Part shown: positions 1 through 64,000 of the stretch, in pieces
Numbering within the stretch: position 1 is the stretch's first letter
Layout of the letters: each line of letters begins with the position of its first letter
DNA from: an uncultured Pseudomonadota bacterium
Lineage (GTDB): Bacteria; Vulcanimicrobiota; Vulcanimicrobiia; Eremiobacterales; Eremiobacteraceae
NCBI GenBank assembly: GCA_963736005.1
Contig: CAVTNB010000001.1
Span: forward strand, 1,664,001-1,728,000
Length of the DNA: 64,000 nt
Direction of reading: 5' to 3'
The notes under the pieces: model-generated
What the model was told of the DNA's origin: nothing
Database searches by the model: none
What the model saw: only the letters and a program-made list of their open reading frames with translations
Translations under genes and position numbers: made by a program

Positions 1-290
1 ACGCCGAGGTTGGGCCAATTTTTATTCACGCGCGCGCATGCGAGCGCTACGCGAACTCCAGCCTTTTCCCGCCTGACTTTACAGACCGAGTGCTCACCAT
101 GAGGGGATACAACGCAGACGGCCGCATCGAGTCAGCCGAACTATCCGAGCGTGGAAACCCAGAAGCAACGATCGGCAAGCTCTTTGCCAACGCGCGCGTG
201 CAGTTCGTCCATGTCCGAAATCCGGCATGGGGTTGTTACGATTTTCGCGTGGAGCGTGAGCGGACCTATAGGTCCGCTGCTACATTTTAG
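1..290 (+). CDS. DUF1203-like protein, 5'-truncated by the window edge
   Basis: Frame open from base 3: AEVGPIFIHARACERY...LTMRGYNADG...VHVRNPAWGCY, typical DUF1203 motifs. Confidence 0.7.
   Translation, partial: AEVGPIFIHARACERYANSSLFPPDFTDRVLTMRGYNADGRIESAELSERGNPEATIGKLFANARVQFVHVRNPAWGCYDFRVERERTYRSAATF
259..283 (-). repeat. REP-like palindrome, class C (GTAGCAGCGGACC-N3-GGTCCGCT)
   Basis: agcggacctataggtccgctgctac; recurs at 27579, 31570, 37351, 54641, 57228. Confidence 0.8.
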
Positions 291-883
291 CTTCCGTAGC
301 GCGCTATTTGGCGATGGGCCACCGCGTTGCCAGGATCGATCCGCAAGACCTCACGCCAGTACTTGAGCGCGAGCGGCACGTTGCCGGCGTGCAGGCTCGA
401 CCAAGCCGCAAAATCCCAATAGAACATGGTGTCCGGCGCGAGTTGCGCGCTGCGATAGAAAGCAGCGGCCGCTGGCTCGTAATCCTTGTGCATGTAATAC
501 GTGCGGCCGAGATCGAATTCGAGCGGGGCGTACGTGGGGTTGTACGAGATCCCCTGTGTAAGGATGGAAAGTGCCAGTTGTCGCTGCGCTTCATCGGACG
601 GTGCCTTCATCATCACCAACTCTGCCCAGCCCTGCCACCCTTCGGGAATTTTCTTGTAAATGTGGGTTGACTTGATGTAGTAGTGGTATGCAGCCGGAAT
701 TTGCAGCGAACGTTCGAAGCTCAAGCCGCGATAGTACACTGAGAACGCAAAAAGCGGCCGAAAGAGAAACCACCCAATGACCACGACAAGGATCAAGATG
801 ATCCAGCGGTCGTACGTGCGGATGACGTATGGGCGGTGGTCTGCGCCGGCCACGGGAACGGTGACGACAGACTCGGACGTCAT
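287..883 (-). CDS. Membrane-anchored TPR protein
   Basis: N-terminal hydrophobic helix followed by TPR-like repeats (LGRTYY...A...P, ALKYWREVLRIDPGN); overlaps upstream gene by 4 nt. Confidence 0.75.
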   Translation of the reverse strand: MTSESVVTVPVAGADHRPYVIRTYDRWIILILVVVIGWFLFRPLFAFSVYYRGLSFERSLQIPAAYHYYIKSTHIYKKIPEGWQGWAELVMMKAPSDEAQRQLALSILTQGISYNPTYAPLEFDLGRTYYMHKDYEPAAAAFYRSAQLAPDTMFYWDFAAWSSLHAGNVPLALKYWREVLRIDPGNAVAHRQIARYGS

Positions 884-1572
884 GCGATGACCGTGAAGAA
901 GAGCGCGAGGAAGACGAGCACGTAGCCTGCGACCATTTCAGCAGCCAGATGCCATTTCTTGACTGCAGGGTGATGCATGTACCAGGGTGCAAGCGACCCG
1001 ACGAACAGGACCGGCATGCCATGCCCAATGCCGAACATGACCATCAGCATGCCTCCTAGGCCAATCTTCCCGTGAAACGTACTCACGCCAAGAGCGCCGA
1101 TCATAAAGGGCGTCGCGTCGGGTGCAATGAGGAACGCAAAGCCGACACCCAGCAAGAATGCACCAATGATGCCGTGGCCGATGACTTGGAAGCCGGGTAC
1201 TTTCCAATGAAACTCGATGAGCCTGATCATCGCGAGCCCCATGACCAGACAGAGCGCCGCTGTGAAATAGTAAAGAAAGCCCGTCATGGAAAGCAGAGCA
1301 CCGAACGAGCCTGCCATCACGCCGACCATACCGTACACTGTGCAGATGCCCACCACGAAGGCCACAGAAAGGACGATCGCTCCCCACAGACCTTTTGCTT
1401 CTTTCCCCGCATAATTGACAATCGCGACCATTCGGGGAACGCTGGAGGGGCTGAGACTACTTAAGATACCGCCGACGATCATAATGAGATATGCCAACGC
1501 TCGATGATGGTCGATGACGTCACCGATCTGCTCGGAAAACTCCCAGGGGTTGTTCAGTTGGGACCAGTCCAT
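880..1572 (-). CDS. CcdA/DsbD-beta-like membrane protein lacking both catalytic Cys
   Basis: About 6 TM segments with GILSSLSP, GAFLLGVGF and FGIGHGMP motifs; start placed at MDWSQL because the longer ORF overlaps bolA. Confidence 0.75.
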   Translation of the reverse strand: MDWSQLNNPWEFSEQIGDVIDHHRALAYLIMIVGGILSSLSPSSVPRMVAIVNYAGKEAKGLWGAIVLSVAFVVGICTVYGMVGVMAGSFGALLSMTGFLYYFTAALCLVMGLAMIRLIEFHWKVPGFQVIGHGIIGAFLLGVGFAFLIAPDATPFMIGALGVSTFHGKIGLGGMLMVMFGIGHGMPVLFVGSLAPWYMHHPAVKKWHLAAEMVAGYVLVFLALFFTVIA

Positions 1573-1671
1573 GTCTCTTTGAATTATCGGCAAACAGTGT
1601 GAGCGCGGTAGCCGCTGGATCCTGCGGGACATGGGATTCCCAGGCTTAACCCCGAAGGGCAAAGGCAACCC

Positions 1672-1905
1672 ATGATCACACATGCCGAGCTCGAAAGCCT
1701 CATTCACGCAGCGCTCCCTGACGCCACCGTCGAGACCCGGGACCGGACGGGGACACTCGATCATTACAATGTAAGAGTTGTCTCGATGCTCTTCTCCGGC
1801 AAGTCTCTGTTGGACCAGCATCGAATGGTGTATGACGCGCTCTCCGGCGCACTTAAGGATGGGCGGCTGCATGCCGTCGAGTTGAAGACGGAAGTGACAC
1901 GATGA
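1672..1905 (+). CDS. bolA: BolA family protein
   Basis: DHY-V-VVS--FSGKSLLDQHRMVY...LHAVELKT. Confidence 0.93.
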   Translation: MITHAELESLIHAALPDATVETRDRTGTLDHYNVRVVSMLFSGKSLLDQHRMVYDALSGALKDGRLHAVELKTEVTR

Positions 1906-2234
1906 CCGAAGACCTAAAGAAGCAAATTCAAGACGAAATCAGCGCGCATAAGATTCTCGTCTACGGAAAGGGCACCAAACAGGCGCCTCGCTGCGGCTTC
2001 ACCCTTGAAACCATCGACTTTTTTAATCAATTGGGGTTTCCGTTTGAAGTCAAAGACGTGCTTGCTGATAATGAGAAGCGCGAGGCCCTAACCGAGATCA
2101 CGAACTGGCCGACGCTGCCCAAGGTCTTTATCAACGGAAAGTTTTACGGCGACACGGACATCCTCGGTCCAATGGTTGAAAATGGCGAGCTCGAACGCAT
2201 CCTTACCGATGCCTTCGCAGATGCTCGCGCGTGA
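1902..2234 (+). CDS. grxD: Monothiol glutaredoxin (Grx4 type)
   Basis: KGT---PRCGFT, WPTLPKVFING; ATGA-coupled to bolA. Confidence 0.9.
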   Translation: MTEDLKKQIQDEISAHKILVYGKGTKQAPRCGFTLETIDFFNQLGFPFEVKDVLADNEKREALTEITNWPTLPKVFINGKFYGDTDILGPMVENGELERILTDAFADARA

Positions 2235-2332
2235 CGAGGCGAGCGGATATCGTTTAGCTTCCTCGAACAGTCTCTGTCCCAGGCTTGGCCCTTCTTTGAG
2301 GCCACGTCATTGATCGTTTCTTGATAAGGAAC

Positions 2333-3787
2333 ATGCGAACACTTTTCGGACGACGCGGCGCACAGGAAGCGTCGGACCCGCCGCGACCGACTCCATTGGG
2401 TGGTGCCGCCTTCACAGCGGCGGCCGTCTTGGCCATTGCTCTCTTTGTCTCTGTGTTGGGATCCGCCGTCACCTACGTTCGGGTCGATGCGGCCTACAAA
2501 CAGCAAAATGCGGTCGAAAGCGCTAAAGGGGAACTCGAAGCCCTGTTCCGCAGTCAGCTCGATGAGGAGACAAGTCTGCGCGGCTATCTCGCCTCGGGCC
2601 AGAAGGTGTTCTTAGAGCCATACACCACGGCGCAGCCCCGCTTTCGCCAAGCACTCGACGCATTGCAAAGTGACTTGGAGCAAGCGCAACTAACCGACGG
2701 CTACCCGGTCGTGTTCGATGTGCGCCACAGTCACGATTTGTGGCAGGTACAGGTTGCCAAACCACTCCTCAGCCACCCAACGGCCCCAGGCGAAATGGAG
2801 TTGTTGCAGCGCGGAAAGACCATCGTCGACCGCATTCGTTTGGACTTCACCCAGCTGAGTGATTTGCTGGATAGCCAGTCTCGCCTCGCGCAAGATGCGG
2901 TCCGGTCGCTCCTTTTGCGTGCCGCGCTCTTGACGGCCGCGCTTATTTTGCTCTTCGGAGCGATCGCCATCGTGGCAGACATCGTTCGTTCGCGCACCCA
3001 AGCGTCGTTGGAACGAGAGCGCATTGTTGGCGACACTCTGCAGCGAGCGTTTCTCAGCGGTTGGGATTCGTGTCCATACATCGAGGTTGGCACCGCCTAT
3101 GTTTCGGCGGCACGCCATCTTGCCATTGGCGGCGACCTCTTTGACGTCCACAGCGTTGACGATCATCGCTGCTTGCTGGTCGTTGCAGACGTCAGTGGCA
3201 AGGGTCTTGATGCCGCAGTTGACACAGCTTTTGTCAAGTATTCGCTTCGCTCGCTCGTGGCCGAGCATCAGGATCCATCGGTCATCCTGAAAAAGTTCAA
3301 TGCCGCGTTCCTGCGATCGGTCCGGGATGACACCTCGTTTGTCAGTCTCTTCGCCGGCGTGCTCGATGCCTCGAAGTCAACGCTGCAGTACGCGAGCGCC
3401 GGGCACTCTCCCGTGTATCTCCGACGCGACGACGACGTGCGGCAATTGCCCGTCACCGGCCCGCTCGTTGGCCTGCGCATCGAAGACGATTTCGCCTCGG
3501 CAACAGAGACGCTTGCGCCGCACGATATTATCGTGCTCTCCACCGACGGGTTCACGGAGGCGCGCGACACGGCCGGGATGATGATCGACGACGCGGGCGC
3601 CATGCGCATCATCCGAGAAGCGCCACAGCCACCTCAAGAAATGGCCGACTTCATTGTGGCGGCAGTCACCCGGGCATCCGGCGGCCGAATCGCGGATGAC
3701 CTAGCGCTCCTCGTGGTCGAGCTTACCGGGACCGGAGTTGAGCAAACCCCGGCGCCGCAAGGGTTTGCGACGACGGTTGGGGCGTAG
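2333..3787 (+). CDS. CHASE3 sensor plus PP2C/SpoIIE phosphatase
   Basis: TM-[DEETSLRGYL...FLEPY]-TM, then GGDLFD, VADVSGKG, SAGH, STDGFTE, DDLA; SD AAGGA before ATG 2333. Confidence 0.9.
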   Translation: MRTLFGRRGAQEASDPPRPTPLGGAAFTAAAVLAIALFVSVLGSAVTYVRVDAAYKQQNAVESAKGELEALFRSQLDEETSLRGYLASGQKVFLEPYTTAQPRFRQALDALQSDLEQAQLTDGYPVVFDVRHSHDLWQVQVAKPLLSHPTAPGEMELLQRGKTIVDRIRLDFTQLSDLLDSQSRLAQDAVRSLLLRAALLTAALILLFGAIAIVADIVRSRTQASLERERIVGDTLQRAFLSGWDSCPYIEVGTAYVSAARHLAIGGDLFDVHSVDDHRCLLVVADVSGKGLDAAVDTAFVKYSLRSLVAEHQDPSVILKKFNAAFLRSVRDDTSFVSLFAGVLDASKSTLQYASAGHSPVYLRRDDDVRQLPVTGPLVGLRIEDDFASATETLAPHDIIVLSTDGFTEARDTAGMMIDDAGAMRIIREAPQPPQEMADFIVAAVTRASGGRIADDLALLVVELTGTGVEQTPAPQGFATTVGA

Positions 3788-3793
3788 GCGCGC

Positions 3794-4003
3794 GTGCGTT
3801 CGGGCTTAACGTGCGAGGACTGTGGCGAGGTCCTGTGGCTCAGCCAGGGTCCCGTGAACGTGCGCTGGCTGCGCGATCGCGAGCATGTCCTCCGCGAGGT
3901 GGCCGAACACTCCACCTCGGGTCTTGAGACCTGGATGAACGAAGGCTTGGCCTTTTTGGACGAGCATCGCGGTCACGGCATCATCGTCGTCACGGAGCAA
4001 TAA
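3794..4003 (+). CDS. Small putative Zn-binding protein (CxxC...HxxH)
   Basis: 69 aa with CEDC and HRGH; 6 nt after the phosphatase stop and followed by a terminator. Confidence 0.65.
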   Translation: MRSGLTCEDCGEVLWLSQGPVNVRWLRDREHVLREVAEHSTSGLETWMNEGLAFLDEHRGHGIIVVTEQ

Positions 4004-4031
4004 AAAAGAGCGAAGGACAACTTCGCTCTTT
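4002..4031. terminator. Intrinsic, probably bidirectional terminator
   Basis: 11-bp stem AAAGAGCGAAG-gacaa-CTTCGCTCTTT with an A-tract on the left and T-rich sequence on the right, between convergent ORFs. Confidence 0.85.
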
Positions 4032-4062
4032 GGTTTCTTGATTGGCTAGAAGTGACGTAGCG

Positions 4063-4110
4063 TTATTTCTTTTTCTTGGTCTTCTTCGCAGCCTTCTTCT
4101 TCTTTGCCAT
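4063..4110 (-). CDS. 15-aa Lys-rich micropeptide MAKKKKAAKKTKKKK
   Basis: ATG 6 nt after SD GGAGGTGG (4117-4124), TAA stop, terminator downstream. Confidence 0.7.
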   Translation of the reverse strand: MAKKKKAAKKTKKKK

Positions 4111-4202
4111 TAATTACCACCTCCATTCTGCGGAGTAATGGGGTGAGTCGCTCACTTTATGAGCATGTCTCATGTAGTTGCTCGTTGCGTTGAAAGATTC
4201 CT

Positions 4203-5255
4203 TCAGGTGTGAATGTGCTCGTTGACGCGATCGCGCAGTGGTGTTCCCGAGCGCTTGTACTTTGCTGCAATCATTTCCGCGAGAATTGCAACGGCAATTT
4301 CTTCCGGCGATTGAGAACCGATGTCGAGTCCGATGGGACCATGCAATCGAGACACGACATCTGGATCAAGGCCTGCATCGCGCAATCGTTCGCGCCGAAG
4401 CGCTTGCGTTTTTTTCGATCCGATTGCGCCGACGTAGCAGGCGGGCGTTGGTAAAACTCGGATGAGCGTTGGATCGTCAAACTTTTCATCGTGGGTCAGC
4501 ACTGCGACGTAGGTGTTGTCATCCATGACGAGCTTGGGCAGCGCATCCTCTGGCCACTCAACCATGAGTTCCCGCGCATCTGGGAAGCGATCGCGATTGC
4601 ACAGCGTCGGGCGCGGATCGATCACAGTCACGGAGAAGCCCGCCACTGCTGCCATCCTGCACAGGGCCACCGCGATATGGACGGCGCCGACCAGGAGCAG
4701 GCGCGCTTCGGGCACGTTGACGTCGACAAAGACGTCGTACGCCCCGGCAGTGATGGTTTTCGACTGACCGGAGTCCATCAGCGCTTGGGCCGCTTGCAGC
4801 ACGTTCGACTGCAACGTGGCGTCGTCGAAGCCGCCACGAAGCTGACCATCGCCATAGGTAAGAATTCTCTGCCCGATGCGGTTTGGTCCGCGGACGATCG
4901 TGCAGATCGCTGATGCATGCTGCGGCCGAGCATCCGGTAGGAGCTGCGGTAGAGGCTCTATGAAGACGTCAATCGCTCCGCCGCACGACAGGCCGATCTC
5001 CCACATCATGCTGCGATTGATTCCGTAGTGCTCGATGCTGGGCGTGCCGGACGCCAGCACGTCCATGGCTGCCTGGGCGACCGCAGATTCAACGCAACCG
5101 CCGCTGACGGATCCAACGGTTTTTCCGGCGCGGGTGATCGCCATCTTGGCACCCTCGCCCCGCGGCGCCGACCCGTCGACGTTGATGACGGTTGCAAGTG
5201 CTATCTGTTCGCCGTCTTGGCGCCAACGTTCGATGGTGTCGCTGATGTCGTTCAT
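4203..5255 (-). CDS. XdhC/CoxF-CoxI family molybdoenzyme maturation protein
   Basis: GSAPR-GAKM, GSVSGGCVE, CGG, YVGAIGS, GPIGLDIG--PEEIAVAILAE. Confidence 0.92.
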   Translation of the reverse strand: MNDISDTIERWRQDGEQIALATVINVDGSAPRGEGAKMAITRAGKTVGSVSGGCVESAVAQAAMDVLASGTPSIEHYGINRSMMWEIGLSCGGAIDVFIEPLPQLLPDARPQHASAICTIVRGPNRIGQRILTYGDGQLRGGFDDATLQSNVLQAAQALMDSGQSKTITAGAYDVFVDVNVPEARLLLVGAVHIAVALCRMAAVAGFSVTVIDPRPTLCNRDRFPDARELMVEWPEDALPKLVMDDNTYVAVLTHDEKFDDPTLIRVLPTPACYVGAIGSKKTQALRRERLRDAGLDPDVVSRLHGPIGLDIGSQSPEEIAVAILAEMIAAKYKRSGTPLRDRVNEHIHT

Positions 5256-5280
5256 GGGCATCTCCAACGTGCGTGGCGTT

Positions 5281-6513
5281 TCATCCGGCCTCTTCGAGCA
5301 CAGAAAGCTGCCGGCGCACTGGTCGACGCCTGTCGACAGCGCGCAACGTCAAGACAAGCTGCACCAAGCTCTTGAGATTGTGGGCGGGCAGAAAGTCGTC
5401 GATGAACGGCAGCGCCGCCCGCATGCCCACGGTCTGCGGCCGGTAGTTTGTGGCGCCGAGCAGCGGATTCAACCAGATGAGCCGGAACGCGGAACGCTGC
5501 AGCCGCTGCATCTCGCGCGCCAGAAGCCCAATGTCGCCGCGATCCCAGCCGTCGCTGATGATGATGACGATGGCACCCCGGGCGAGCACGCGTCGTGCCC
5601 AGCGCACGTTGAACTCGCGCAGGCATTCACCGATGCGCGTGCCACCGCCCCAGTCGGCGACCGTGGCGGCAACGTGGTTGAGCGCTTCGTTAACGTCGCG
5701 CTGTCGGAGCTGCCGCGTGATGCGCGTCAGTCTGGTACCAAAGACGAACGCCTCGACCTTGCCGATCGAGTGGCGCATCACATGGATGAATTGCAACAGC
5801 AAGCGCGAGTAGCGATCCATCGAGCCAGAGATATCGCACAGCAAGACGACGTCTCGCTGCCGCAACCGCGGCGTTCGGGTGCGCAGCTGCATGGTCTCGC
5901 CATAGTGCCGCAAACTCGCTCGCAACGTTCTGCGCGGATCGAACGCGCCACCGTGACCGGGCGCTGTTCGCCGCGATGCTCGCATCCCAAATTCCAGGCG
6001 CTTGTGTTTGGCAAGCTCGTGCGCCAGTTCGAGTTCCGTCTCGCTCAATTTCGAAAAATCTTTTTCCCCAAGCGCTTCGGCGAAGCTGTAGGTGAAACTA
6101 CGATCGCCCTGCTGGACGATCCGAGCGCCCGCTGCGTCACCCGCTGCCAAGGGTGGCGATGCAGTTGCGCGCGATTCGCGGGTTTTTTCTGCGTTTGCGG
6201 GAGGCCGCGGCTCGTCTGGCTCTCGACCGGTGGCAGGCTCGCCATCGTTGGTCCGAGAGGGTTCAGCTTTTTCCAAAGCCTTCGGGAGACCCGACCAAAA
6301 CGCGTCAAAGGCGGCATCGAAGCGACGCTGCTCGTCGGCATTGCGCACGAACACGCAGCGGCCGGCCTGCTTCACGTCATCGCGAGAGGCAAAACCAATT
6401 TGGCCAAGTGAGCGCGCGAACAAGACGATGCGATCGGGCTGGGCACCAAGTCCGAGCGCACGCAGCAGTCGACCAAACACGATGCAGTTGGCAGCTATGG
6501 CCGAGTCGCTCAC
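5281..6513 (-). CDS. coxE: CoxE-like VWA domain protein
   Basis: MIDAS DISGSM, GGGTRIG, IISDGWD, WLNPL. Confidence 0.88.
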   Translation of the reverse strand: MSDSAIAANCIVFGRLLRALGLGAQPDRIVLFARSLGQIGFASRDDVKQAGRCVFVRNADEQRRFDAAFDAFWSGLPKALEKAEPSRTNDGEPATGREPDEPRPPANAEKTRESRATASPPLAAGDAAGARIVQQGDRSFTYSFAEALGEKDFSKLSETELELAHELAKHKRLEFGMRASRRTAPGHGGAFDPRRTLRASLRHYGETMQLRTRTPRLRQRDVVLLCDISGSMDRYSRLLLQFIHVMRHSIGKVEAFVFGTRLTRITRQLRQRDVNEALNHVAATVADWGGGTRIGECLREFNVRWARRVLARGAIVIIISDGWDRGDIGLLAREMQRLQRSAFRLIWLNPLLGATNYRPQTVGMRAALPFIDDFLPAHNLKSLVQLVLTLRAVDRRRPVRRQLSVLEEAG

Positions 6514-7424
6514 GCAAGCGCCACCTTACGCGCCTCGACGACTCGGGCGGCGAGGTCGTGTTGTCTCACCTTTTTGACGTCTTCTTGATATTTGAGCAAG
6601 GCGCCAATAGTTTGAGCGACGACCGCTTCATCGAGCGTCTTTTGCCCCAAGGCGAGCAGGGCCGCGGCCCAATCGATCGTTTCGGCGATGCCTGGTTGTT
6701 TGTAGAGCGAATCCGATCGAAGCGAGGCAACGAACGCAGCCGCCTCGCGCGCAAGCGTCCAGCTGATGCCCGGAACGCGTGCTTCGGTGATTTGCGCTTC
6801 GCGGGCGAGGTCTGGATAGTCAATCCAGTGGTACAGACAGCGTCGCTTGAGGGCGTCGTGCACTTCGCGCGTCCGATTGCTTGTGAGAATGGCAATCGGG
6901 GGGCGTCGCGCCTTAAACGTGCCGATTTCTGGGACCGTGATGGAGTAGTCGGAAAGCAACTCGAGCAGATAGGCTTCGAACTCCTCATCCGCACGATCGA
7001 TCTCATCGATGAGCAGCACGGCGGGGAGTTCGTCAGAATCGTCAATGGCTTGCAGCAGTGGTCGCTTGATCAAAAACTCCGGCCCGAAGATTTCACGCTC
7101 GGTCGAGTCCGACGCTGCCAAGGTCCCGCGCGCTTCGGCCAACCGAATGTGCAGGATTTGGCGCGCATAGTTCCATTCGTAGACCGCGTGGTTGACGTCC
7201 AGCCCTTCATAGCACTGCAGGCGTATCAAACGACGTCCCATGCCGGCCGCGAGCACTTTGGCCACTTCGGTCTTTCCGACGCCGGCCTCGCCCTCCAAGA
7301 ACAGTGGCTTGCTCAACTGTAGGCTTAAGAAGATCGACACCGCGAGGTTTCGATCGGCTATGTACCGATGCTCGGCGAGCAGCCGGCTCACGTCGTCGAT
7401 CGACTGTGGTTGCATGATGGTCAT
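6510..7424 (-). CDS. coxD: CoxD-like MoxR AAA+ ATPase
   Basis: LEGEAGVGKT, RLQCYEGLD, LLIDEIDRADEEFEA, DALKRRCLY. Confidence 0.9.
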   Translation of the reverse strand: MTIMQPQSIDDVSRLLAEHRYIADRNLAVSIFLSLQLSKPLFLEGEAGVGKTEVAKVLAAGMGRRLIRLQCYEGLDVNHAVYEWNYARQILHIRLAEARGTLAASDSTEREIFGPEFLIKRPLLQAIDDSDELPAVLLIDEIDRADEEFEAYLLELLSDYSITVPEIGTFKARRPPIAILTSNRTREVHDALKRRCLYHWIDYPDLAREAQITEARVPGISWTLAREAAAFVASLRSDSLYKQPGIAETIDWAAALLALGQKTLDEAVVAQTIGALLKYQEDVKKVRQHDLAARVVEARKVALA

Positions 7425-7496
7425 GGGAGGTTAGTTTTTTCACTACGGGAGAGTCGCTTGCCTGCGCGAAGCTGCGTCACAAGGAGAGCAACAAGG

Positions 7497-8261
7497 ATGA
7501 ACTTAGAGTTGAGAAATCGCGTGGCGCTCGTTGCTGCATCGAGCAGCGGCCTGGGTCGCGCGTGCGCAGAAGCGTTGGCGGCCGAGGGAGCTCGGGTCGT
7601 GGTATCGAGTCGAAACATCGACAAAGCGCAGGCGGCAGCGGATGAAATTGCCGAGCGCACCAACTCCGAAACCGCGGCATTTGCCTGCGATCTTGCGCAG
7701 CCGGAAGAGCCCGCGCAGCTCGTCGCTCGTTGCGTCGCCAAGTTTGGCGGCCTGGATGTGCTCGTGACCAACGCAGGCGGTCCGCCGGCGGGTGGTTTCG
7801 CGGATTTTGACGATGATGCGTGGGAACGCGCCGTGCAGCTGACACTGTTTTCCGTTGTGCGCTTGGTTCGCGCGGCCTTGCCCCACCTAAAGGCGAGTGG
7901 TCGCGGGAGGATCGTTAATCTTTCGTCCACGTCGGTGAAAGAACCGATCGATAACTTGTTGCTCAGCAATAGCGTGCGGCCGGCGGTCATTGGCCTCGCT
8001 CGCACGCTTGCGCGCGAAGTCGCGCCGCTCGGTATCACCGTCAACAACGTATGTCCTGGGAGAATTCGCACCCAGCGCCTGATGGCATTATATGGCAGCC
8101 AGGAGGCGATCGCTAAGGCAGCGGCCCAAATCCCAATCGGCCGCCTCGGCGAGCCGAGTGATTTCGCTCCGTTGGTTGTTTTTCTCGCGGGTGCGTCCGC
8201 GGGCTATATCACCGGACAAACGATCTGCGTTGACGGCGGCCTCACGCGCACACTTATGTAG
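7497..8261 (+). CDS. Short-chain dehydrogenase/reductase
   Basis: ASSSGLG, NAGGPP, ITVNNVCPG, VDGG. Confidence 0.92.
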   Translation: MNLELRNRVALVAASSSGLGRACAEALAAEGARVVVSSRNIDKAQAAADEIAERTNSETAAFACDLAQPEEPAQLVARCVAKFGGLDVLVTNAGGPPAGGFADFDDDAWERAVQLTLFSVVRLVRAALPHLKASGRGRIVNLSSTSVKEPIDNLLLSNSVRPAVIGLARTLAREVAPLGITVNNVCPGRIRTQRLMALYGSQEAIAKAAAQIPIGRLGEPSDFAPLVVFLAGASAGYITGQTICVDGGLTRTLM

Positions 8262-8316
8262 GAGACGATCGACCCACAAGGCAGGGCGGCTTGGCGCGCT
8301 TCGCAAACAAGCGCAC

Positions 8317-8838
8317 GTGTTTCGCTGGCTAATCGGCGGCCTCGTGGTGGTCGCCGTTGTCGTCCTCATCGCAGCTCTGTATCCAAATGAGAATGCCCCG
8401 GATCGCGGGCCCTCGCAGGTGATTGGCACGCGACTTCCGGCGGTAACGCTGCCAGGCCTACATGGACCGCAACTCAACACGGGCGCTCTGCCCGGGCGGC
8501 CGGTGCTTGTCAACGTGTGGGCGACGTGGTGCGGTCCGTGCCGGCGCGAGATGCCGGCTTTGACATTACTCGCCCATAAGATGGCGCCGCGCCTGACAGT
8601 CATCGCAATCGATCAGGGAGAAGATGCCCGAGTGGTGAACGCTTACGTCAAGCAGTTTGGCGTCGATTTTCCGATCTACCTTGACCGCGATCAGCGCATG
8701 GGAACGATGCTCCATCTTGTTGGCCTCCCAAGTTCTTTTTTTATCGATCAAAATGGTGTGGTCCGAGATGCGGTGGATGGCGAAATGACCTTTCAAATCA
8801 TGAGCGACAAAGCACAACGCCTGGTAGCTGGCGGGTAG
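8317..8838 (+). CDS. TlpA/ResA-family thiol-disulfide reductase
   Basis: N-terminal anchor, VNVWATWCGPC; start approximate. Confidence 0.88.
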   Translation: MFRWLIGGLVVVAVVVLIAALYPNENAPDRGPSQVIGTRLPAVTLPGLHGPQLNTGALPGRPVLVNVWATWCGPCRREMPALTLLAHKMAPRLTVIAIDQGEDARVVNAYVKQFGVDFPIYLDRDQRMGTMLHLVGLPSSFFIDQNGVVRDAVDGEMTFQIMSDKAQRLVAGG

Positions 8839-8859
8839 CAGCGTCGAACGGAGCAGCAG

Positions 8860-9540
8860 TTGAACATCCATGCGTTCGTGTCATCCCCCACGGTGAAAGC
8901 CTTTGTGCTCGCGTGTATCGGGGTTTTCCTGATTGCTGTTGTCGCTACCGGCGGCTGTAGTAGTTCATCGTCGCCACCAAACCCTACCGGCTCGTCGTCA
9001 CCAACCGTGGCACCATCGGGTTCCCCAACGCCGACACCCTCGCCGACGCCAACGGCAAATTATTTCGTTGCGCTCGAATATCCAAGCGTGCCTCCGACCA
9101 CGGATCCAACCTACGGTGTGGTGCAAGGGTACGCGCAGCTCGCCACCCCACCCGCACAGTCGCCGTCACCTTCGCCCATTCCGACCATCAGCTCGCAGCT
9201 TGTGACCGTTCACTGCAATCAAAATATTGAGTTCTACAACGTCGATCGCACGTCACCGCACACCGCATCGCTGTTAGGAACTGCAAACGGAACGAATTGG
9301 CCGGCTACCTTCAACAACACTAGCGGCACGATCGCAAGCCCGCTGCTCACGCCCATCAACTATCCAGAATTCTCCTCAGGTTCGATGACGGCGTATGGCG
9401 GCACGGTCGGCTGGTTCTCGCTTGTGTACTCGACCGGTAACGTAGCTGGAGCGTACTATTTCGGCGACAAGTACGACTACACGCCAATATTTCCGGGTTT
9501 CCCTCAAATGAGAACGGTTATTAGCGTCCTCTGCCCATAA
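8860..9540 (+). CDS. Pro/Ser-rich lipoprotein with a cupredoxin-like C-terminal domain (non-canonical ligands)
   Basis: Lipobox-like TGGC; HTAS...FSSG...YYFGD...MRTV aligns with the downstream paralog. Confidence 0.7.
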   Translation: MNIHAFVSSPTVKAFVLACIGVFLIAVVATGGCSSSSSPPNPTGSSSPTVAPSGSPTPTPSPTPTANYFVALEYPSVPPTTDPTYGVVQGYAQLATPPAQSPSPSPIPTISSQLVTVHCNQNIEFYNVDRTSPHTASLLGTANGTNWPATFNNTSGTIASPLLTPINYPEFSSGSMTAYGGTVGWFSLVYSTGNVAGAYYFGDKYDYTPIFPGFPQMRTVISVLCP

Positions 9541-9544
9541 GCAC

Positions 9545-9626
9545 GTAATCGCGCGAATTGATTCGGCGTGTGTCCATGTAGTGGGCGACTGTCAAGTCGC
9601 CTGTAGTCGCGCGAATTTATTCGCGC
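9545..9626 (+). repeat. Composite REP (BIME-like) A-B-A unit, left copy
   Basis: Degenerate class A, then GTAGTGGGCGACTGTCAAGTCGCC, then GTAGTCGCGCGAATTTATTCGCGC; inverted copy at 10425-10504. Confidence 0.9.
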
Positions 9627-9776
9627 GATTTTTTCAGCTTTGTTTCAGGACCACGTTCAGCGTCGTTTCATCGCCAGGCGTTACAGTTACCCAAGCGGGT
9701 GGGGCGTTGCGCCCTGTCGCCTCGCCCGCATGAAATTTTGGACAGCGATTCCACTCGGGGCGGGAAGGACGACTCC

Positions 9777-10406
9777 GTGAATTTTAAGCCTCTTTTCAGA
9801 ATTCAGACAACCGCTTTCGCTGTGCTCGTTGCAATCGCAACTGTTGCTTTCGCCGGTTGCGGAGGGGGCGGGGGCTCGGGCACAGGCCTCGGCTGCGCGA
9901 GCTACGGCGGTGGTGGCGGCGGTGGTGGTGGAAGCTGCGTCGGCAACCCGGTGCCAAAAGCATCGCCCACGATGGATCCCTCTGCACAAGCGGTTGGCAT
10001 TCTACTTTCGGGAGAAAATCCGGTAACGGTGACGATCTACGGCGCGGTGCTCGGTTACGCCAATGGGACCCCGAGCTCGCCGAACGGTTCAAACGTCGTC
10101 AACCTCACGGCCAATCAAACCGTTCAATTCACAAACGACGAAGCGACAAGTTCTGGCGTTGCACACACCGCTTCATCTCTCGGCACTTGGAGCGGATCTT
10201 ACCCTGCGGCTGGACCGACGAGCGCTCAACAGAACGCGTCGCCCGCAGGGACGTCGCTCAGCACCGCAGGCTTCAGCTCGGGAGTCCTCAACCCTGGGCA
10301 GGTGTCAGCTGTCTACAACAGCGGAGCCTCTGGTGGAATCTATGTGTTCGGTTGCTTCTTTCACTACAACTCGAACAATATGCGCACGGTCGTGATTGTA
10401 ATGTAG
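9777..10406 (+). CDS. Cupredoxin (blue-copper)-like lipoprotein
   Basis: Lipobox FAGC, Gly-rich linker, AHT...GCFFHYNSNNM (His, Cys-x2-His-x5-Met); SD AAGGA before GTG. Confidence 0.78.
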   Translation: MNFKPLFRIQTTAFAVLVAIATVAFAGCGGGGGSGTGLGCASYGGGGGGGGGSCVGNPVPKASPTMDPSAQAVGILLSGENPVTVTIYGAVLGYANGTPSSPNGSNVVNLTANQTVQFTNDEATSSGVAHTASSLGTWSGSYPAAGPTSAQQNASPAGTSLSTAGFSSGVLNPGQVSAVYNSGASGGIYVFGCFFHYNSNNMRTVVIVM

Positions 10407-10424
10407 TCACGCGACCAAACTTGG

Positions 10425-10504
10425 GCGCGAATAAATTCGCGCGACTACAGGCGACTTGACAGTCGCCACTACATGGACACAGCCGAATAGATTCGCGCGA
10501 CTAC
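10425..10504 (-). repeat. Composite REP unit, right (inverted) copy
   Basis: Reverse complement matches 9545-9626 with 3 substitutions and 2 one-base indels. Confidence 0.9.
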
Positions 10505-10518
10505 ATTTTCTTGCGTGG

Positions 10519-11547
10519 TTAGGTGTGGGCGAGCGCGGGGAGCACCTTCGTAAAGTTGGTCGCGAGAGTGTCGTAGTCCGACGATTGATACTCTTCAATG
10601 CGTCCACTGTCACAAAGCGCAGTGAGCGATGTGTCGATGGGCAGTTGGGCAAGCAAGGGAGCTCCACTTTCAACGACGAGTTCGACACCTTTCGAAGGCC
10701 CAAAGAGCTCGTGGCGCTTACCCGTTTCGGGATCCGTGTAGTACGACATATTCTCGACAATGCCAAGGATCGATGCGTGCAGCTGTTGCACGAGCTTGAT
10801 GGCCTTGCTCACGATCATCGTCGCGAGGCCTTGTGGCGTGGTCACCAACACGACTCCGGATACCGGAAGCGCTTGCAGCACGGTTAGCGGCGCATCAGAC
10901 GTTCCGGGGGGAAGGTCTATAAACAGATAGTCGAGCTTGCCCCATTCGAGATCGGTGTAGAATTGTTGAATCGCGCGCGACACCATCGGCCCACGCCAAA
11001 TGACCGCGTCGGTTTCCTTGTCCGTCAGCAAGTTCATTGACATGATCTGAATGCCGCTTGGCGTGGCAGGCGGGTGCGGCTTGCGGTCTTCACCCTCGTA
11101 CGGTCTCGCGCTCACGCCGAAGAGCCGAGCCATGCTGGGGCCTGTGATATCAGCATCGAGAATGCCCACCCGCAGGCCTTGGCGTTGCAACGCAACGGCG
11201 AGCAAACCGGTCACCAGTGATTTTCCAACGCCGCCCTTGCCCGACATGATCGCGACGATGTGTTCGATGCCGGGCTTTTGCTGCCGCTGTGGACCGGTCG
11301 CGCTTGTCGGATGGGCTGGGCGCTCGCGCGGAGGCGGCACCGTTCCGTCGGCAATGAACCGATTGAGATCAGCGAGCAGTGCGTCGAGATCGAGGTGATG
11401 GACACCGGCGCCTTGGCGGATCGTCTCGCGCGTCGACACATGACAACCCGCACAGGGCAACCCATGCGCGCCGAACACTCGCTCGGAACCGGGGTGCTTC
11501 GATACGACTTCGCGGATTGTGATGTCGGGAGAAATCGAGGTTTGCAT
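10519..11547 (-). CDS. mrp: Mrp/NBP35 (ApbC) Fe-S carrier ATPase with N-terminal DUF1858-like domain
   Basis: SGKGGVGKS, DADITGPS, DLPPGTSD, VENMS; N-terminal GLPCAGC...ETI. Confidence 0.9.
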   Translation of the reverse strand: MQTSISPDITIREVVSKHPGSERVFGAHGLPCAGCHVSTRETIRQGAGVHHLDLDALLADLNRFIADGTVPPPRERPAHPTSATGPQRQQKPGIEHIVAIMSGKGGVGKSLVTGLLAVALQRQGLRVGILDADITGPSMARLFGVSARPYEGEDRKPHPPATPSGIQIMSMNLLTDKETDAVIWRGPMVSRAIQQFYTDLEWGKLDYLFIDLPPGTSDAPLTVLQALPVSGVVLVTTPQGLATMIVSKAIKLVQQLHASILGIVENMSYYTDPETGKRHELFGPSKGVELVVESGAPLLAQLPIDTSLTALCDSGRIEEYQSSDYDTLATNFTKVLPALAHT

Positions 11548-11601
11548 CTCTCTCTTGTTTCGCCACAAAGGACCACAAATACCGCTCACGAAGGCGTTTT
11601 T

Positions 11602-12846
11602 ATGAAGAATCATCGCGCTGCTATTGTCGCATTGAGTTTTTGTCTGCTCGCGGCATGCTCGAATGCACCGAACGGTCAAACGGGATCCAGCGGTGGTGCC
11701 CAAAGTGGCAACAACGTCATCAAGATTGGCGCGGATCTGCCGCTCTCGGGCGGCGATGCGTCCGACGGCATTCCGACTGCCAATGGCGTGAAGCTCGCAA
11801 TCATCGACGCAAATAAGCAGCACATGATTCCTGGCTACACGCTGCAGGCTAATATTCTCGACGATGCCGTCAATGGCGTCCATTCACCAAGCCAAGGCGT
11901 CAAGAACATTCAGTCGTTCGCGAGCGACAACGCGGTGCTCGGCGTCGTTGGTCCCTTCAACAGCAACGTTGCCAAAGCCGAAATCCCCCTTTCCAACAGC
12001 CTTGGGATTGCGCTGATCAGCCCGGCGAATACCAATCCGGATCTCACCAAAGGCTCGCTGGCGCAAGAACTGCGCACCACGAATCCAAATGCGATCACCT
12101 ATTTCCGGGTGTGCACGACGGACGACATTCAGGGTCCGGCTGGTGCCGACTATGCCGCACAAGTCATCAACCTTCGCCGCGCGTACGTGCTCGATGACAA
12201 CGAAACCTATGGCAGGGGTGTGGCCGATCAGTGGGCTGCCGAGTTCCAAAAAGATGGCGGGACGATCCTCGGGCACGATCACATCACCAAGGGGCAACAA
12301 GACTTTCACGCACTGCTCACCCGCGCCGCGAGCCAAAACCCAGACGTTGTTTTCTACGGCGGCACGACGTCGACGGGCGGTGGCCTAGTCCGCAAGCAAA
12401 TGGCCGACACGGGATTGGGAGCTATCCGCTACTTCGGCGCAGACGGCATTCGCAACGATCAATTTCTCACCGATGCTGGGGCCGCTGCAAATAATTCCTA
12501 CGCAACCGTTGCCTCCGTCAACGCCGACAAAATACCGGCGGCGCGCGCGTTTCTCAAAGAATACCAAGCACAATTCGGTCAGCCCGTGGGATCTTATTCC
12601 GCCGCCGGGTATGTGGCTGCGATGACGATCATCGATGCGATCGCCACTGCCATGAAGAGCAACGGCGGCAAAGTGCCGTCGCGAAGCGACGTGCTCGCGC
12701 AGCTACGCCAAGGCTTGGTGCATAAGAGCATCATCGGGGATTTTTCGTTCGACGCCAACGGCGACACAACGAACAAGGTTATTTCGACGTACGGCGTCCA
12801 AAATGGTCAGTGGGTGTTCCTGCTTCAGAAAAACTACGCCAAGTAA
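11602..12846 (+). CDS. livK: Branched-chain amino acid ABC substrate-binding lipoprotein
   Basis: Lipobox LAAC, IKIG--LPLSG, GPFNS, DD-QG, YG-GVAD. Confidence 0.9.
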   Translation: MKNHRAAIVALSFCLLAACSNAPNGQTGSSGGAQSGNNVIKIGADLPLSGGDASDGIPTANGVKLAIIDANKQHMIPGYTLQANILDDAVNGVHSPSQGVKNIQSFASDNAVLGVVGPFNSNVAKAEIPLSNSLGIALISPANTNPDLTKGSLAQELRTTNPNAITYFRVCTTDDIQGPAGADYAAQVINLRRAYVLDDNETYGRGVADQWAAEFQKDGGTILGHDHITKGQQDFHALLTRAASQNPDVVFYGGTTSTGGGLVRKQMADTGLGAIRYFGADGIRNDQFLTDAGAAANNSYATVASVNADKIPAARAFLKEYQAQFGQPVGSYSAAGYVAAMTIIDAIATAMKSNGGKVPSRSDVLAQLRQGLVHKSIIGDFSFDANGDTTNKVISTYGVQNGQWVFLLQKNYAK

Positions 12847-12858
12847 GCTAAGCTGTTC

Positions 12859-13776
12859 TTGGCGGAGCATCAGTTTTTTCAACAACTCATTAACGGCATC
12901 GCGCTGGGCGGGGTGTACGCGCTCGTCGCGCTTGGCTATACCATGGTCTACGGGATCATCGAGCTCATCAATTTTGCCCACGGTGACGTCTACACGCTGG
13001 GGACGTTTTTTTCGCTGAGCATCATCGCGCTCATTCCGATGAGCAAATTCACGGCTGGCTACGAACTCTGGCTCATCGCCTTTGTAGTGATCGTGCTGGC
13101 GGCGCTCTTGTGCGGCATCGTCGGCGTCCTCATCGAGCGACTTGCCTATCGCCGGCTGCGCAACGCACCGAGACTGGCGCCGCTGATCACGGCGATTGGG
13201 GTCTCGCTCATCCTTGAAAATGTCATGCAGCTGTGGAAGGGTCCGTCCGAGGTATCATTTCCGCAGTTTCTGCCGGACCGCATCCATACGTTCGGCGGGA
13301 TCGAGATCCACGACCACGCGCTGCTCGTCGTCTTCGTTAGCATCGCCTGCATGATCGCGCTGAACATCCTCGTCTTTCGGACCAAACTTGGAACCGCGAT
13401 GCGGGCAACCGCGCAAGACCGAGATGCCGCGCAACTGATGGGCATCAACATCAATTCGACCATTGCCTGGACCTTCTTCATCGGCGCAGCGCTTGCGGGC
13501 GTCGCCGGCTTCATCTCAGGCATGTACTACGGAACCACATTTTTTCTCAATGGTTATCAAGCCGGCCTCAAAGCGTTCACGGCAGCGGTTCTGGGCGGCA
13601 TTGGCAACGTCACAGGCGCGATGCTTGGCGGGTTCCTCATCGGCATCGTCGAGGCGATGACCTCGCAGTATATCTCGGACCAGTGGACGTCCGTTGTCGT
13701 GTTTAGCATTCTCATCCTCATTCTTGTGTTCCGCCCGAGCGGTCTCTTGGGCGAACAGTTGCCGGAGAAGGTATGA
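12859..13776 (+). CDS. livH: BCAA ABC permease
   Basis: ALGYTMVYGIIELINFAHG, KAFTAAVLGGIG. Confidence 0.95.
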   Translation: MAEHQFFQQLINGIALGGVYALVALGYTMVYGIIELINFAHGDVYTLGTFFSLSIIALIPMSKFTAGYELWLIAFVVIVLAALLCGIVGVLIERLAYRRLRNAPRLAPLITAIGVSLILENVMQLWKGPSEVSFPQFLPDRIHTFGGIEIHDHALLVVFVSIACMIALNILVFRTKLGTAMRATAQDRDAAQLMGININSTIAWTFFIGAALAGVAGFISGMYYGTTFFLNGYQAGLKAFTAAVLGGIGNVTGAMLGGFLIGIVEAMTSQYISDQWTSVVVFSILILILVFRPSGLLGEQLPEKV

Positions 13777-14822
13777 GCACGATGCGGAAAGCGGTCCCCA
13801 TCGTCATCGGGTTGGCGCTGCTTGCCGTTCCGTTCGTCGACCGCAACGCCGCGCATATTTCCGCCTACGCCGATACGGGGATGCTCGTGTTGCTTGCCTT
13901 TGGCCTCAACATCATCGTTGGCTACACCGGCCTTTTGGCGTTGGGTTTTGCCGCGTTCTTCGCCATCGGCGCGTACACGTACGGCTTTCTTGCGTCACCG
14001 CAGTTCGGAATCCACCTCAATTTTTGGCCGATGATCGCGGTCAGCGCCGGTGTTGCCGCGCTCTTCGGACTCTTGCTCGGCGCCCCAACCCTTCGCTTGC
14101 GCGGCGATTACCTCGCTATCGTGACGCTCGGCTTCGGAGAAATCGTTCCGCAAGTTCTTCAGAACCTCGATAGGTGGACTGGTGGACCAGATGGCATCGC
14201 CGGCATCGATCAGCCCAAGATCTTTGGCTACGCCTTTGGATTCAATCCAATCCCGTACTACTATCTCTACTTGGCAATCATTTTACTTGCGCTGTGGCTC
14301 ATGAATAACTTGCGGTATTCTCGCCTCGGTCGCGCGTGGATGGCCATCCGAGAAGACGAACTCGCGGCCGCTCACATGGGCATCAACACAACGGGAGCCA
14401 AGCTAGCCGCGTTTTCGTTGGGAGCGGCTCTCGCTGGCGTCGCCGGCGTGTTATTCGCGGCGAAGCTCAGCACGGTTAGTCCAAGCGGATTTGACTTCAA
14501 CACGTCCGTGATGATCCTCGCCGCGATCGTCCTCGGCGGGATGGGCAATCTGGCAGGTGTGCTCCTGGGCGCGACGATCATCGGGCTCTTGAACTTTCTC
14601 ATCTTGCCGCAAGCCAGCAACCTCGTGCAGACGCTGGGGCAATGGGTGCATCTTGCCGCCCTCCAGTCGGTCGATCTCAACCAATACCGCTTCATGCTCT
14701 ACGGGATCATCTTGGTGCTTGTCATGCTCTTCCGCCCCGAAGGGTTGCTCCCAAGCGCCGTGCGCCAAGCGGAATTGCATGCCGAGCAACCCGATGACGC
14801 ACTGCCTGAGGCAGCTTATTGA
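13773..14822 (+). CDS. livM: BCAA ABC permease
   Basis: LRLRGDYLAIVTLGFGEI, GRAWMAIREDE. Confidence 0.95.
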   Translation: MSTMRKAVPIVIGLALLAVPFVDRNAAHISAYADTGMLVLLAFGLNIIVGYTGLLALGFAAFFAIGAYTYGFLASPQFGIHLNFWPMIAVSAGVAALFGLLLGAPTLRLRGDYLAIVTLGFGEIVPQVLQNLDRWTGGPDGIAGIDQPKIFGYAFGFNPIPYYYLYLAIILLALWLMNNLRYSRLGRAWMAIREDELAAAHMGINTTGAKLAAFSLGAALAGVAGVLFAAKLSTVSPSGFDFNTSVMILAAIVLGGMGNLAGVLLGATIIGLLNFLILPQASNLVQTLGQWVHLAALQSVDLNQYRFMLYGIILVLVMLFRPEGLLPSAVRQAELHAEQPDDALPEAAY

Positions 14823-15613
14823 TGGCTCACAGCGAGCCGGCAGCGCACGTGTCGCCGCTTTTGACGCTCCGATCCGTCTCCAAGAACTTTGGCGGCCTCG
14901 CGGCTGTCAAGGACCTGTCGCTTGCGGTCGAACCAGGGCGCATCGTCAGTCTCATCGGGCCCAACGGGGCGGGCAAGTCAACGGTCTTTAACCTCATCAC
15001 TGGCATTTACACACCCAGCTCGGGGACGATCGTTTTTGAGGACCGGGTCCTCAATGGCTACCGACCCGATCTGGTCACTGCGGCTGGCATCGCACGAACG
15101 TTTCAAAACATTCGGTTGTTCTCGTTCATGACGGTGCTGGAAAACGTCATGGTTGGGCGCAATGCTCGCATGCATGCGAACCTTGCCGACAGCGCGCTGC
15201 GCACGCCGCGAGCGACCCGTGAGGATAAGACCGTCGAGCACGCCGCCATGGAGCTGCTCGAGTTTTTTGGCTTGACGCGTTATGCTACTGAGTGGGCTCG
15301 CAACTTGCCATACGGCATGCAGCGCCGCTTGGAGATGGCTCGAGCCCTAGCGAGCGAGCCGCGATTACTGCTCTTAGACGAGCCAGCCGCGGGAACCAAT
15401 CCCGCGGAGAAGCAAGCGCTCATGCGACTCGTGCAGGCGATTCGAAATCGCGGGATCACCGTGCTGCTCATCGAGCACGACATGCGACTCGTCATGGAAA
15501 TCTCAGACGAGGTCCACGTGCTCGACTACGGCGAGAAGATTGCCCAGGGCACGCCGGAAGAGGTTCGCCACAATCCGCTGGTCATCGAAGCCTACCTTGG
15601 CAAAGGCGCATGA
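14822..15613 (+). CDS. livG: BCAA ABC ATPase
   Basis: GPNGAGKS, ARTFQNIRLF, LPYG, LDEPAAG, AYLG. Confidence 0.95.
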   Translation: MAHSEPAAHVSPLLTLRSVSKNFGGLAAVKDLSLAVEPGRIVSLIGPNGAGKSTVFNLITGIYTPSSGTIVFEDRVLNGYRPDLVTAAGIARTFQNIRLFSFMTVLENVMVGRNARMHANLADSALRTPRATREDKTVEHAAMELLEFFGLTRYATEWARNLPYGMQRRLEMARALASEPRLLLLDEPAAGTNPAEKQALMRLVQAIRNRGITVLLIEHDMRLVMEISDEVHVLDYGEKIAQGTPEEVRHNPLVIEAYLGKGA

Positions 15614-16326
15614 CGGCCCCAGTCCTCTCCCTGGCGGGCGTCGAGACCTATTATGGCCGTATCTGCGCATTGCGCGGCGTGTCGCTTGAGGTCAACGCCA
15701 ATGAGATCGTCGCGCTGATCGGAGCCAATGGCGCAGGCAAGACCACGACCTTGCGTACGATCTCGGGACTGTGCAAGCCGCTGCGCGGTTCGATTACCTT
15801 ACGCGGCGAAAGCTTAGTTGGGATGCTGCCCGATGCGATCGTGCGCAAAGGGGTGATTCAGTCGCCCGAGGGCCGGCGTATTTTTCCACGACTCACCGTG
15901 AGCGAAAACCTGCGTCTTGGAGCGTACGCTCGCAGCGACGGCGGCATCGCCGCTGACCTCGAGAACGTCTTAACGCTCTTCCCTCGGCTAAAGGAGCGGC
16001 TCAAACAAAAAGGGGGCACGCTGTCGGGTGGCGAGCAGCAAATGCTCGCCATCGCGCGCGCGCTCATGGCGCGTCCGCAAGTGCTACTGCTTGACGAGCC
16101 TTCACTGGGTCTGTCGCCAATTTTGGTCGATACGATATTTTCGGTCATTGCTGATGTGAACAAGCGCGGGGTGCCGATTTTGCTCATCGAGCAAAACGCA
16201 CGCAAGGCGCTGCAGGTCGCCGCGCGCGGATACGTCATGGAAACCGGATCGATCGTCAAGAGCGGGCTCGCGTCAGCGCTGCTCGCAGACGACGATGTTC
16301 GCAAAGCCTACCTCGGCGAAGAATAA
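15610..16326 (+). CDS. livF: BCAA ABC ATPase
   Basis: GANGAGKTT, PEGRRIF, LSGGEQQM, DEPSLGL. Confidence 0.95.
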   Translation: MTAPVLSLAGVETYYGRICALRGVSLEVNANEIVALIGANGAGKTTTLRTISGLCKPLRGSITLRGESLVGMLPDAIVRKGVIQSPEGRRIFPRLTVSENLRLGAYARSDGGIAADLENVLTLFPRLKERLKQKGGTLSGGEQQMLAIARALMARPQVLLLDEPSLGLSPILVDTIFSVIADVNKRGVPILLIEQNARKALQVAARGYVMETGSIVKSGLASALLADDDVRKAYLGEE

Positions 16327-16327
16327 T

Positions 16328-16381
16328 GTAGTCTCGCGAATTTATTCGCGAGCCTCTAGGGGGCGATTGGAAAATCGCCCC
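16328..16381 (+). repeat. REP pair (class A plus class B variant)
   Basis: gtagtctcgcgaatttattcgcga and ctagggggcgattggaaaatcgcccc, between convergent stops. Confidence 0.85.
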
Positions 16382-16383
16382 TC

Positions 16384-17406
16384 TCAGGTGCTCGAGCTTG
16401 GTGCCGGCGATGGCGACGGTGATGCTTGCACAAGCTTCATGACGTAATCGTTGTCCGCCGCCCCATAGGAGATCCACACGTTGTGCGTGGTCGGGTCAAC
16501 GGCAACGGTGTGCGCATGGCGGGGGACCGTCACGTCTCCTAAGGATTCTGCGCCGGTGTCGGTTTCTTGAACGACCGACAGTAGACCGGTTCCGCTCGCA
16601 CAGTAAATCCTTTTGGTTCCCGGATCGAAGTCAATCTGGTCGACGCCCGGGGCGATAGCGACAACCGCGATCACCGATCCTGAAGTCGTATCCATAACCG
16701 CAAGTTTGCCGTTGCCGCCGGCCGTAAACAGGCGGTGCGTCGCGCCGTCGACGGCGAGACCGCGAAGCTGATGTGCGGGCGCGGCGGGCCAGGAGGCAAC
16801 AACGGCATTGGTCTTTGGATCGATCACCGCGACGACGTTTGTCGAGACGACATTTTGATAAATGCGATCCGAAACGGGATCGTAGACGACAAATTCGAGA
16901 TCGCCGCCGATCGTAATATTGGTCAGGATCTTTCTCGTCTGACCGTCAATCACCACCACTTGACCGGTGTCGGCGCGGTCTGCATACAGCGCGTCCGATT
17001 TCGAATCGAAGGCAACTGCGTCGATCGTTCCGCCCATGGGAATTTGATTTTGCTTCACCATGAACTTGCGCTGGATATCGACGACCATTGATGGTCTTCC
17101 GGTTCCGATATAATAGCGGCCATCCTTGACGTCCAGGGCAATGCCGTGCGCCTCACCGACGTCCACCTGTCGTGCCACCGTCTCGGTTGTCAGATCGATG
17201 ATGTCGAGTGTGCGGCTCCCGCTGTGGGAGACGAGCAGACGGCGATATTTGTCGTCTACTTCCATATAGTCGAAGAACCCAGGCACGCGCGGCACCACAA
17301 TGGGGACTTGCGGCGTGAGGCTGGCTGTATCAGCAAGTGACGACACGCAAAACGCCCCTAAGAAGATAGCAATGGCCCATCCGAGCAAGAGAGAGTTTCG
17401 CAGCAT
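16384..17406 (-). CDS. Secreted YncE-like beta-propeller protein
   Basis: Signal peptide; repeated 'VIDxxT--V' and 'AxDP' blades. Confidence 0.8.
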   Translation of the reverse strand: MLRNSLLLGWAIAIFLGAFCVSSLADTASLTPQVPIVVPRVPGFFDYMEVDDKYRRLLVSHSGSRTLDIIDLTTETVARQVDVGEAHGIALDVKDGRYYIGTGRPSMVVDIQRKFMVKQNQIPMGGTIDAVAFDSKSDALYADRADTGQVVVIDGQTRKILTNITIGGDLEFVVYDPVSDRIYQNVVSTNVVAVIDPKTNAVVASWPAAPAHQLRGLAVDGATHRLFTAGGNGKLAVMDTTSGSVIAVVAIAPGVDQIDFDPGTKRIYCASGTGLLSVVQETDTGAESLGDVTVPRHAHTVAVDPTTHNVWISYGAADNDYVMKLVQASPSPSPAPSSST

Positions 17407-17416
17407 GGTGGCCTTC

Positions 17417-18259
17417 CTAACCAATCTTCGAGGCGACGCCGACACCATCGCCAACCGGGATGATGGTTGCGAGGAACTGGGGATGGGCGAGCAGTTCTTC
17501 ATTGAAGCGCCGAATCGCTTTGATGGCGGGGGCGTCGGCATCGCTCGGCGGCAACGCGGCCCTGTGCCCCCATAAGAGGTTGTCTGCAAGGAGCATCCCT
17601 GATTTTTTCAGGAGCGGCACGCTCAAACGCAGGTAGTCGCAGTATTCTTCCTTGACCGCATCGATAAAAACGACGTCAAAGTGTTCCTTTGGCAGGCTGG
17701 GCAGCACCTCGAGCGCCGGTTGGTTTCGAATGTCGATGCGATCATCTACCCCGGCTTGTTTGAAGTAACGCTGGGCGATGGCGGTACGATCGCGATCGGG
17801 GTCGATCGTGAGGATCTTGCCACCCGGTCGGAGCGCCCGTGCCATCCACACGGTCGAATAGCCGTACGCGGTGCCGATTTCCAAAATGTTTTCAGCCTGC
17901 TTAGCGGCGACCACGACCGACAAGAGCCGACCCGTTTCCCGATCGACGATAGGAACTTTTTCGGCGCGGCCGCTCTGCTCGAGCTCGGCCATCACCGGAT
18001 CGAGGGAGCCATTGATTCGGTCGAGGTAGTCGAGGTCACGCTCGAAGGCCGAGTCCATCCCAGCTTCGTCGGCTGTTGCCGCACGGGTGAGGTCCTCGAC
18101 CAGATCTCCCGCTCTTCGCGCTGATTTCACGATTGATTCAAATGCCGCGCGAGATGCGTGCTTATCGCCATCCCGCCGGGCCTGCAGATCGGCGGTTGCC
18201 AGGATCGCGCCTAAGGCGCTATTGAGGTCGTGGGCATGGGTTCGAACGTCTTGCCTCAT
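17417..18259 (-). CDS. SAM-dependent O-methyltransferase with an N-terminal HisKA-like segment
   Basis: LEIGTAYGYS, FDVVFIDA, ADNLLW-G, PVGDG; N-terminal AHDLNSALGAI. Confidence 0.85.
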   Translation of the reverse strand: MRQDVRTHAHDLNSALGAILATADLQARRDGDKHASRAAFESIVKSARRAGDLVEDLTRAATADEAGMDSAFERDLDYLDRINGSLDPVMAELEQSGRAEKVPIVDRETGRLLSVVVAAKQAENILEIGTAYGYSTVWMARALRPGGKILTIDPDRDRTAIAQRYFKQAGVDDRIDIRNQPALEVLPSLPKEHFDVVFIDAVKEEYCDYLRLSVPLLKKSGMLLADNLLWGHRAALPPSDADAPAIKAIRRFNEELLAHPQFLATIIPVGDGVGVASKIG

Positions 18260-18283
18260 CGTGTGTCCATTTCAATGGGCGAT

Positions 18284-20410
18284 CTAAAGGAACGATAGCT
18301 GGTCGCGGTCTTCGCCCGCCGCTGCCCGCGCTTCAGGCGGCACGAGGTCGTCAAAGCGGGCAACGAAATCGGCAACTCGGCGCACCAAGTACTCGCGATC
18401 TTCATCACCAGCATACTCCTCCAGCAAAGCGAGTTCGCCTCCCACACGCTGATAGACGCGGACCTTGTCCCCCACAGTCAGGCCTCGCTCGGTCAGCGCG
18501 CGGGCGAGCCGGCGATTGCCCGGCGCATTAAAGGTTTTCGACGTGATGGATTCCCGCCGCGAGAAGTCTTCCGGCGCGAGCTTGCGGTCGACGATGGCAT
18601 CAACCGTCTCACGCACGAGCTCGGCTATCTCCTGCGTGCGACCTTCAATGAGCAAGTTGGCGATGGCTGCCACAAGCGCCCTGCCGAATGGTTCGTCTCG
18701 GCCGGAGCGCAGAGCCGAGCCGCGCATGACCAGCTCACCCGAACTGCGTTTGAGCACGTAGTTTTTGGCCTTGATCGAAAGCATCACCGGGTAGCGCTCT
18801 TCCGCGACGAGTCGCAGCTCGTCGCCCAACCCTTGGGCGAGCGACGCGACGACTGCTTCGGAATTGTGAGTCGGCGCAACGAAATACGCGCCGTCGGTGT
18901 CGGCTTCGATGACCGTGCACCCGCGCTCGCGCAATCCGTCGACAATCTTGCCCATCACCTCACGCCCGGCTTCTGTCACCCTTCCGCCAGCAACCGGATC
19001 GTTGAAATGCAAACCGTGCGTGCCTAAAAATCCAAAGAAAGAATTAACGAGAATCTTAAAAGCGTTTTGCAATCCCTCGGCGGAGAGTTTATCCTCGTAT
19101 CGGCCTTGTCGACTCGCCTCTTCTGACTCTCGCTTCGCGGTAAGCCGCATCTCCCGCAGGCCTGCCAGCATGGGCAAGAACACGCCGAGGTCATCATCCC
19201 ATGGTGCGATGCCTCGAGCGAGCATGAGCGACGGATACAGGCTTTCGACGTCGCATTTCATGACGTCGTGAAAGATCCCGGTGAGAAAAGCGGCACTGAA
19301 CGCGCCTTCGATGGGCGCCGTTGGGCGCGGTCGCGGAATCGACCAGCGCTCGCGCAGATACGCGCGCACCATGAGGCGTTCGATACGGCTCCCGATGCCC
19401 ACACTGGCCACACCCTGCAGCGTTTCGGGCACCATCTGCGCCTGATAGAATTCGTTCGGCGTTACGAGGATGGAGAGTCGGTCTGTATCGCGCGCATCGT
19501 CGAGGCAGTATGCTTTCAGCTTGGCTCGCATGTCCGGGTTCGACCACAGCGCGCGCATGTTAGCGGCGTCGACCATCGTCCGCTCCTCATCCCCGATGCC
19601 CAGGTGGCGTACGATGTGTTTGAGTTTGTAGTTGGGCAGCTTTCGCCCGACATCCCAACGCACTGCGCTGATGAACGTGTCGACGACTTGACGACCTTCG
19701 ATGCGGTAGTATTTGACGAGCATGCCGCTTTGCGTCGTGCGGCGAATGCTGTCGTCTAGCCACATCGGCGTGCGCCCATCTCGACCGAGCGTGAGCTCAA
19801 CACCATGCCGCTTCGCGCGACTTGTCAGATACCAAAGATCAAAATTGAAGACGTTGTGGCCTTCCAAAATGTCGGGGTCGCGTTCGCGGACCGAGTGTAC
19901 GAACGCCTCGATGAGAGCTCCTTCTCCAGGAAAATCATCCAACGGGAGCACCTGCTCGAAACCCGTGTTATCGCGCAACGCGATAATAACGATGGCTGCG
20001 TCGTCGCGTTCCGGGTTGACGTCAAGGGTTTCGATGTCGAACTGCAAGCGGCGCAGTTGCGAGAAGCGCAGGCCTTTGAAGAACGTGTCACCCGTGGCCA
20101 CCAAGTGAGAGGTGATGGGGTCGAAGTAGGCGAGCCGCTGATCCGGCGCGAGTATGCGCGCTCGATCGCTGATTGCGCGCGCGTCTGCGCCGAGCATAAA
20201 ATGGCGCAACTCGTGCTGTCCGGCAAGTTCGATGCTGCCCGGTTGCGGTTTGCGGGCCAGCAGCCAGTTTTGCAGCGGCACGATCTCGCGCTCGGTTCGC
20301 GCGCCAACGCGCCGATACAGCGTGGCCGCACCAGCAGAGACATCCGGCTCCACGCTCACGATGCCGGTGCGGAATCCATGACCGAAAATGAGCTCGGAGG
20401 TCTGGGGCAC
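18284..20410 (-). CDS. Family B DNA polymerase with 3'-5' exonuclease
   Basis: DIET, GHNVFNFD, YCLDD; DVESLYPS, KILVNSFFG, ADTDG; C-terminal QLSFL. Confidence 0.92.
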   Translation of the reverse strand: MPQTSELIFGHGFRTGIVSVEPDVSAGAATLYRRVGARTEREIVPLQNWLLARKPQPGSIELAGQHELRHFMLGADARAISDRARILAPDQRLAYFDPITSHLVATGDTFFKGLRFSQLRRLQFDIETLDVNPERDDAAIVIIALRDNTGFEQVLPLDDFPGEGALIEAFVHSVRERDPDILEGHNVFNFDLWYLTSRAKRHGVELTLGRDGRTPMWLDDSIRRTTQSGMLVKYYRIEGRQVVDTFISAVRWDVGRKLPNYKLKHIVRHLGIGDEERTMVDAANMRALWSNPDMRAKLKAYCLDDARDTDRLSILVTPNEFYQAQMVPETLQGVASVGIGSRIERLMVRAYLRERWSIPRPRPTAPIEGAFSAAFLTGIFHDVMKCDVESLYPSLMLARGIAPWDDDLGVFLPMLAGLREMRLTAKRESEEASRQGRYEDKLSAEGLQNAFKILVNSFFGFLGTHGLHFNDPVAGGRVTEAGREVMGKIVDGLRERGCTVIEADTDGAYFVAPTHNSEAVVASLAQGLGDELRLVAEERYPVMLSIKAKNYVLKRSSGELVMRGSALRSGRDEPFGRALVAAIANLLIEGRTQEIAELVRETVDAIVDRKLAPEDFSRRESITSKTFNAPGNRRLARALTERGLTVGDKVRVYQRVGGELALLEEYAGDEDREYLVRRVADFVARFDDLVPPEARAAAGEDRDQLSFL

Positions 20411-20413
20411 GCG

Positions 20414-21568
20414 CTAATAATACCGGGTGGGTGTGGGTGTTGGCGTGGGCGGAGCTGGCGGCGAGGCGACGGGCTGGTCGCTGCTTTGGGGTATTGGAAT
20501 CGGCGGCAGGCTCACTTCGGGCAACGTGCTGGGATAGGGCGTAATGGGCGCCATCGCGGGCGGGATAAACTCAGTATTTGTAGCGACCGGACGGGCAACT
20601 TGATCGGGCACTGCAGTCGAGTACACAGCCGTGTCCGATGGGGCCGTGTTCCCAAGATAAGCTGACGCGGGAAGAAAACCTGGCGAACCCGAGTAGACTG
20701 GGATACCGGGAATATAGCGGACCAGTTTGATTGTTGTGCTCACATTGAGGTTGTAGCTCCCGGTGCGGTCCTTCACTTTCGCGTTGCCGTGGCTAAAGGC
20801 GTTGAGGGTCATGCCGAGCAGCAACTTGTTCGCAGACTCGACAAACGTTTGGCCGGTCGCGCCGCCACCACCGCGCAATGTGGCAAGACCAAACCCCTTA
20901 ACCTTGATTTTTGCGCGCAAATCTGAGCCTCCAGTTGATGAGATTTGCACGACGCTGCCTTGATCGCCCGTTGGCTGGTTCACGATATTTTGCATGTGCA
21001 GGGTGAGGGTTCCATATCGCAGCGAGACCACACCCGTGCTCGTCCACCACTTGCCGATATCCGGCAAATCGGCAGAGAGGCTGGAGAGCAAGAACGACGC
21101 CGACGCCAGATCGGCAAGAGCCCCTGTCGGCGGCCCAGCGCCTTGCGCGTCGAGCATGGGACTCGGCTGCGGAGATGCCGACGCAGAGGGAGTTGGCGAG
21201 GGCGAAACGGTTGCTGCTGGACTCGCCGACGCGGTGGAGACGGGCGCGGCAGTCGCGACGCCAAGAATCGGTCCACCCGCAGAGCCAATGCCTTCAACCG
21301 TCCAAGCCACGCTGCTGCTCGAGTTCTCCCTAAACGTCTGCGAGGTGGGCGCTGCGTTCCCATCGCGATAGCGAACCGTCAGGGTCGAGGTGCGCGTAAT
21401 AACATAGACTTGCTCCTCGCCGATGCCAAAGGCGTGGCCTGCAACGGAATAATATGCCTTCGCGGGAGTGGTTTGGCTGTTTGGATCGGCTATGCTCGCG
21501 GCAACGACGGCAAAAACGGTCGCCACGACCAGCACAGCGGGCAATCTCATTTTGGGGTTTACCATCAC
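20414..21568 (-). CDS. Secreted hypothetical protein, Pro-rich
   Basis: Signal peptide, SPSPTP linkers; tightly coupled to neighbours. Confidence 0.7.
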   Translation of the reverse strand: MMVNPKMRLPAVLVVATVFAVVAASIADPNSQTTPAKAYYSVAGHAFGIGEEQVYVITRTSTLTVRYRDGNAAPTSQTFRENSSSSVAWTVEGIGSAGGPILGVATAAPVSTASASPAATVSPSPTPSASASPQPSPMLDAQGAGPPTGALADLASASFLLSSLSADLPDIGKWWTSTGVVSLRYGTLTLHMQNIVNQPTGDQGSVVQISSTGGSDLRAKIKVKGFGLATLRGGGGATGQTFVESANKLLLGMTLNAFSHGNAKVKDRTGSYNLNVSTTIKLVRYIPGIPVYSGSPGFLPASAYLGNTAPSDTAVYSTAVPDQVARPVATNTEFIPPAMAPITPYPSTLPEVSLPPIPIPQSSDQPVASPPAPPTPTPTPTRYY

Positions 21569-22479
21569 GGGCCAGACCTTGGAGTGACCGTCGGATACGG
21601 CGTTTGCGCGTTCAACAATGGCGTTGGAGTTGGAGCGGCGCTCGTCTCCAAAGGTTGCGGAGAGACCTGCGTACCCTCAAGTTCCTGGTTTTGCGCTGGC
21701 GTAGGTGATGCGTGGGTCCATCCGTTGAGCACGACATTGAATTCGGCCGAATAGTCGTCGTGAGACGACCCGCTGGCCGATTGCTGCACGACGGTCAGCG
21801 TGCGCAACGCTTCGCCGATCAGCAGTCGGTCTTGGCTATCGTAATACGTGGTGCCGCTCACGGTGATTGTGCCGGACGTCGGCTGCCCATCTGCCGTCTT
21901 GAGCAGCGTTCCCGTCCCCGCGGACTGCAGCGCGTATGCGGTGAAACCTTGGTAGTTCGTTCTTCCCACAATTCTGCGCGTCACGGTCAAGACAAGGAAC
22001 GGTGTCTTGGATGCATTGGTCCAGGTCTTGCCAACGGCAAGGAGCCCATTTAGCGCGACCTCCCCGGCTGTGGTGTTTGCGGCTCCGATCGCATCAGAAA
22101 TGCCAAGCCCAACCTGCGCTTTGGTTCTCAGTTGCCCGTCCGGCAAAATTTTGCCCGACGTCACGGATTGGAACTCAACCGGTTGCCCTTGGTTCAGTCC
22201 TTTGAAATCGAAAGCGACGGTTGCGTAGGCTGTTCCATCCGCACCGATCGAGTAGACAGTAAAGGTTGCAGTCCCTTGTGCAGACGATTCGGCCACTTTG
22301 TCCTGGCTCTTTGAACCGCCGCGCACATGGTGCTGCTGCAACTCGGAGGTGATGGCATAGACAAGCTGGTCGCCGGCAACGAATGGAGACGTCGCCGCTC
22401 TGGCACTCGAGTGAGACGCCGCTGCAAACGCAAGCATCACACCCAAGACTATCGTCGTAGTTGCCGCAAGAAGTCGCAC
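21565..22479 (-). CDS. Secreted beta-rich hypothetical protein (possible distant paralog of the downstream gene)
   Basis: GGAGG then GTG at 22479; signal peptide; G-Q-VY-IT motif shared with the neighbour. Confidence 0.7.
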   Translation of the reverse strand: MRLLAATTTIVLGVMLAFAAASHSSARAATSPFVAGDQLVYAITSELQQHHVRGGSKSQDKVAESSAQGTATFTVYSIGADGTAYATVAFDFKGLNQGQPVEFQSVTSGKILPDGQLRTKAQVGLGISDAIGAANTTAGEVALNGLLAVGKTWTNASKTPFLVLTVTRRIVGRTNYQGFTAYALQSAGTGTLLKTADGQPTSGTITVSGTTYYDSQDRLLIGEALRTLTVVQQSASGSSHDDYSAEFNVVLNGWTHASPTPAQNQELEGTQVSPQPLETSAAPTPTPLLNAQTPYPTVTPRSGP

Positions 22480-22563
22480 CTTTGGCCCTCCAGCGCCTGA
22501 CGATATTCGCAGCAGGAACGTGGGCAGGTTTGACGACGAACGCACATAAACCCCTTTGCAACA

Positions 22564-23160
22564 GTGATTAGGCGGTTGGCTCTCTTCATAGTTTTTGTCT
22601 GCTTCTTCACGCGGATGAGCGCGCTCGGCGATGGCTCCGATGGCTACGATTCAAATCTTGCGCGAGCTGTGCGCAGCGCCACAGAGCAGTACCGCCTCGT
22701 CCTTTGGGCGACACACGACGGGTACATTCAGACGACGGAGTACATCCCATCGTTTGGCACGATGTACACGAATCACGATCGGTTCGACCCTGACACGCTG
22801 GCTAATCCAACGGTTTTGATTTACGACATCGCGGGAAGACTCGTGGCGTGTGGCTACCAATTTGTCAACAAGTCCGACATCCCTGACGTCTTGAAAACTC
22901 CAGACGTCACTGGCTGGTACCAGATCCCCAGGCACGTGCACTATAACATTGTCGTTGACGGCGTGACCTACTTCGTGCAGCAACCCTGGGATGGCGACGA
23001 GCAGCCGACTGCCGCGCTCTTGATCCAGCGCAAGCTCATGCCGCCAAACGCAACGTTGAACTTCGCCTTCGTCCACCCGTCCGCGACAGCTATCGTCATC
23101 TGGGCGTGGATGCCCAATCCTTACGGGCTTTTCGATTCAGCCAATCCGTCGCTCCCATGA
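22564..23160 (+). CDS. Secreted hypothetical protein
   Basis: Signal peptide; P-VLIYD--G-LV, RHVH, WAW-PNP-G-F---NP motifs. Confidence 0.7.
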   Translation: MIRRLALFIVFVCFFTRMSALGDGSDGYDSNLARAVRSATEQYRLVLWATHDGYIQTTEYIPSFGTMYTNHDRFDPDTLANPTVLIYDIAGRLVACGYQFVNKSDIPDVLKTPDVTGWYQIPRHVHYNIVVDGVTYFVQQPWDGDEQPTAALLIQRKLMPPNATLNFAFVHPSATAIVIWAWMPNPYGLFDSANPSLP

Positions 23161-23173
23161 TGCGTGTTCCCAC

Positions 23174-24904
23174 GTGACCAGCGCTCAGATAGCCCAACGG
23201 CTCAATGAAATCGCCGCGCTCATGGAGTTTTACGGCGAGCCGTTTTTCAAGATCAAAGCGTACGAGCGGGCGGCGCGAAGCCTTGAAGACAGTCAGACGC
23301 CAGTTGAAGTGCTGCTCGAGAGCGGCGAGCTCGAAGGCCTGCCCGGCATCGGCAAAGCCATTTCGCAAAAAATCGCAGACATTAATCGTACCGGCACGTG
23401 CAAATATCTCGAGGAACTGCGCGCGAAATTTCCGCCCACGATCTTGGAGCTCTTAAGCGTCCCCGGCATCGGCGCGAAAACTGCAGTCTCGCTCTACCGG
23501 GAGCTTTCGGTGGGCGGTCTTTTGGATTTGCGTCGAGTCATCGACGATGGCAGCATCGCACGAGTGCCGCGCCTAGGTCCAAAAACAATTGAGAACATTA
23601 AGAGTCAACTGGCGCGCGTGGGGACCCAGACGAGACGTTTGCGCCTGGGCGATGCCTGGCCGCTGGCCCGCGAGATTGTGGATGCTCTCGCTGCGCTGCC
23701 CTTTGCTCGCAACGTGGTGGCTGCGGGCAGTCTGCGGCGCATGGAGCGCAGCGTTTCGGACTTAGATATCATCTGCACGAGCGCCCAGCCTGAATCGGTG
23801 ATCGAGGCGTTCGTGGCGCTGCCCATCGTCGAACGAGTGAGCTCACAAGGCACGACCAAGGCGACGATTTGGGCCGAACCCGGGATCTCTGTCGACCTCC
23901 GAGTGGTCGCTCACGAATGTTTCGGCAACCTCCTGCAGCACTTTACTGGAAATAAAGAACACAATGTCCGGCTGCGGGAGCACGCTCTCCGCAAAGGTTT
24001 GAAAGTCAACGAGTATGGCATCGAAGACAAGGCGGGGAAGGTCGCCACGTTCGTCGACGAGGCGGACGTCTACACGATGCTTGGTTTGCAATTCATTCCG
24101 CCCGAGTTGCGATTAGGTCTGGACGAAATCGAACTTGCCAAACGCAACGCCCTCCCGGTGATTGTTGAACTTGGTGACATCCGTGGAGACCTTCACGATC
24201 ACACCAACTGGAGCGATGGTGTGTGCACGATCGAACAGATGGCCAGAGCGGCAGCGCAGCGCAAACGGGAATACCTCTCGATTTCCGATCATTCACCGGG
24301 GCGAGCGGTCGCGAATGGTCTTTCGGTCGAGCGCTTGCAGGAACAAATCGGGCAGGTCAAATCAGTCGCCGACAGATTTGGGGTCCATTTGTTCTCAAGT
24401 TCGGAAGTGGACATTCGGGCCGATGGCTCATTAGACTTGGCCGATGACGTGCTCGCTCAACTTGACATTGTGGTCGCTTCGATCCACTCCTCGTTTCGCG
24501 CTCCGAAAGAGCAGCAAACCAAACGACTCCTGGGCGCCATTGAAAACCCTCACGTGAATATCATCGGTCACCCAACTGGCACGCTGATCGAGGAGCGAGC
24601 GGGATACGAATTTGACGTGGATGCCGTGTTTCGCGCGGCTGCACGTACGGGCACCGCGCTTGAAATCAATTCGAACCCAGCGCGGCTGGATCTGAACGCA
24701 GATCTGGCGCGCAAGGCAAAGGAGATGGGCTGCATCTTCTCGGTCGACACTGACGCGCACTACGTCGAAGATATGGATAATATGCTCTTCGGAGTTGCAA
24801 CCGCGCGTAAGGCCGGCATTACCAAGGAACGAGTGCTCAATGCGCAACCACTTCAGGACGTCTTAGCGTTCGTTCGAAAGAAGCGTTCCGCAACGCGCGA
24901 ATAA
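23174..24904 (+). CDS. polX: DNA polymerase X/PHP exonuclease
   Basis: HhH GIG motifs, GSLRR, DLD, HFTG, PPELR, DLHDHT--SDG, HPTG, DTDAH. Confidence 0.95.
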   Translation: MTSAQIAQRLNEIAALMEFYGEPFFKIKAYERAARSLEDSQTPVEVLLESGELEGLPGIGKAISQKIADINRTGTCKYLEELRAKFPPTILELLSVPGIGAKTAVSLYRELSVGGLLDLRRVIDDGSIARVPRLGPKTIENIKSQLARVGTQTRRLRLGDAWPLAREIVDALAALPFARNVVAAGSLRRMERSVSDLDIICTSAQPESVIEAFVALPIVERVSSQGTTKATIWAEPGISVDLRVVAHECFGNLLQHFTGNKEHNVRLREHALRKGLKVNEYGIEDKAGKVATFVDEADVYTMLGLQFIPPELRLGLDEIELAKRNALPVIVELGDIRGDLHDHTNWSDGVCTIEQMARAAAQRKREYLSISDHSPGRAVANGLSVERLQEQIGQVKSVADRFGVHLFSSSEVDIRADGSLDLADDVLAQLDIVVASIHSSFRAPKEQQTKRLLGAIENPHVNIIGHPTGTLIEERAGYEFDVDAVFRAAARTGTALEINSNPARLDLNADLARKAKEMGCIFSVDTDAHYVEDMDNMLFGVATARKAGITKERVLNAQPLQDVLAFVRKKRSATRE

Positions 24905-24918
24905 ATTCGCGCGACTAC
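24894..24918 (-). repeat. REP class A overlapping the polX stop
   Basis: cgcgcgaataaattcgcgcgactac. Confidence 0.85.
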
Positions 24919-24924
24919 ATCAAC

Positions 24925-25725
24925 CTACAAGCCCAAGCGCTCGAGCAGCTGTGCCGGGGCGGCAAAGCCTGGTGGGCGATACGCGGCTTCAAGATAGCCG
25001 TGATAATCGCTGCCCCCACAATAGAACTTGCCATGTTTCATGGCCAAGGCACGCAGCGATGCTTGCTCCGCCTCGCCATACGCCAAATAGATTGCTTCAA
25101 GACCATCGCAATCGGCCAGAAGGGTTTCGGCAAGCCCAGCCTCATGTAGGGCCATCGGATGGGCAAGCAGCGCCAGCCCCCCACAGTTGCGGATCATCGA
25201 CGCCGCCTTTTCTGGCGTTGGCAGTTGAGTGTATGCCTGCTGCGGCAGCTCAGAAAAGAACGCGCGAAAGCGCGCATGAACTCGAAGTGGATCGCCGCCA
25301 TCAACACCCCGTCGAACCAATCGTTCGATCAGGACCGGCAAACGCACCGGGTGGTGCGGGAAATCGCGCGCAAGGTCTATGTCGACGCCGTCACGAGCCA
25401 GCGCCGCGATCCAGCGGCATTGATTGGCGTCCCAAACGTTGTGTGCAATTTCGTTTGCCGCTTGCAGTTCGTCATTGCTGCCATCGCATCCGAGGCCAAG
25501 AACGTGGATAACTCGCCCATGAGCATACGTCGTCATTTCGATGCCTGGCACAAATTTCAGCGCACGTTCCATTGCGCGCTGCCGTGCAGCGCCATGGCCT
25601 GCCGTCGTGTCGTGGTCCGTCAGCGCGAACACTTCCACGCCCGCATCCGCGACGCAGTCCACAAGCAATGCCGGATCGAGACGGCCATCGCTGCAGTGGC
25701 TGTGAAGGTGGAAGTCAGCGAACAA
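24925..25725 (-). CDS. PHP-domain phosphoesterase (TrpH/YciV-like)
   Basis: DFHLHSHCSDG, LTDHD, GIE, LAHP, GSDYHG. Confidence 0.9.
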   Translation of the reverse strand: MFADFHLHSHCSDGRLDPALLVDCVADAGVEVFALTDHDTTAGHGAARQRAMERALKFVPGIEMTTYAHGRVIHVLGLGCDGSNDELQAANEIAHNVWDANQCRWIAALARDGVDIDLARDFPHHPVRLPVLIERLVRRGVDGGDPLRVHARFRAFFSELPQQAYTQLPTPEKAASMIRNCGGLALLAHPMALHEAGLAETLLADCDGLEAIYLAYGEAEQASLRALAMKHGKFYCGGSDYHGYLEAAYRPPGFAAPAQLLERLGL

Positions 25726-25736
25726 ATGCGCCGGCG

Positions 25737-26477
25737 CTAATTACCGAAGCGGCGATGGCGACGCTGAAACTCGATGATGGCTTCCGCGAAATGAGCGCGT
25801 GTGAACTCTGGCCAGTAGACATCGGTGACCCATAACTCGGTGTAGGCGACTTGATAGAGCAGGAAATTTGACAACCGGTATTCGCCGCCTGGCCGTATGA
25901 GCAAATCCGGATCGGGAAGGCCCGCAGTGTAGAGGTAGGAACCAAGGGTCGCATCGTCGATCTGATCGACGCTCAAGACGCCCGAGCGCACGTCGTTGGC
26001 GAGCGTTTTTATCGCGTCTTTGAGTTCGGTTCGGGCGCTGTAGTTCACCGCGAGATTGAGGAGGGTGCCAGTGTTGCCTGCCGTTCCGCGGACAAGGTGT
26101 TCGAGCGCTTGGCGAGGCGCATGCGGCAGCGCCTCGATCCTCCCGAGCACTTGCACCCGGACATTTTGGCGGCGCAGTCCATCGAGCTCGTTGCGCGCAA
26201 ACGCACAACATAATTCGAAGAGCAGGGAAATCTCGCTTGGTTCCCGTTTCCAGTTCTCTTCTGAAAACCCGTAGACGGTGAGAATGGGCACGCCGAAATC
26301 GCGACAGGCCGTGGTGGTTTCGCGCAATGTCGTCATGCCGCGACGATAGCCCTCAATGATTGGCAGGTGGCGTTCGCGTGCCCAGCGTCTGTTGCCATCC
26401 ATGATGACGGCGACATGCCTGGGGATTGGCCCAGCCGGATCGGGAAGTGGTTGACGCTGGGCATCTCGTAAAACCAT
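25737..26477 (-). CDS. uppS: Undecaprenyl diphosphate synthase
   Basis: HVAVIMDGNRRWA, FSEENWKR, DPDLLIR--GE-RLSNFLLYQ. Confidence 0.95.
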   Translation of the reverse strand: MVLRDAQRQPLPDPAGPIPRHVAVIMDGNRRWARERHLPIIEGYRRGMTTLRETTTACRDFGVPILTVYGFSEENWKREPSEISLLFELCCAFARNELDGLRRQNVRVQVLGRIEALPHAPRQALEHLVRGTAGNTGTLLNLAVNYSARTELKDAIKTLANDVRSGVLSVDQIDDATLGSYLYTAGLPDPDLLIRPGGEYRLSNFLLYQVAYTELWVTDVYWPEFTRAHFAEAIIEFQRRHRRFGN

Positions 26478-26500
26478 TGTTTTGCTATTGACCTTTCGTG

Positions 26501-26917
26501 CTACTCGCGGACCAACGCTAACCTGGGCACCGAGCGGCCGGCTTGACGCGCCAAGCTATCGGCGCGTTCGTGAACGTCTCTGACCACCGACTCCAACTCA
26601 TCGATATAGGCAAGGAAACGCGTTCGCCCACTCTTCGTAATCCGGCAAATCGTGGTCGGGCGACCGGGCCCGCTCTCCTTGTTGATCGAGACGATGTCCA
26701 TTTCTGCCAACGCGGTCAGATGGCGGCTAAGATTGCCATCGGTTAAACCGCAAGCTTCCTGAAGCTCGGTAAAGCTCATGCCTTCGGGATGGGTCACGAG
26801 GCACGTGCACACGGCGAGCCGTCCGCGTTCGTGAAAGATACGCTCTAAACCAGAATAAGCGAACGGTGCATCCGTGCGGGTCCGCTGCGGTTTCCGTCCA
26901 TTTTTCTTCATCGTCAT
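26501..26917 (-). CDS. Winged-helix transcriptional regulator
   Basis: FHERGRL...F-EL---CGLTDGNLSRHL...T--GR--F--Y. Confidence 0.88.
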   Translation of the reverse strand: MTMKKNGRKPQRTRTDAPFAYSGLERIFHERGRLAVCTCLVTHPEGMSFTELQEACGLTDGNLSRHLTALAEMDIVSINKESGPGRPTTICRITKSGRTRFLAYIDELESVVRDVHERADSLARQAGRSVPRLALVRE

Positions 26918-27525
26918 GGCGATGACTGCGCTTTCCTATCCAATGATAACAAGTAGCCAATGATGGTCTGGCCAAGACCAAATCCGGCCGGCATCACCCA
27001 AAATGAAAGCGACCACGAGGGATCCGGGATCAAGATGAGCGCCGCGCCGGCGAGGCCGAATGCGCTCGCCACGTACGTGACGCCTCGCGGCAACATGGCG
27101 CGCGACGAAAACAGCCCGATGCCGTACGAAGCATACCAGACGCCTGGCAACAGCGAGACTATCCCGTGAGCGATCATTGCTAAACTCAGCACAGCGCCCA
27201 GCCCAACGGCTGGAAGGATCGCTATGCCGACGCTGCGGGTCTGTCGCCGTTCGTGTAACCCGGCATTGCGAACGTACCAAACGAGCAATGCGCCGTAGTT
27301 GATGGCTAGCGCTGCGGCGAGGCAGGCGAACCATATGACGAGATATCGCTGGGTGTCCGCCGGAGTTTGAGGAAACGGCGCAACCACCCATTGGACGATT
27401 CCCGCGACGATTGCCACCACGCCGCTGAGTGCCGCAGCCGAACCCGAATAGCCCCGAAATTCCTGGACGCTTGCCAGGCGGTCTCGCACTTCGGCGAGAT
27501 CCGCGAGCGCCCGCTCAACTTCCAT
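26914..27525 (-). CDS. Multi-pass membrane protein coupled to the wHTH regulator
   Basis: About 6 hydrophobic segments; 4-nt overlap with the regulator. Confidence 0.8.
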   Translation of the reverse strand: MEVERALADLAEVRDRLASVQEFRGYSGSAAALSGVVAIVAGIVQWVVAPFPQTPADTQRYLVIWFACLAAALAINYGALLVWYVRNAGLHERRQTRSVGIAILPAVGLGAVLSLAMIAHGIVSLLPGVWYASYGIGLFSSRAMLPRGVTYVASAFGLAGAALILIPDPSWSLSFWVMPAGFGLGQTIIGYLLSLDRKAQSSP

Positions 27526-27578
27526 CGGTTACTTTGTACCACAAAGTCAGGCAAATTGCAACGCACATCATTTTCTCT

Positions 27579-27602
27579 GTCGCAGCGGACCTCTAGGTCC
27601 GC
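27579..27602 (+). repeat. REP class C
   Basis: gtcgcagcggacctctaggtccgc. Confidence 0.7.
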
Positions 27603-27725
27603 GTGCCCGAACTGAGGACCAAAGGGAAGCGCCTTTCCTTGGCCTTGTGGCAGATTCTAAGGCTTGCCGAACGATGGTATAGTAACGAAGGCGCGGAACT
27701 GTCCTACCTGAAAGCGAGAGAGACG

Positions 27726-28697
27726 ATGGAATTATCCGACCTGCAAGTCTACCACAACGGAAAGTTCGTGCGGTATGGAGACGCCAAGGTCGGGCTCCTC
27801 ACGCACGGCCTCAACTACGGTACCGGGTGCTTTGAAGGCATACGTGGTTACTGGAGTCCGTCGCTCGAGCAGCTCTATATCTTTCGGCTGCAAGATCACT
27901 TCGAACGCCTGCGTCGATCGTCAAACCTCTTGCTGGTCTCCTTGGAAGAAACCGTCGCACAGCTCAGCGCCCATACCGTCGAATTGGTCCGCCGCAACAA
28001 ATTGCGCCAAGACGTCTATATCCGACCCATCGTGTTCAAGTCCGCTGAGGAAATCGGCGTACGCTTGCACGGCGTCGAGCACGACATCAGCATCGTCGTA
28101 CTGCCGCACAAACCATATCTTGATGCATCAAAGGGTCTACGTGCCTGCGTTTCATCGTGGCACCGGATCGATGACAACACCGCTCCTGCGCGGGCAAAAT
28201 TGACGGGCATCTATGTAGGCTCGGCGCTTGCAAAGACCGATGCGGTCAAGAGCGGATTCGATGAAGCGATCGTCATGACGGCCGAGGGGCACGTTGCCGA
28301 AGGCAGTGCGGAGAACATTTTTATCGTCCGCGATAACCTCGTGATCACACCGCCAGTCACGGATAACATCTTGGAAGGCATCACGCGGCTCACGATTATG
28401 GAGCTCGCTGCGACCGAACTCGGTCTGCGAGTTGTCGAGCGAAGCATTGATCGCACCGAATTATATCAGGCGGATGAAGTATTCTTCACTGGCACGGCCG
28501 TTGGGGTGTCCCCCGTTATTGAGATAGACCACCGGAAGATCGGCGAGGGCGGTATTGGGAAAGTGAGCGCCGCGCTCGTCCAGCTCTACGAGGATATCGT
28601 GGTGGGGCGCCTCAGTCAGTATCAGCGCTGGCTGACGTCTTGCTTTCCCGTAGCGGGCGGCTCCAGCGTGAAGAGCTCGAAAGCGGCGGCTTCTTAG
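27726..28697 (+). CDS. ilvE: Branched-chain amino acid aminotransferase
   Basis: HGLNYGTGCFEG, YIRP, AK--G-Y, EGSAEN, LEGITR, DEVFFTGT. Confidence 0.95.
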   Translation: MELSDLQVYHNGKFVRYGDAKVGLLTHGLNYGTGCFEGIRGYWSPSLEQLYIFRLQDHFERLRRSSNLLLVSLEETVAQLSAHTVELVRRNKLRQDVYIRPIVFKSAEEIGVRLHGVEHDISIVVLPHKPYLDASKGLRACVSSWHRIDDNTAPARAKLTGIYVGSALAKTDAVKSGFDEAIVMTAEGHVAEGSAENIFIVRDNLVITPPVTDNILEGITRLTIMELAATELGLRVVERSIDRTELYQADEVFFTGTAVGVSPVIEIDHRKIGEGGIGKVSAALVQLYEDIVVGRLSQYQRWLTSCFPVAGGSSVKSSKAAAS

Positions 28698-28745
28698 CCA
28701 CCGGACGTCCTAGCTAAGGGGACGCGCACATTAGGTCTTTCTGCC

Positions 28746-28774
28746 TTGCATTGTCGTATGGTCTCATCTATAAT
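28746..28774 (+). promoter_or_regulatory. Sigma70-type promoter
   Basis: TTGCAT-N17-TATAAT in an intergenic region of a GC-rich genome. Confidence 0.75.
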
Positions 28775-28780
28775 TGGTGT

Positions 28781-29015
28781 GACGGGGGTCACATATCCAC
28801 CCGTCGGTATTGTTATATAAGGCTCGGGGAGCGACTCGGTTCATTCACGTGAGATGGATCGAGAATGTTTTTCGAGCAGGCGCTTCAGGACCGATGTCTT
28901 GTCGTGGTGGCAGCCACTTTTGACATGACCGTACGCGACGGTTGAATCCTAAAACGCCTGCCCGTGTGGACGGAACGCTGCTCGAGACTTCAGCACTTGA
29001 AGAAGGAGCCTTCTC
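28781..29015 (+). ncRNA. Candidate structured leader RNA (~235 nt)
   Basis: Stems 28781-28805, 28835-28863 and 28928-28942; alternative pairings 28876-82/28955-61 versus 28872-79/28978-85; SD inside hairpin 29001-29014. Confidence 0.45.
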
Positions 29016-29126
29016 ATGCTAGTTCTACTCGGTGGCGTTCTCGCTGTGTTCCACAGCCTTGGTGGTGTGTTGTCCTCGGCTTCCCACTTCTTCCATATTT
29101 TTGGAGACACAGTCGGCTGGTTCTAG
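29016..29126 (+). CDS. 36-aa hydrophobic peptide MLVLLGGVLAVFHSLGGVLSSASHFFHIFGDTVGWF
   Basis: AAGGAG (29003-29008) 7 nt before ATG; TAG overlaps the HD-GYP stop (CTAG); downstream of a strong promoter. Confidence 0.68.
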   Translation: MLVLLGGVLAVFHSLGGVLSSASHFFHIFGDTVGWF

Positions 29127-30421
29127 ACGACAACATCACTCAATAAACTAACCAGTCTCGGATCATAAAGCGTTCCGCTACCTTCGCGAAGTAGCGCGAG
29201 CGCTTTTTCTTTTTCCATTGCTTCTGCCCCATCGTACCCCGTCAGGAACCTAACATAGTCTCTTGCAACAGTTATGATGCGAGAAGCGAGGGGGATGTCT
29301 TCTCCTTTCAAGCCACGCGGATATCCAGCGCCATCGAAGCGCTCGCCGTGAAACTCGATCCAATCCGCGATCTGATTTGGCAGCAATGCGTCTGCCGCAC
29401 GAACCATGAGGCCACCCCAGCGCGCGTAGGCGCGTTTTTGGCTTGCCTCTTTGGGATTCGACGGAGCGCGATTTCGGATTCTGGCGGGGATATGTGATTT
29501 GCCTATTTCGTGGAGCTCCGCAGCCAAACCGAGCAGATCAATATCGCGCTTCGACATGCCGAGACGGCGACCCAACATTTGGGAGATATTCTGGACCTCG
29601 CTCGCAAACTCGAGGTTTTCGGTATCGGTAAAATGCGTGAGGTCGCGAACAAGCCCCTGAGCTTGCGCTTGCGCCCTCTCCAGCTTATGAAGCTGAGTTG
29701 TAATCCCTAGGACGTCCTGAACAACTCTAATTTGTGCAACGACGATGTAAAAAATCGATGTGGTGAGCAGGCCGCCGAACCGATATGTTGCGACCAGCAA
29801 ATAGGCGTAGACAGACGCAATGACTCCAGTTCTGAGCAGTTGCGTCAGAGCAAAAGGTCGACCATTGATCAGGTAGTAGACGTATGCGGTGACATTGCTT
29901 GCTGTTTGCCAGGCCAAACCAACGGCAACAATGCCTAGCAGATCAACAACACTCGTGAGATACTTCGGGGTTATGATCAGAACCTGACCAACGAGATGCC
30001 ATACCCCGAGTAATGCATACGATCCAATAATGGCGCTCGCTGTTTGGCCAAAGGTCGCCGGCGCGAGCATCGACCTCCAGCCACCGCCTTCGTGCAGCAT
30101 CATCCGCAGTCGGACAACTGCCCAAGTGATCACCGCCAAGACGATTGTCCATGACCCGAAGACTACGCCTGAGGCCGAGATGACGGCCGTCATTGGCGCT
30201 ACCATTGAGACTGCAGGGGTCTTGACGGGACGCTCCATCAAGATCAGAAACACCGCGACGATTGCGACCTGAACGATGGTGGTTATTCGGAGATCGAAGT
30301 GTGGCGGGAAGAGATACAAAAGGAGAAGTGAGATTCCAGTAAGACCGTAAGCGTAAAGCTGGGTCGCGATCTCGCGCCAGCTCTCCCGCTGTGACTGTGC
30401 GTGGTCCCCTGCCAAAGCCAC
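29123..30421 (-). CDS. Membrane sensor with a degenerate HD-GYP domain
   Basis: About 7 TM segments, then LHEIGK, FHGERFDGAGYPRGLKGEDIPLASRIITVARDY, GTLYDP. Confidence 0.88.
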   Translation of the reverse strand: MALAGDHAQSQRESWREIATQLYAYGLTGISLLLLYLFPPHFDLRITTIVQVAIVAVFLILMERPVKTPAVSMVAPMTAVISASGVVFGSWTIVLAVITWAVVRLRMMLHEGGGWRSMLAPATFGQTASAIIGSYALLGVWHLVGQVLIITPKYLTSVVDLLGIVAVGLAWQTASNVTAYVYYLINGRPFALTQLLRTGVIASVYAYLLVATYRFGGLLTTSIFYIVVAQIRVVQDVLGITTQLHKLERAQAQAQGLVRDLTHFTDTENLEFASEVQNISQMLGRRLGMSKRDIDLLGLAAELHEIGKSHIPARIRNRAPSNPKEASQKRAYARWGGLMVRAADALLPNQIADWIEFHGERFDGAGYPRGLKGEDIPLASRIITVARDYVRFLTGYDGAEAMEKEKALALLREGSGTLYDPRLVSLLSDVVV

Positions 30422-30606
30422 GAGTTGTTTTACGCCTTTCCCTTGCGGGCGTTGTGTCCCCCAGCACTTCCGGCCAGTACAACGCTTCGCGCTACCGTTC
30501 TCAATGTATCGTCTATGCGACGTTTGTGAGGAAGCGCATATTACGTCACACTATAGGGTCGTGCGCAGCGTCACGCACAGCTGTTCGAAGAGAATGGGCG
30601 CAAGCC

Positions 30607-31512
30607 CTAGTTTATGGGCGCGGCGCGTCGTTGGGAGAACGCGCGAAACGTGAGGAGCGAAACTTGGCGGATGAAGCGCTCGCCCAAGTCGAGATCGGAC
30701 AGATGCGTTGTGAAAACGCATATGACATAGGGCGAGCCGTTGAGCTCGACGATGCCGATGTCGTTGAGGGTATCGTGAAGCGTTCCAGTCTTGTGAGCGA
30801 TCACCAATGACTTTGGAAGCCACGCAGGGATCATCGTATTGTGTCGCTGGCCGGCAAGTATCTCAAGCATCGCATCGCAGGCCTTGGCGTTCACTAGTCG
30901 ATGTTCGGCGATCATGCCCATAAGTCGCATCATGTCATTGGCGCTCGTGCGCAGCGTGCGAACGTCCCCATCGCTATGGATGCTATCCCCGAGCCAGGTC
31001 TGCGTGAGCCCCAGGCCCTGCATGGTCTGGTTCACATGCTGACGGCCTACCAAACGGATCAGCATGTTGGCCGCGGTGTTATCGCTGACGGTGATCATGC
31101 GCCACAAGAGCTCCCAGACCGTATACTTCGAACCCCATGGTGCATCGCATAAAGAGCCATAACCGCAATCGCGATCGCCCTCGCGCAGCGATACCGTGCG
31201 GTAAAAGCCAAACTTGCCCAGTGAAATCTGCCGCATCACCTCAACCATGACCGGCACTTTGATCGTACTGGCGGCCGGTAGATTGACGTTGCCATTGATG
31301 GACATCGTGTAGCCATTGTGGAGGTCGACAACGGAAATCGCAACCTCACCCGGAGCATTGTCGACCAACCGCTCGAGCTTTGGAGCAAGGTCGCCATACG
31401 TATCGACGTCGGCAGAGGCAATCAGGGCTGGTTTCGGAGACGCTGGAGCGATCGATGCGCTTCCAGCGATGACAAGTGCCACGATGACGATGAGAAAGGC
31501 AAAATGACGCAT
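30607..31512 (-). CDS. Class A beta-lactamase-like serine hydrolase
   Basis: Signal peptide, ASTIK (SxxK), SDN, HKTG. Confidence 0.88.
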   Translation of the reverse strand: MRHFAFLIVIVALVIAGSASIAPASPKPALIASADVDTYGDLAPKLERLVDNAPGEVAISVVDLHNGYTMSINGNVNLPAASTIKVPVMVEVMRQISLGKFGFYRTVSLREGDRDCGYGSLCDAPWGSKYTVWELLWRMITVSDNTAANMLIRLVGRQHVNQTMQGLGLTQTWLGDSIHSDGDVRTLRTSANDMMRLMGMIAEHRLVNAKACDAMLEILAGQRHNTMIPAWLPKSLVIAHKTGTLHDTLNDIGIVELNGSPYVICVFTTHLSDLDLGERFIRQVSLLTFRAFSQRRAAPIN

Positions 31513-31569
31513 TTTATAGAGAGCTCTTGCGCTAGTGTATCGGCGACGATAACGAGGGAATTTAGTCCA

Positions 31570-31593
31570 AGCGAACCTAAAGTCCGCTGCTAT
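31570..31593 (-). repeat. REP class C, degenerate
   Basis: agcgaacctaaagtccgctgctat. Confidence 0.6.
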
Positions 31594-31600
31594 ATCGATT

Positions 31601-32518
31601 ATGCAAGTGGTAGAACGCGCACACACTGTGACGATCATCGGTGTGCCACTGGAGTTGGGCGCCAGTCGTCGGGGCGCGCGTCTGGGCCCGCAGGCACTGA
31701 GAACTGCGGGGCTGGCACAGCAGCTGGAATCCCTTGGCTATGCGGTGACGGACTTCGGAGACGTCGCCGTGATAGGCAAGTCCGGCGATGCTTTAGGTGG
31801 GCCAGGTCACCCAAGAAACGTGCGGTCAGTGCATGACGCCAATCGCGAAATCGCTCATGCCGTGGAAACCGCGATACGCGAGCAGTCCTATCCAGCTGTG
31901 ATCGGCGGGGACCACTCGATGGCCGTCGGCGTGATCGCCGGGATCGCGCGGGTCAACGGACCACAAGGCGTCATTTGGGTGGACGCGCACGCTGACCTGA
32001 ACACCACGGAAAGCAGCCCAACCGGTAACATTCACGGGATGTCTATGGCCGCTGCGTTTGGACAGGTGACCGATATTTTTCCGGCGCCCGAGTTTCCGAC
32101 GCCCGCTGCCGATCGACGGCGCACCGTGTTCATCGGCTTGCGCGAACTCGATCCGCAAGAAAAGCGGACCATCATCGAGCACGATATTCTGTGCTTCACG
32201 ATGAGCGACATCGACCGCCTCGGTATGGCAAAGGTGATGGAGCGGGCGATCGAAAGGGCCAGTCAAGGACCGCGCAGCGTGCATATCAGCTTCGACATCG
32301 ATTGCCTTGACCCAACCCTCGCGCCGGGAACTGGTACGCCCGTGCGCGGGGGCATCACCTATCGAGAGGCTCACTTCATCATGGAAGCGCTTTGGCAGAG
32401 TGGCGTGGCTCATTCGCTCGAGCTTTCTGAAGTTAATCCCTTGCTCGACGAACACAACATGACGGCAAAGCTCGCCAACGAACTCATCTGTTCGGCGCTA
32501 GGCAAGAGCATTTTGTAA
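31601..32518 (+). CDS. rocF: Arginase
   Basis: GGDHS, DAHADLN, GNIHGM, SFDIDCLDP, EVNP. Confidence 0.93.
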   Translation: MQVVERAHTVTIIGVPLELGASRRGARLGPQALRTAGLAQQLESLGYAVTDFGDVAVIGKSGDALGGPGHPRNVRSVHDANREIAHAVETAIREQSYPAVIGGDHSMAVGVIAGIARVNGPQGVIWVDAHADLNTTESSPTGNIHGMSMAAAFGQVTDIFPAPEFPTPAADRRRTVFIGLRELDPQEKRTIIEHDILCFTMSDIDRLGMAKVMERAIERASQGPRSVHISFDIDCLDPTLAPGTGTPVRGGITYREAHFIMEALWQSGVAHSLELSEVNPLLDEHNMTAKLANELICSALGKSIL

Positions 32519-32575
32519 AGGCTAAAGGAGCACGAAGACAGCACGCACGCATCGATTGTCTTCATCGCTATCGGA

Positions 32576-33538
32576 TTGGCGGTAGCATTCAACCTTGTCG
32601 CCGGATTCAACGACGGTGGTAATCTGCTTGCGGCGGCCACCGCAGGCCGGACGATCTCGCCAGCCGCGGCCTTTTTCATTATCGTCGCAGGCGCGCTAGT
32701 CGGACCGCTTGTCGCGGGGACCGCGGTCGCCCAGACGATCGGTCACGGCATCGTCAACTATGAGCGGGTGGGCTTTGTGCCCTTGGCGGCCGGCATGCTC
32801 GGCGGGGTGGGGGCCATTTTGCTGGCCTACGCCGCGCGGTTACCGACATCGGCATCGGTCGCGCTCGTCAGCGCCACGATCGGTTCGCTGTGGGTTTTGG
32901 GGAAGCTTCAGGAAATCGCGTGGTCCGGCGTCTCCAAAGTTATCCTCAGCTTGTGTGGTTCCATTGTGATCGGCTTCTTGGCGGGAGCCATCATCTACAC
33001 GATGGCGTGGATCATCTTCTCAAAGGTGAGTTTCAAGACCGGTAACCGACTGATGCAGTTTCAGTATGTCACGGTCTTCTTGCAAGCGATTGGGTATGGT
33101 TCCAATGATGCGGAGAAGATGATGGGGCTCATCGTCGCGGCGACGCTCATTGGAACCACGACCTCTGTTTTTGCCGTTCCCTTTTGGGCGATTGCGGTTT
33201 CCGTCTTCTCGTTCGCGCTTGGCATGGCCATCGGGGGGAGACGGGTCGCGAAAACCATCGGAGGGAAGCTCTTCCGCATCATGCCGCTCCACGCGTTATG
33301 TTTCCAGCTTGCCGCTGCAGCCACGGTGATCACAGCATCGTCGCTAGGAGGTCCGCTCAGCACGACGGAAAGCACCGCCAGCGCAATCATGGGCGTCGGC
33401 GCCGCGACCAACCCTCGCGCGCTCCACTGGCGCATCGCGCGCGAACTCGTGGCTGCTTGGTTCTTGACCGTGCCCGTTGGTCTCGCGAGCGGCGCTGCTG
33501 CAACTTTGATTCTTCGCGCTTTCACCCACGGGAGATAA
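32576..33538 (+). CDS. PiT-family inorganic phosphate transporter (true start probably upstream)
   Basis: GFNDGGN, LPTS-S-AL, GSNDAEK, PLSTT. Confidence 0.88.
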   Translation: MAVAFNLVAGFNDGGNLLAAATAGRTISPAAAFFIIVAGALVGPLVAGTAVAQTIGHGIVNYERVGFVPLAAGMLGGVGAILLAYAARLPTSASVALVSATIGSLWVLGKLQEIAWSGVSKVILSLCGSIVIGFLAGAIIYTMAWIIFSKVSFKTGNRLMQFQYVTVFLQAIGYGSNDAEKMMGLIVAATLIGTTTSVFAVPFWAIAVSVFSFALGMAIGGRRVAKTIGGKLFRIMPLHALCFQLAAAATVITASSLGGPLSTTESTASAIMGVGAATNPRALHWRIARELVAAWFLTVPVGLASGAAATLILRAFTHGR

Positions 33539-33546
33539 CGCAAGCC

Positions 33547-34161
33547 ATGTGGTTATCTGACTTTTTCTTGCCCAGACGAAACGATCGGTTTCTCACCCTA
33601 CTGCGAGATCATGCTGCGATTTTAGTAGACGCGGCTCGCGCATTTGAGGAATACGTCAGCGCCGGAACTCCGCTTCCCGATAAGGTCGACGAATTTGAAA
33701 GTAGCTCGGCGGCGATTCTCAGCCAACTGACGACCTCGTTGCGTGACGCTTTTGTTACGCCTATGGACCGACAGGATATCTACGGTTTAGGCGAGGCGAT
33801 CGACGACATGATCAGGTATATCGATAACGCAGCTCGAGAGATCAAGCTTTTTGCGGTGCAACCGACTCCGCAAATTCAACAGATGGCTCGACTCTTAAAG
33901 GGAGCCGCCGAACAGGTCTCTGAAGCCGTGGGTAGCCTGCCCAACGCTCCCCAAACGGCCTGGAAGTGCGCGCAGGAAGCGCAGAAAGCCGAAAACTTCG
34001 TGGAAGATTGTTACCGCAATGCGCTCGTCGACCTCTTCGATGGGTCGGATGTTCCGCACATCCTGAAACTCCGCGAAGTGTATCGCCATCTGAGCAATAG
34101 CGCCGACCGCGCTCAGTCGATCGGACGATTGATCGGCAAGATCGTGGTCAAAGCGACCTAA
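33547..34161 (+). CDS. DUF47/PhoU-like Pit accessory protein
   Basis: FVTPMDRQDI--L---DD...E---E...LREVY--L--SADR. Confidence 0.88.
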   Translation: MWLSDFFLPRRNDRFLTLLRDHAAILVDAARAFEEYVSAGTPLPDKVDEFESSSAAILSQLTTSLRDAFVTPMDRQDIYGLGEAIDDMIRYIDNAAREIKLFAVQPTPQIQQMARLLKGAAEQVSEAVGSLPNAPQTAWKCAQEAQKAENFVEDCYRNALVDLFDGSDVPHILKLREVYRHLSNSADRAQSIGRLIGKIVVKAT

Positions 34162-34177
34162 AACGTGAGGGGAACGA

Positions 34178-34915
34178 TCAGGCGGGGACCAGGCGCTTGA
34201 GCTCGCCAGTCAGCGTTTCGCCGGGTTTGAGATCGATAATTTGCAATCCGCTGATGTCTTTTGTTAGCTCGCGCAGTTTCTCGGGCGTGCCCGTGAGAAT
34301 CGGGAAGGTCCCGTAATGCATGGGCACGACCACTTTGGTTCCCAACAGCCTGATTGCGTGAGCACCCTGCAGCGGATCCATCGTGTAGTGATCGCCGATC
34401 GGCAACAAAGCAAGGTCAGGCTTAAAGAGCTCGCCGATGAGCTTCATATCTGAGAAGATCATCGTATCGCCGGCATGATAGAGGCGTAAGCCGTTTTCGA
34501 GCGTCACCACGTAGCCGGCAGCTTCGCCGCCGTACAGAATATCGTCACCATCCGCAATGCCGCAACTGTGCACCGCGTGGGTCATCGTGACCTTGACACC
34601 CTCGTGCTCGATCGTGCCGCCTTTGTTGAAGCCGATGATCTTCTTGACCCCTTTTTTCTGCAGCCACGCGACCGTTTCGAAAATGCCGATAGCCGTGGCG
34701 TCGTGCTTCGTCGCCAAACGAAGCGCATCACCGATATGATCGCCGTGCGCGTGGGTGATGAGGAGCGTGTCGACCTTGGCGGGATTCTTCAGCCTCGTTG
34801 GACAGGCGGGATTTTGTTCGAGCCATGGATCGATGATCCAGTGCTTGCCGCTTTGCGTCTTGATGGCAAAAGTCGCGTGCCCGCAGAACGTCAGTTCGTT
34901 GGATCCCAGATTCAT
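34178..34915 (-). CDS. Metallo-beta-lactamase-fold hydrolase (UPF0173)
   Basis: GHA, IDPW, THAHGDH, YHAGDT, PMHYGTF. Confidence 0.9.
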   Translation of the reverse strand: MNLGSNELTFCGHATFAIKTQSGKHWIIDPWLEQNPACPTRLKNPAKVDTLLITHAHGDHIGDALRLATKHDATAIGIFETVAWLQKKGVKKIIGFNKGGTIEHEGVKVTMTHAVHSCGIADGDDILYGGEAAGYVVTLENGLRLYHAGDTMIFSDMKLIGELFKPDLALLPIGDHYTMDPLQGAHAIRLLGTKVVVPMHYGTFPILTGTPEKLRELTKDISGLQIIDLKPGETLTGELKRLVPA

Positions 34916-34965
34916 GAATCCGTCCCTCCAGCGTTGATCGAGTGTGGTCGAATGATTTCGAGCGA

Positions 34966-36117
34966 CTACCTCAGGGCAAGTTCCGCTTCCTCTCGCACCC
35001 ACGCATCGGTCTCAACAGCGAGTAGGTCCTCGAGGGCGCGATGCGCCTCTTGGCCACCGAGTTGGCCCAACGCCCACGCGGCGTGACCTCGAACGAGCGG
35101 CTTGCGGTCACGTAAGGCCGCGACGAGCGGGGGTACCGCTGCTGGGTCGCGCGAGTTGCCCAAAGCCACGGCGGCATTGCGCTGCAGGACTGCCTTACCG
35201 CGCCAAGCCATGGCCGTGGAGCCAAACCAGCGCCGAAATTCCGCCTTGCTCATGAGCAAAACGGACGGTAGGTCCATCGCCGTGCCTATGTGAGATTGCG
35301 GAGCGAATTCGGGATGCGTATGCGCTGCTCTGCGGTCGTTGACGGGGCAGACGGTCTGGCACGTGTCGCACCCCCACAATCTGTTGCCAATGATCTTGCG
35401 ATAGTCGTGCGGGATCGGCCCTTTTGCTTGCGTGAGGTCAGAAATGCAACGCCTGGCATCGATCTCGCCGTTGGGGCCAATGGCTCCCGTCGGACAGTCA
35501 ACGATACACTCGACGCATTGGCCGCAGTTGGTTTGCAAAGGTTCATCCGGCTCGAGTTCGAGTGTGGTGATCAGTTCGGCCAAGAAGACGTACGAGCCGA
35601 ACTGCTTGGTCAGCACGTTGCCGCTCTTGCCGAACCAGCCGATGCCCGCGCGCACGGCAGCGGCGCGATCCATGAGCGGTCCAGTGTCCACACACGCAAG
35701 ACATCGTGATCCTGGAAACTCGCGGGTGATGAAATCGGCGAGTTCTTTCAGCCTCCGGCCGATAACCTTGTGATAGTCTTGGCCCCACGCGTAGTTTGAG
35801 ATCGCGCCTTCGAGCCCAGGTGCTTGCGGATCGTGCGGCGTCACGTCGCTGTAATAGGACGTTGCGGTGCAGACGATGGAGCGTGCATCCCGAAGCGACA
35901 GCGACGGCCTGCAATGTGTTTGGATCGTTCGATCGTCGTAGTGCCATCGTTCCAGGTATTTGCGATCGCGGCGATCCTTGAAGATTCGCTCTTCTTTGAT
36001 GAATGGCTGCGCCGAGGCGATGCCAACCAGATCGAACCCAAGTTCTTTCGCCCGGGCAACGATGCGCGCTTTCGTGTGGGAAGATGGTCGCGAATGAATT
36101 CGCGACACGACAGTCAT
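34966..36117 (-). CDS. queG: Epoxyqueuosine reductase with C-terminal HEAT repeats
   Basis: YAWGQDYH, VDTGP, AGIGWFGK, CGQCVECIVDCPT, GCDTCQTVCP. Confidence 0.93.
   Translation of the reverse strand: MTVVSRIHSRPSSHTKARIVARAKELGFDLVGIASAQPFIKEERIFKDRRDRKYLERWHYDDRTIQTHCRPSLSLRDARSIVCTATSYYSDVTPHDPQAPGLEGAISNYAWGQDYHKVIGRRLKELADFITREFPGSRCLACVDTGPLMDRAAAVRAGIGWFGKSGNVLTKQFGSYVFLAELITTLELEPDEPLQTNCGQCVECIVDCPTGAIGPNGEIDARRCISDLTQAKGPIPHDYRKIIGNRLWGCDTCQTVCPVNDRRAAHTHPEFAPQSHIGTAMDLPSVLLMSKAEFRRWFGSTAMAWRGKAVLQRNAAVALGNSRDPAAVPPLVAALRDRKPLVRGHAAWALGQLGGQEAHRALEDLLAVETDAWVREEAELALR
36087..36111 (-). repeat. REP class A inside the 5' end of queG
   Basis: gtcgcgaatgaattcgcgacacgac. Confidence 0.7.
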
Positions 36118-36866
36118 GTGGTCGTGGGGGTCGGGGGATATTCCAAAACGATCGTGCCATGGACGGGAAGACCATTGAGGGTGGCTGGTGCGAACACAGT
36201 TTTCCGCGCCGCATCGAGCGCCATGGCATCGAGATTCGCGTCCCCGCTCGATTGCAGTATACGCACATTGACAATATTTCCATCAGGGCCAACATCGACT
36301 TCGATTTTAATCGGTTGTGGCGGTGGCGAGGCAAGCGAGAGATCCGCCAATTTGAGCACTCGCACGGGATTATCGTCACCCCAAACCGTTGCTCCGTTCA
36401 CCTCATCGTTATTGCCACCGGTATCGACCTTTGCACCCGCGACCCCAGGCGACGGCGTCGGCTGGACTCCATTTGAAACCGCAGGCGCTTCTTTCGATCC
36501 TGGTTTCGGAAGTTTGGGTCCGACGATGATGAGATTGGACTTGCGCCGCGCGGGCGCGTGAATGGATTTAAGCAAGGCCGCCTGGTTTTGGAAAGCCATT
36601 TCTCGATATTTCAGCGGCGCGATGTGCGTTGACGTTCGCATGACAAGCTTCGGCGATGGCGGCGGTGGGGTGGGTCTTGGTGTAGACTCCTCGCGCACGT
36701 TACGAGAGAGCGAAATAATCGAGATGGCTTGATCGGGCGGTGTCGCGTAGCGCCAAGTTGGGAACAAGGTCGCGACGGTCGAGCCCAAGGTGAAGTGCAA
36801 TGCAGCTGACACGGCAACGAATGCGAGAAACCCGTAGACTGCGACGCGCCGGACTCGGTTGCGCAT
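36114..36866 (-). CDS. TonB C-terminal domain protein
   Basis: TM with SxxxH, Pro-rich linker, V-VGPDG-I--V-I-QSSG---LD--AL-AA----F-PA. Confidence 0.85.
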   Translation of the reverse strand: MRNRVRRVAVYGFLAFVAVSAALHFTLGSTVATLFPTWRYATPPDQAISIISLSRNVREESTPRPTPPPPSPKLVMRTSTHIAPLKYREMAFQNQAALLKSIHAPARRKSNLIIVGPKLPKPGSKEAPAVSNGVQPTPSPGVAGAKVDTGGNNDEVNGATVWGDDNPVRVLKLADLSLASPPPQPIKIEVDVGPDGNIVNVRILQSSGDANLDAMALDAARKTVFAPATLNGLPVHGTIVLEYPPTPTTT

Positions 36867-36904
36867 CTCGCCTCCAAGAGACAACAAAGGTACTAGTATT
36901 TTCG

Positions 36905-37088
36905 GTGGCTGTCAGGGAGAACCTGTGGCCTCTTTGCCCCGCTTGGGTCCACCACGTTCCTGGGGAGGGCGCCAAAGCGAGCAAATCAGAGCCTGCCCCC
37001 ACAATGACAAAACCGGCGGAGCGCTGCCGGCCCGCTGTGGGATGGCAGCTCCGCGCCGTTGCGGAGGGCACAAACTCCCTGGCGCCGC
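36905..37088. ncRNA. Structured RNA, possible 6S RNA
   Basis: Terminal complementarity 36911-36932/37064-37083 plus internal helices; ~184 nt between divergent genes. Confidence 0.45.
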
Positions 37089-37100
37089 AAGCATGTCAGC

Positions 37101-37361
37101 GTGCCTTCAGACGGAAAGCCGCGGATCAAGCTCTACAATGCATCATGGTGTTGGTATTGCCAGCGCGTTCGCGACAAGCTCGACGAGTTGGGATTACCTT
37201 ACGAAGCGATTGAGGTTCCCATCCGGCACAGCGAGCGCACCGAAGTGATTGCGGTTTCCGGTCAACCGAGCGTGCCGGTGCTGGTGGACGGCAGCACCGT
37301 GCTTGACGACGACGACGTCATCATTCCGTATTTGGAAGACAAATATGGCAAGCGGACCTAA
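37101..37361 (+). CDS. Glutaredoxin-like protein
   Basis: IKLY---WCWYC...SGQ-SVPVLVD; start approximate. Confidence 0.85.
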   Translation: MPSDGKPRIKLYNASWCWYCQRVRDKLDELGLPYEAIEVPIRHSERTEVIAVSGQPSVPVLVDGSTVLDDDDVIIPYLEDKYGKRT

Positions 37362-37375
37362 AGGTCCGCTGGTAC
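37351..37375 (-). repeat. REP class C containing the grx stop
   Basis: agcggacctaaaggtccgctggtac. Confidence 0.8.
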
Positions 37376-37398
37376 ATATTTTGTTTTGTTCGCTACCT

Positions 37399-38712
37399 CT
37401 AGGCGTAGATGCCACGCGTCATCAAGCTATCGACCACGCGCCGGATGGCGAGCATGTAGGCCGCCGTTCTCAAGGTAACCTTGCGGTTCTCCGCTATATC
37501 CCAAACCGCCTCAAAGTTTTCTTTGAGCACGTCGCGGAGCCGCTCATTGACCTCGCTCTCTTTCCAATAGAACCCCATGCGGTCTTGGGCCCACTCGAAA
37601 TACGAAACCGTCACCCCGCCGGCGTTGGCGAGAATATCGGGGATCACGGTTACGCCCGCTTGTGAAAACATTCCATCGGCGGCGGGTGTCGTGGGACCAT
37701 TTGCCCCTTCCGCGATCAGGTGTGCTTTGATCTTCGACGCGTTTTCCACCGTCAGTTGGTTTTCGATTGCTGCCGGAACGAGAATGTCGCAGGGCAACTC
37801 GAGCAGTTCAGTATTGCTCACTCGCTCTCCCGAAAACCCCTCCAGCGAACGCCGCTGGTTGTTGGGTGAGTTCACATACGCGATGGCCGCTTCCACGTCG
37901 ACGCCAGTCTTGTTGTATAAACCCCCGAACTGATCGCTCAACCCAATGACAATTGCGCCATGCTCGTGCAGAAGTTTTGCCGTGATAGAACCGACATTCC
38001 CAAAGCCCTGCACGACCACTCGTTGTCCGGCGAGCGACTTGCCCATTTTCTCGAGCGCCGACTGAATGGTAATCATAACGCCGCGGCCGGTCGCCTCAAC
38101 TCGCCCGCGCGATCCGCCCACGTTGAGCGGCTTCCCCGTGACCACCCCCGGCGTATGGTAGCGGTTGTGCATGGAAACCGTGTCCATGATCCAGGCCATC
38201 GTCTGCGGATTCGTGCCTACGTCAGGCGCAGCTACATCCTTGTCCGGCCCGATCACTTCGATGATATCGGCGGCATAGCGGCGCGTGAGACGTTCCAGCT
38301 CGCCTCGCGAAAGTTTGGATGGATCGCACGTCACCCCACCTTTACCACCGCCGAACGGAATATCGACCACGGCACACTTCCAGGTCATCCAAAAGGCGAG
38401 CGCCGTCACTTCATCCAGTGTCACATCGGGGTGATAACGAAGGCCGCCCTTCGCTGGGCCCCGGGCGAAACTATACTGCACGCGATACCCCGTGTACACT
38501 TCAAAATCGCCATTGTCGCGCTGAAAGGGAATTGAGATGATGACTTGTCGCGCTGGGTGCGTGAGGATGCGCTTGATATTAGGGTTGAGATCTAAGTTGG
38601 CGGCCGCTTCATTGAAATAGTCCATCGCCTCGCCGAAGACCGATTCGTGGTCGGTCTTGTGGGGATCTGCGGAAGTGGTTCCTTTTGGGCTGTCGCCGCT
38701 TGCGGATGCCAT
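37399..38712 (-). CDS. gdhA: Glutamate dehydrogenase
   Basis: GPAKGGLRYHP, GGGKGG, QGFGNVG, EGANGPTT, NAGGVTVSYFEW. Confidence 0.95.
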   Translation of the reverse strand: MASASGDSPKGTTSADPHKTDHESVFGEAMDYFNEAAANLDLNPNIKRILTHPARQVIISIPFQRDNGDFEVYTGYRVQYSFARGPAKGGLRYHPDVTLDEVTALAFWMTWKCAVVDIPFGGGKGGVTCDPSKLSRGELERLTRRYAADIIEVIGPDKDVAAPDVGTNPQTMAWIMDTVSMHNRYHTPGVVTGKPLNVGGSRGRVEATGRGVMITIQSALEKMGKSLAGQRVVVQGFGNVGSITAKLLHEHGAIVIGLSDQFGGLYNKTGVDVEAAIAYVNSPNNQRRSLEGFSGERVSNTELLELPCDILVPAAIENQLTVENASKIKAHLIAEGANGPTTPAADGMFSQAGVTVIPDILANAGGVTVSYFEWAQDRMGFYWKESEVNERLRDVLKENFEAVWDIAENRKVTLRTAAYMLAIRRVVDSLMTRGIYA

Positions 38713-38727
38713 GCTCGTCTCTCCAGT

Positions 38728-39819
38728 TCAAACATTAAATCGAAAGTTGACGACGTCACCTTCCCGCATCACGTAGTCTCGCCCCTCGCTGCGCAAGAGA
38801 CCGGCATCTTTGACGGCGTTGAGGCTGCTGAGGCGCTGCAAGTCTTCAAACGAAGCGATTTCTGCGCGAATGAAACCTCTCTCAATGTCGCTGTGAATCT
38901 TGCCCGCAGCCTCTGGTGCCTTGGTTCCTTGCGTGATCGTCCAGGCCCGCGTCTCCTTTTCTCCTGCGGTGAGAAATGTCATGAGCCGGAGCAGGCGGTA
39001 GGCCGTCACAATGAGCCGATCGAGTCCACGCGACTCCATCCCAAGTTCGCGCGCAAACGCATCTGCCTCCGCTGGTGGAAGACCCGAAAGCTCTTCTTCA
39101 AGTTTCGCAGACAGCGCTATGACTTCTGAACCTTCGGTGCGCGCGCGGTGTTGAAGCTGTTCTACACCATGCGATGACGAAGCAGTGGATGCTTCATCAA
39201 CGTTGGCGACGTAGAGCAGCGGCTTTGCGGTGAGGAGTGACAGTTCCTTTGCAAGCGAAGCTTCCTCCGTCTGCGGACCAAACGTCCGCGCGGGCGTACC
39301 TTCGTTGAGCACCGATGCGATGCGTTCGAGCGCGCTAACCTCTTCTGCGAGCTTCGCATCCGCCTTGGCTCGCGGACGCGATTTTTCCAGACGCCGTTCA
39401 ACGGTGGTGAGGTCAGCGAGCGCGAGTTCGATTTGGAGAATCTCAACGTCTCGAATGGGATCGGGGGCACCCTCGACGTGGATGATGTTGCGATCTTCAA
39501 AACAGCGCACGACCATCGCGACGGCGTCGACCTCGCGGATGTGCGAGAGAAAAGCGTTGCCGAGCCCCTCGCCTTTTGAAGCGCCACGGACTAAGCCTGC
39601 GATATCAATGAAGGTGGTGGTCGCGGGCACGATTTGTTTGCTCTTGAAAATGTCCGCCAGCACCGCAAGCCTTGCATCCGGCACTGGCACAATGCCAAGG
39701 TTTGGGTCGATGGTTGCAAAGGGATAGTTTGAAGCCACCACGCTGCTGCGCGTCATGGCGTTGAAGAGCGTCGACTTTCCCACGTTGGGCAAGCCAACGA
39801 TGCCGCAGGCGAGCGACAC
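38728..39819 (-). CDS. ychF: Redox-regulated ATPase YchF
   Basis: GIVGLPNVGKSTLFNA, NYPFATIDPN, DIAGLV-GAS-GEGLGN. Confidence 0.97.
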   Translation of the reverse strand: MSLACGIVGLPNVGKSTLFNAMTRSSVVASNYPFATIDPNLGIVPVPDARLAVLADIFKSKQIVPATTTFIDIAGLVRGASKGEGLGNAFLSHIREVDAVAMVVRCFEDRNIIHVEGAPDPIRDVEILQIELALADLTTVERRLEKSRPRAKADAKLAEEVSALERIASVLNEGTPARTFGPQTEEASLAKELSLLTAKPLLYVANVDEASTASSSHGVEQLQHRARTEGSEVIALSAKLEEELSGLPPAEADAFARELGMESRGLDRLIVTAYRLLRLMTFLTAGEKETRAWTITQGTKAPEAAGKIHSDIERGFIRAEIASFEDLQRLSSLNAVKDAGLLRSEGRDYVMREGDVVNFRFNV

Positions 39820-40637
39820 TACGTTTGTGTGGGCAACGCTTGGGCGTCTGCCTGGTCCACCTTGGGCAGAAATCCTTGGTCTTGCAGATCCGTTGCGATG
39901 AGCTCGCGCAGGGATGAGGTCGCTGCGTGTGCTTGCTTGCGCTTGACTTGAAAGTGGACTCGAAACGTTGCGCCGCTGGGTGTCACATCGGTCAGCATCA
40001 CGGCCAGATCGTCGACGTCGATGCCGCTCTTCTTGACGGCCTTTTCTGCGATGTTGGTGAGCTGTTCGCGCAGCGATCCAATGCTGCCACGCAAAGGAAC
40101 GATGAAATCGACGCTGAGCCGAAGCGGCAACCGGGTCGAATTGGCCGCGTACACAATGCTGCCGTAGGGAACCGAGACCAAGTAACCGCGGTCGTCCACC
40201 AAGCGCACCTCTCGTAGGCTTATTGCCTCGATGACGCCGTGAATGACGCCATTCCCGGTCGTCAACTCGGCGCCATCGCCGACGTCGAACGTGTCCTCAA
40301 AGAGATAAAACGCGCCGGTGAGCACGTCGCGAACGATGGACTGCGCGCCGACGCCGATCACGATTCCGAAGACGCCGGCCGAAAAGAGCGCCGGCGCCAC
40401 GTTGACGCGCCAAATATTGAGCAGTTCGAGGATGAGAAAAAAGAAAATGAGGACGCCGCTCATGGACCGCGTTATGCCGAAGTACGTCGAAACTCGCGGA
40501 ATGATCCGGCTCGCAAAGCGCCGCGCGTAAAATTTTGTGATTCCGGCTTCAATAAGGCGCCACAGGAGGAATGCAACGACGATTGCGATGACCGTCGCGA
40601 ACCATTCATGGCTAACGTTGAGCCTAAAAAACTGCAC
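39819..40637 (-). CDS. MscS mechanosensitive channel family protein
   Basis: 3 TM segments, GVGAQSIVRDVLTG-F-LFE--F-VGD. Confidence 0.88.
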   Translation of the reverse strand: MQFFRLNVSHEWFATVIAIVVAFLLWRLIEAGITKFYARRFASRIIPRVSTYFGITRSMSGVLIFFFLILELLNIWRVNVAPALFSAGVFGIVIGVGAQSIVRDVLTGAFYLFEDTFDVGDGAELTTGNGVIHGVIEAISLREVRLVDDRGYLVSVPYGSIVYAANSTRLPLRLSVDFIVPLRGSIGSLREQLTNIAEKAVKKSGIDVDDLAVMLTDVTPSGATFRVHFQVKRKQAHAATSSLRELIATDLQDQGFLPKVDQADAQALPTQT

Positions 40638-40753
40638 GCTTGGGCGCTTTCACCCTATGTGGAGGCTGTCCTGTCATATGCGTTTCGCACGATAGGAACC
40701 GGTTTTTTTGAAGCGAAGGCCTGCCGGCAATCCCATTGTGAGGCGGGAGCTAC

Positions 40754-41230
40754 ATGCGGCAGATGAAGGTGGACAAACTCGGCATCGACTTGCTGACGCA
40801 TGATCCTGTTGTCATTCTCAAGGATCTCGAAGGCAAGCGCTATCTGCCCATCCTCATCGGGCCGTTCGAGGCGACCGCCATCATGTTGGCCCTCGAAGCT
40901 CAGTCGGTGCCGCGCCCGCTCTCGCACGATCTGATGAAAGCCATCTTGGATAACCTCAACGCCAAGTTGACCAAAATCATCATCCACGATATCAAGGATA
41001 GCACGTTCTATGCCAAGCTCGTGGTCGAGGCGGGTGGAGAAGACCAGGAGATCGACGCTCGGCCAAGTGATTGCATCGCGCTTGCGCTGCGCGCCAACGC
41101 TCCTATCTTCGTCACCGATAAGATTGCGCTCGAAGAGTCCGTCTACGACAAGAAGACGGAGGAAGAAGAAATGCAGCGCTTCCACAAGTATATCGAGAAC
41201 CTCAAGCCGAGCGACTTCAAAGAATCCTAG
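40754..41230 (+). CDS. Bifunctional nuclease (DUF151) family protein
   Basis: LPILIGPFEA, RPLSHDL, DARPSDCIALA. Confidence 0.92.
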   Translation: MRQMKVDKLGIDLLTHDPVVILKDLEGKRYLPILIGPFEATAIMLALEAQSVPRPLSHDLMKAILDNLNAKLTKIIIHDIKDSTFYAKLVVEAGGEDQEIDARPSDCIALALRANAPIFVTDKIALEESVYDKKTEEEEMQRFHKYIENLKPSDFKES

Positions 41231-41245
41231 CGTTTCCTTTGGAAT

Positions 41246-41297
41246 GTAGCGGGCGACTGTCAAGTCGCCCATCTAGTCGCGCGAATTTATTCGCGCG
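41246..41297 (+). repeat. REP pair (class B plus class A)
   Basis: gtagcgggcgactgtcaagtcgccc and ctagtcgcgcgaatttattcgcgcg. Confidence 0.88.
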
Positions 41298-41308
41298 TGG
41301 AGATAAAC

Positions 41309-42109
41309 GTGAAAGAGCAAGCCGAAATCGGAGTCTTTGGAGGCTCAGGCTTCTACTCGCTGCTGGAAAATCAGCGTGACGTCAAAGTTGAAACTCCCTA
41401 TGGCTCGCCCAGCGATGAGTTCGCACTCGGCGAGATCGCGGGCAAGCGCGTTGCTTTCTTACCGCGGCACGGGCGAGCGCACTCCCTGCCTCCTCACATG
41501 ATCAACTACCGCGCAAATCTCTGGGCGATGAAGGAACTCGGGGTGCAGCGCATCATCGGGCCATGCGCCTCTGGGTCGCTCAAGGCGAGCGTCAAGCCAG
41601 GTCACTTTGTCGTGTGCGATCAGCTGGTCGATCGCACGAATGGCCGCAAAGATACCTTCTACGATGGGCCAGTGACCACGCACGTTTCGTTCGCTTACCC
41701 ATATTGCTCGCAGTTGCGTCCCCTGGCAGTCCAGATCATCAAGGATGCGGGCATTGTCTGCCACGATCGCGGCACGGTGGTGACGATTCAGGGTCCGCGC
41801 TTTTCCACCGTGGCAGAGAGCCGCTGGTACTCGTCGCACGCCTGGGAAGTGATCAATATGACGCAGTATCCCGAGGCGTACTTGTCGCGCGAGCTGGAGA
41901 TGTGTTACGTCAATATCTCGCTCATCACCGACTTCGATGTGGGCCTTGAGGGGCAGGCCGGCATTGAGCCCGTGACCCATGAAGGCGTGATCGCTGTTTT
42001 CCAAGCTAACAACCAAAAAGTGAAGGCAGTCATCTTGGCCATGATCGAGCGGATGCCTCAGCAACGTGAGTGCGCGTGCGGCTCTGCTCTACAAGGGGCG
42101 CGCCTTTAG
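41309..42109 (+). CDS. mtnP: 5'-methylthioadenosine phosphorylase
   Basis: GVFGGSG, TPYG-PS, RHG--H, GPRFST-AES, NMT--PE, TDFD. Confidence 0.92.
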   Translation: MKEQAEIGVFGGSGFYSLLENQRDVKVETPYGSPSDEFALGEIAGKRVAFLPRHGRAHSLPPHMINYRANLWAMKELGVQRIIGPCASGSLKASVKPGHFVVCDQLVDRTNGRKDTFYDGPVTTHVSFAYPYCSQLRPLAVQIIKDAGIVCHDRGTVVTIQGPRFSTVAESRWYSSHAWEVINMTQYPEAYLSRELEMCYVNISLITDFDVGLEGQAGIEPVTHEGVIAVFQANNQKVKAVILAMIERMPQQRECACGSALQGARL

Positions 42110-42117
42110 TCAAAAAG

Positions 42118-42142
42118 GTCGCGAATAAATTCGCGACACTAC
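42118..42142 (-). repeat. REP class A
   Basis: gtcgcgaataaattcgcgacactac. Confidence 0.85.
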
Positions 42143-42166
42143 ATAGCTAGGGCCGCTGAGCCTAGT

Positions 42167-43342
42167 TCAGTACTCCCATTGCGACTCTGGCACCACGTTG
42201 GGATTAACCACTGGCGGGGGCGTCTGATTGCCGGGGTAATCGAAGGTTGCGTTACCGCCACCATTCATTGTGACGTTGTTGGGAGTGTAAATTGCGCCGG
42301 TGAAATTCCCGTGCCCCCCGCCATTGATTGTCACGTCTGAATTGGCAACATAAAAGATGCCAACCGTCGTTGGCGTTCCGTGGAGCACGGTGCCGCCCGT
42401 CCCAAACACGTAGATAATATGCGTAAGGCTGACCGGTAGAGCCTGATAATCGGCATTGCCGCCGATGTTGACGTCGCCCATGACGACGGTCGTCGCGCAA
42501 TAGTTTGTGAGGCTGCCATTGCCGATAAGCGTGATGCTGCCACCAATGTAGGCGACGCAATTCGCACCATTGGAGCCAATCGTCCCACCGGTCACGCTGC
42601 CTGACGTGTAATAGTTCGCTCCGCCGCTTTGTGCTTGTTGTAGTGTGTTGCTTTGAATCGTCGCAAGCTGCGCTGAAGTCAGAAACGTCGGTGGCGTTGC
42701 GTTGATGTGGGCCACGTGGTCATAGCCGACGATGGCATTGCTCGTGCCGGTCGCATAAGAGTTGCCATCCGGAGTTTGGCCGCCACCACTGGAAGCGATT
42801 GTGCCGCAGCGGATATCAGCGCTGTGCTTGCCTGAAGTATCGGTTATCTGCTGGTGACTGATCTGGCCCGTCTTGCCGCAAGTAATCGCACCTGGAAGCA
42901 AATATGTCGGAGGACCGGGTATGACCATCTGCTCAACATACACCGTCCGCCCGCCCAAGATCGACGATGCCCAACCCGCAAGCAGCGCCTGGCCAGCCGG
43001 AACGTTGATTTTTGCTGATACCTTGGGATCTGGATCGTTCACGTTTGAGGCACCGCCTCCGTGCAATTGGTTTGACCAGATACTCCAATTGTACGTGTAG
43101 CCATTCACGACGCCACTGCCTGAAGTCGCCACCGAATTCCCATCGATGCTCCATTGGGCGACGTTGACGCCCGTCTCAGCCGCGTCAAAGGTCTGGTTTT
43201 TGGTCTGAACGCTCAGGGCATCGCTTGCAGAATACGAAGAATTCGACAACACTGCCACTGCAACGAGTAAGAGGATAACGACGAGGAACAAGGCGAGGAC
43301 CATCGACATGCCCCGTTGTCTGCGCGAGTTCGAAATCTGCAT
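42167..43342 (-). CDS. PilX-like minor pilin/tip protein
   Basis: QRG-MSMVLAL..., AAETGV; Gly/Asn-rich beta C-terminus ending SQWEY. Confidence 0.8.
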   Translation of the reverse strand: MQISNSRRQRGMSMVLALFLVVILLLVAVAVLSNSSYSASDALSVQTKNQTFDAAETGVNVAQWSIDGNSVATSGSGVVNGYTYNWSIWSNQLHGGGASNVNDPDPKVSAKINVPAGQALLAGWASSILGGRTVYVEQMVIPGPPTYLLPGAITCGKTGQISHQQITDTSGKHSADIRCGTIASSGGGQTPDGNSYATGTSNAIVGYDHVAHINATPPTFLTSAQLATIQSNTLQQAQSGGANYYTSGSVTGGTIGSNGANCVAYIGGSITLIGNGSLTNYCATTVVMGDVNIGGNADYQALPVSLTHIIYVFGTGGTVLHGTPTTVGIFYVANSDVTINGGGHGNFTGAIYTPNNVTMNGGGNATFDYPGNQTPPPVVNPNVVPESQWEY

Positions 43343-43349
43343 ATCGCCT

Positions 43350-43997
43350 CTAGTTTCTCGTTTCTATATCGGTCTGGTAGGTCGTTTCATTCAGGGCGCC
43401 GTTGACGGTACTCTGCGCCTGCATCTGAAAAGTCACTTTGCGTCCAGGCGCAGGAGCGGAGAGCGAAAGCCGCTCAACGAAACGCGCAAGCTGCATACCG
43501 CCGCGAGCAGTTACATCGATCACCGCGTTTTGAGCGTCTACTGAGTTCAACAAGCGATCCGTGGTATACGTGCTCGGTTGATCAAACGCAACGTTGAGAT
43601 TGCCGACCGCATCCACCCAATAGACCGTTGCGCCTTGCCAATCTGGCTTAGCCACTGCGTCCAATTGGAACGGTCCAGTTCCCGACAAATAGGCACTCGA
43701 CATGACAATGGCTGACGTACTGGAGAGCGTCGGTCCAGGAGTAGCGCACGCTGGCGACGCGCCGGTCGTGCACGCGTAAATAGAACCAACGTCAGTATTT
43801 CGCAGGTCACGCTGAACGCGGTAGAGCGCCATCGCCGCCGCCTGAACGGTATCTACTTTTGCCTGGGTTTGGTCTTGGGAGCGCAGCAGTGGACCAATGA
43901 TGAACGCGATCGCGCTCATGATCAATCCCAAGACAAAGATCGTCGACAACATCTCGGCAATTGTATATCCTCGTTGCGCGGCGCTACTTCGTGACAT
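43350..43997 (-). CDS. Type IV minor pilin (PilW-like)
   Basis: Prepilin motif QRG-YTIAE. Confidence 0.82.
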   Translation of the reverse strand: MSRSSAAQRGYTIAEMLSTIFVLGLIMSAIAFIIGPLLRSQDQTQAKVDTVQAAAMALYRVQRDLRNTDVGSIYACTTGASPACATPGPTLSSTSAIVMSSAYLSGTGPFQLDAVAKPDWQGATVYWVDAVGNLNVAFDQPSTYTTDRLLNSVDAQNAVIDVTARGGMQLARFVERLSLSAPAPGRKVTFQMQAQSTVNGALNETTYQTDIETRN

Positions 43998-44421
43998 AGC
44001 TTTGCACGGTAACAGATCGAGGTGCGTTTACTTCTGTCCAGGAAACGATAACAGAGCACAAGTAGACGTTGGCACCGCTGGTGCCGGTGAACTGCTTCGT
44101 TGAACACCCATCCGGCGTCACAGCGAAGTTACCGTAGTTTGAATTGTTTTGCCCGTTGGCCATGAATGACTGGCCCGCATCAATGGGAACTGTTGTCGCC
44201 GAGGGCATTGCATTTGCTTGGAGCAAAGCGTCATGTTCGTCGTCCAGGTATTGTTGGGCGACTGCAACTGCCTGCACGTGAATCGCATTCGTCTGGACGC
44301 TGTTAAACCCAAACGGAACCACCGAGAGCATTGCCAAAATAGCGAGAAGCAAGACGATCATCGCGATCATCGTTTCAATAAGGGTGAAGCCACGTTCTCG
44401 TTTGCTTGAGCGACGACGCAT
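43984..44421 (-). CDS. Type IV minor pilin (PilV-like)
   Basis: Prepilin motif ERG-FTLIE, C-terminal V-VSW. Confidence 0.87.
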   Translation of the reverse strand: MRRRSSKRERGFTLIETMIAMIVLLLAILAMLSVVPFGFNSVQTNAIHVQAVAVAQQYLDDEHDALLQANAMPSATTVPIDAGQSFMANGQNNSNYGNFAVTPDGCSTKQFTGTSGANVYLCSVIVSWTEVNAPRSVTVQSYVTK

Positions 44422-44565
44422 ACTTATAGTCTAACCTTTTCTCTGTGCGTGCGAAAGGCAAGCGACCACTTTCATCTTAGGTCCGAACGTAGATGCACGC
44501 TATGAGCAGTGCGCTAGGTCACACTGGGACCCTTGGTCGTGCATGTCATATGCGATGGTTCGTGG

Positions 44566-45654
44566 TTAAACGGAGCGGAGCTGGACTTGGAGCCAGCCCA
44601 ACACGTTTACTGGAGGAATGTTCGTCTCGTCTGCAATGCGCGCCGCCTCGTTCACCGCAGACAACGCCACGATGAGCCGTGTGGCTGCGTCGGAACCAAG
44701 TGCTTGCGCTGCCGTCCGATACGTGCGAAGCGATTCTCTGTCAAGGACCTGATCCTCGGTTCCAAGCGCAACCATAAGGACGTCTCGCACAGCCAGCCGG
44801 GCACCGCGCAGCACCTCGACGATCTCGGCCCGTGCGTTGTCCTTTGAGAGCTCAGGTATGGTGGATATCGCACGCGGGGTGCGCAGGCACGCTAGCGCCC
44901 AGTCTCGCGAAGCCTGAGAGAGCGAATCGCCCACTTCATCGAGCGCAGCGATCGCATCGCCGAGGCTACCTTGCGCCTTGCGAGCCAGCAAACGCGCACG
45001 CTCGCCCTCGACTTCATGATGCGCAACCAGCGAGTCAGCAATCTCTGACTCTGACAGCGCGTTGAAGCGCAGGCTGGTGGTGCGCGAGCGGATGGTCGGC
45101 AAGACTTTGTCGGGTCGCTCGGCGGTCAACAAAAAGAGCTTGCCGGGATTTGGCTCTTCGAGCTCTTTGAGCAGCGCGTTGTAGACCGCATCGTTGGTCA
45201 CGAAATCGAAATTTGGAATGATGCAGATCATCCTTCCGCCTTCGTAGCTGTGCATCTGCATGAGCGTAATGATGCGGCGAGACGTTTCAATTCCCATGAC
45301 GTCGGTTTTGCGCTCGATGCTCTTGCCGGCCAGCCGGTCGGCTTCCCGGATGAATTCCTCGCTGATGACGATCGTATCCCCGGAGGACCCCGCAAGCGCG
45401 CGCTGGCAGGGGCCGCACTCGCCGCAAAAGCCCAGCGGGAAACTGCGCGGCCGCTCGCAATGCAGCGTCATCGCGAGCATCTTCGCAAACGTGAGCTTGC
45501 CGACGCCGCGTTGACCCCAAAAGAGATATGCTTGGGCGAGCTTATTCGGACCAACGCGGGTGAAATAGTCAATCACCGCCGGCTGACCGACAAACGGCGC
45601 GAGCGGCTTCGGCCGCGATGGTTCCTGGGGCTTGGGTTCCTTCGTCTTAGCCAT
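44566..45654 (-). CDS. holB: DNA polymerase III delta' subunit
   Basis: AYLF-G-RGVGK, CGECGPC, NALLK-LEEP, LPTIRSR. Confidence 0.9.
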   Translation of the reverse strand: MAKTKEPKPQEPSRPKPLAPFVGQPAVIDYFTRVGPNKLAQAYLFWGQRGVGKLTFAKMLAMTLHCERPRSFPLGFCGECGPCQRALAGSSGDTIVISEEFIREADRLAGKSIERKTDVMGIETSRRIITLMQMHSYEGGRMICIIPNFDFVTNDAVYNALLKELEEPNPGKLFLLTAERPDKVLPTIRSRTTSLRFNALSESEIADSLVAHHEVEGERARLLARKAQGSLGDAIAALDEVGDSLSQASRDWALACLRTPRAISTIPELSKDNARAEIVEVLRGARLAVRDVLMVALGTEDQVLDRESLRTYRTAAQALGSDAATRLIVALSAVNEAARIADETNIPPVNVLGWLQVQLRSV

Positions 45655-46267
45655 GCCAGCGCGAGAGCACCTCGGTGCGAATCTTCACGGCGAGCTCCTC
45701 CTCGGGCAGCGTGCCGTCCACGACGACAAAGCGCTCGGGCTCGACGGCCGCGAGTTTGCGATACCCTTGGGCAACTCGCTCGTGGAAATTGTTCGCTTCA
45801 CCTTCAAGCCGGTCGGCGCTGCGCCCCCGCAGGCGTTGCCGAGAAACATCAAGTGGAACGTGCAACAGGAAGGTGACGTCGGGGCTCAAGCGCCGCGCCG
45901 CAAACATCGTCAGGTACATCAAGGAATCAATTGGGAGACCTCTGCCGTATCCCTGATAGGCGATCGTCGCATCCCAAAAGCGGTCGCAAACGACAAGCCG
46001 GCCTTCTTGTAGGGCGGGCTCGATCACCTTGTCGACGAGTTCTGCCCGCGAGGCGCAGAGCAGCAAGGCTTCGGTTTCCCTTGACATCTGACCCAGCGGA
46101 TCGATGAGGAGCTCGCGAACGCGCTCGCCGAGCGGCGTGCCGCCCGGCTCGCGGGTGAATACAAACGGAATGGTAGTTTCTTCCAGCGCTTTGTGCAGCA
46201 GTCGAACCTGCGTCGACTTGCCCGCACCCTCGATGCCTTCGAAGGTAACGAACAGCCCGCCCTTTAT
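45647..46267 (-). CDS. tmk: Thymidylate kinase (apparent ATA start)
   Basis: Frame extends upstream of the listed ORF to LFVTFEGIEGAGKSTQ...TREPGGT; also CDRF, AYQGYGRG. Confidence 0.92.
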   Translation of the reverse strand: MKGGLFVTFEGIEGAGKSTQVRLLHKALEETTIPFVFTREPGGTPLGERVRELLIDPLGQMSRETEALLLCASRAELVDKVIEPALQEGRLVVCDRFWDATIAYQGYGRGLPIDSLMYLTMFAARRLSPDVTFLLHVPLDVSRQRLRGRSADRLEGEANNFHERVAQGYRKLAAVEPERFVVVDGTLPEEELAVKIRTEVLSRWHG

Positions 46268-47845
46268 CGAGCCGCCTCCTGAAAGACACGCACCCGACGA
46301 TTAGGTTCAATGCCGGTCGAGCGAGACTGCAAATTGTATTTCTCCACGAGTTGATGCTGCAGGCGGCGGATATACGACGATTGCGGCGAGAGCTCCACGG
46401 GCTTGTGGTGGAGCATGACTTGATAGGTCGCTTCCTCCGCCTCGCGAAGGGCGACCTCTTCTTCGTCGCCCGATGGCATGTCGTAGAGGTCCTTCAAGCA
46501 ATTCTGGATCTGCGCCGTGGTGTTTGTCTTGATTGCATAAATGGGAACGTTCTGGGCCGCGATGTCTCGCAGCTTTCCGTTGTCGCGGCGCTCGAGCGCC
46601 TTGAGGGTCAGCACGACGTCGGCATCATCCCACTTTCGGGCGACCGCCGCCGGGACGCGAAGGTTATTGATAGCCCGCTCGATCTTTGCGCGGCTCACGC
46701 CGTACGGAAAGATGCGAACGATGTCACCCGATTCCTCTTCGCTCTCGCCGTCGGCAAATGCCGCCTCGCGTTCGTAGACTTGGCGACGTGCAGGGCGCGT
46801 AGCGCGTCTGCACCGTTTGTTTTTCGGCTTGTTGGAACACTTCGACGCCGCCCGAGGCATTGCGAACTCGCACTTCAGGCCGCGGCTGTTGGCCGCGCAG
46901 CATGGCGTCCACCACTTCGTCGATGGGCGCGTGAATGGCCAGGCGATTGCGGTCTTGTATTTCGATGACCACGTCAAACGTCGGCGAGGCCTTGCGCTCG
47001 AGCACGGTCTTGCGCGTGCCGCGACGGCGCGCTTCTTCATCGGAGAGCGTTACCGCACCGATGCCGCCGATGAGATCGCATAACGTCGGATTCATGAGCA
47101 GGCTCTCAAGATCGATGCCATGTGCGGTGCCGATCAGCTGAACACCCCGCTCAGCGATCGTCCGCGCCGCGATCGCTTCGGCTTCTGTGCCGATCTCATC
47201 GATGACGACGACTTCGGGCATGTGATTTTCGACCGCTTCGATCATAACTGCGTGCTGGTTCGCGGGCATGTCGACTTGCAATCGTCGCGCGTGCCCGATG
47301 CCGGCATGAGGAACATCGCCGTCTCCCGCGATCTCGTTGCTCGTGTCCACGACGACCACGCGCTTTCGAAGATCTCCTGAGAGGACGCGCGCAACCTCGC
47401 GCAGCATGGTCGTCTTGCCGACGCCCGGTTTGCCCAGCAACAGCAAAGATTTTCCCGAACGCACCACATCAAGGATGATGTCGATCGTCCCATACACGGC
47501 TCGACCGACTCGACAGGTCAACCCCACGATCTTGCCGCCTCGGTTGCGCAGGCATGAGATGCGGTGCAGCGTTTTTTCAATGCCCGCTCGGTTGTCTTTG
47601 CCAAATTCGCCAACCCTGCTGGTCACGTGCGCGATGTCTTCCGGCGTGACCGGCACGTCTGCTAGGTAGCCAAAGTCACGCGGGAACCTCGCCTCGGGCA
47701 GTCTGCCCAAGTCCAAGATGACCTCGATGAGTTGGTCGAGGTGGGGAAGACGCGTCAGCGCTTGGCAGATATTTGGCGGGAAGATGTCGAGGAGGGCTGC
47801 TAGTTCCCAGTCGCTCGATTGAGTCTGGGCAAGGTCCTCTTTCAA
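46264..47845 (-). pseudogene. Ycf45/SpoIIIAA-like AAA+ ATPase with C-terminal R3H domain, split by a +1 frameshift near 46795
   Basis: ORF 46724-47845 holds GKPGVGKTT/DTSNEIAG/IDEIG; the R3H part (IRRLQH) is in another frame, ORF 46264-47040. Confidence 0.8.
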
Positions 47846-47867
47846 AAAATCGTCACCTCAGTGGACG

Positions 47868-49361
47868 TTAGGATTGGAGCACGCGAATCCTTCGCAGCTT
47901 TGCGTCAGCCGGACCCTGCATGTGGACCCCAGCCTTCAATTCGAGCCGCACGTAGTTAATGATGTTTGGTGTTATTCTCTCTCCCGGGCATAGAATCGGT
48001 ATCCCGGGGGGATAGGGCGTCACCACCTCAGCGCAAACTTTACCAGCACTTTTCCCAAATGGAATTTCGACGTGGTCGGCGAGAAAGGCCTCCCGCGGCG
48101 TGACAACTTGTTCGGGTATCTTGGGGAGCTCGTACGTTCCCTGCTTCAAACGTCGCTCGAGGATGCCGGTGGGAGCGTAGATGTCGATTGGCCGCTTTTC
48201 ACGAGCCAGCTCTGCAACGGCCTTGACCAGCCGGTCGATGCTCTTCTTGCGGTCGCCAATCGTGACGAGCGCGACGACGTTGAACAGATCGGCAAGCTCC
48301 ACTTGGACATTGTAGCGCAGACGGAGGATTTGTTCGGCCTCATAGCCGGTGTAGCCGAGGTCCTTCACGGTGATGACGATGCGGGTTTCGTCGTAACCAG
48401 CGATGCCAGGCTTGCCAACGTGGTCGGTGCCCATGCAGTAGACGCCGGGGATTGCGTTGAGCCGCCGCCGCGCATCGCGCGCCAAGGCAAGCGTTTGCGT
48501 GAGGAGTTCCTCGCCTTGAGTCGACATTTGCATCCGGGCGACATCAAGTGACGCCAGCATGACAAGCGAAGGGCTGGTGCTTTGAAAAAGTCGCAAGGTG
48601 CTTCGCAGCCGCCCTTGATCGATGCGCTCGCCACATGTGTGCAACATGGATCCCTGGCTCATGCCACCGAGTAGCTTGTGTGTGGAGTTGACGCACACGT
48701 CTGCTCCGACTGAGGTCGCAGACGGCGGAAGCTCGGGATGAAAGTGCAAATGCGGGCCCCAGGCTTCGTCCACAAGCAGCAGCTTGCCACGCGCGTGGAC
48801 GATGCGTTCGATTGCAAGAAGGTCGGCCGTCGCCCCGTAGTAGGTTGGGCTCGTGATGAAGACCGCGCGGGCATCGGGGTGCTGCTGGAGCGCTGCTTCG
48901 ACGGTCGCCGGCGTGACGCAATGATCGATGTGCAGCGCCTGGTCGACCTCCGGCTGCATGTACACAGGTCTGGTCCCGCTCATGATCAACGCGCTCGTCG
49001 CAGATTTGTGGCTATTGCGCGGCAAGAGGACGGTATCACCAGGCCGTAGCGCGGTCATGAGCATCGCCTGATTGCCCGCCGTCGAGCCATTGACAAGAAA
49101 GTACGAGTAATCCGCGCCGTAAGCCGCCGCGGCAAGGGCGTGCGCTTCCCGAATCGGACCTTCCGGTGCATTGAGATCGTCCAGCCCGCGAATCTGCGTC
49201 AGATCGATGGAGAGAACGTTGTCCCCAATGAAATCGCGCAACCGTCGGTGCATGCCGACGCCGTGCTTGTGCCCGGGCGTGTGGAATGACACGGTGCCCG
49301 ATCGAACGTAATCTTGTAACGCTTCAAAATATGGGGTTTTGTGCTGATCTAACCCGCTCAC
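47868..49361 (-). CDS. Arg/Lys/Orn decarboxylase (PLP, YaaO-like)
   Basis: FHTPGHK, VNGST, RNSHKS, DEAWG, STHK, PYPPGIP; upstream of tmk-holB. Confidence 0.92.
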   Translation of the reverse strand: MSGLDQHKTPYFEALQDYVRSGTVSFHTPGHKHGVGMHRRLRDFIGDNVLSIDLTQIRGLDDLNAPEGPIREAHALAAAAYGADYSYFLVNGSTAGNQAMLMTALRPGDTVLLPRNSHKSATSALIMSGTRPVYMQPEVDQALHIDHCVTPATVEAALQQHPDARAVFITSPTYYGATADLLAIERIVHARGKLLLVDEAWGPHLHFHPELPPSATSVGADVCVNSTHKLLGGMSQGSMLHTCGERIDQGRLRSTLRLFQSTSPSLVMLASLDVARMQMSTQGEELLTQTLALARDARRRLNAIPGVYCMGTDHVGKPGIAGYDETRIVITVKDLGYTGYEAEQILRLRYNVQVELADLFNVVALVTIGDRKKSIDRLVKAVAELAREKRPIDIYAPTGILERRLKQGTYELPKIPEQVVTPREAFLADHVEIPFGKSAGKVCAEVVTPYPPGIPILCPGERITPNIINYVRLELKAGVHMQGPADAKLRRIRVLQS

Positions 49362-49372
49362 TAAACTCTCCC

Positions 49373-49400
49373 ATGTAGCGAATGAAGTTCGCGACTACAT
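49373..49400. repeat. Degenerate REP class A
   Basis: atgtagcgaatgaagttcgcgactacat. Confidence 0.6.
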
Positions 49401-49541
49401 TGGAGGCGAGTTTAAGGGAATTCCCAAAAGCGCGAGCACGGCGCGAGGAGGCTGTAACTAGCATGGGCATAGCGATCTTCGGCCATCACAACGGCTAGTT
49501 TGGCGGGCGAACCTGGTTACCTTCGCCTGGGAGTTCGGGAA

Positions 49542-50498
49542 ATGAAGGCTTTACGAATTGGCGATGCGGGCGAGCTCGCCATCGTTGACGTGGCAAAACC
49601 AAAGCCAAAGCCGAAAGAGGCGCTGGTGCGAATTTTGGCTGCAGGCCTCAATCGCGCCGATGTTTCACAGCGGCGTGGCAAGTATCAGGCGCCGCCGGAC
49701 GTGCCGGCCGACATCCCTGGTTTGGAATTTGCGGGCGTGATCGAGGAGGCAGCCACACGCTTGCAGCCGGGCCAACGCGTTTTTGGCTTGACCGGTGGTG
49801 GAGCGCAAGCCGAATATATCGCGATTCCTGAGGATCTGCTCCTCGCCGTGCCTGATGGTATCAGCGACATTGAAGCGGGAGCAATTCCTGAAGCCTACGT
49901 CACTGTGCATGATGCCCTCTTCACCCAGGCCGCGTTGCGACGCGGTGAGCGTCTGTTGGTTCATGCCATTGCGTCGGGGGTTGGCTTGGCAGCGCTACAG
50001 GTCGCCAAGGCGTTTGGTTGCGAGGTTTACGGCACGTCGCGCAGCCCTGAAAAACTGGAGCGAGTGCGCTCGATGGGCATAGACCTTGCGTGTGGTCCCG
50101 ACGAGTTTGAGCAGCGCATTGGCAGCGCGACCCATGGCGAAGGCGTCAACGTCATCCTCGATCCTGTGGGTGGCGCTTATTTCAAGTCCAACTGCAATGT
50201 GCTCGCGACGTGCGGACGCTTGGTGATTCTTTCCACCATGGGCGGATCAAATGTTGAGATGTCTTTAGCCTTGTTGATGACCAAGCGGCTGCGTGTCTTT
50301 GGCACGATGCTGCGCAATCGCTCCCTTGAGGAAAAAACTGCCGCAATGCGCGCATTTGCGCGTGACCTCATGCCGCTCGTTGAATCAGGGCAGCTCAAGC
50401 CAGTCATCGCTGCGACCTACCCGCTCGAGCGCGCCACCGAAGCGTACGAGATGATGGAGCGCAACCGCAACGTCGGTAAGATCGTTCTCGTGTTGTAG
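49542..50498 (+). CDS. NAD(P)H:quinone oxidoreductase (PIG3/zeta-crystallin family)
   Basis: GLNRAD--QR-G-Y, PGLE-AG, SGVG-AA-Q, GKIVL. Confidence 0.92.
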   Translation: MKALRIGDAGELAIVDVAKPKPKPKEALVRILAAGLNRADVSQRRGKYQAPPDVPADIPGLEFAGVIEEAATRLQPGQRVFGLTGGGAQAEYIAIPEDLLLAVPDGISDIEAGAIPEAYVTVHDALFTQAALRRGERLLVHAIASGVGLAALQVAKAFGCEVYGTSRSPEKLERVRSMGIDLACGPDEFEQRIGSATHGEGVNVILDPVGGAYFKSNCNVLATCGRLVILSTMGGSNVEMSLALLMTKRLRVFGTMLRNRSLEEKTAAMRAFARDLMPLVESGQLKPVIAATYPLERATEAYEMMERNRNVGKIVLVL

Positions 50499-50546
50499 GG
50501 GGGATTGGAAATCGCGTGTTGTAGGGGGCGATTGGAAAATCGCCCC
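50489..50546 (+). repeat. Tandem REP class B variant (one degenerate, one intact)
   Basis: cgtgttgtaggggggattggaaatcg followed by cgtgttgtagggggcgattggaaaatcgcccc. Confidence 0.8.
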
Positions 50547-51119
50547 TTAGTGCAAGCGCGTGGGCGTTGGGCTTGGTGATGGCGCAATCACGCTTTCCAT
50601 GTCGTAATTCATTGCGGTCATCGAGAAGCGTCGCAGGCGCGCGCGAGCTTCAGGCTCTGGACCTGTCTTCAATTCCTTTGGGTTCTTCCAAATCGTGCCG
50701 TCGGCGAACTTCACCGCCAGGACTTCGAAGCTGACGTGATCGACGCTGTGATACGAGAACGGAGGATGAAACGCCCAGACTGCTCCATCGGAATCACCGT
50801 TGCCAAGATTCGCATTTTCAATGATGGGCACGGAAAGCAGCACGTCGCCAAACGCATCCATGACGTTGGTTTGCATCTTGAGGGCGACCGTGCGCCGCTG
50901 CCCTTGATTTGTCACCTTGAACGTCACCAAGTACCAGTTGCGCTCATGCTCGTAGAGCGGACCCGCGGTGACGCAGTCCCATTGAAAGGGCAGGTCGGGC
51001 GGCGTGAAAACCATATTTCGCGGCTGATGCGCAATACAATTGGCCAGAGCTGCTTTGCCGAGCAGAGCGATGACTCCGATTGCCAGGAGCGCAAAAAGCG
51101 GCGAACTTAGATGTCTCAT
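50547..51119 (-). CDS. Secreted hypothetical protein
   Basis: Signal peptide, D-FGD-L and V-FADGT-W motifs, PSPSPTP tail. Confidence 0.72.
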   Translation of the reverse strand: MRHLSSPLFALLAIGVIALLGKAALANCIAHQPRNMVFTPPDLPFQWDCVTAGPLYEHERNWYLVTFKVTNQGQRRTVALKMQTNVMDAFGDVLLSVPIIENANLGNGDSDGAVWAFHPPFSYHSVDHVSFEVLAVKFADGTIWKNPKELKTGPEPEARARLRRFSMTAMNYDMESVIAPSPSPTPTRLH

Positions 51120-51172
51120 CAGGCAGACCTCCGATGGATTGCGTTTCGGTGAGCAGACATGAAGCTCCGCTG

Positions 51173-51979
51173 CTAGGTCTGCGATGCGTCTGAAAAGAGG
51201 ATTTCGAATTTGAGCATCTCGTGACCACGATGGATAAGTCGACTTGTCTTGCACATGCCAAGGCGCTCCGCGAGCACAATCGAGCGCACATTATCGGGCT
51301 GCGTCAGCGCAATGAGACGACCCAATCGAAGCGTGCGCTCAGCATACTCCTTCACGGCATCCGCGGCTTCGAACGCCAGGCCTTTGCGCCAGTGGCTAGG
51401 CAAGAGCATCCACCCAATTTCGATCTCATCGGTACCCTCAAGCATCCCGAGACCACTCTCACCGATGATGGCTCCCGAATCGCGCTCAATGATGGCCCAA
51501 TCGCCAAAGCCAAGTTGTTCGTATCGCTCGATCGTACTGACGAGTGCCGAGTCGGCCTCCCGATCTGAAAGCGGTACATTTTCGTGGATGAAGCGCATGA
51601 CATCCGGATCTTGGGTCATGCGCCGAAATGCGTCTCGGTCGGCAAAGGTCCAGCGGCGCATAAGCAGTCTCGGTGTTTCGATCACGGGCTCAGGGAATGT
51701 CAGAGTGTACAACCACCAGGCTTTGCGTTTCGTTCGATCGCTCGGATTGCGCTCAAAATACAAGGACATGCGCAGCGCGTCAGTCGTTTCAACGTCATAA
51801 TAGTGCCGACGAATGTAGGCGTCGCCGCGATCCTCGCCCATGGTGCGCTTCGAACCGTGCGTGCGAGCGACATCGAAGCGTTGATTGCGCCAGACGAAGG
51901 CCTTTGGCACCGCGGGTTCGCCACGCGCCAGCGGCGCGATGTCGAAGTATCCGGGCTCGGGGGTGATTCGTTCGCTCAC
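51173..51979 (-). CDS. DUF6504-like domain fused to a RimJ/RimL GNAT acetyltransferase
   Basis: P-AFVWR---F-V...R-YY-V, then IETPRLL-R...EIGW-L---W-KGLA-EA...N-RS---ERLG. Confidence 0.8.
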   Translation of the reverse strand: MSERITPEPGYFDIAPLARGEPAVPKAFVWRNQRFDVARTHGSKRTMGEDRGDAYIRRHYYDVETTDALRMSLYFERNPSDRTKRKAWWLYTLTFPEPVIETPRLLMRRWTFADRDAFRRMTQDPDVMRFIHENVPLSDREADSALVSTIERYEQLGFGDWAIIERDSGAIIGESGLGMLEGTDEIEIGWMLLPSHWRKGLAFEAADAVKEYAERTLRLGRLIALTQPDNVRSIVLAERLGMCKTSRLIHRGHEMLKFEILFSDASQT

Positions 51980-51987
51980 AAAGACGG

Positions 51988-52111
51988 GTCGCGAATAAAT
52001 TCGCGACACTACATCAACCAACGCGGCGAATGAATTCGCGACACTACATCACTGCGTGGCGAATGAATTCGCGACATGAACCTACGTCGCGAATAAATTC
52101 GCGACACTACA
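51988..52111 (-). repeat. Array of four class A REPs
   Basis: gcgaat(a/g)aattcgcgaca at 51991, 52026, 52059 and 52089 (periods 35/33/30 nt). Confidence 0.88.
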
Positions 52112-52637
52112 CTTCGATGCGCTCTTCGATGGAAACGTCATACAAGAATAAGAATTTATACCATTCGCCGGGCACCGTATGGCGTTTGATCTGGATCCAG
52201 GGAATGTATTTGGGCGTGCGCGGTTTGCGGCGCAGAGACATATTGGCGTCATGCGGTGTCCGGTTGTTCTTGCGATTATTGCAGATGAGGCACGCGCAGA
52301 CAAGATTCTCCCAGCTCGAAGGACCACCATTCGAACGGGGGATGACGTGATCCACCGTCATCTGGCCCTCCCCCTTTCGGCCGCAATACTGACACATGTA
52401 ATCATCGCGCAAGAGCACGTTCTTTTTTGTCAATGCTACCTTCTGGCGCGGCCTGCGAATGTAGTACAGCATGCGAATGATCGAGGGCATTCGCATCGCA
52501 ATGGTGGCCGAGCGAAGCAGCCGCTCGTTGTGGTGGAGGATCTCGGCTTTACCCGCAAACACGAGTTTGACCGCGCGTTGCAGCGATGTGACGTTGAGCG
52601 CTTCGTAGGTGGCGTTGAGCACGAGAACGTCAGTCAC
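52107..52637 (-). CDS. HNH endonuclease (McrA-like)
   Basis: VLVLNA-YE, RD---CQYCG, TVDHVIP-S-GG--SW-N-V-AC--CN--K. Confidence 0.92.
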   Translation of the reverse strand: MTDVLVLNATYEALNVTSLQRAVKLVFAGKAEILHHNERLLRSATIAMRMPSIIRMLYYIRRPRQKVALTKKNVLLRDDYMCQYCGRKGEGQMTVDHVIPRSNGGPSSWENLVCACLICNNRKNNRTPHDANMSLRRKPRTPKYIPWIQIKRHTVPGEWYKFLFLYDVSIEERIEV

Positions 52638-52987
52638 GTCGCACGACCGGCTCGCCGAACGAATTCTATCTGGAGTTGGGTGAGCATACCCTCAACCGCG
52701 CGCAGCGCGTCAAGCTCCATAATCTCGCGCATGGCCGCGAGGAGTGCATTTGCCCCGTCAATCGCTGCGCGCGCCTCACGCATGCTAGAGGCAGTGACGT
52801 TCGTCTCCGCCGTGACCGACGGCGCAACGCCTGCCATCTCGATGCGCATATGCGCAGCAGCAGCGTCGATCAAGAGCGAGAGCATGCTGAAGGCAAGGTC
52901 TCGCATGGGCGGGATGTCGCTGGTTGCAACATCGCCCGCAGCTTCACGTTGAGGTGTCTCGTCGTGCATTTGCGTGATAGACTCCAC
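52634..52987 (-). CDS. DUF1844-like helical protein
   Basis: AR-AID----L...L--LQ--FV pattern; 4-nt overlap with HNH gene. Confidence 0.6.
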   Translation of the reverse strand: MESITQMHDETPQREAAGDVATSDIPPMRDLAFSMLSLLIDAAAAHMRIEMAGVAPSVTAETNVTASSMREARAAIDGANALLAAMREIMELDALRAVEGMLTQLQIEFVRRAGRAT

Positions 52988-53064
52988 GCTTTGTCTTAAG
53001 CGTGTGGGGGTATATGCCCCTGCTGGGCCATGCGCGTGGGCGATGTGACAAGTGCCCGCGCGCG

Positions 53065-53694
53065 CTAGTGTTTCGCGGCGGACACCATCTGCAGGAAATA
53101 CTTATGAATCCTAAGATCGTCGGTTAACTCGGGATGAAACGATGTTCCCAGCAGATTGTTCTGCCAGACCATCACGCCCTTACCATCCAGAGATGCAAGG
53201 ATGTGAGCGCCGCCCCATGCAGACTCGATCCATGGCGCGCGAATAAAGACACCGGGAAATGGCTTGCCGTCCAAGCCTTCAATCTCCAGCGGCTCCTCGG
53301 CGCTCTCGATCTGCCGGCCAAAAGCGTTGCGCTTTACTTCGATATGCAGCATGCCGAGCGTCGCCTGCTTCGAACCGGCAATCTTCTCGGCCATGACGAT
53401 CATGCCCATGCACGTGCCCCACACGGGCATGCCAGCCTTTGCGCGCTCGACGAGCGGCTTGGCAAGTTTGAAATGTTCGAGCAAGTTCGCAACGGTCGTC
53501 GACTCACCACCCGGAATGATGAGGCCATCAACCGCGCGCAAGTCATCCGCAGTCTTGACCCGGACGCCTTCGACCTTGCAGGCGTGCAATGCCGCCAGAT
53601 GTTCCTCGATGTCGCCCTGTAAAGCAAGGACGCCGACGCGCAGGTTCGACTTGGCCGCGGATTCCGCCGCTTTCGCGCCCTTGGTTGCAGGCAC
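53065..53694 (-). CDS. pdxT: PLP synthase glutaminase subunit
   Basis: GVLALQG, PGGEST, GTCMG, RNAFGRQ, FIRAP, FHPEL. Confidence 0.96.
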   Translation of the reverse strand: MPATKGAKAAESAAKSNLRVGVLALQGDIEEHLAALHACKVEGVRVKTADDLRAVDGLIIPGGESTTVANLLEHFKLAKPLVERAKAGMPVWGTCMGMIVMAEKIAGSKQATLGMLHIEVKRNAFGRQIESAEEPLEIEGLDGKPFPGVFIRAPWIESAWGGAHILASLDGKGVMVWQNNLLGTSFHPELTDDLRIHKYFLQMVSAAKH

Positions 53695-53697
53695 GGT

Positions 53698-54582
53698 CTA
53701 CCAGCCGCGGCCGGCGAGCAATTGCTCTTTGGGTATCTGGCTGATCTCAAGCCCGGGCATTGGGGCACCGAGCTCTTTGCTGACTTCCAAAACAACTTTC
53801 GGATCATCGAAGTAGTGCGTCGCTTCAACGATAGCCTTGGCCGTCTTGGCTGGATTCGCGCTCTTGAAGATCCCCGAACCAACAAAGACCCCTTCGGATC
53901 CAAGCTGCATGCACAGCGCTGCATCCGCGGGCGTGGCAATACCTCCGGCGACGAACATCACGACCGGCAGACGTCCGTGCTCGGCGACCTCGCGCACGAG
54001 CTCAACCGGAGCACCTAAATCGCGCGCCGTGCTCACGAGTTCTTCTTCCGGCAGAACGGAGAGCCGTCGAATGTCATCGTTGACCTGACGGAGATGGCGA
54101 ATCGCCTCAACGATGTTTCCAGATCCCGCTTCGCCTTTCGTACGAATCATTGCGGCACCCTCAGCAATTCTTCGTAAGGCCTCCCCAAGATTGCGCGCGC
54201 CGCAGACGAACGGCACGGTGAACGGTCGTTTGTCGATGTGATATGAGTCGTCGGCCGGGGTGAGGACTTCACTTTCATCGATGAAGTCGATACCTAACGC
54301 TTCGAGCACCTGCGCCTCGACAAAGTGGCCGATGCGCGCTTTCGCCATCACGGGAATGGTGACGGCATCCATAATGCGCTGAACGATTTCGATTGCCGCC
54401 ATGCGGGCAACGCCACCCTCTTTGCGAATGTCGGCCGGCACGCGCTCGAGCGCCATAACGGCCACAGCACCGGCCTCTTGAGCGATGATGGCTTGCTCGG
54501 GAGTCGTAACGTCCATAATGACGCCCGCTTTGAGCATTTGCGCGAGCCCGCGCTTGACTTTCTCCGTACCCTTTTGTTTCAC
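53698..54582 (-). CDS. pdxS: PLP synthase subunit
   Basis: [42 protein letters not shown]. Confidence 0.97.
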
Positions 54583-54640
54583 GATCTTACCTCTGAGCGG
54601 ACATTGCTTGCACCGCAAGGCCCGCCTACTCTATTGGCGG

Positions 54641-54665
54641 AGCGGACGTAAAGGTCCGCTGCTAC
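54641..54665 (-). repeat. REP class C
   Basis: agcggacgtaaaggtccgctgctac. Confidence 0.8.
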
Positions 54666-54768
54666 GTTGGTCACTTGCTACATCTAGGGAGCCTTATAAT
54701 GCTAGCAAAATCACCGGGCGCTGTGTACCCCCGGCAACCACATTTCGGCGGGACGGATGATACAGGCG

Positions 54769-55029
54769 CTAGTGTTGTATGTTGGCCGAAGGTGACAGGT
54801 TTGGGTGTTCCGGGAGCGCATGATGTGTCACTTTTGTCGGCGCGATGTGTTGGACGGGCTCGGTAAGGTTCACGCGCGGAGCATACCGGCTCTTGTCGCG
54901 CTCGATCATGACGTTGCCGGCGTACCTACCCGCCGAAACCGATACCACAATAACCAGGACGCCAACGACGATGGTTGACGGCGCGAAATAGGGTGAGTAC
55001 CAATCGCCCGATCGTTTTCGGGCGGGCAT
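54769..55029 (-). CDS. Small single-pass membrane protein
   Basis: 86 aa with one TM; abuts the pilT stop. Confidence 0.6.
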   Translation of the reverse strand: MPARKRSGDWYSPYFAPSTIVVGVLVIVVSVSAGRYAGNVMIERDKSRYAPRVNLTEPVQHIAPTKVTHHALPEHPNLSPSANIQH

Positions 55030-56162
55030 TAGAACGTCCCCATCTCCTGCATGTCTGCGCCGCTCGTGATGTGCCCTTCGATCGCTAAGCGAAATTCCGT
55101 CGGACGGTCGGCCTTCGAGTATGCCTCTTTCTCCGTCACGAGGCCGCTTTGGTAGAGATCGATGAGCGACTGCGTGAAGGTCTGCATGCCGTCGAATCTG
55201 CCACCCGAAATGTACTGGTACATTTCGCTGAACTTGCCTTCCATGACGAGGCTCTTGATGGTTGGCGTGGCAATGAGCACTTCCACTGAAGGCACGAGTC
55301 CTGATCCATCCAAACGCGTCAGGAGTCGCTGCGAGACGATGCCGCGCAAACTCGTGGCGAGCTGGACCATGAACATTTTCTTGTTGGCTTCAGGCAATGC
55401 GTCCATGATACGCTCGAGTGCTTGCGTCGTGTTCTGCGTGTGAAGCGTCGAGAGGACCAAGTGGCCTGTCTCGGCGGCGGTGAGCGCGGTGATGATCGTT
55501 TCAGGGTCGCGCATCTCACCGATGAGGATGACGTCTGGGTCCTGCCGCAGCGCTTGCTTGAGCGCTATCGTAAACGACTCAGTATCAATGCCCACTTCAC
55601 GCTGCGAGATGATGCAGAGCTTGTCGACGTGGATGTACTCGATTGGATCCTCGATCGTGACGATGTGCCTGCGCTGCGTCGAATTGATATAGTCGATCAT
55701 GCAGGCCAGCGTCGTCGACTTCCCGGTGCCGGTTGCGCCGGTCAAAAGGACGATGCCGTCGCGATGATCGCAAAGGGTTTTGAGCGACGTCGGCAGCCGC
55801 AGCTCTTCAAACGTGGGGATGTCCAGCCGCACCGAGCGGAATGCCGCGCTGACCGTGCCGCGTTGGAAGTAGGCATTCACGCGGAAGCGGCCGTGACCGT
55901 GCAAGCCGTAGGCATAGTCGAGCTCTTTTGTCTCCATAAACTCTTGCTGCTGCGCGTGCGTCATCGAAGAAAAAATGAGATTTTCGCATTCGGGAAGCGA
56001 CAGCGGCCGCTCGGAGAGAGGTTTGAGAATGCCGTGTGCGCGCGCCATGGGTGGTGCGGCTGCTTTCAAGTGCAAGTCAGAAGCGCCAAGCGCGAGCATC
56101 TGCCGAAGCAGGCTGTCGAGATCCGGCGGTTTTTGTTGTTCGCGAACGACCATCGTATCCAC
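55029..56162 (-). CDS. pilT: Type IV pilus retraction ATPase (PilT/PilU)
   Basis: ASDLHL, GRFRVN, TGATGTGKSTT, TIEDPIE, RQDPD-ILIGEMRD, AETGHL--STLH. Confidence 0.9.
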   Translation of the reverse strand: MDTMVVREQQKPPDLDSLLRQMLALGASDLHLKAAAPPMARAHGILKPLSERPLSLPECENLIFSSMTHAQQQEFMETKELDYAYGLHGHGRFRVNAYFQRGTVSAAFRSVRLDIPTFEELRLPTSLKTLCDHRDGIVLLTGATGTGKSTTLACMIDYINSTQRRHIVTIEDPIEYIHVDKLCIISQREVGIDTESFTIALKQALRQDPDVILIGEMRDPETIITALTAAETGHLVLSTLHTQNTTQALERIMDALPEANKKMFMVQLATSLRGIVSQRLLTRLDGSGLVPSVEVLIATPTIKSLVMEGKFSEMYQYISGGRFDGMQTFTQSLIDLYQSGLVTEKEAYSKADRPTEFRLAIEGHITSGADMQEMGTF

Positions 56163-56218
56163 GGGTAAAGTGCTCCTCAGGAGGGAACTGATGCCCCGAT
56201 GTTCTGGCCAGGCGTAAG

Positions 56219-56243
56219 GGGCGACCTTACAGTCGCCCGCTAC
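56219..56243 (-). repeat. REP class B
   Basis: gggcgaccttacagtcgcccgctac. Confidence 0.75.
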
Positions 56244-56337
56244 GTGGACCTTACTAGGATTATCGGCACTTGAGCCTGTGCCCCGAACAGCCTTGGCGGG
56301 ACATTTCCATCAAGTACTTGGCCTCCCGGAGATGCCC

Positions 56338-57231
56338 ATGAAAACGGCCGCCGGCGCGTTTTCCCGCCGCGCGCATGCGAAGCTTAATCTACGCCTCGAG
56401 GTCGGCGAGCGCGTGGGGGATCTGCACTCCCTCGTGTCCGTGATTGCTCCGCTCGAGCTTGCGGATGAGCTTCGATTCTCTCCGGCGTCCGACGGCTTCA
56501 CCGTCGTGTGCGATGGGGTTGCCATACCCGAGCGCACCAATCTTGTCTGGCGCGCAGCGCATGAACTTGGGGTGCCTCCACCCATCGCCGTTGCGCTCGT
56601 CAAGCACATACCGCTCCAAGCGGGGCTTGGCGGTGGCAGCGCAGATGCGGCTGAAACACTGTTGGGCATCGCGCGCTTTCTCCATGACGGTGGACGCGAT
56701 ATTTCTCAAAGCATTCTTCATGATGCGGCGACCCGACTTGGATCCGACGTGCCAAGCGCTCTCGTTCCTGGCTTGAAGATTGTGGCGGGCGTCGGAGAAA
56801 AGGTCACGCCTTATCCGTGCACTCCGCCCAACTGGGGTATCGCTCTCCTCAAACCACGTGTTGGAAGCGATACCGCTCGTGCGTACGCGCTGCTTGATGC
56901 AACGCATTCGATGGTTCCCATTGTCGAACAGGCATTTGAGAACGCACGCGCGATGTGCCGCGCCTTTGCATCGCACGACTTCTCGAAGTTCCTAGCCTTA
57001 CTGCACAACGATTTCTGCGCAGCGATCGGGCAAGCGTTGCCCGATGTTGCCTCCGCACGCGAGCGTCTCGCGGACGCGGGCGCCACTGGAACGATTGTGT
57101 GCGGGAGTGGCTCGGGTGTTGCTGGTTTCTTTGAAGATGTCGACGCTGCGCGGCGTGCCCACGAGCGCATCTCGCTCGGCGAGGGTGAGTGGTCTACCGT
57201 CACTCGCTTTCAGAAAAGTTCGCATGTCTAG
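56338..57231 (+). CDS. ispE: 4-diphosphocytidyl-2-C-methyl-D-erythritol kinase
   Basis: AKLNL-L, K-IP--AGLGGGSADAA, LGSDVP, GSGS. Confidence 0.92.
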   Translation: MKTAAGAFSRRAHAKLNLRLEVGERVGDLHSLVSVIAPLELADELRFSPASDGFTVVCDGVAIPERTNLVWRAAHELGVPPPIAVALVKHIPLQAGLGGGSADAAETLLGIARFLHDGGRDISQSILHDAATRLGSDVPSALVPGLKIVAGVGEKVTPYPCTPPNWGIALLKPRVGSDTARAYALLDATHSMVPIVEQAFENARAMCRAFASHDFSKFLALLHNDFCAAIGQALPDVASARERLADAGATGTIVCGSGSGVAGFFEDVDAARRAHERISLGEGEWSTVTRFQKSSHV

Positions 57232-58018
57232 CAGCGGACCTTGCGGTCCGCCAGCTTCCGAACGCTTCTCTGTCGTAGCACTCGCCGGCGGGTCGCTTGA
57301 AGCGGATTTTCGCCGAGCCCGGTATGACGTGCCAAATAAGGCCTATCTTCCAATCGGCGATGAGCTGATGATCGTTCGAGTGCTGCGGGCGCTCAAAGGC
57401 GCAGCTGGCGTGAAGGAGATCCGCTGTGTCACGCAACCCGATGCGCTCGCGTCACAACCGCAGATTCAGCGATTGTGCGACGCCGTGATTCCCCCGGGTG
57501 CAGACCTCATCGGCAGTGTGATCGCAGGACTCGAGGGTCTGCGCAATGACGAGCGTGTTCTTGTGGCTGCAACCGACATGCCGCTCCTCACGAGCGAGGC
57601 GGTCGATTCCTTTGCCGATCTCGCGTCCAGCACGCCGTGCGACGTGGGCTATGGCTTCGTGGAACGAAAGATTCACGATCGGAAGTATGCTGGCGTGCGA
57701 CACACCTGGGTGCGACTACGCGAAGGCACTTTTTGCGGCAGCGGTTTCAGCGTGCTGCGGGTTGGCGCAGCCAAGCGCATTCAAGATGCCTTGCGTCGGT
57801 TTACCGACGCGCGCAAATCGCCGGCGAAGATGGCGTCTTTGTTTTCCTTTGGCTTGGTCGTTCGTTTGCTGATGGGCCAGCTCAGTGTGAAAGAACTGGA
57901 GCAGCGCGCCAACACACTCACCGGTCTCACCTGTCGCGGTCTCATGTGCCCGTATCCGGAAGTGGCAGTGAATGTCGACCGCGTCAGCGATCTGCGGCAG
58001 ATCGAAGGTTTTTTATAG
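57224..58018 (+). CDS. MobA-like nucleotidyltransferase family protein
   Basis: LAGG, NKA-L-I, DMPLL, NVD---DL. Confidence 0.82.
   Translation: MSSSGPCGPPASERFSVVALAGGSLEADFRRARYDVPNKAYLPIGDELMIVRVLRALKGAAGVKEIRCVTQPDALASQPQIQRLCDAVIPPGADLIGSVIAGLEGLRNDERVLVAATDMPLLTSEAVDSFADLASSTPCDVGYGFVERKIHDRKYAGVRHTWVRLREGTFCGSGFSVLRVGAAKRIQDALRRFTDARKSPAKMASLFSFGLVVRLLMGQLSVKELEQRANTLTGLTCRGLMCPYPEVAVNVDRVSDLRQIEGFL
57228..57251 (+). repeat. REP class C embedded in-frame at a CDS start
   Basis: ctagcagcggaccttgcggtccgc, read as SSGPCGP. Confidence 0.65.
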
Positions 58019-58552
58019 ACGATCTTCGGGGCGGCCGATGCCTTGGTCGCGATAGGCTTTCGTCAACCGGACATACGCGGATGCGCCAACCTCGAGCCAT
58101 TTCTTCGAACTACCCTCGAGTGCGCGCTTGACCTTCGCTGGCGCACCCGCCGCGAGCATACCTGCGGGGATCTCCTGACCCTCGAGCACAACCGAGCCCG
58201 CCGCCACGAGCGCCTGCCTTCCCACAACCGCCCTATCTAAGATAACTGCATTCATACCGATGAGCGCGCCGCTGTGGACGTGACAGGCTTCAAGGATGGC
58301 TCCGTGACCGATCGTCACGTTATCTTCGATGACCGTATCGTGCCCTTCATAAACATGAATGACCGAGTTGTCCTGCACCGACGTATTCGCGCCGATCCGA
58401 ATGGCGGCTTCATCGCCGCGCAGCACGGCCCCGAACCACACGCTCGCTCCGTCGCCGAGTTCAACGTCTCCAATGACCGACGCCGTGGGCGCGATGAAAA
58501 CCCCTTTGCCGATTTTTGGCGTCTTGCCGTTGTACGTTAAAATACAGGCCAT
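58013..58552 (-). CDS. Gamma carbonic anhydrase family (hexapeptide repeat) protein
   Basis: VIGDV-LG, WFGAVLRGD, VQDN-VIH, TIGH, AGAPAK. Confidence 0.92.
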   Translation of the reverse strand: MACILTYNGKTPKIGKGVFIAPTASVIGDVELGDGASVWFGAVLRGDEAAIRIGANTSVQDNSVIHVYEGHDTVIEDNVTIGHGAILEACHVHSGALIGMNAVILDRAVVGRQALVAAGSVVLEGQEIPAGMLAAGAPAKVKRALEGSSKKWLEVGASAYVRLTKAYRDQGIGRPEDRL

Positions 58553-61500
58553 TCATCGTTCTCGCCGCGGGGAGCATCATACGGCGCATTCTTTCCTGCG
58601 TCGCCATCTGCGGGTTCCCCAGAGGATTCATCGTGTGCACGGCGCCTCGCCTCAGCGCGTTCGCGCGCGCGAAGACGACGATCCTCAAGCTCCTCAGCGT
58701 CGCTGACGAAGACCGATTGCTCGGCCTCGTCCCCGGCCTCATCGAAAGCAACGCGATCGTAGATTTCAGTCTCTTCACTGAGGCTTTTCCCACCGCGAGC
58801 TCCTTCATCCGGAATGTCAGGCGGCGGGGGATAGAGTTGACGAACCTTTCCCTTTTGCACCGGGGCGACATCTGCGGGCCGCATGAGCGGGCCGCGTGGC
58901 TGTCGTCCGAGTCCCTGCTTTTTGCGAGTATCAGGTTCGCCTTGTGGTTCTTCTTCGCGTTCGAAGTCTGGCGGCGGGTACACCTGACGAACCGCTGGTC
59001 CTTCGCGTTTCGGCTTTGGTGGCGCGGAGCGATCGCCGCGACCAAACCCTCGGCCGCCGCGCTCGCCTCGGTCGCTTCGGCCGCCACGCTCGCCTCGGTC
59101 GCCACGATCAGGCCGGACGCGTTGTGGCCCGCGCTCGCGATCCTCTTCGGGTCCTTTGCGGCGCGGGGGCAGCTCGACTTTTCGCGTTTCCACACGAATC
59201 ACCGCGGGTGCCTTCGGCTTGATGACCACATCCAACTCATCTTCGTCAACACGCCTGACCGGAACTCTCGGCTTGGGTTGCGAGCGCGATCCTCGATCTC
59301 GTGAAATCGGCTCCTTGACCCGGCCGTGCTCCGCCCGCGGGCGCGACTCGTCAATCTGTACCGGGCGCCCGTAGAGCTGACGAACGGGGCCGAACCGTTT
59401 CGGCTCGCGCATGCGCTCCGCCGGCCGTCTTGGATCGACGATCGTCTCCAACTCGTCATCCCCGCGCGCGTCGCCTTCGAAAGCGGGACTCGGACGACGC
59501 ACGACGAGCTCGTCCCCATCGTACACCGCTTCGTCTTCGTCCGCGTCGATGCGGGCGGGCGTGTCCACGCGCTGTACTCCTCGCCCTTTTCCTCGACCGC
59601 GATGCCGGCGGCGTCTCCGCCCCGCTTCTGACTCAGATTCGCTTTCGCTGAGAGGTTGACGCGGCGAAACGGCGCTTGCAGCAGGAGTGGTCACAATCGA
59701 CTCTTCATCACCGTCGTCGTAATCGATTTCTCCCTCGCCGCCGACCACAAGTGGTTGATGTTCTTGCGAACCTCGGCGCGGCGGGCCCGAGCGTCGGCGC
59801 CCGCTATCTCGGCGCTTGGCATCACTGGGCTTTTCCGTCCGCGTGCTACGGCCGCTTTGGACCGTGACTCGCGGGAAACGCTCAGCCTCTTCGTCGGCGA
59901 TCGAGAAGGCAACGTCTTGCAGTCTGCGTCGTGCGGCGGGCGCGCGCCGTTCTTCTGGCTTGCGACGTCCGTCCTCGGGGGCTTCGATCGGGCGCGGGAG
60001 TGGTGTCGGGGGCGCAATGGGCGCTTCGCCCGCAGCGATATCCTTCGCGCGTCCGCGGTCGCGGCGCCGGCGGCGCGATGCACCTGCGAGTGGCTCGGCC
60101 AGAACCGCTTTCACGAGATTGCCTTCGACGTTCTCTATTTTGAGTTTGATGGTTTGACCCGTTGCGTTGGCTGCGTCTTTGACTTCAATGAGATAACCGT
60201 TGATTTCCCCAACGCCTGATGCCGGATTGGGAAGTCGCACGGGCAGCAGTTCTACCTCGACGAAGCTCCCGACCACCGGTGCGGCGCGCATGCGGCGCGC
60301 ATCTTCAACAATAACATGCTCGCGGTGACGCTGCGTGTCGACATAGACTGCCACGTCGGCATCGTGATCTCGCGCGAGTTTTTGAAATTCATCCTGATAC
60401 CAGCCCAGCAGTTGCGTGGCGACTCCTGGATCGGCGACCACATCGAGCTTGCGCACGCTGCCAGTGTGCTCGAGGCGGTCGCGAATTTGTCGCAACACGC
60501 CGATGGCAACGGTTTCGCTCGACATCACGTTCCCCAGACCGGTGCAGTACGGGCAGTCTGAGCGTAATTGCCCTTCGAGATCCTTGCCCACACGCTTGCG
60601 GGTAAATTCCAGCAGGCCGAGTTTGGAAAATACTTGGATGGTGCTGCGCGTGCGGTCTCTGCGCAGCGCTTCGGTGAGCGTGGTGATCACCTGCTCCCGG
60701 CTACGCTCGTGGGTCATATCGATGAAGTCGACCACGATAATGCCGCCAATATCGCGCAGGCGGACCTGACGGGCAATTTCTGCGGCAGCTTCGATGTTCG
60801 TCTTCACGATCGTGTCTTCGAGGTTTCGACCACCGGTAAACTTCCCGGTGTTAACGTCGATGACCGTGAGCGCTTCTGTGTGTTCGAGGACGAGGTGCCC
60901 GCCCGATGGCAGCGGGATCTTCGGTTTGAGCAGCTTTTGAAGCTCGACGTCGATGCCGCGCTGTTCGAAGAGCGAGTTCGAACCATCCACGAGCTTCAAA
61001 CGATCGATGTATTGTGGTCCGAGCAGCGACATCGTTGAGCGAATTTCGTCGTACTGCTCTTTCGAGTCGATATAGACTGCGGTCACGTCGCTCGTGAGAA
61101 AGTCGCGCACGGCTTTGAAGACCAAGTTCAAATCTTTGTGCAGCAGTGCCGGCGCGCTTGAGCGCTTGTAACTCTCCAAGATGCCGTGCCAGAGCCGCAG
61201 CTGCACCCCCAGATCGGCGATGAGTTCAGCTTCGCTGACGCCTTGCGCCGCAGTGCGCACGATCGTGGCCATGCCTTCGGGTCGAACGCGCCGCATAATC
61301 TGCTTGAGGCGGGCGCGCTCGTTTGCGTCCTCGATTCGAGACGAAACGCCGGAGTAGCGACCCGTGGGCATCAGGACGAGATAGCGGCCGGGGAGAGAAA
61401 TGTTGGTCGAAACGCGAGCGCCTTTGAGGCCGCGCGGTTCTTTGACGACCTGGACCAAGACATCGCCGCCCACCTTGAGCAGCTCGTTGACGGTGTGGCC

Positions 61501-61764
61501 TTTGCGGCGGTCGGTGATCTCGGTTTCGCCGATGTTGATGGGATCGCGGAGGATATCGTCGACATACAGGAACGCGTTGCGACCCAACCCGATGTTGACG
61601 AAGCACGCGCCCATGCCGGGGAGCACATTTTCAACCCGGCCTTTGTAGATGGATCCTATTACCTTTTCTTCGCGCTCGAAATAGATCTCCGCAAGTGAAC
61701 CTTCTTCAAGAACGGCGACGCGGTTCTCCCACTCGTCGCATGAAATCAAAATCTCGGTTTTCAA
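58537..61764 (-). CDS. rne: RNase E/G with a TRAM-like domain and long disordered C-terminal scaffold
   Basis: S1 IYKG-V--VLPG, QV-KEP---KGA, IDVNTG, RLRDIGGIIVVDFIDM, CPYC-G-G; Arg/acidic C-terminal half. Confidence 0.95.
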   Translation of the reverse strand: MKTEILISCDEWENRVAVLEEGSLAEIYFEREEKVIGSIYKGRVENVLPGMGACFVNIGLGRNAFLYVDDILRDPINIGETEITDRRKGHTVNELLKVGGDVLVQVVKEPRGLKGARVSTNISLPGRYLVLMPTGRYSGVSSRIEDANERARLKQIMRRVRPEGMATIVRTAAQGVSEAELIADLGVQLRLWHGILESYKRSSAPALLHKDLNLVFKAVRDFLTSDVTAVYIDSKEQYDEIRSTMSLLGPQYIDRLKLVDGSNSLFEQRGIDVELQKLLKPKIPLPSGGHLVLEHTEALTVIDVNTGKFTGGRNLEDTIVKTNIEAAAEIARQVRLRDIGGIIVVDFIDMTHERSREQVITTLTEALRRDRTRSTIQVFSKLGLLEFTRKRVGKDLEGQLRSDCPYCTGLGNVMSSETVAIGVLRQIRDRLEHTGSVRKLDVVADPGVATQLLGWYQDEFQKLARDHDADVAVYVDTQRHREHVIVEDARRMRAAPVVGSFVEVELLPVRLPNPASGVGEINGYLIEVKDAANATGQTIKLKIENVEGNLVKAVLAEPLAGASRRRRRDRGRAKDIAAGEAPIAPPTPLPRPIEAPEDGRRKPEERRAPAARRRLQDVAFSIADEEAERFPRVTVQSGRSTRTEKPSDAKRRDSGRRRSGPPRRGSQEHQPLVVGGEGEIDYDDGDEESIVTTPAASAVSPRQPLSESESESEAGRRRRRHRGRGKGRGVQRVDTPARIDADEDEAVYDGDELVVRRPSPAFEGDARGDDELETIVDPRRPAERMREPKRFGPVRQLYGRPVQIDESRPRAEHGRVKEPISRDRGSRSQPKPRVPVRRVDEDELDVVIKPKAPAVIRVETRKVELPPRRKGPEEDRERGPQRVRPDRGDRGERGGRSDRGERGGRGFGRGDRSAPPKPKREGPAVRQVYPPPDFEREEEPQGEPDTRKKQGLGRQPRGPLMRPADVAPVQKGKVRQLYPPPPDIPDEGARGGKSLSEETEIYDRVAFDEAGDEAEQSVFVSDAEELEDRRLRARERAEARRRAHDESSGEPADGDAGKNAPYDAPRGENDEWPVF

Positions 61765-62169
61765 TACCGTATACCTTTGCTAGTGAGGAATGAGGAAATG
61801 CACAATACCGCCCTCTGGCAAAACGCCGGGCGGAACCGCCGTGCTTCCTCGAATTTACGTTCAGCCTCGATCCCTTCGCTTTGAAGAGCGGGGTCCGCGA
61901 GCAACCTGCAGCGCGATGCGCACCGGGAACTCGAGCGGAGGGCAAATAGGCCGGACAGTCGCGGGTTCTAAAAAAACTTTACACTGGCGTCGCTGTGCGA
62001 CGTGCCGAACCTCAAGCTGTCAGGCTAGTGGGTGGTTTCGGCACCGGAGAGCGTCCCGCCTCTGTACCCAAGCGTGCCGGCACAGTGCCCTTGTATCGGG
62101 CATCACCAATAGCCTCGCGCACCTTCCACTACCTAAGGCCGTTGCTGTTTGCACGCCGATAGTTCGATT

Positions 62170-63432
62170 ATGCGCGAGACCCATTATTTGCGAGTCCTCT
62201 TTGCGTGTTGTGCGATCCTGTGTTCCAGCGGTTGCTTTCCTGCGATCGTGCCGCCGACATTACACATTGTCGTCGACCCGGACGGCGGCGAACCAAAGGA
62301 CGATGCTTGCCGACGTGGCATTGCGTCTTACGATGCTGGCGATTATCCCGATGCGCTGAAGTGGTGGACGCAGTCCGCGAATGCGAACAGCCCATGTGGC
62401 ATCAACAATCTCGGTAAGTATTATTACGAGGGTCTTGCTGTACCGCAGAATCTTCCGCGCGCGATCGCACTTTTTAAGCAGTCCGCTGCCATGAACTATC
62501 CGGGAGCCCAGTATAACCTCGGCGTCAGATATCTCGAAGGTGACGGAGTCCAAAAAAATCATGCCCTAGCGATGGCGCTTTTGCAAAAGGCAGCCAGTCG
62601 GGGGTATAGTGACGCGGAGAACGAGCTTGGCATGGCCTACATGTATGGGACGGAGAGCACAGATTTTGCGACTGCTGAGCGCTACTTCCTCAGCAGCTAC
62701 AACCACGGCAACATGAAAGCTGCTGTCAACCTTGGTCACCTGTACTATCATCACGACATGCCCGACCATTTTGCCAAGGCGCTACGCTGGTATACCATTT
62801 CCAGTATGTACGACCAATCCCAATACCAACTTGGCGTCATGTATTGGAAAGGCGAGGGTGTGAAGCCAGATCTTGTAGTCGCGCGCGACTGGCTCAAGCG
62901 AGCCGCTATGTCGGGCGACGTTGATGGCGAGTATTTGTACGGGCTCATGAATTATGAGGGCGATGGCGGTCCACGCGACGAAGGCAGTGCGCTTCGGTGG
63001 TTCAAGAAAGCGGCTGACCGCGGGAACGCGGCCGCGATGACCGAACTTGCGACGGCCGCCTTGACCACCAACCCCCCGGTCACGGTACCCAGAATGCAAT
63101 TCGCGTTTGTGTACTATCGCGCGGCGGCCATGCTTGGTGACGAGGAAGCGCAGGCCAACCTCGCGTCGATCTACGTGGACGGCCTCTTCTTTCACGATGA
63201 CCCGAATGATCCGTCAAAGACCCACTACGTTATTGCTGCAGATCCCGAACAAGCCTACGTATGGTACTCGGTTGCGGCAACCAAGAGCGGCTTGGGGAAA
63301 CAGTTCTACGCGCAAGCGATGGCAAGAATCGCTGCGCTTCGACTAACTCTCAGCGCGGAGCAGCTCGCACAAGCCAAGGAACAGATTGAACACCAACTGC
63401 GCGCGGAAGCTGCCGCCAGTTGCAACTGCTGA
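62170..63432 (+). CDS. Sel1-like repeat protein (probable lipoprotein)
   Basis: Repeats of AQYNLG--Y--G-GV; N-terminal SSGC. Confidence 0.88.
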   Translation: MRETHYLRVLFACCAILCSSGCFPAIVPPTLHIVVDPDGGEPKDDACRRGIASYDAGDYPDALKWWTQSANANSPCGINNLGKYYYEGLAVPQNLPRAIALFKQSAAMNYPGAQYNLGVRYLEGDGVQKNHALAMALLQKAASRGYSDAENELGMAYMYGTESTDFATAERYFLSSYNHGNMKAAVNLGHLYYHHDMPDHFAKALRWYTISSMYDQSQYQLGVMYWKGEGVKPDLVVARDWLKRAAMSGDVDGEYLYGLMNYEGDGGPRDEGSALRWFKKAADRGNAAAMTELATAALTTNPPVTVPRMQFAFVYYRAAAMLGDEEAQANLASIYVDGLFFHDDPNDPSKTHYVIAADPEQAYVWYSVAATKSGLGKQFYAQAMARIAALRLTLSAEQLAQAKEQIEHQLRAEAAASCNC

Positions 63433-63439
63433 TCCTTTC

Positions 63440-64000
63440 TTAGTTGTCCCCAAAGAGCATCTTGTAGCGCTGCAGATGGATATTCAGCAACACACCGATA
63501 GCCAGAAAGCACGTAATAAGGCTCGACCCTCCGTAGGAAACGAAAGGCAAAGGGATGCCGGTGATCGGCATGATGCCGACCGTCATGCCCACGTTGATGA
63601 GCACCTGGAAGAGCAACATGGACACAATGCCGGTAGCCACGAATAACCCGTAACGGTCGCGCGCGGCGACCACCGAGAGCATCGAAAGTCCAAGCAGCGC
63701 TGCGTAGAATACGAGCAGGAGGGTCGCGCCGATGAAACCGAGCTCTTCACCGACCACGGTGAAAATAAAGTCCGTGGCGTGTTCAGGTACGAATCCGAGC
63801 TGCGTCTGCGTGCCCTGATACAAACCTTTGCCGGTCAGCTGGCCAGAGCCGATGGCAATCTTGCTCTGCATCAAGCTCCAACCCGCACCCTGCGGATCGG
63901 CTTCGGGATGCAAGAACGCCAAGAGTCGTTCGCGTTGATAATCTTTGAGCACGAATTTCGTCAAAATGGCAAACGCGCCGACGGCTGCGAGCCCAACAGC
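63440..64000 (-). CDS. rodA: Rod shape-determining protein RodA (5' part outside the window)
   Basis: YQ-ER---FL-PE-DP-GAG, AIGSG, PE--TDFIF---GEE-G, TGIPLPFVSYGGSS. Confidence 0.95.
   Translation of the reverse strand, partial: AVGLAAVGAFAILTKFVLKDYQRERLLAFLHPEADPQGAGWSLMQSKIAIGSGQLTGKGLYQGTQTQLGFVPEHATDFIFTVVGEELGFIGATLLLVFYAALLGLSMLSVVAARDRYGLFVATGIVSMLLFQVLINVGMTVGIMPITGIPLPFVSYGGSSLITCFLAIGVLLNIHLQRYKMLFGDN

What the first reader, a model, noticed from the sequence alone, without database searches (positions are those of the whole stretch)
28746..30421. Strong promoter, long structured leader and 36-aa peptide facing a catalytically degenerate membrane HD-GYP protein: candidate peptide-signalling module
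Seen: TTGCAT-17-TATAAT, then ~235 nt of non-coding sequence, then AAGGAG and an ORF missing from the track, MLVLLGGVLAVFHSLGGVLSSASHFFHIFGDTVGWF (LGGVL twice, aromatic tail DTVGWF). Its stop overlaps the stop of a convergent ~7-TM HD-GYP protein by 4 nt. Known: small hydrophobic precursors with a C-terminal active part often sit beside their membrane receptors (AgrD/AgrC, SHP, ComX), and HD-GYP domains act in cyclic-dinucleotide signalling. Inference: the peptide, or its C-terminal fragment, is the ligand or modulator of the TM sensor, linking peptide sensing to c-di-GMP. Alternative: a type I toxin-like peptide under leader control.
Basis: partly seen in the sequence, partly recalled or inferred. 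Interest (0 to 1): 0.75.

Follow-up and report, generated by a model that had tools for sequence, protein, structure and literature searches.

The report
Co-varying micro-protein and membrane sensor cassette
A real, highly transcribed 36-residue protein gene sits tail-to-tail with a membrane signalling protein in uncultured soil bacteria, and the two swap together as ancient alternative versions between near-identical strains, as matched signal-and-receptor pairs do.

Summary
Promoter, about 235-nt leader, Shine-Dalgarno site and 36-aa ORF are all present, and the ORF stop overlaps the convergent HD-GYP stop by 4 nt.

The ORF is a real gene. It is intact in 24 of 24 orthologous loci from Ca. 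Eremiobacterota genomes and in 35 of 35 evaluable metagenome loci. Its frame shows the lowest pN/pS in 5 of 5 clades. Two soil metatranscriptomes each hold one contig covering only leader plus ORF.

New here: peptide codons from about 10 onward, plus nearly the whole HD-GYP gene (window 29042-30371), form a hypervariable allelic cassette. In a strain with 95-100% identical flanks (flank dS 0.06-0.09) the cassette is 38-78% identical, apart from a 95% island at 29160-29215, and its dS is saturated. Two further independent pairs share the same boundaries. The sensor tree conflicts with the flank tree.

This resembles agr/comQXP pherotype polymorphism and supports a cognate peptide-sensor pair. 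Secretion, binding and enzyme inactivity are not shown, and no processing or export gene was found.

Peptide and sensor transmembrane domain match no Pfam family. The domain's predicted fold resembles ECF-transporter S components.

Interest is high.

The parts
28746..28774 (+). Sigma-70-type promoter: -35 TTGCAT (28746-28751), 17-nt spacer, -10 TATAAT (28769-28774)
   Evidence: Sequence read. The -10 is conserved as TATAAT, TATACT or TATAAC in 22 of 24 orthologous loci. RNA contigs begin at 28788-28790.
28778..28793 (.). Perfect palindrome TGTGACGGGGGTCACA (CRP/FNR-type TGTGA-N6-TCACA) lying over the predicted start site: operator-like
   Evidence: A [GA]T[GA]A-N6-TCAC site lies 4-8 nt after the -10 in 24 of 24 loci. 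Only 3 perfect copies exist in the 2.84-Mb genome. Four HTH_Crp_2 proteins score over the cut-off in the genome. No Rex domain was found.
28781..29015 (+). Structured 5' leader of about 235 nt (204-305 nt from the palindrome to the ATG in relatives)
   Evidence: Fold z-score -2.5 for the transcript to the stop codon and -4.6 with the terminator region included. Conserved blocks are seen. No Rfam family matches. The leader lies in the conserved flank between alleles.
28894..28926 (+). Hairpin with conserved hexaloop UGGCAG (loop 28908-28913, inner stem 28904-28907 with 28914-28917)
   Evidence: 24 instances in 20 of 24 leaders, with 16 different stem sequences. The stem is 4 bp or longer in 21 of 24, against 4.7% of random hexamer positions in the same leaders. 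Compensatory pairs appear. In clades B and E a U-run follows it on the minus strand.
29003..29008 (+). Shine-Dalgarno AAGGAG, 7 nt before the ATG, inside a small local hairpin
29016..29126 (+). Small ORF of 36 aa, predicted as a single long helix. Two GGVL units, conserved His residues, C-terminal H-x-x-D-T motif
   Evidence: Intact ATG ORF of 35-58 aa in 24 of 24 loci and in 35 of 35 evaluable metagenome loci. pN/pS is 0.22-0.55 in frame against 0.8-8.6 in the other two frames. Helix 2-35, pLDDT 82.6. 24 family members of 35-73 aa were found in a library of 1.84 billion proteins.
29042..30371 (.). Hypervariable allelic cassette: peptide codons from about 10 to the end, plus the HD-GYP gene except its first 16 or so codons
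   Evidence: Window against L049: 92-100% nt identity outside the cassette and 38-78% inside, with sharp edges near 29042 and 30371. A DNA contig of run X2 stops matching at 29055 and resumes at 30366. The same edges appear in L062/L064 and L081/L034. dS is 0.06-0.09 in the flanks and saturated in the cassette.
29170..29214 (+). Terminator-like hairpin (29170-29203) and U-tract (29204-29214) for the small transcript, inside the 3' coding end of the HD-GYP gene
   Evidence: 14 of 24 loci pass strict criteria. It forms an island of 95% identity inside the diverged cassette, and its only two stem differences are compensatory. Covariation across 19 loci does not exceed shuffles.
29123..30421 (-). 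Membrane sensor of 432 aa: seven-helix N-terminal domain (about residues 1-235, 29717-30421), a long linker helix, and a non-canonical HD-GYP domain (residues 271-423, 29153-29611)
   Evidence: Pfam HD_5 E 2.2e-25. VIA-align Z 18-22 to solved HD-GYP structures. HE replaces HD, H-G-E replaces HHE, GYP is kept. The TM domain has no Pfam match. In the phylum sample it occurs in 17 of 18 genomes of one family and 0 of 232 genomes of 20 other families.
27603..28697 (+). Flanking class IV aminotransferase (IlvE-like), part of the conserved left flank
   Evidence: Pfam Aminotran_4 E 3.1e-50. Syntenic wherever the locus reaches far enough.
30607..31638 (-). Flanking Beta-lactamase2-family serine hydrolase with an N-terminal hydrophobic segment, part of the conserved right flank
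   Evidence: Pfam E 4.9e-60. Syntenic.

Best explanation
The small ORF encodes a real, strongly transcribed helical micro-protein. It is the cognate partner of the convergent membrane sensor, which consists of a seven-helix domain fused to a non-canonical HD-GYP domain.

The gene has its own promoter. An operator-like CRP/FNR-type palindrome lies over the start site. A structured leader of about 235 nt carries a hairpin with the conserved loop UGGCAG. The terminator-like hairpin lies inside the sensor gene, so the two mRNAs probably overlap tail to tail.

The constant N-terminal nine or so residues of the peptide and the leader belong to the conserved flank. The rest of the peptide and almost the whole sensor are inherited and exchanged together as anciently diverged alleles. 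I infer that the variable part of the peptide contacts the variable sensor and sets the output of the HD-GYP domain (cyclic-dinucleotide binding or turnover), and that selection favours matched pairs and rare types.

Shown: gene reality, RNA presence, strict co-occurrence, co-diversification with sharp shared boundaries, ancient alleles.
Inferred: physical contact, direction of signalling, the effect on the HD-GYP domain, and whether the peptide acts from outside the cell (pheromone) or as a membrane or cytoplasmic accessory subunit.
For: Gene reality
- 24 of 24 loci have an ATG ORF of 35-58 aa, most with GGAG-type ribosome sites.
- The ORF frame has the lowest pN/pS in 5 of 5 clades.
- 24 small family members were found among 1.84 billion representative proteins.

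Expression
- Metatranscriptome runs X12 and X13, from two studies, each hold one contig: 28790-29155 and 28788-29161, about 98% identical to the window.
- Neither run has a contig on the conserved ilvE flank or on the rest of the HD-GYP gene.

Coupling
- 26 of 26 peptide matches in the 25 of 32 family genomes that have one lie beside the sensor gene.
- 35 of 35 evaluable metagenome loci carry the peptide.
- Stop-to-stop spacing is -8 to +19 nt in the 19 loci measured.
- G009 (97% complete) lacks both genes at the syntenic site.

Co-diversification
- Window against L049: flanks 92-100% nt identity and 99% aa identity; TM domain 59% aa, HD-GYP domain 78% aa, peptide 72% aa; edges near 29042 and 30371.
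- The same edges appear in L062/L064 and L081/L034, and in a DNA contig of run X2.
- Among 112 locus pairs with flanks at least 85% identical, TM identity spans 49-100% and peptide identity follows it.
- Flank dS is 0.06-0.15 in the window/L049 and L062/L064 pairs, while cassette dS is saturated.
- The flank tree joins the window with L049 (support 100). The sensor tree joins the window with L022 (98) and L049 with L052 (95).
- AU tests: sensor data reject window+L049 (p 0.021) and L062+L064 (p 0.0003). Flank data reject window+L022 (p 5e-16).

Other
- The C-terminal motif is repeated 2-4 times in some lineages, as expected of a binding or active unit.
Against: - No binding has been shown.
- The whole neighbourhood (membrane protein, ilvE, peptide, sensor, hydrolase, arginase) is syntenic across the family, so adjacency alone is weak evidence.
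- Adjacent genes are co-transferred by any recombination tract, so the peptide's variable part could be hitch-hiking with selection on the sensor.
- The cytoplasmic HD-GYP domain diverges too (65-84% aa in the closest cross-allele pairs). In agr, as I recall, the kinase domain stays conserved.
- No export or processing genes were found.
- Hydrophobicity is not conserved: maximum 19-residue Kyte-Doolittle mean about 2.0-2.2 in most of clades A and B, 1.3-1.5 in C and D, 0.6-1.2 in E.
- The clade pairs for the AU tests were named after seeing the trees, and two p values are only 0.02-0.045.
- RNA contigs cannot show strand or true ends. Their 3' ends coincide with the start of a stretch conserved between alleles, so they probably reflect assembly-graph branching.
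Confidence: 0.55

Rival explanations
1. Secreted peptide pheromone with pherotypes. The precursor is cut after the constant N-terminal part, the variable C-terminal piece is released, and it is sensed from outside by the matching sensor allele. This would give strain-specific quorum sensing wired to a cyclic-dinucleotide domain.
For: - The architecture is a constant N-terminus plus a variable C-terminus that co-varies with the sensor.
- The alleles are ancient and occur within near-identical backgrounds, as expected under frequency-dependent selection on a social trait.
- The precursor RNA is very abundant.
- The C-terminal unit is tandemly repeated in some lineages.
- ComQXPA pherotype diversity is described in the abstract of PMC4408185 (search listing).
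Against: - There is no signal peptide.
- No AgrB, ComQ or radical-SAM neighbour was found.
- No C39 peptidase was found in 6 of 6 genomes, five of them at least 95% complete.
- The most variable sensor stretch (about residues 140-170) maps to what may be the cytoplasmic ends of helices 5 and 6 if the topology follows the NikM-like model. This is my inference, and it is uncertain.
- A TonB-domain gene in the window suggests an outer membrane that a 20-40-residue peptide would have to cross.
Confidence: 0.2
2. Positional hitch-hiking. Selection (phage, an environmental ligand, or something else) acts on the sensor alone. The peptide's 3' part diverges only because it lies within the same non-recombining tract, and the micro-protein has an unrelated job.
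For: - Synteny of the whole region is frozen across the family.
- The two genes touch, so any tract covering the sensor's 3' end reaches the peptide.
- The TM domain evolves faster than the flanks even within one allele class (omega 0.08-0.24 against 0.02-0.11).
Against: - The left edge falls at the same place, inside the first 10 or so codons of the small ORF, in three independent pairs and in the X2 contig. The leader next to it is 95-100% identical in the two closest pairs.
- If only the distal TM domain were under selection, recombination should have homogenised the intervening HD-GYP domain and the peptide (inference).
- Both genes are lost together in G009.
- The peptide remains under purifying selection in every clade.
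Confidence: 0.13
3. Membrane-active toxin-like or bacteriocin-like peptide (type I toxin analogue). A small helical peptide is kept silent by its long leader and by antisense pairing with the overlapping 3' end of the sensor mRNA. Alleles diversify through antagonism between strains.
For: - The features fit: a long structured leader, a ribosome site in a local hairpin, an operator over the start site, and a convergent overlapping partner.
- Clades A and B are hydrophobic enough for a membrane helix.
- Clade D has an Asp/Lys stripe along one helix face. I recall this as TisB-like.
- In clades B and E the UGGCAG hairpin plus a U-run on the minus strand would end the sensor mRNA 210-265 nt past its stop, covering the whole small ORF in antisense.
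Against: - 0-1 Lys/Arg in 22 of 24 peptides (3 in clade D), with net acidic, His-rich composition.
- Clade E is not hydrophobic.
- There is a single copy per genome at a fixed chromosomal site across a whole family.
- No minus-strand terminator was found in the window's own clade, except weak sites in 3 of 10 loci.
- There is no PADLOC match.
Confidence: 0.08
4. RNA-centred regulator. The abundant transcript acts mainly as a cis-antisense or dual-function RNA that lowers sensor expression through the 3' overlap, and the peptide is secondary.
For: - The terminator-like hairpin inside the sensor gene is kept almost unchanged between alleles whose synonymous sites are otherwise saturated, and its only two stem differences are compensatory.
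- The hairpin loop is conserved in 20 of 24 leaders.
- B. subtilis SR7/SR7P is a precedent for an antisense RNA that also encodes a 39-aa protein (PMC7834092, abstract in the search listing).
Against: - Purifying selection on the peptide in all clades and the tandem repeats of its motif show that the protein itself matters.
- This reading is compatible with the best explanation rather than exclusive of it.
Confidence: 0.04

Closest known systems
Staphylococcal agr locus (AgrD precursor and AgrC sensor; specificity groups) and Bacillus comQXP pherotypes
   Same: - A small precursor gene lies beside a multi-helix membrane sensor.
- A constant N-terminal part and a variable active part co-vary with the sensor.
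- Ancient alleles sit in conserved flanks with sharp edges, and the cassette phylogeny conflicts with the flank phylogeny.
- Pherotype diversity of ComQXPA: abstract of PMC4408185 (search listing).
- The exact extent of the agr variable region (agrB 3' part, agrD, agrC 5' half) is recalled, not taken from a call.
   Different: - The output domain is a non-canonical HD-GYP, not a histidine kinase.
- No processing enzyme gene (AgrB or ComQ) is present.
- The genes are convergent and overlap at their stops rather than forming an operon.
- The whole sensor varies, including the cytoplasmic domain.
- The host phylum is uncultured and probably has an outer membrane.
- Secretion is not shown.
Small membrane proteins that modulate sensors or complete S units (CbiN with CbiM; MgrB with PhoQ)
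   Same: - A short helical protein is encoded next to a multi-helix membrane protein.
- The sensor's TM domain model aligns best with NikM2 (4m5c, Z 13.2, 181 residues aligned) and CbiM (5x3x_M, Z 11.6). All 14 TM-domain rows in the top 50 are ECF S components.
[quoted passage not shown]
- MgrB/PhoQ is recalled, not taken from a call.
   Different: - There is no sequence similarity to CbiN, CbiM or MgrB.
- CbiN has two membrane helices, whereas this peptide is one helix of 35-68 residues.
- As far as I recall, none of these pairs is known for allelic co-diversification.
- Z of about 13 is borderline for helical bundles according to the tool's own note.
HD-GYP phosphodiesterases (PmGH 4mcw, PA4781 4r8z, Bd1817 3tm8, V-cGAP3 5z7c, DvhD 9rbz)
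   Same: - Pfam HD_5 E 2.2e-25.
- VIA-align Z 18-22 over residues 238-432.
- The GYP motif is kept.
   Different: - HD is replaced by HE (HQ in one locus).
- HHE is replaced by (F/Y/H)(H/Q)(G/S/C/R)E.
- Two further His positions of PmGH align to Phe/Ala and Ala.
- The N-terminal sensor domain is family-specific.
- Whether the domain hydrolyses, only binds, or does neither is untested.
Type I toxin-antitoxin loci with convergent 3' overlap, and dual-function antisense RNAs (B. subtilis SR7/SR7P)
   Same: - A small ORF sits on a highly structured, separately transcribed RNA that overlaps a convergent gene's 3' end.
- SR7 encodes a 39-aa protein and acts as an antisense RNA (PMC7834092, abstract in the search listing).
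   Different: - The convergent partner is a 432-aa sensor gene, not a small antitoxin RNA.
- The peptide lacks basic residues and is not uniformly hydrophobic.
- It is single-copy, vertically kept and allelic.

Membership tests
HD-GYP domain (Pfam PF13487 HD_5) | Sequence and fold of the HD-GYP domain | tested here: met
   Pfam E 2.2e-25, 89.8 bits against a cut-off of 27.2. phmmer hits to 5z7c, 4mcw and 4r8z. VIA-align Z 18-22.
HD-GYP domain (catalytically competent members) | Metal-ligand motifs H-D and H-H-E | tested here: not met
   LHEIGK and EFHGERFDGAGYP in the window. HE, or HQ in L006, in every orthologue that was correctly extracted (17 of the 20 rows; 3 rows were wrong frames or partial). 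(F/Y/H)(H/Q)(G/S/C/R)E replaces HHE. Loss of activity is inferred, not measured.
HD-GYP domain | GYP motif | tested here: met
   DGAGYP in the window. GYP is kept in all but one orthologue (GQP in L011).
agr/com-type peptide pheromone systems | Precursor and sensor co-vary as allelic specificity groups within conserved flanks | tested here: met
   and the X2 contig.
agr/com-type peptide pheromone systems | Dedicated processing, modification or export gene (AgrB, ComQ, C39-peptidase ABC exporter) linked to the precursor | tested here: not met
   The neighbours are an aminotransferase, a Beta-lactamase2-family hydrolase, an arginase, an HTH protein and a membrane protein. Peptidase_C39 was found in 0 of 6 genomes. 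AgrB and ComQ were judged only from the neighbours' Pfam results, not searched genome-wide.
agr/com-type peptide pheromone systems | Peptide is released from the cell and activates the sensor | not testable with these tools
   This needs peptidomics and reporter assays.
agr/com-type peptide pheromone systems | Sensor is a histidine kinase with a cognate response regulator | tested here: not met
   The output domain is HD-GYP. No HisKA or HATPase domain was found in the protein.
Type I toxin | Small hydrophobic membrane peptide, usually with basic residues | tested here: inconclusive
   Maximum 19-residue Kyte-Doolittle hydropathy is about 2.0-2.2 in most of clades A and B, 1.3-1.5 in C and D, and 0.6-1.2 in E. 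K+R is 0-1 in 22 of 24 peptides and 3 in clade D.
Type I toxin | Antisense RNA overlapping the toxin mRNA | tested here: inconclusive
   The convergent sensor gene ends within -8 to +19 nt of the ORF. A minus-strand terminator-like site beyond the ORF is clear in 6 of 8 loci of clades B and E and weak or absent in the window's clade. No stranded reads were available.
CRP/FNR-type operator | Palindrome TGTGA-N6-TCACA near a promoter | tested here: met
   A perfect site at 28778-28793. The core GTGA-N6-TCAC is kept in 23 of 24 loci, and L007 has GTAA. Protein binding is not testable here. There is no genome-wide excess of such sites: 49 GTGA-N6-TCAC against my estimate of about 38 expected.
ECF-transporter S component fold (NikM/CbiM type) | Six- or seven-helix bundle superposable on solved S components | tested here: inconclusive
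   Best Z 13.2 (4m5c_A, rmsd 3.5, 181 of 214 residues). 14 S-component entries have Z 9-13. By the tool's own note this is borderline for helical bundles. The domain was not folded alone. No Pfam CbiM hit at E up to 1.
MASE9 membrane sensor domain (PF20972) | Profile match | tested here: not met
   hmmscan of 17 TM domains at E up to 1 gave no MASE9 hit. The language-model search lists clusters in which 10-16% of members carry MASE9, at score 0.91-0.92. This is a lead only.
Rfam RNA families | Covariance-model match of the leader | tested here: not met
   0 matches at gathering score in the whole window. The only match at E up to 10 in 28600-29300 is a 16-bit ctRNA hit on the terminator hairpin.

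The most novel reading that the evidence does not exclude
An agr-like pherotype system in an uncultured, probably outer-membrane-bearing soil phylum. A leader-controlled micro-peptide has a variable C-terminal unit (sometimes in 2-4 tandem copies) that is the strain-specific signal. Its receptor is an ECF-S-component-like membrane domain coupled not to a kinase but to a degenerate HD-GYP domain. Kin-specific peptide recognition would then feed directly into cyclic-dinucleotide signalling, and the two genes would also be cross-regulated by their overlapping 3' ends.
Probability: 0.2. Interest if true: 0.9.

Novelty: new variant of a known kind. Interest (0 to 1): 0.77.

Why it matters
Co-diversifying peptide-receptor cassettes are the genomic signature of strain-specific communication or recognition. 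As far as I recall, they are known mainly from Firmicutes with kinase receptors.

This locus shows the same signature in Ca. Eremiobacterota, a phylum without cultured model organisms. Here it involves an undescribed micro-protein family, an undescribed membrane sensor domain and a cyclic-dinucleotide-type output.

The finding gives a concrete hypothesis that can be tested in a heterologous host, cognate against non-cognate pairs. It also gives a recognisable search pattern for finding such systems in metagenomes: a small ORF whose 3' part, together with a neighbouring sensor, is hypervariable between near-identical strains.

It explains why MAG assemblies break at this locus. Two full-text searches found no paper linking HD-GYP proteins to small membrane proteins or to ECF-type domains.

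Tried and rejected
- **Co-folding.** Peptide alignment (A3) with TM-domain alignment (A1): no verdict, ipSAE 0.00 in two runs, controls not run. This is no evidence either way.
- **ESM Atlas, peptide.** No usable hit.
- **Family libraries.** Pfam, NCBIfam and PADLOC gave nothing for the peptide. Pfam gave nothing for the TM domain.
- **Rfam.** Nothing for the leader.
- **Regulon of UGGCAG-loop hairpins in the genome.** 33 of 1754 occurrences have a stem of 5 bp or more (1.9%), within the range of nine control hexamers (1.4-2.4%). Rejected.
- **Regulon of the palindrome.** Only 3 perfect sites, and no excess of the relaxed form. Rejected.
- **Rex as the binding protein.** No Put_DNA-bind_N domain in the genome, which is 84% complete.
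- **Class II CRP-activated second promoter (TATATA at 28814-28819).** RNA contigs start upstream of it at 28788-28790. Unlikely.
- **Covariation in the terminator hairpin across 19 loci.** 117 of 500 shuffles reach the observed score. Not beyond chance, and the stem lies in coding sequence.
- **Double-glycine leader reading (cut after G16-G17).** The hydrophobic pattern fits the recalled consensus poorly, and no C39 peptidase was found in 6 of 6 genomes.
- **Branched-chain amino-acid attenuator peptide for ilvE.** The ORF lies downstream of ilvE, not upstream, and its protein sequence is conserved. Rejected.
- **G041's two copies as paralogues.** Both copies carry the same flanks, so a mixed bin is more likely. 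Not used as evidence.
- **Absence of the pair in G019, G023 and G045.** The locus is cut by contig ends. Not informative. G042 (72% complete) has neither gene nor flank and is also uninformative.
- **RNA contig 3' ends at 29155-29161 as a true RNA end.** They coincide with the start of a stretch conserved between alleles, so assembly-graph branching is likelier.
- **Metagenome scans with peptide alignments.** Not possible because the alignments have no conserved stretch of 7-10 columns.
- **Earlier findings of this scan.** Nothing found by place or by sequence.


Full report
**Observation.**
- TTGCAT at 28746-28751, a 17-nt spacer, TATAAT at 28769-28774.
- AAGGAG at 29003-29008, seven bases before the ATG at 29016.
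- A 36-codon ORF, 29016-29126 (MLVLLGGVLAVFHSLGGVLSSASHFFHIFGDTVGWF).
- A convergent 432-codon ORF, 29123-30421(-), so the two stop codons share four bases.

The -35 hexamer matches the consensus in only 3 of 6 positions, which is why the consensus scan did not list the promoter. The large protein matches Pfam HD_5 (E 2.2e-25). Its AlphaFold model (pLDDT 77) has about seven membrane helices, a long linker helix and the HD-GYP domain.

**Organism and distribution.** Record titles of related loci name Candidatus Eremiobacterota / Vulcanimicrobiota MAGs.
- The window's genome is 2.84 Mb, 84% complete and 58.6% G+C.
- The sensor's membrane domain (alignment A1) was found in 17 of 18 sampled genomes of the window's own family.
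- It was found in 0 of 232 genomes of 20 other families of the phylum.

**The small ORF is a gene.** I collected 24 distinct orthologous loci from genomes.
- All 24 carry, convergent to the sensor's stop, an ATG-initiated ORF of 35-58 codons. Most have a GGAG-type ribosome site.
- In five clades analysed separately, pN/pS is lowest in the ORF's frame: 0.22-0.55, against 0.81-8.6 in the two shifted frames. These values are not corrected for saturation.
- A profile of the 24 peptides found 27 proteins at E up to 0.001 among 1.84 billion representatives. I read 24 of them, and all are 35-73 residues and clearly the same family. The other three, of 265-1411 residues, I did not read.
- Neither the peptide nor the sensor's membrane domain matches any Pfam, NCBIfam or PADLOC model.
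- The peptide is predicted as one helix, residues 2-35, pLDDT 82.6.

The family signature has three parts:
- two GGVL units;
- a His cluster (H-F-x-H);
- a C-terminal unit H-x-x-(D/E)-(T/S)-hydrophobic-hydrophobic.

That C-terminal unit occurs once in most members. It occurs two or three times in some clade C members (L013, L075) and three or four times in clade E and P0018.

Hydrophobicity is not conserved. The maximum 19-residue Kyte-Doolittle mean is about 2.0-2.2 in most of clades A and B (1.6-1.8 in L006 and L007), 1.3-1.5 in C and D, and 0.6-1.2 in E. Lys+Arg is 0-1 in 22 of 24 peptides and 3 in the two clade D peptides. His is 2-6.

**Expression.** Two soil metatranscriptome runs from two studies each hold exactly one contig on the 2.9 kb laid.
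- The contigs cover 28790-29155 (366 nt) and 28788-29161 (374 nt), each with 8 differences from the window.
- Neither run has a contig on ilvE to the left or on the rest of the sensor gene to the right.
- Of the three differences listed inside the ORF, two are synonymous and one is L15F, a residue also seen in relatives.
- Contigs cannot give strand or true ends.
- The 5' ends lie 7-9 nt past the start predicted from the -10, which fits the promoter.
- The 3' ends coincide with the start of a stretch conserved between alleles (see below), so they probably reflect assembly-graph branching rather than an RNA end.

**Regulatory RNA and DNA features.**

*Palindrome.*
- A perfect palindrome, TGTGACGGGGGTCACA (28778-28793), lies over the predicted start site.
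- A [GA]T[GA]A-N6-TCAC site follows the -10 by 4-8 nt in 24 of 24 loci.
- Only three perfect copies exist in the genome, and the relaxed form shows no excess.
- Four CRP/FNR-type HTH proteins are encoded. No Rex domain was found.
- The position suggests a repressor site.
- The N6 segment also pairs with a downstream segment in predicted RNA folds.

*Leader.*
- The distance from the palindrome to the ATG is 204-305 nt across the loci.
- The window's transcript folds better than shuffles: z -2.5 to the stop codon, and -4.6 with the terminator region included.
- It matches no Rfam family.
- A hairpin with the loop UGGCAG occurs 24 times in 20 of 24 leaders, with 16 different stems. Stems are 4 bp or longer in 21 of 24, against 4.7% at random positions in the same leaders.
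- Such hairpins are not enriched elsewhere in the genome.

*Terminators.*
- A terminator-like hairpin with a U-tract (29170-29214) lies 40-90 nt past the ORF, inside the sensor's coding sequence. It passes strict criteria in 14 of 24 loci.
- Its covariation across 19 loci is not beyond shuffles.
- In clades B and E the UGGCAG hairpin is followed by a U-run on the minus strand. It would then end the sensor mRNA 210-265 nt past its stop, fully antisense to the small ORF. This passed in 6 of the 8 loci of those clades.
- In the window's clade only weak sites were found, in 3 of 10 loci.

**Coupling to the sensor.**
- In the 32 genomes of the family, 25 have a peptide match, 26 matches in all. Every match lies beside the sensor gene.
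- Two further genomes have only a sensor fragment at a contig end.
- In three genomes the locus is cut by contig ends.
- G042 (72% complete) has neither gene nor flank.
- G009 (97% complete) keeps ilvE and the hydrolase gene about 2 kb apart, but holds other genes there, including one that looks glutathione-transferase-like to me. It lacks both the peptide and the sensor.
- Of 38 metagenome loci, 3 could not be judged: two end too soon, and one match stops at residue 218. The other 35 all carry the peptide.
- Stop-to-stop spacing is -8 to +19 nt in the 19 loci measured.
- The whole neighbourhood is syntenic across the family, so adjacency by itself is weak evidence.

**The main new result: an allelic cassette.** A metagenome contig (L049) is 95-100% identical to the window over 26700-28950 and 30450-32550, but only 58-76% identical over 29100-30300.

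At 40-nt resolution:
- Identity is 100% up to about 29041, the ninth codon of the small ORF.
- It falls to 38-78% until about 30371, some 16 codons into the sensor gene.
- It then returns to 92-100%.
- Inside the cassette one island, 29160-29215, stays at 95%. This is the terminator-like hairpin and U-tract, and its only two stem differences are a compensatory A-U to G-C change.

A DNA contig of run X2 shows the same behaviour. It matches to 29055 and again from 30366.

Two further independent pairs show the same edges relative to the two genes:

| Pair | Flank aa identity | Membrane domain | Peptide |
|---|---|---|---|
| L062 / L064 | 99% | 67% | 75% |
| L081 / L034 | 95% | 54% | 40% |

Further measures:
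- Among 112 locus pairs with flank identity of at least 85%, membrane-domain identity ranges from 49 to 100% and peptide identity follows it. These pairs are not independent of each other.
- Synonymous divergence between the window and L049 is 0.06-0.09 in the flanks and saturated in both sensor domains. L062/L064 gives 0.15 against saturated. The alleles are therefore ancient, not recent products of fast change.
- Within one allele class the membrane domain still evolves faster than the flanks (omega 0.08-0.24 against 0.02-0.11) but under purifying selection.

Trees disagree:
- The flanks join the window with L049 (support 100).
- The sensor joins the window with L022 (98), whose flanks are only 80% identical, and joins L049 with L052 (95).
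- AU tests on sensor data reject window+L049 (p 0.021), L062+L064 (p 0.0003) and, marginally, L033+L081 (p 0.045).
- Flank data reject window+L022 (p 5e-16).
- The groups were named after I had seen the trees.

This heterogeneity also explains why contigs of six MAGs end inside this locus.

**Interpretation.** Ancient alleles in near-identical backgrounds, sharp shared edges, and a small gene whose constant N-terminus lies outside the cassette while its variable remainder lies inside it, together with a membrane sensor. This is the pattern known from agr specificity groups and comQXP pherotypes. The ComQXPA pherotypes are described in the abstract of PMC4408185, seen in a search listing. The agr details are recalled.

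I take this as good evidence that peptide and sensor are a matched, co-evolving pair. The left edge always falls inside the small ORF while the adjacent leader stays far more conserved (95-100% identical in the two closest pairs). If only the distal membrane domain were selected, recombination should have homogenised the intervening sequence. From this I infer that the peptide's variable part is itself under selection.

How the pair works remains open.

*Against a classical secreted pheromone:*
- there is no signal peptide;
- there is no processing or export gene nearby;
- no C39 peptidase was found in 6 of 6 genomes;
- a TonB-domain gene in the window suggests an outer membrane.

*For an accessory-subunit mode:*
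- The sensor's membrane domain superposes best on ECF-transporter S components: NikM2 Z 13.2 over 181 residues, CbiM Z 11.6. All 14 membrane-domain rows among the top 50 are S components. The tool's note calls Z of about 13 borderline for helical bundles.
- CbiM needs the small protein CbiN (PMC7689651, passages read).
- A language-model search points to clusters in which 10-16% of members carry MASE9. This is a lead only, and the Pfam scan found no MASE9.

*The HD-GYP domain.*
- It departs from the metal-ligand motifs in all correctly extracted orthologues: HE or HQ for HD, and H-G/S-E or Q-C-E for HHE, with GYP kept.
- It may bind rather than hydrolyse a cyclic dinucleotide. That is inference.

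The co-folding job gave no verdict.

**Rivals.** These are a secreted pherotype signal (a special case of the pair model), hitch-hiking of the peptide with selection on the sensor, a toxin-like or bacteriocin-like peptide under antisense control, and an RNA-centred regulator. The evidence for and against each is given in its own section.

**Novelty.** Peptide family, sensor domain, convergent stop-to-stop layout, HD-GYP output and host phylum all differ from known peptide-receptor pherotype systems. Two full-text searches found no paper linking HD-GYP proteins with small membrane proteins or ECF-type domains. These searches cover open-access texts only.

**Claims resting on unpublished genomes.**
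- G013 (locus L002) and G011 (locus L009) contribute two of the 24 loci and rows in alignments A1, A3, A4 and A5.
- G008 enters only in tallies.
- L002 is identical to locus L022 of the genome-contig collection.
- None of the cassette comparisons depends on G011 or G008.

Noticed in passing
L008 = G002:C5:892887-894183, and G007:C2:644829-646066: The sensor gene appears interrupted (an in-frame stop or frameshift, with matches split in two) in two assemblies of only 5-6 contigs, while the small ORF beside it is intact. This could be a real pseudogene or an indel error of the assembly.
   Followed up: no
L046 (G009:C3:24800-29200), about 1200-3100: At the syntenic site between ilvE and the hydrolase gene, this genome carries two similar tandem segments and a 316-aa ORF that looks glutathione-transferase-like to me (not run through Pfam). 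They take the place of the peptide-sensor pair.
   Followed up: partly
G008:C14, G017:C248, G019:C193, G021:C15, G023:C125, G045:C18: Contigs of six MAGs end inside or right beside this locus. This fits strain-level allelic heterogeneity breaking metagenome assemblies here.
   Followed up: partly
window 28835-28872: An 11-bp terminator-like hairpin followed by AATGTTTTTC lies inside the leader on the plus strand. It may be an attenuator, but its conservation was not examined separately.
   Followed up: no
G000:C1:2009258 and G000:C3:259004: These are the only two other perfect TGTGA-N6-TCACA palindromes in the genome. Their neighbouring genes were not examined.
   Followed up: no
window 18284-25725: A cluster of DNA-repair-like genes: a family B DNA polymerase-like ORF (708 aa, exonuclease domain E 1e-12), two ORFs without Pfam matches, a PolX-type polymerase with a PHP domain (576 aa), and a further PHP-domain ORF.
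   Followed up: no
L075 (metagenome), L013, clade E loci, P0018: The C-terminal unit of the peptide has expanded independently: DTGVFG in 1, 2 or 3 copies within clade C, ETLIT / DQMINSG / ESLVNP in 3 copies in clade E, and DSLIAGG in 4 copies in P0018.
   Followed up: partly
window 28706-28727: A hairpin (GUCC ... GGGAC) just after the ilvE stop is conserved in the window's clade (alignment). It is probably the ilvE terminator.
   Followed up: no
G041:C32 and G041:C20 (L037, L038): One MAG holds two peptide-sensor pairs of different clades, each with the same ilvE or hydrolase flanks. It is probably a bin mixing two related organisms.
   Followed up: partly
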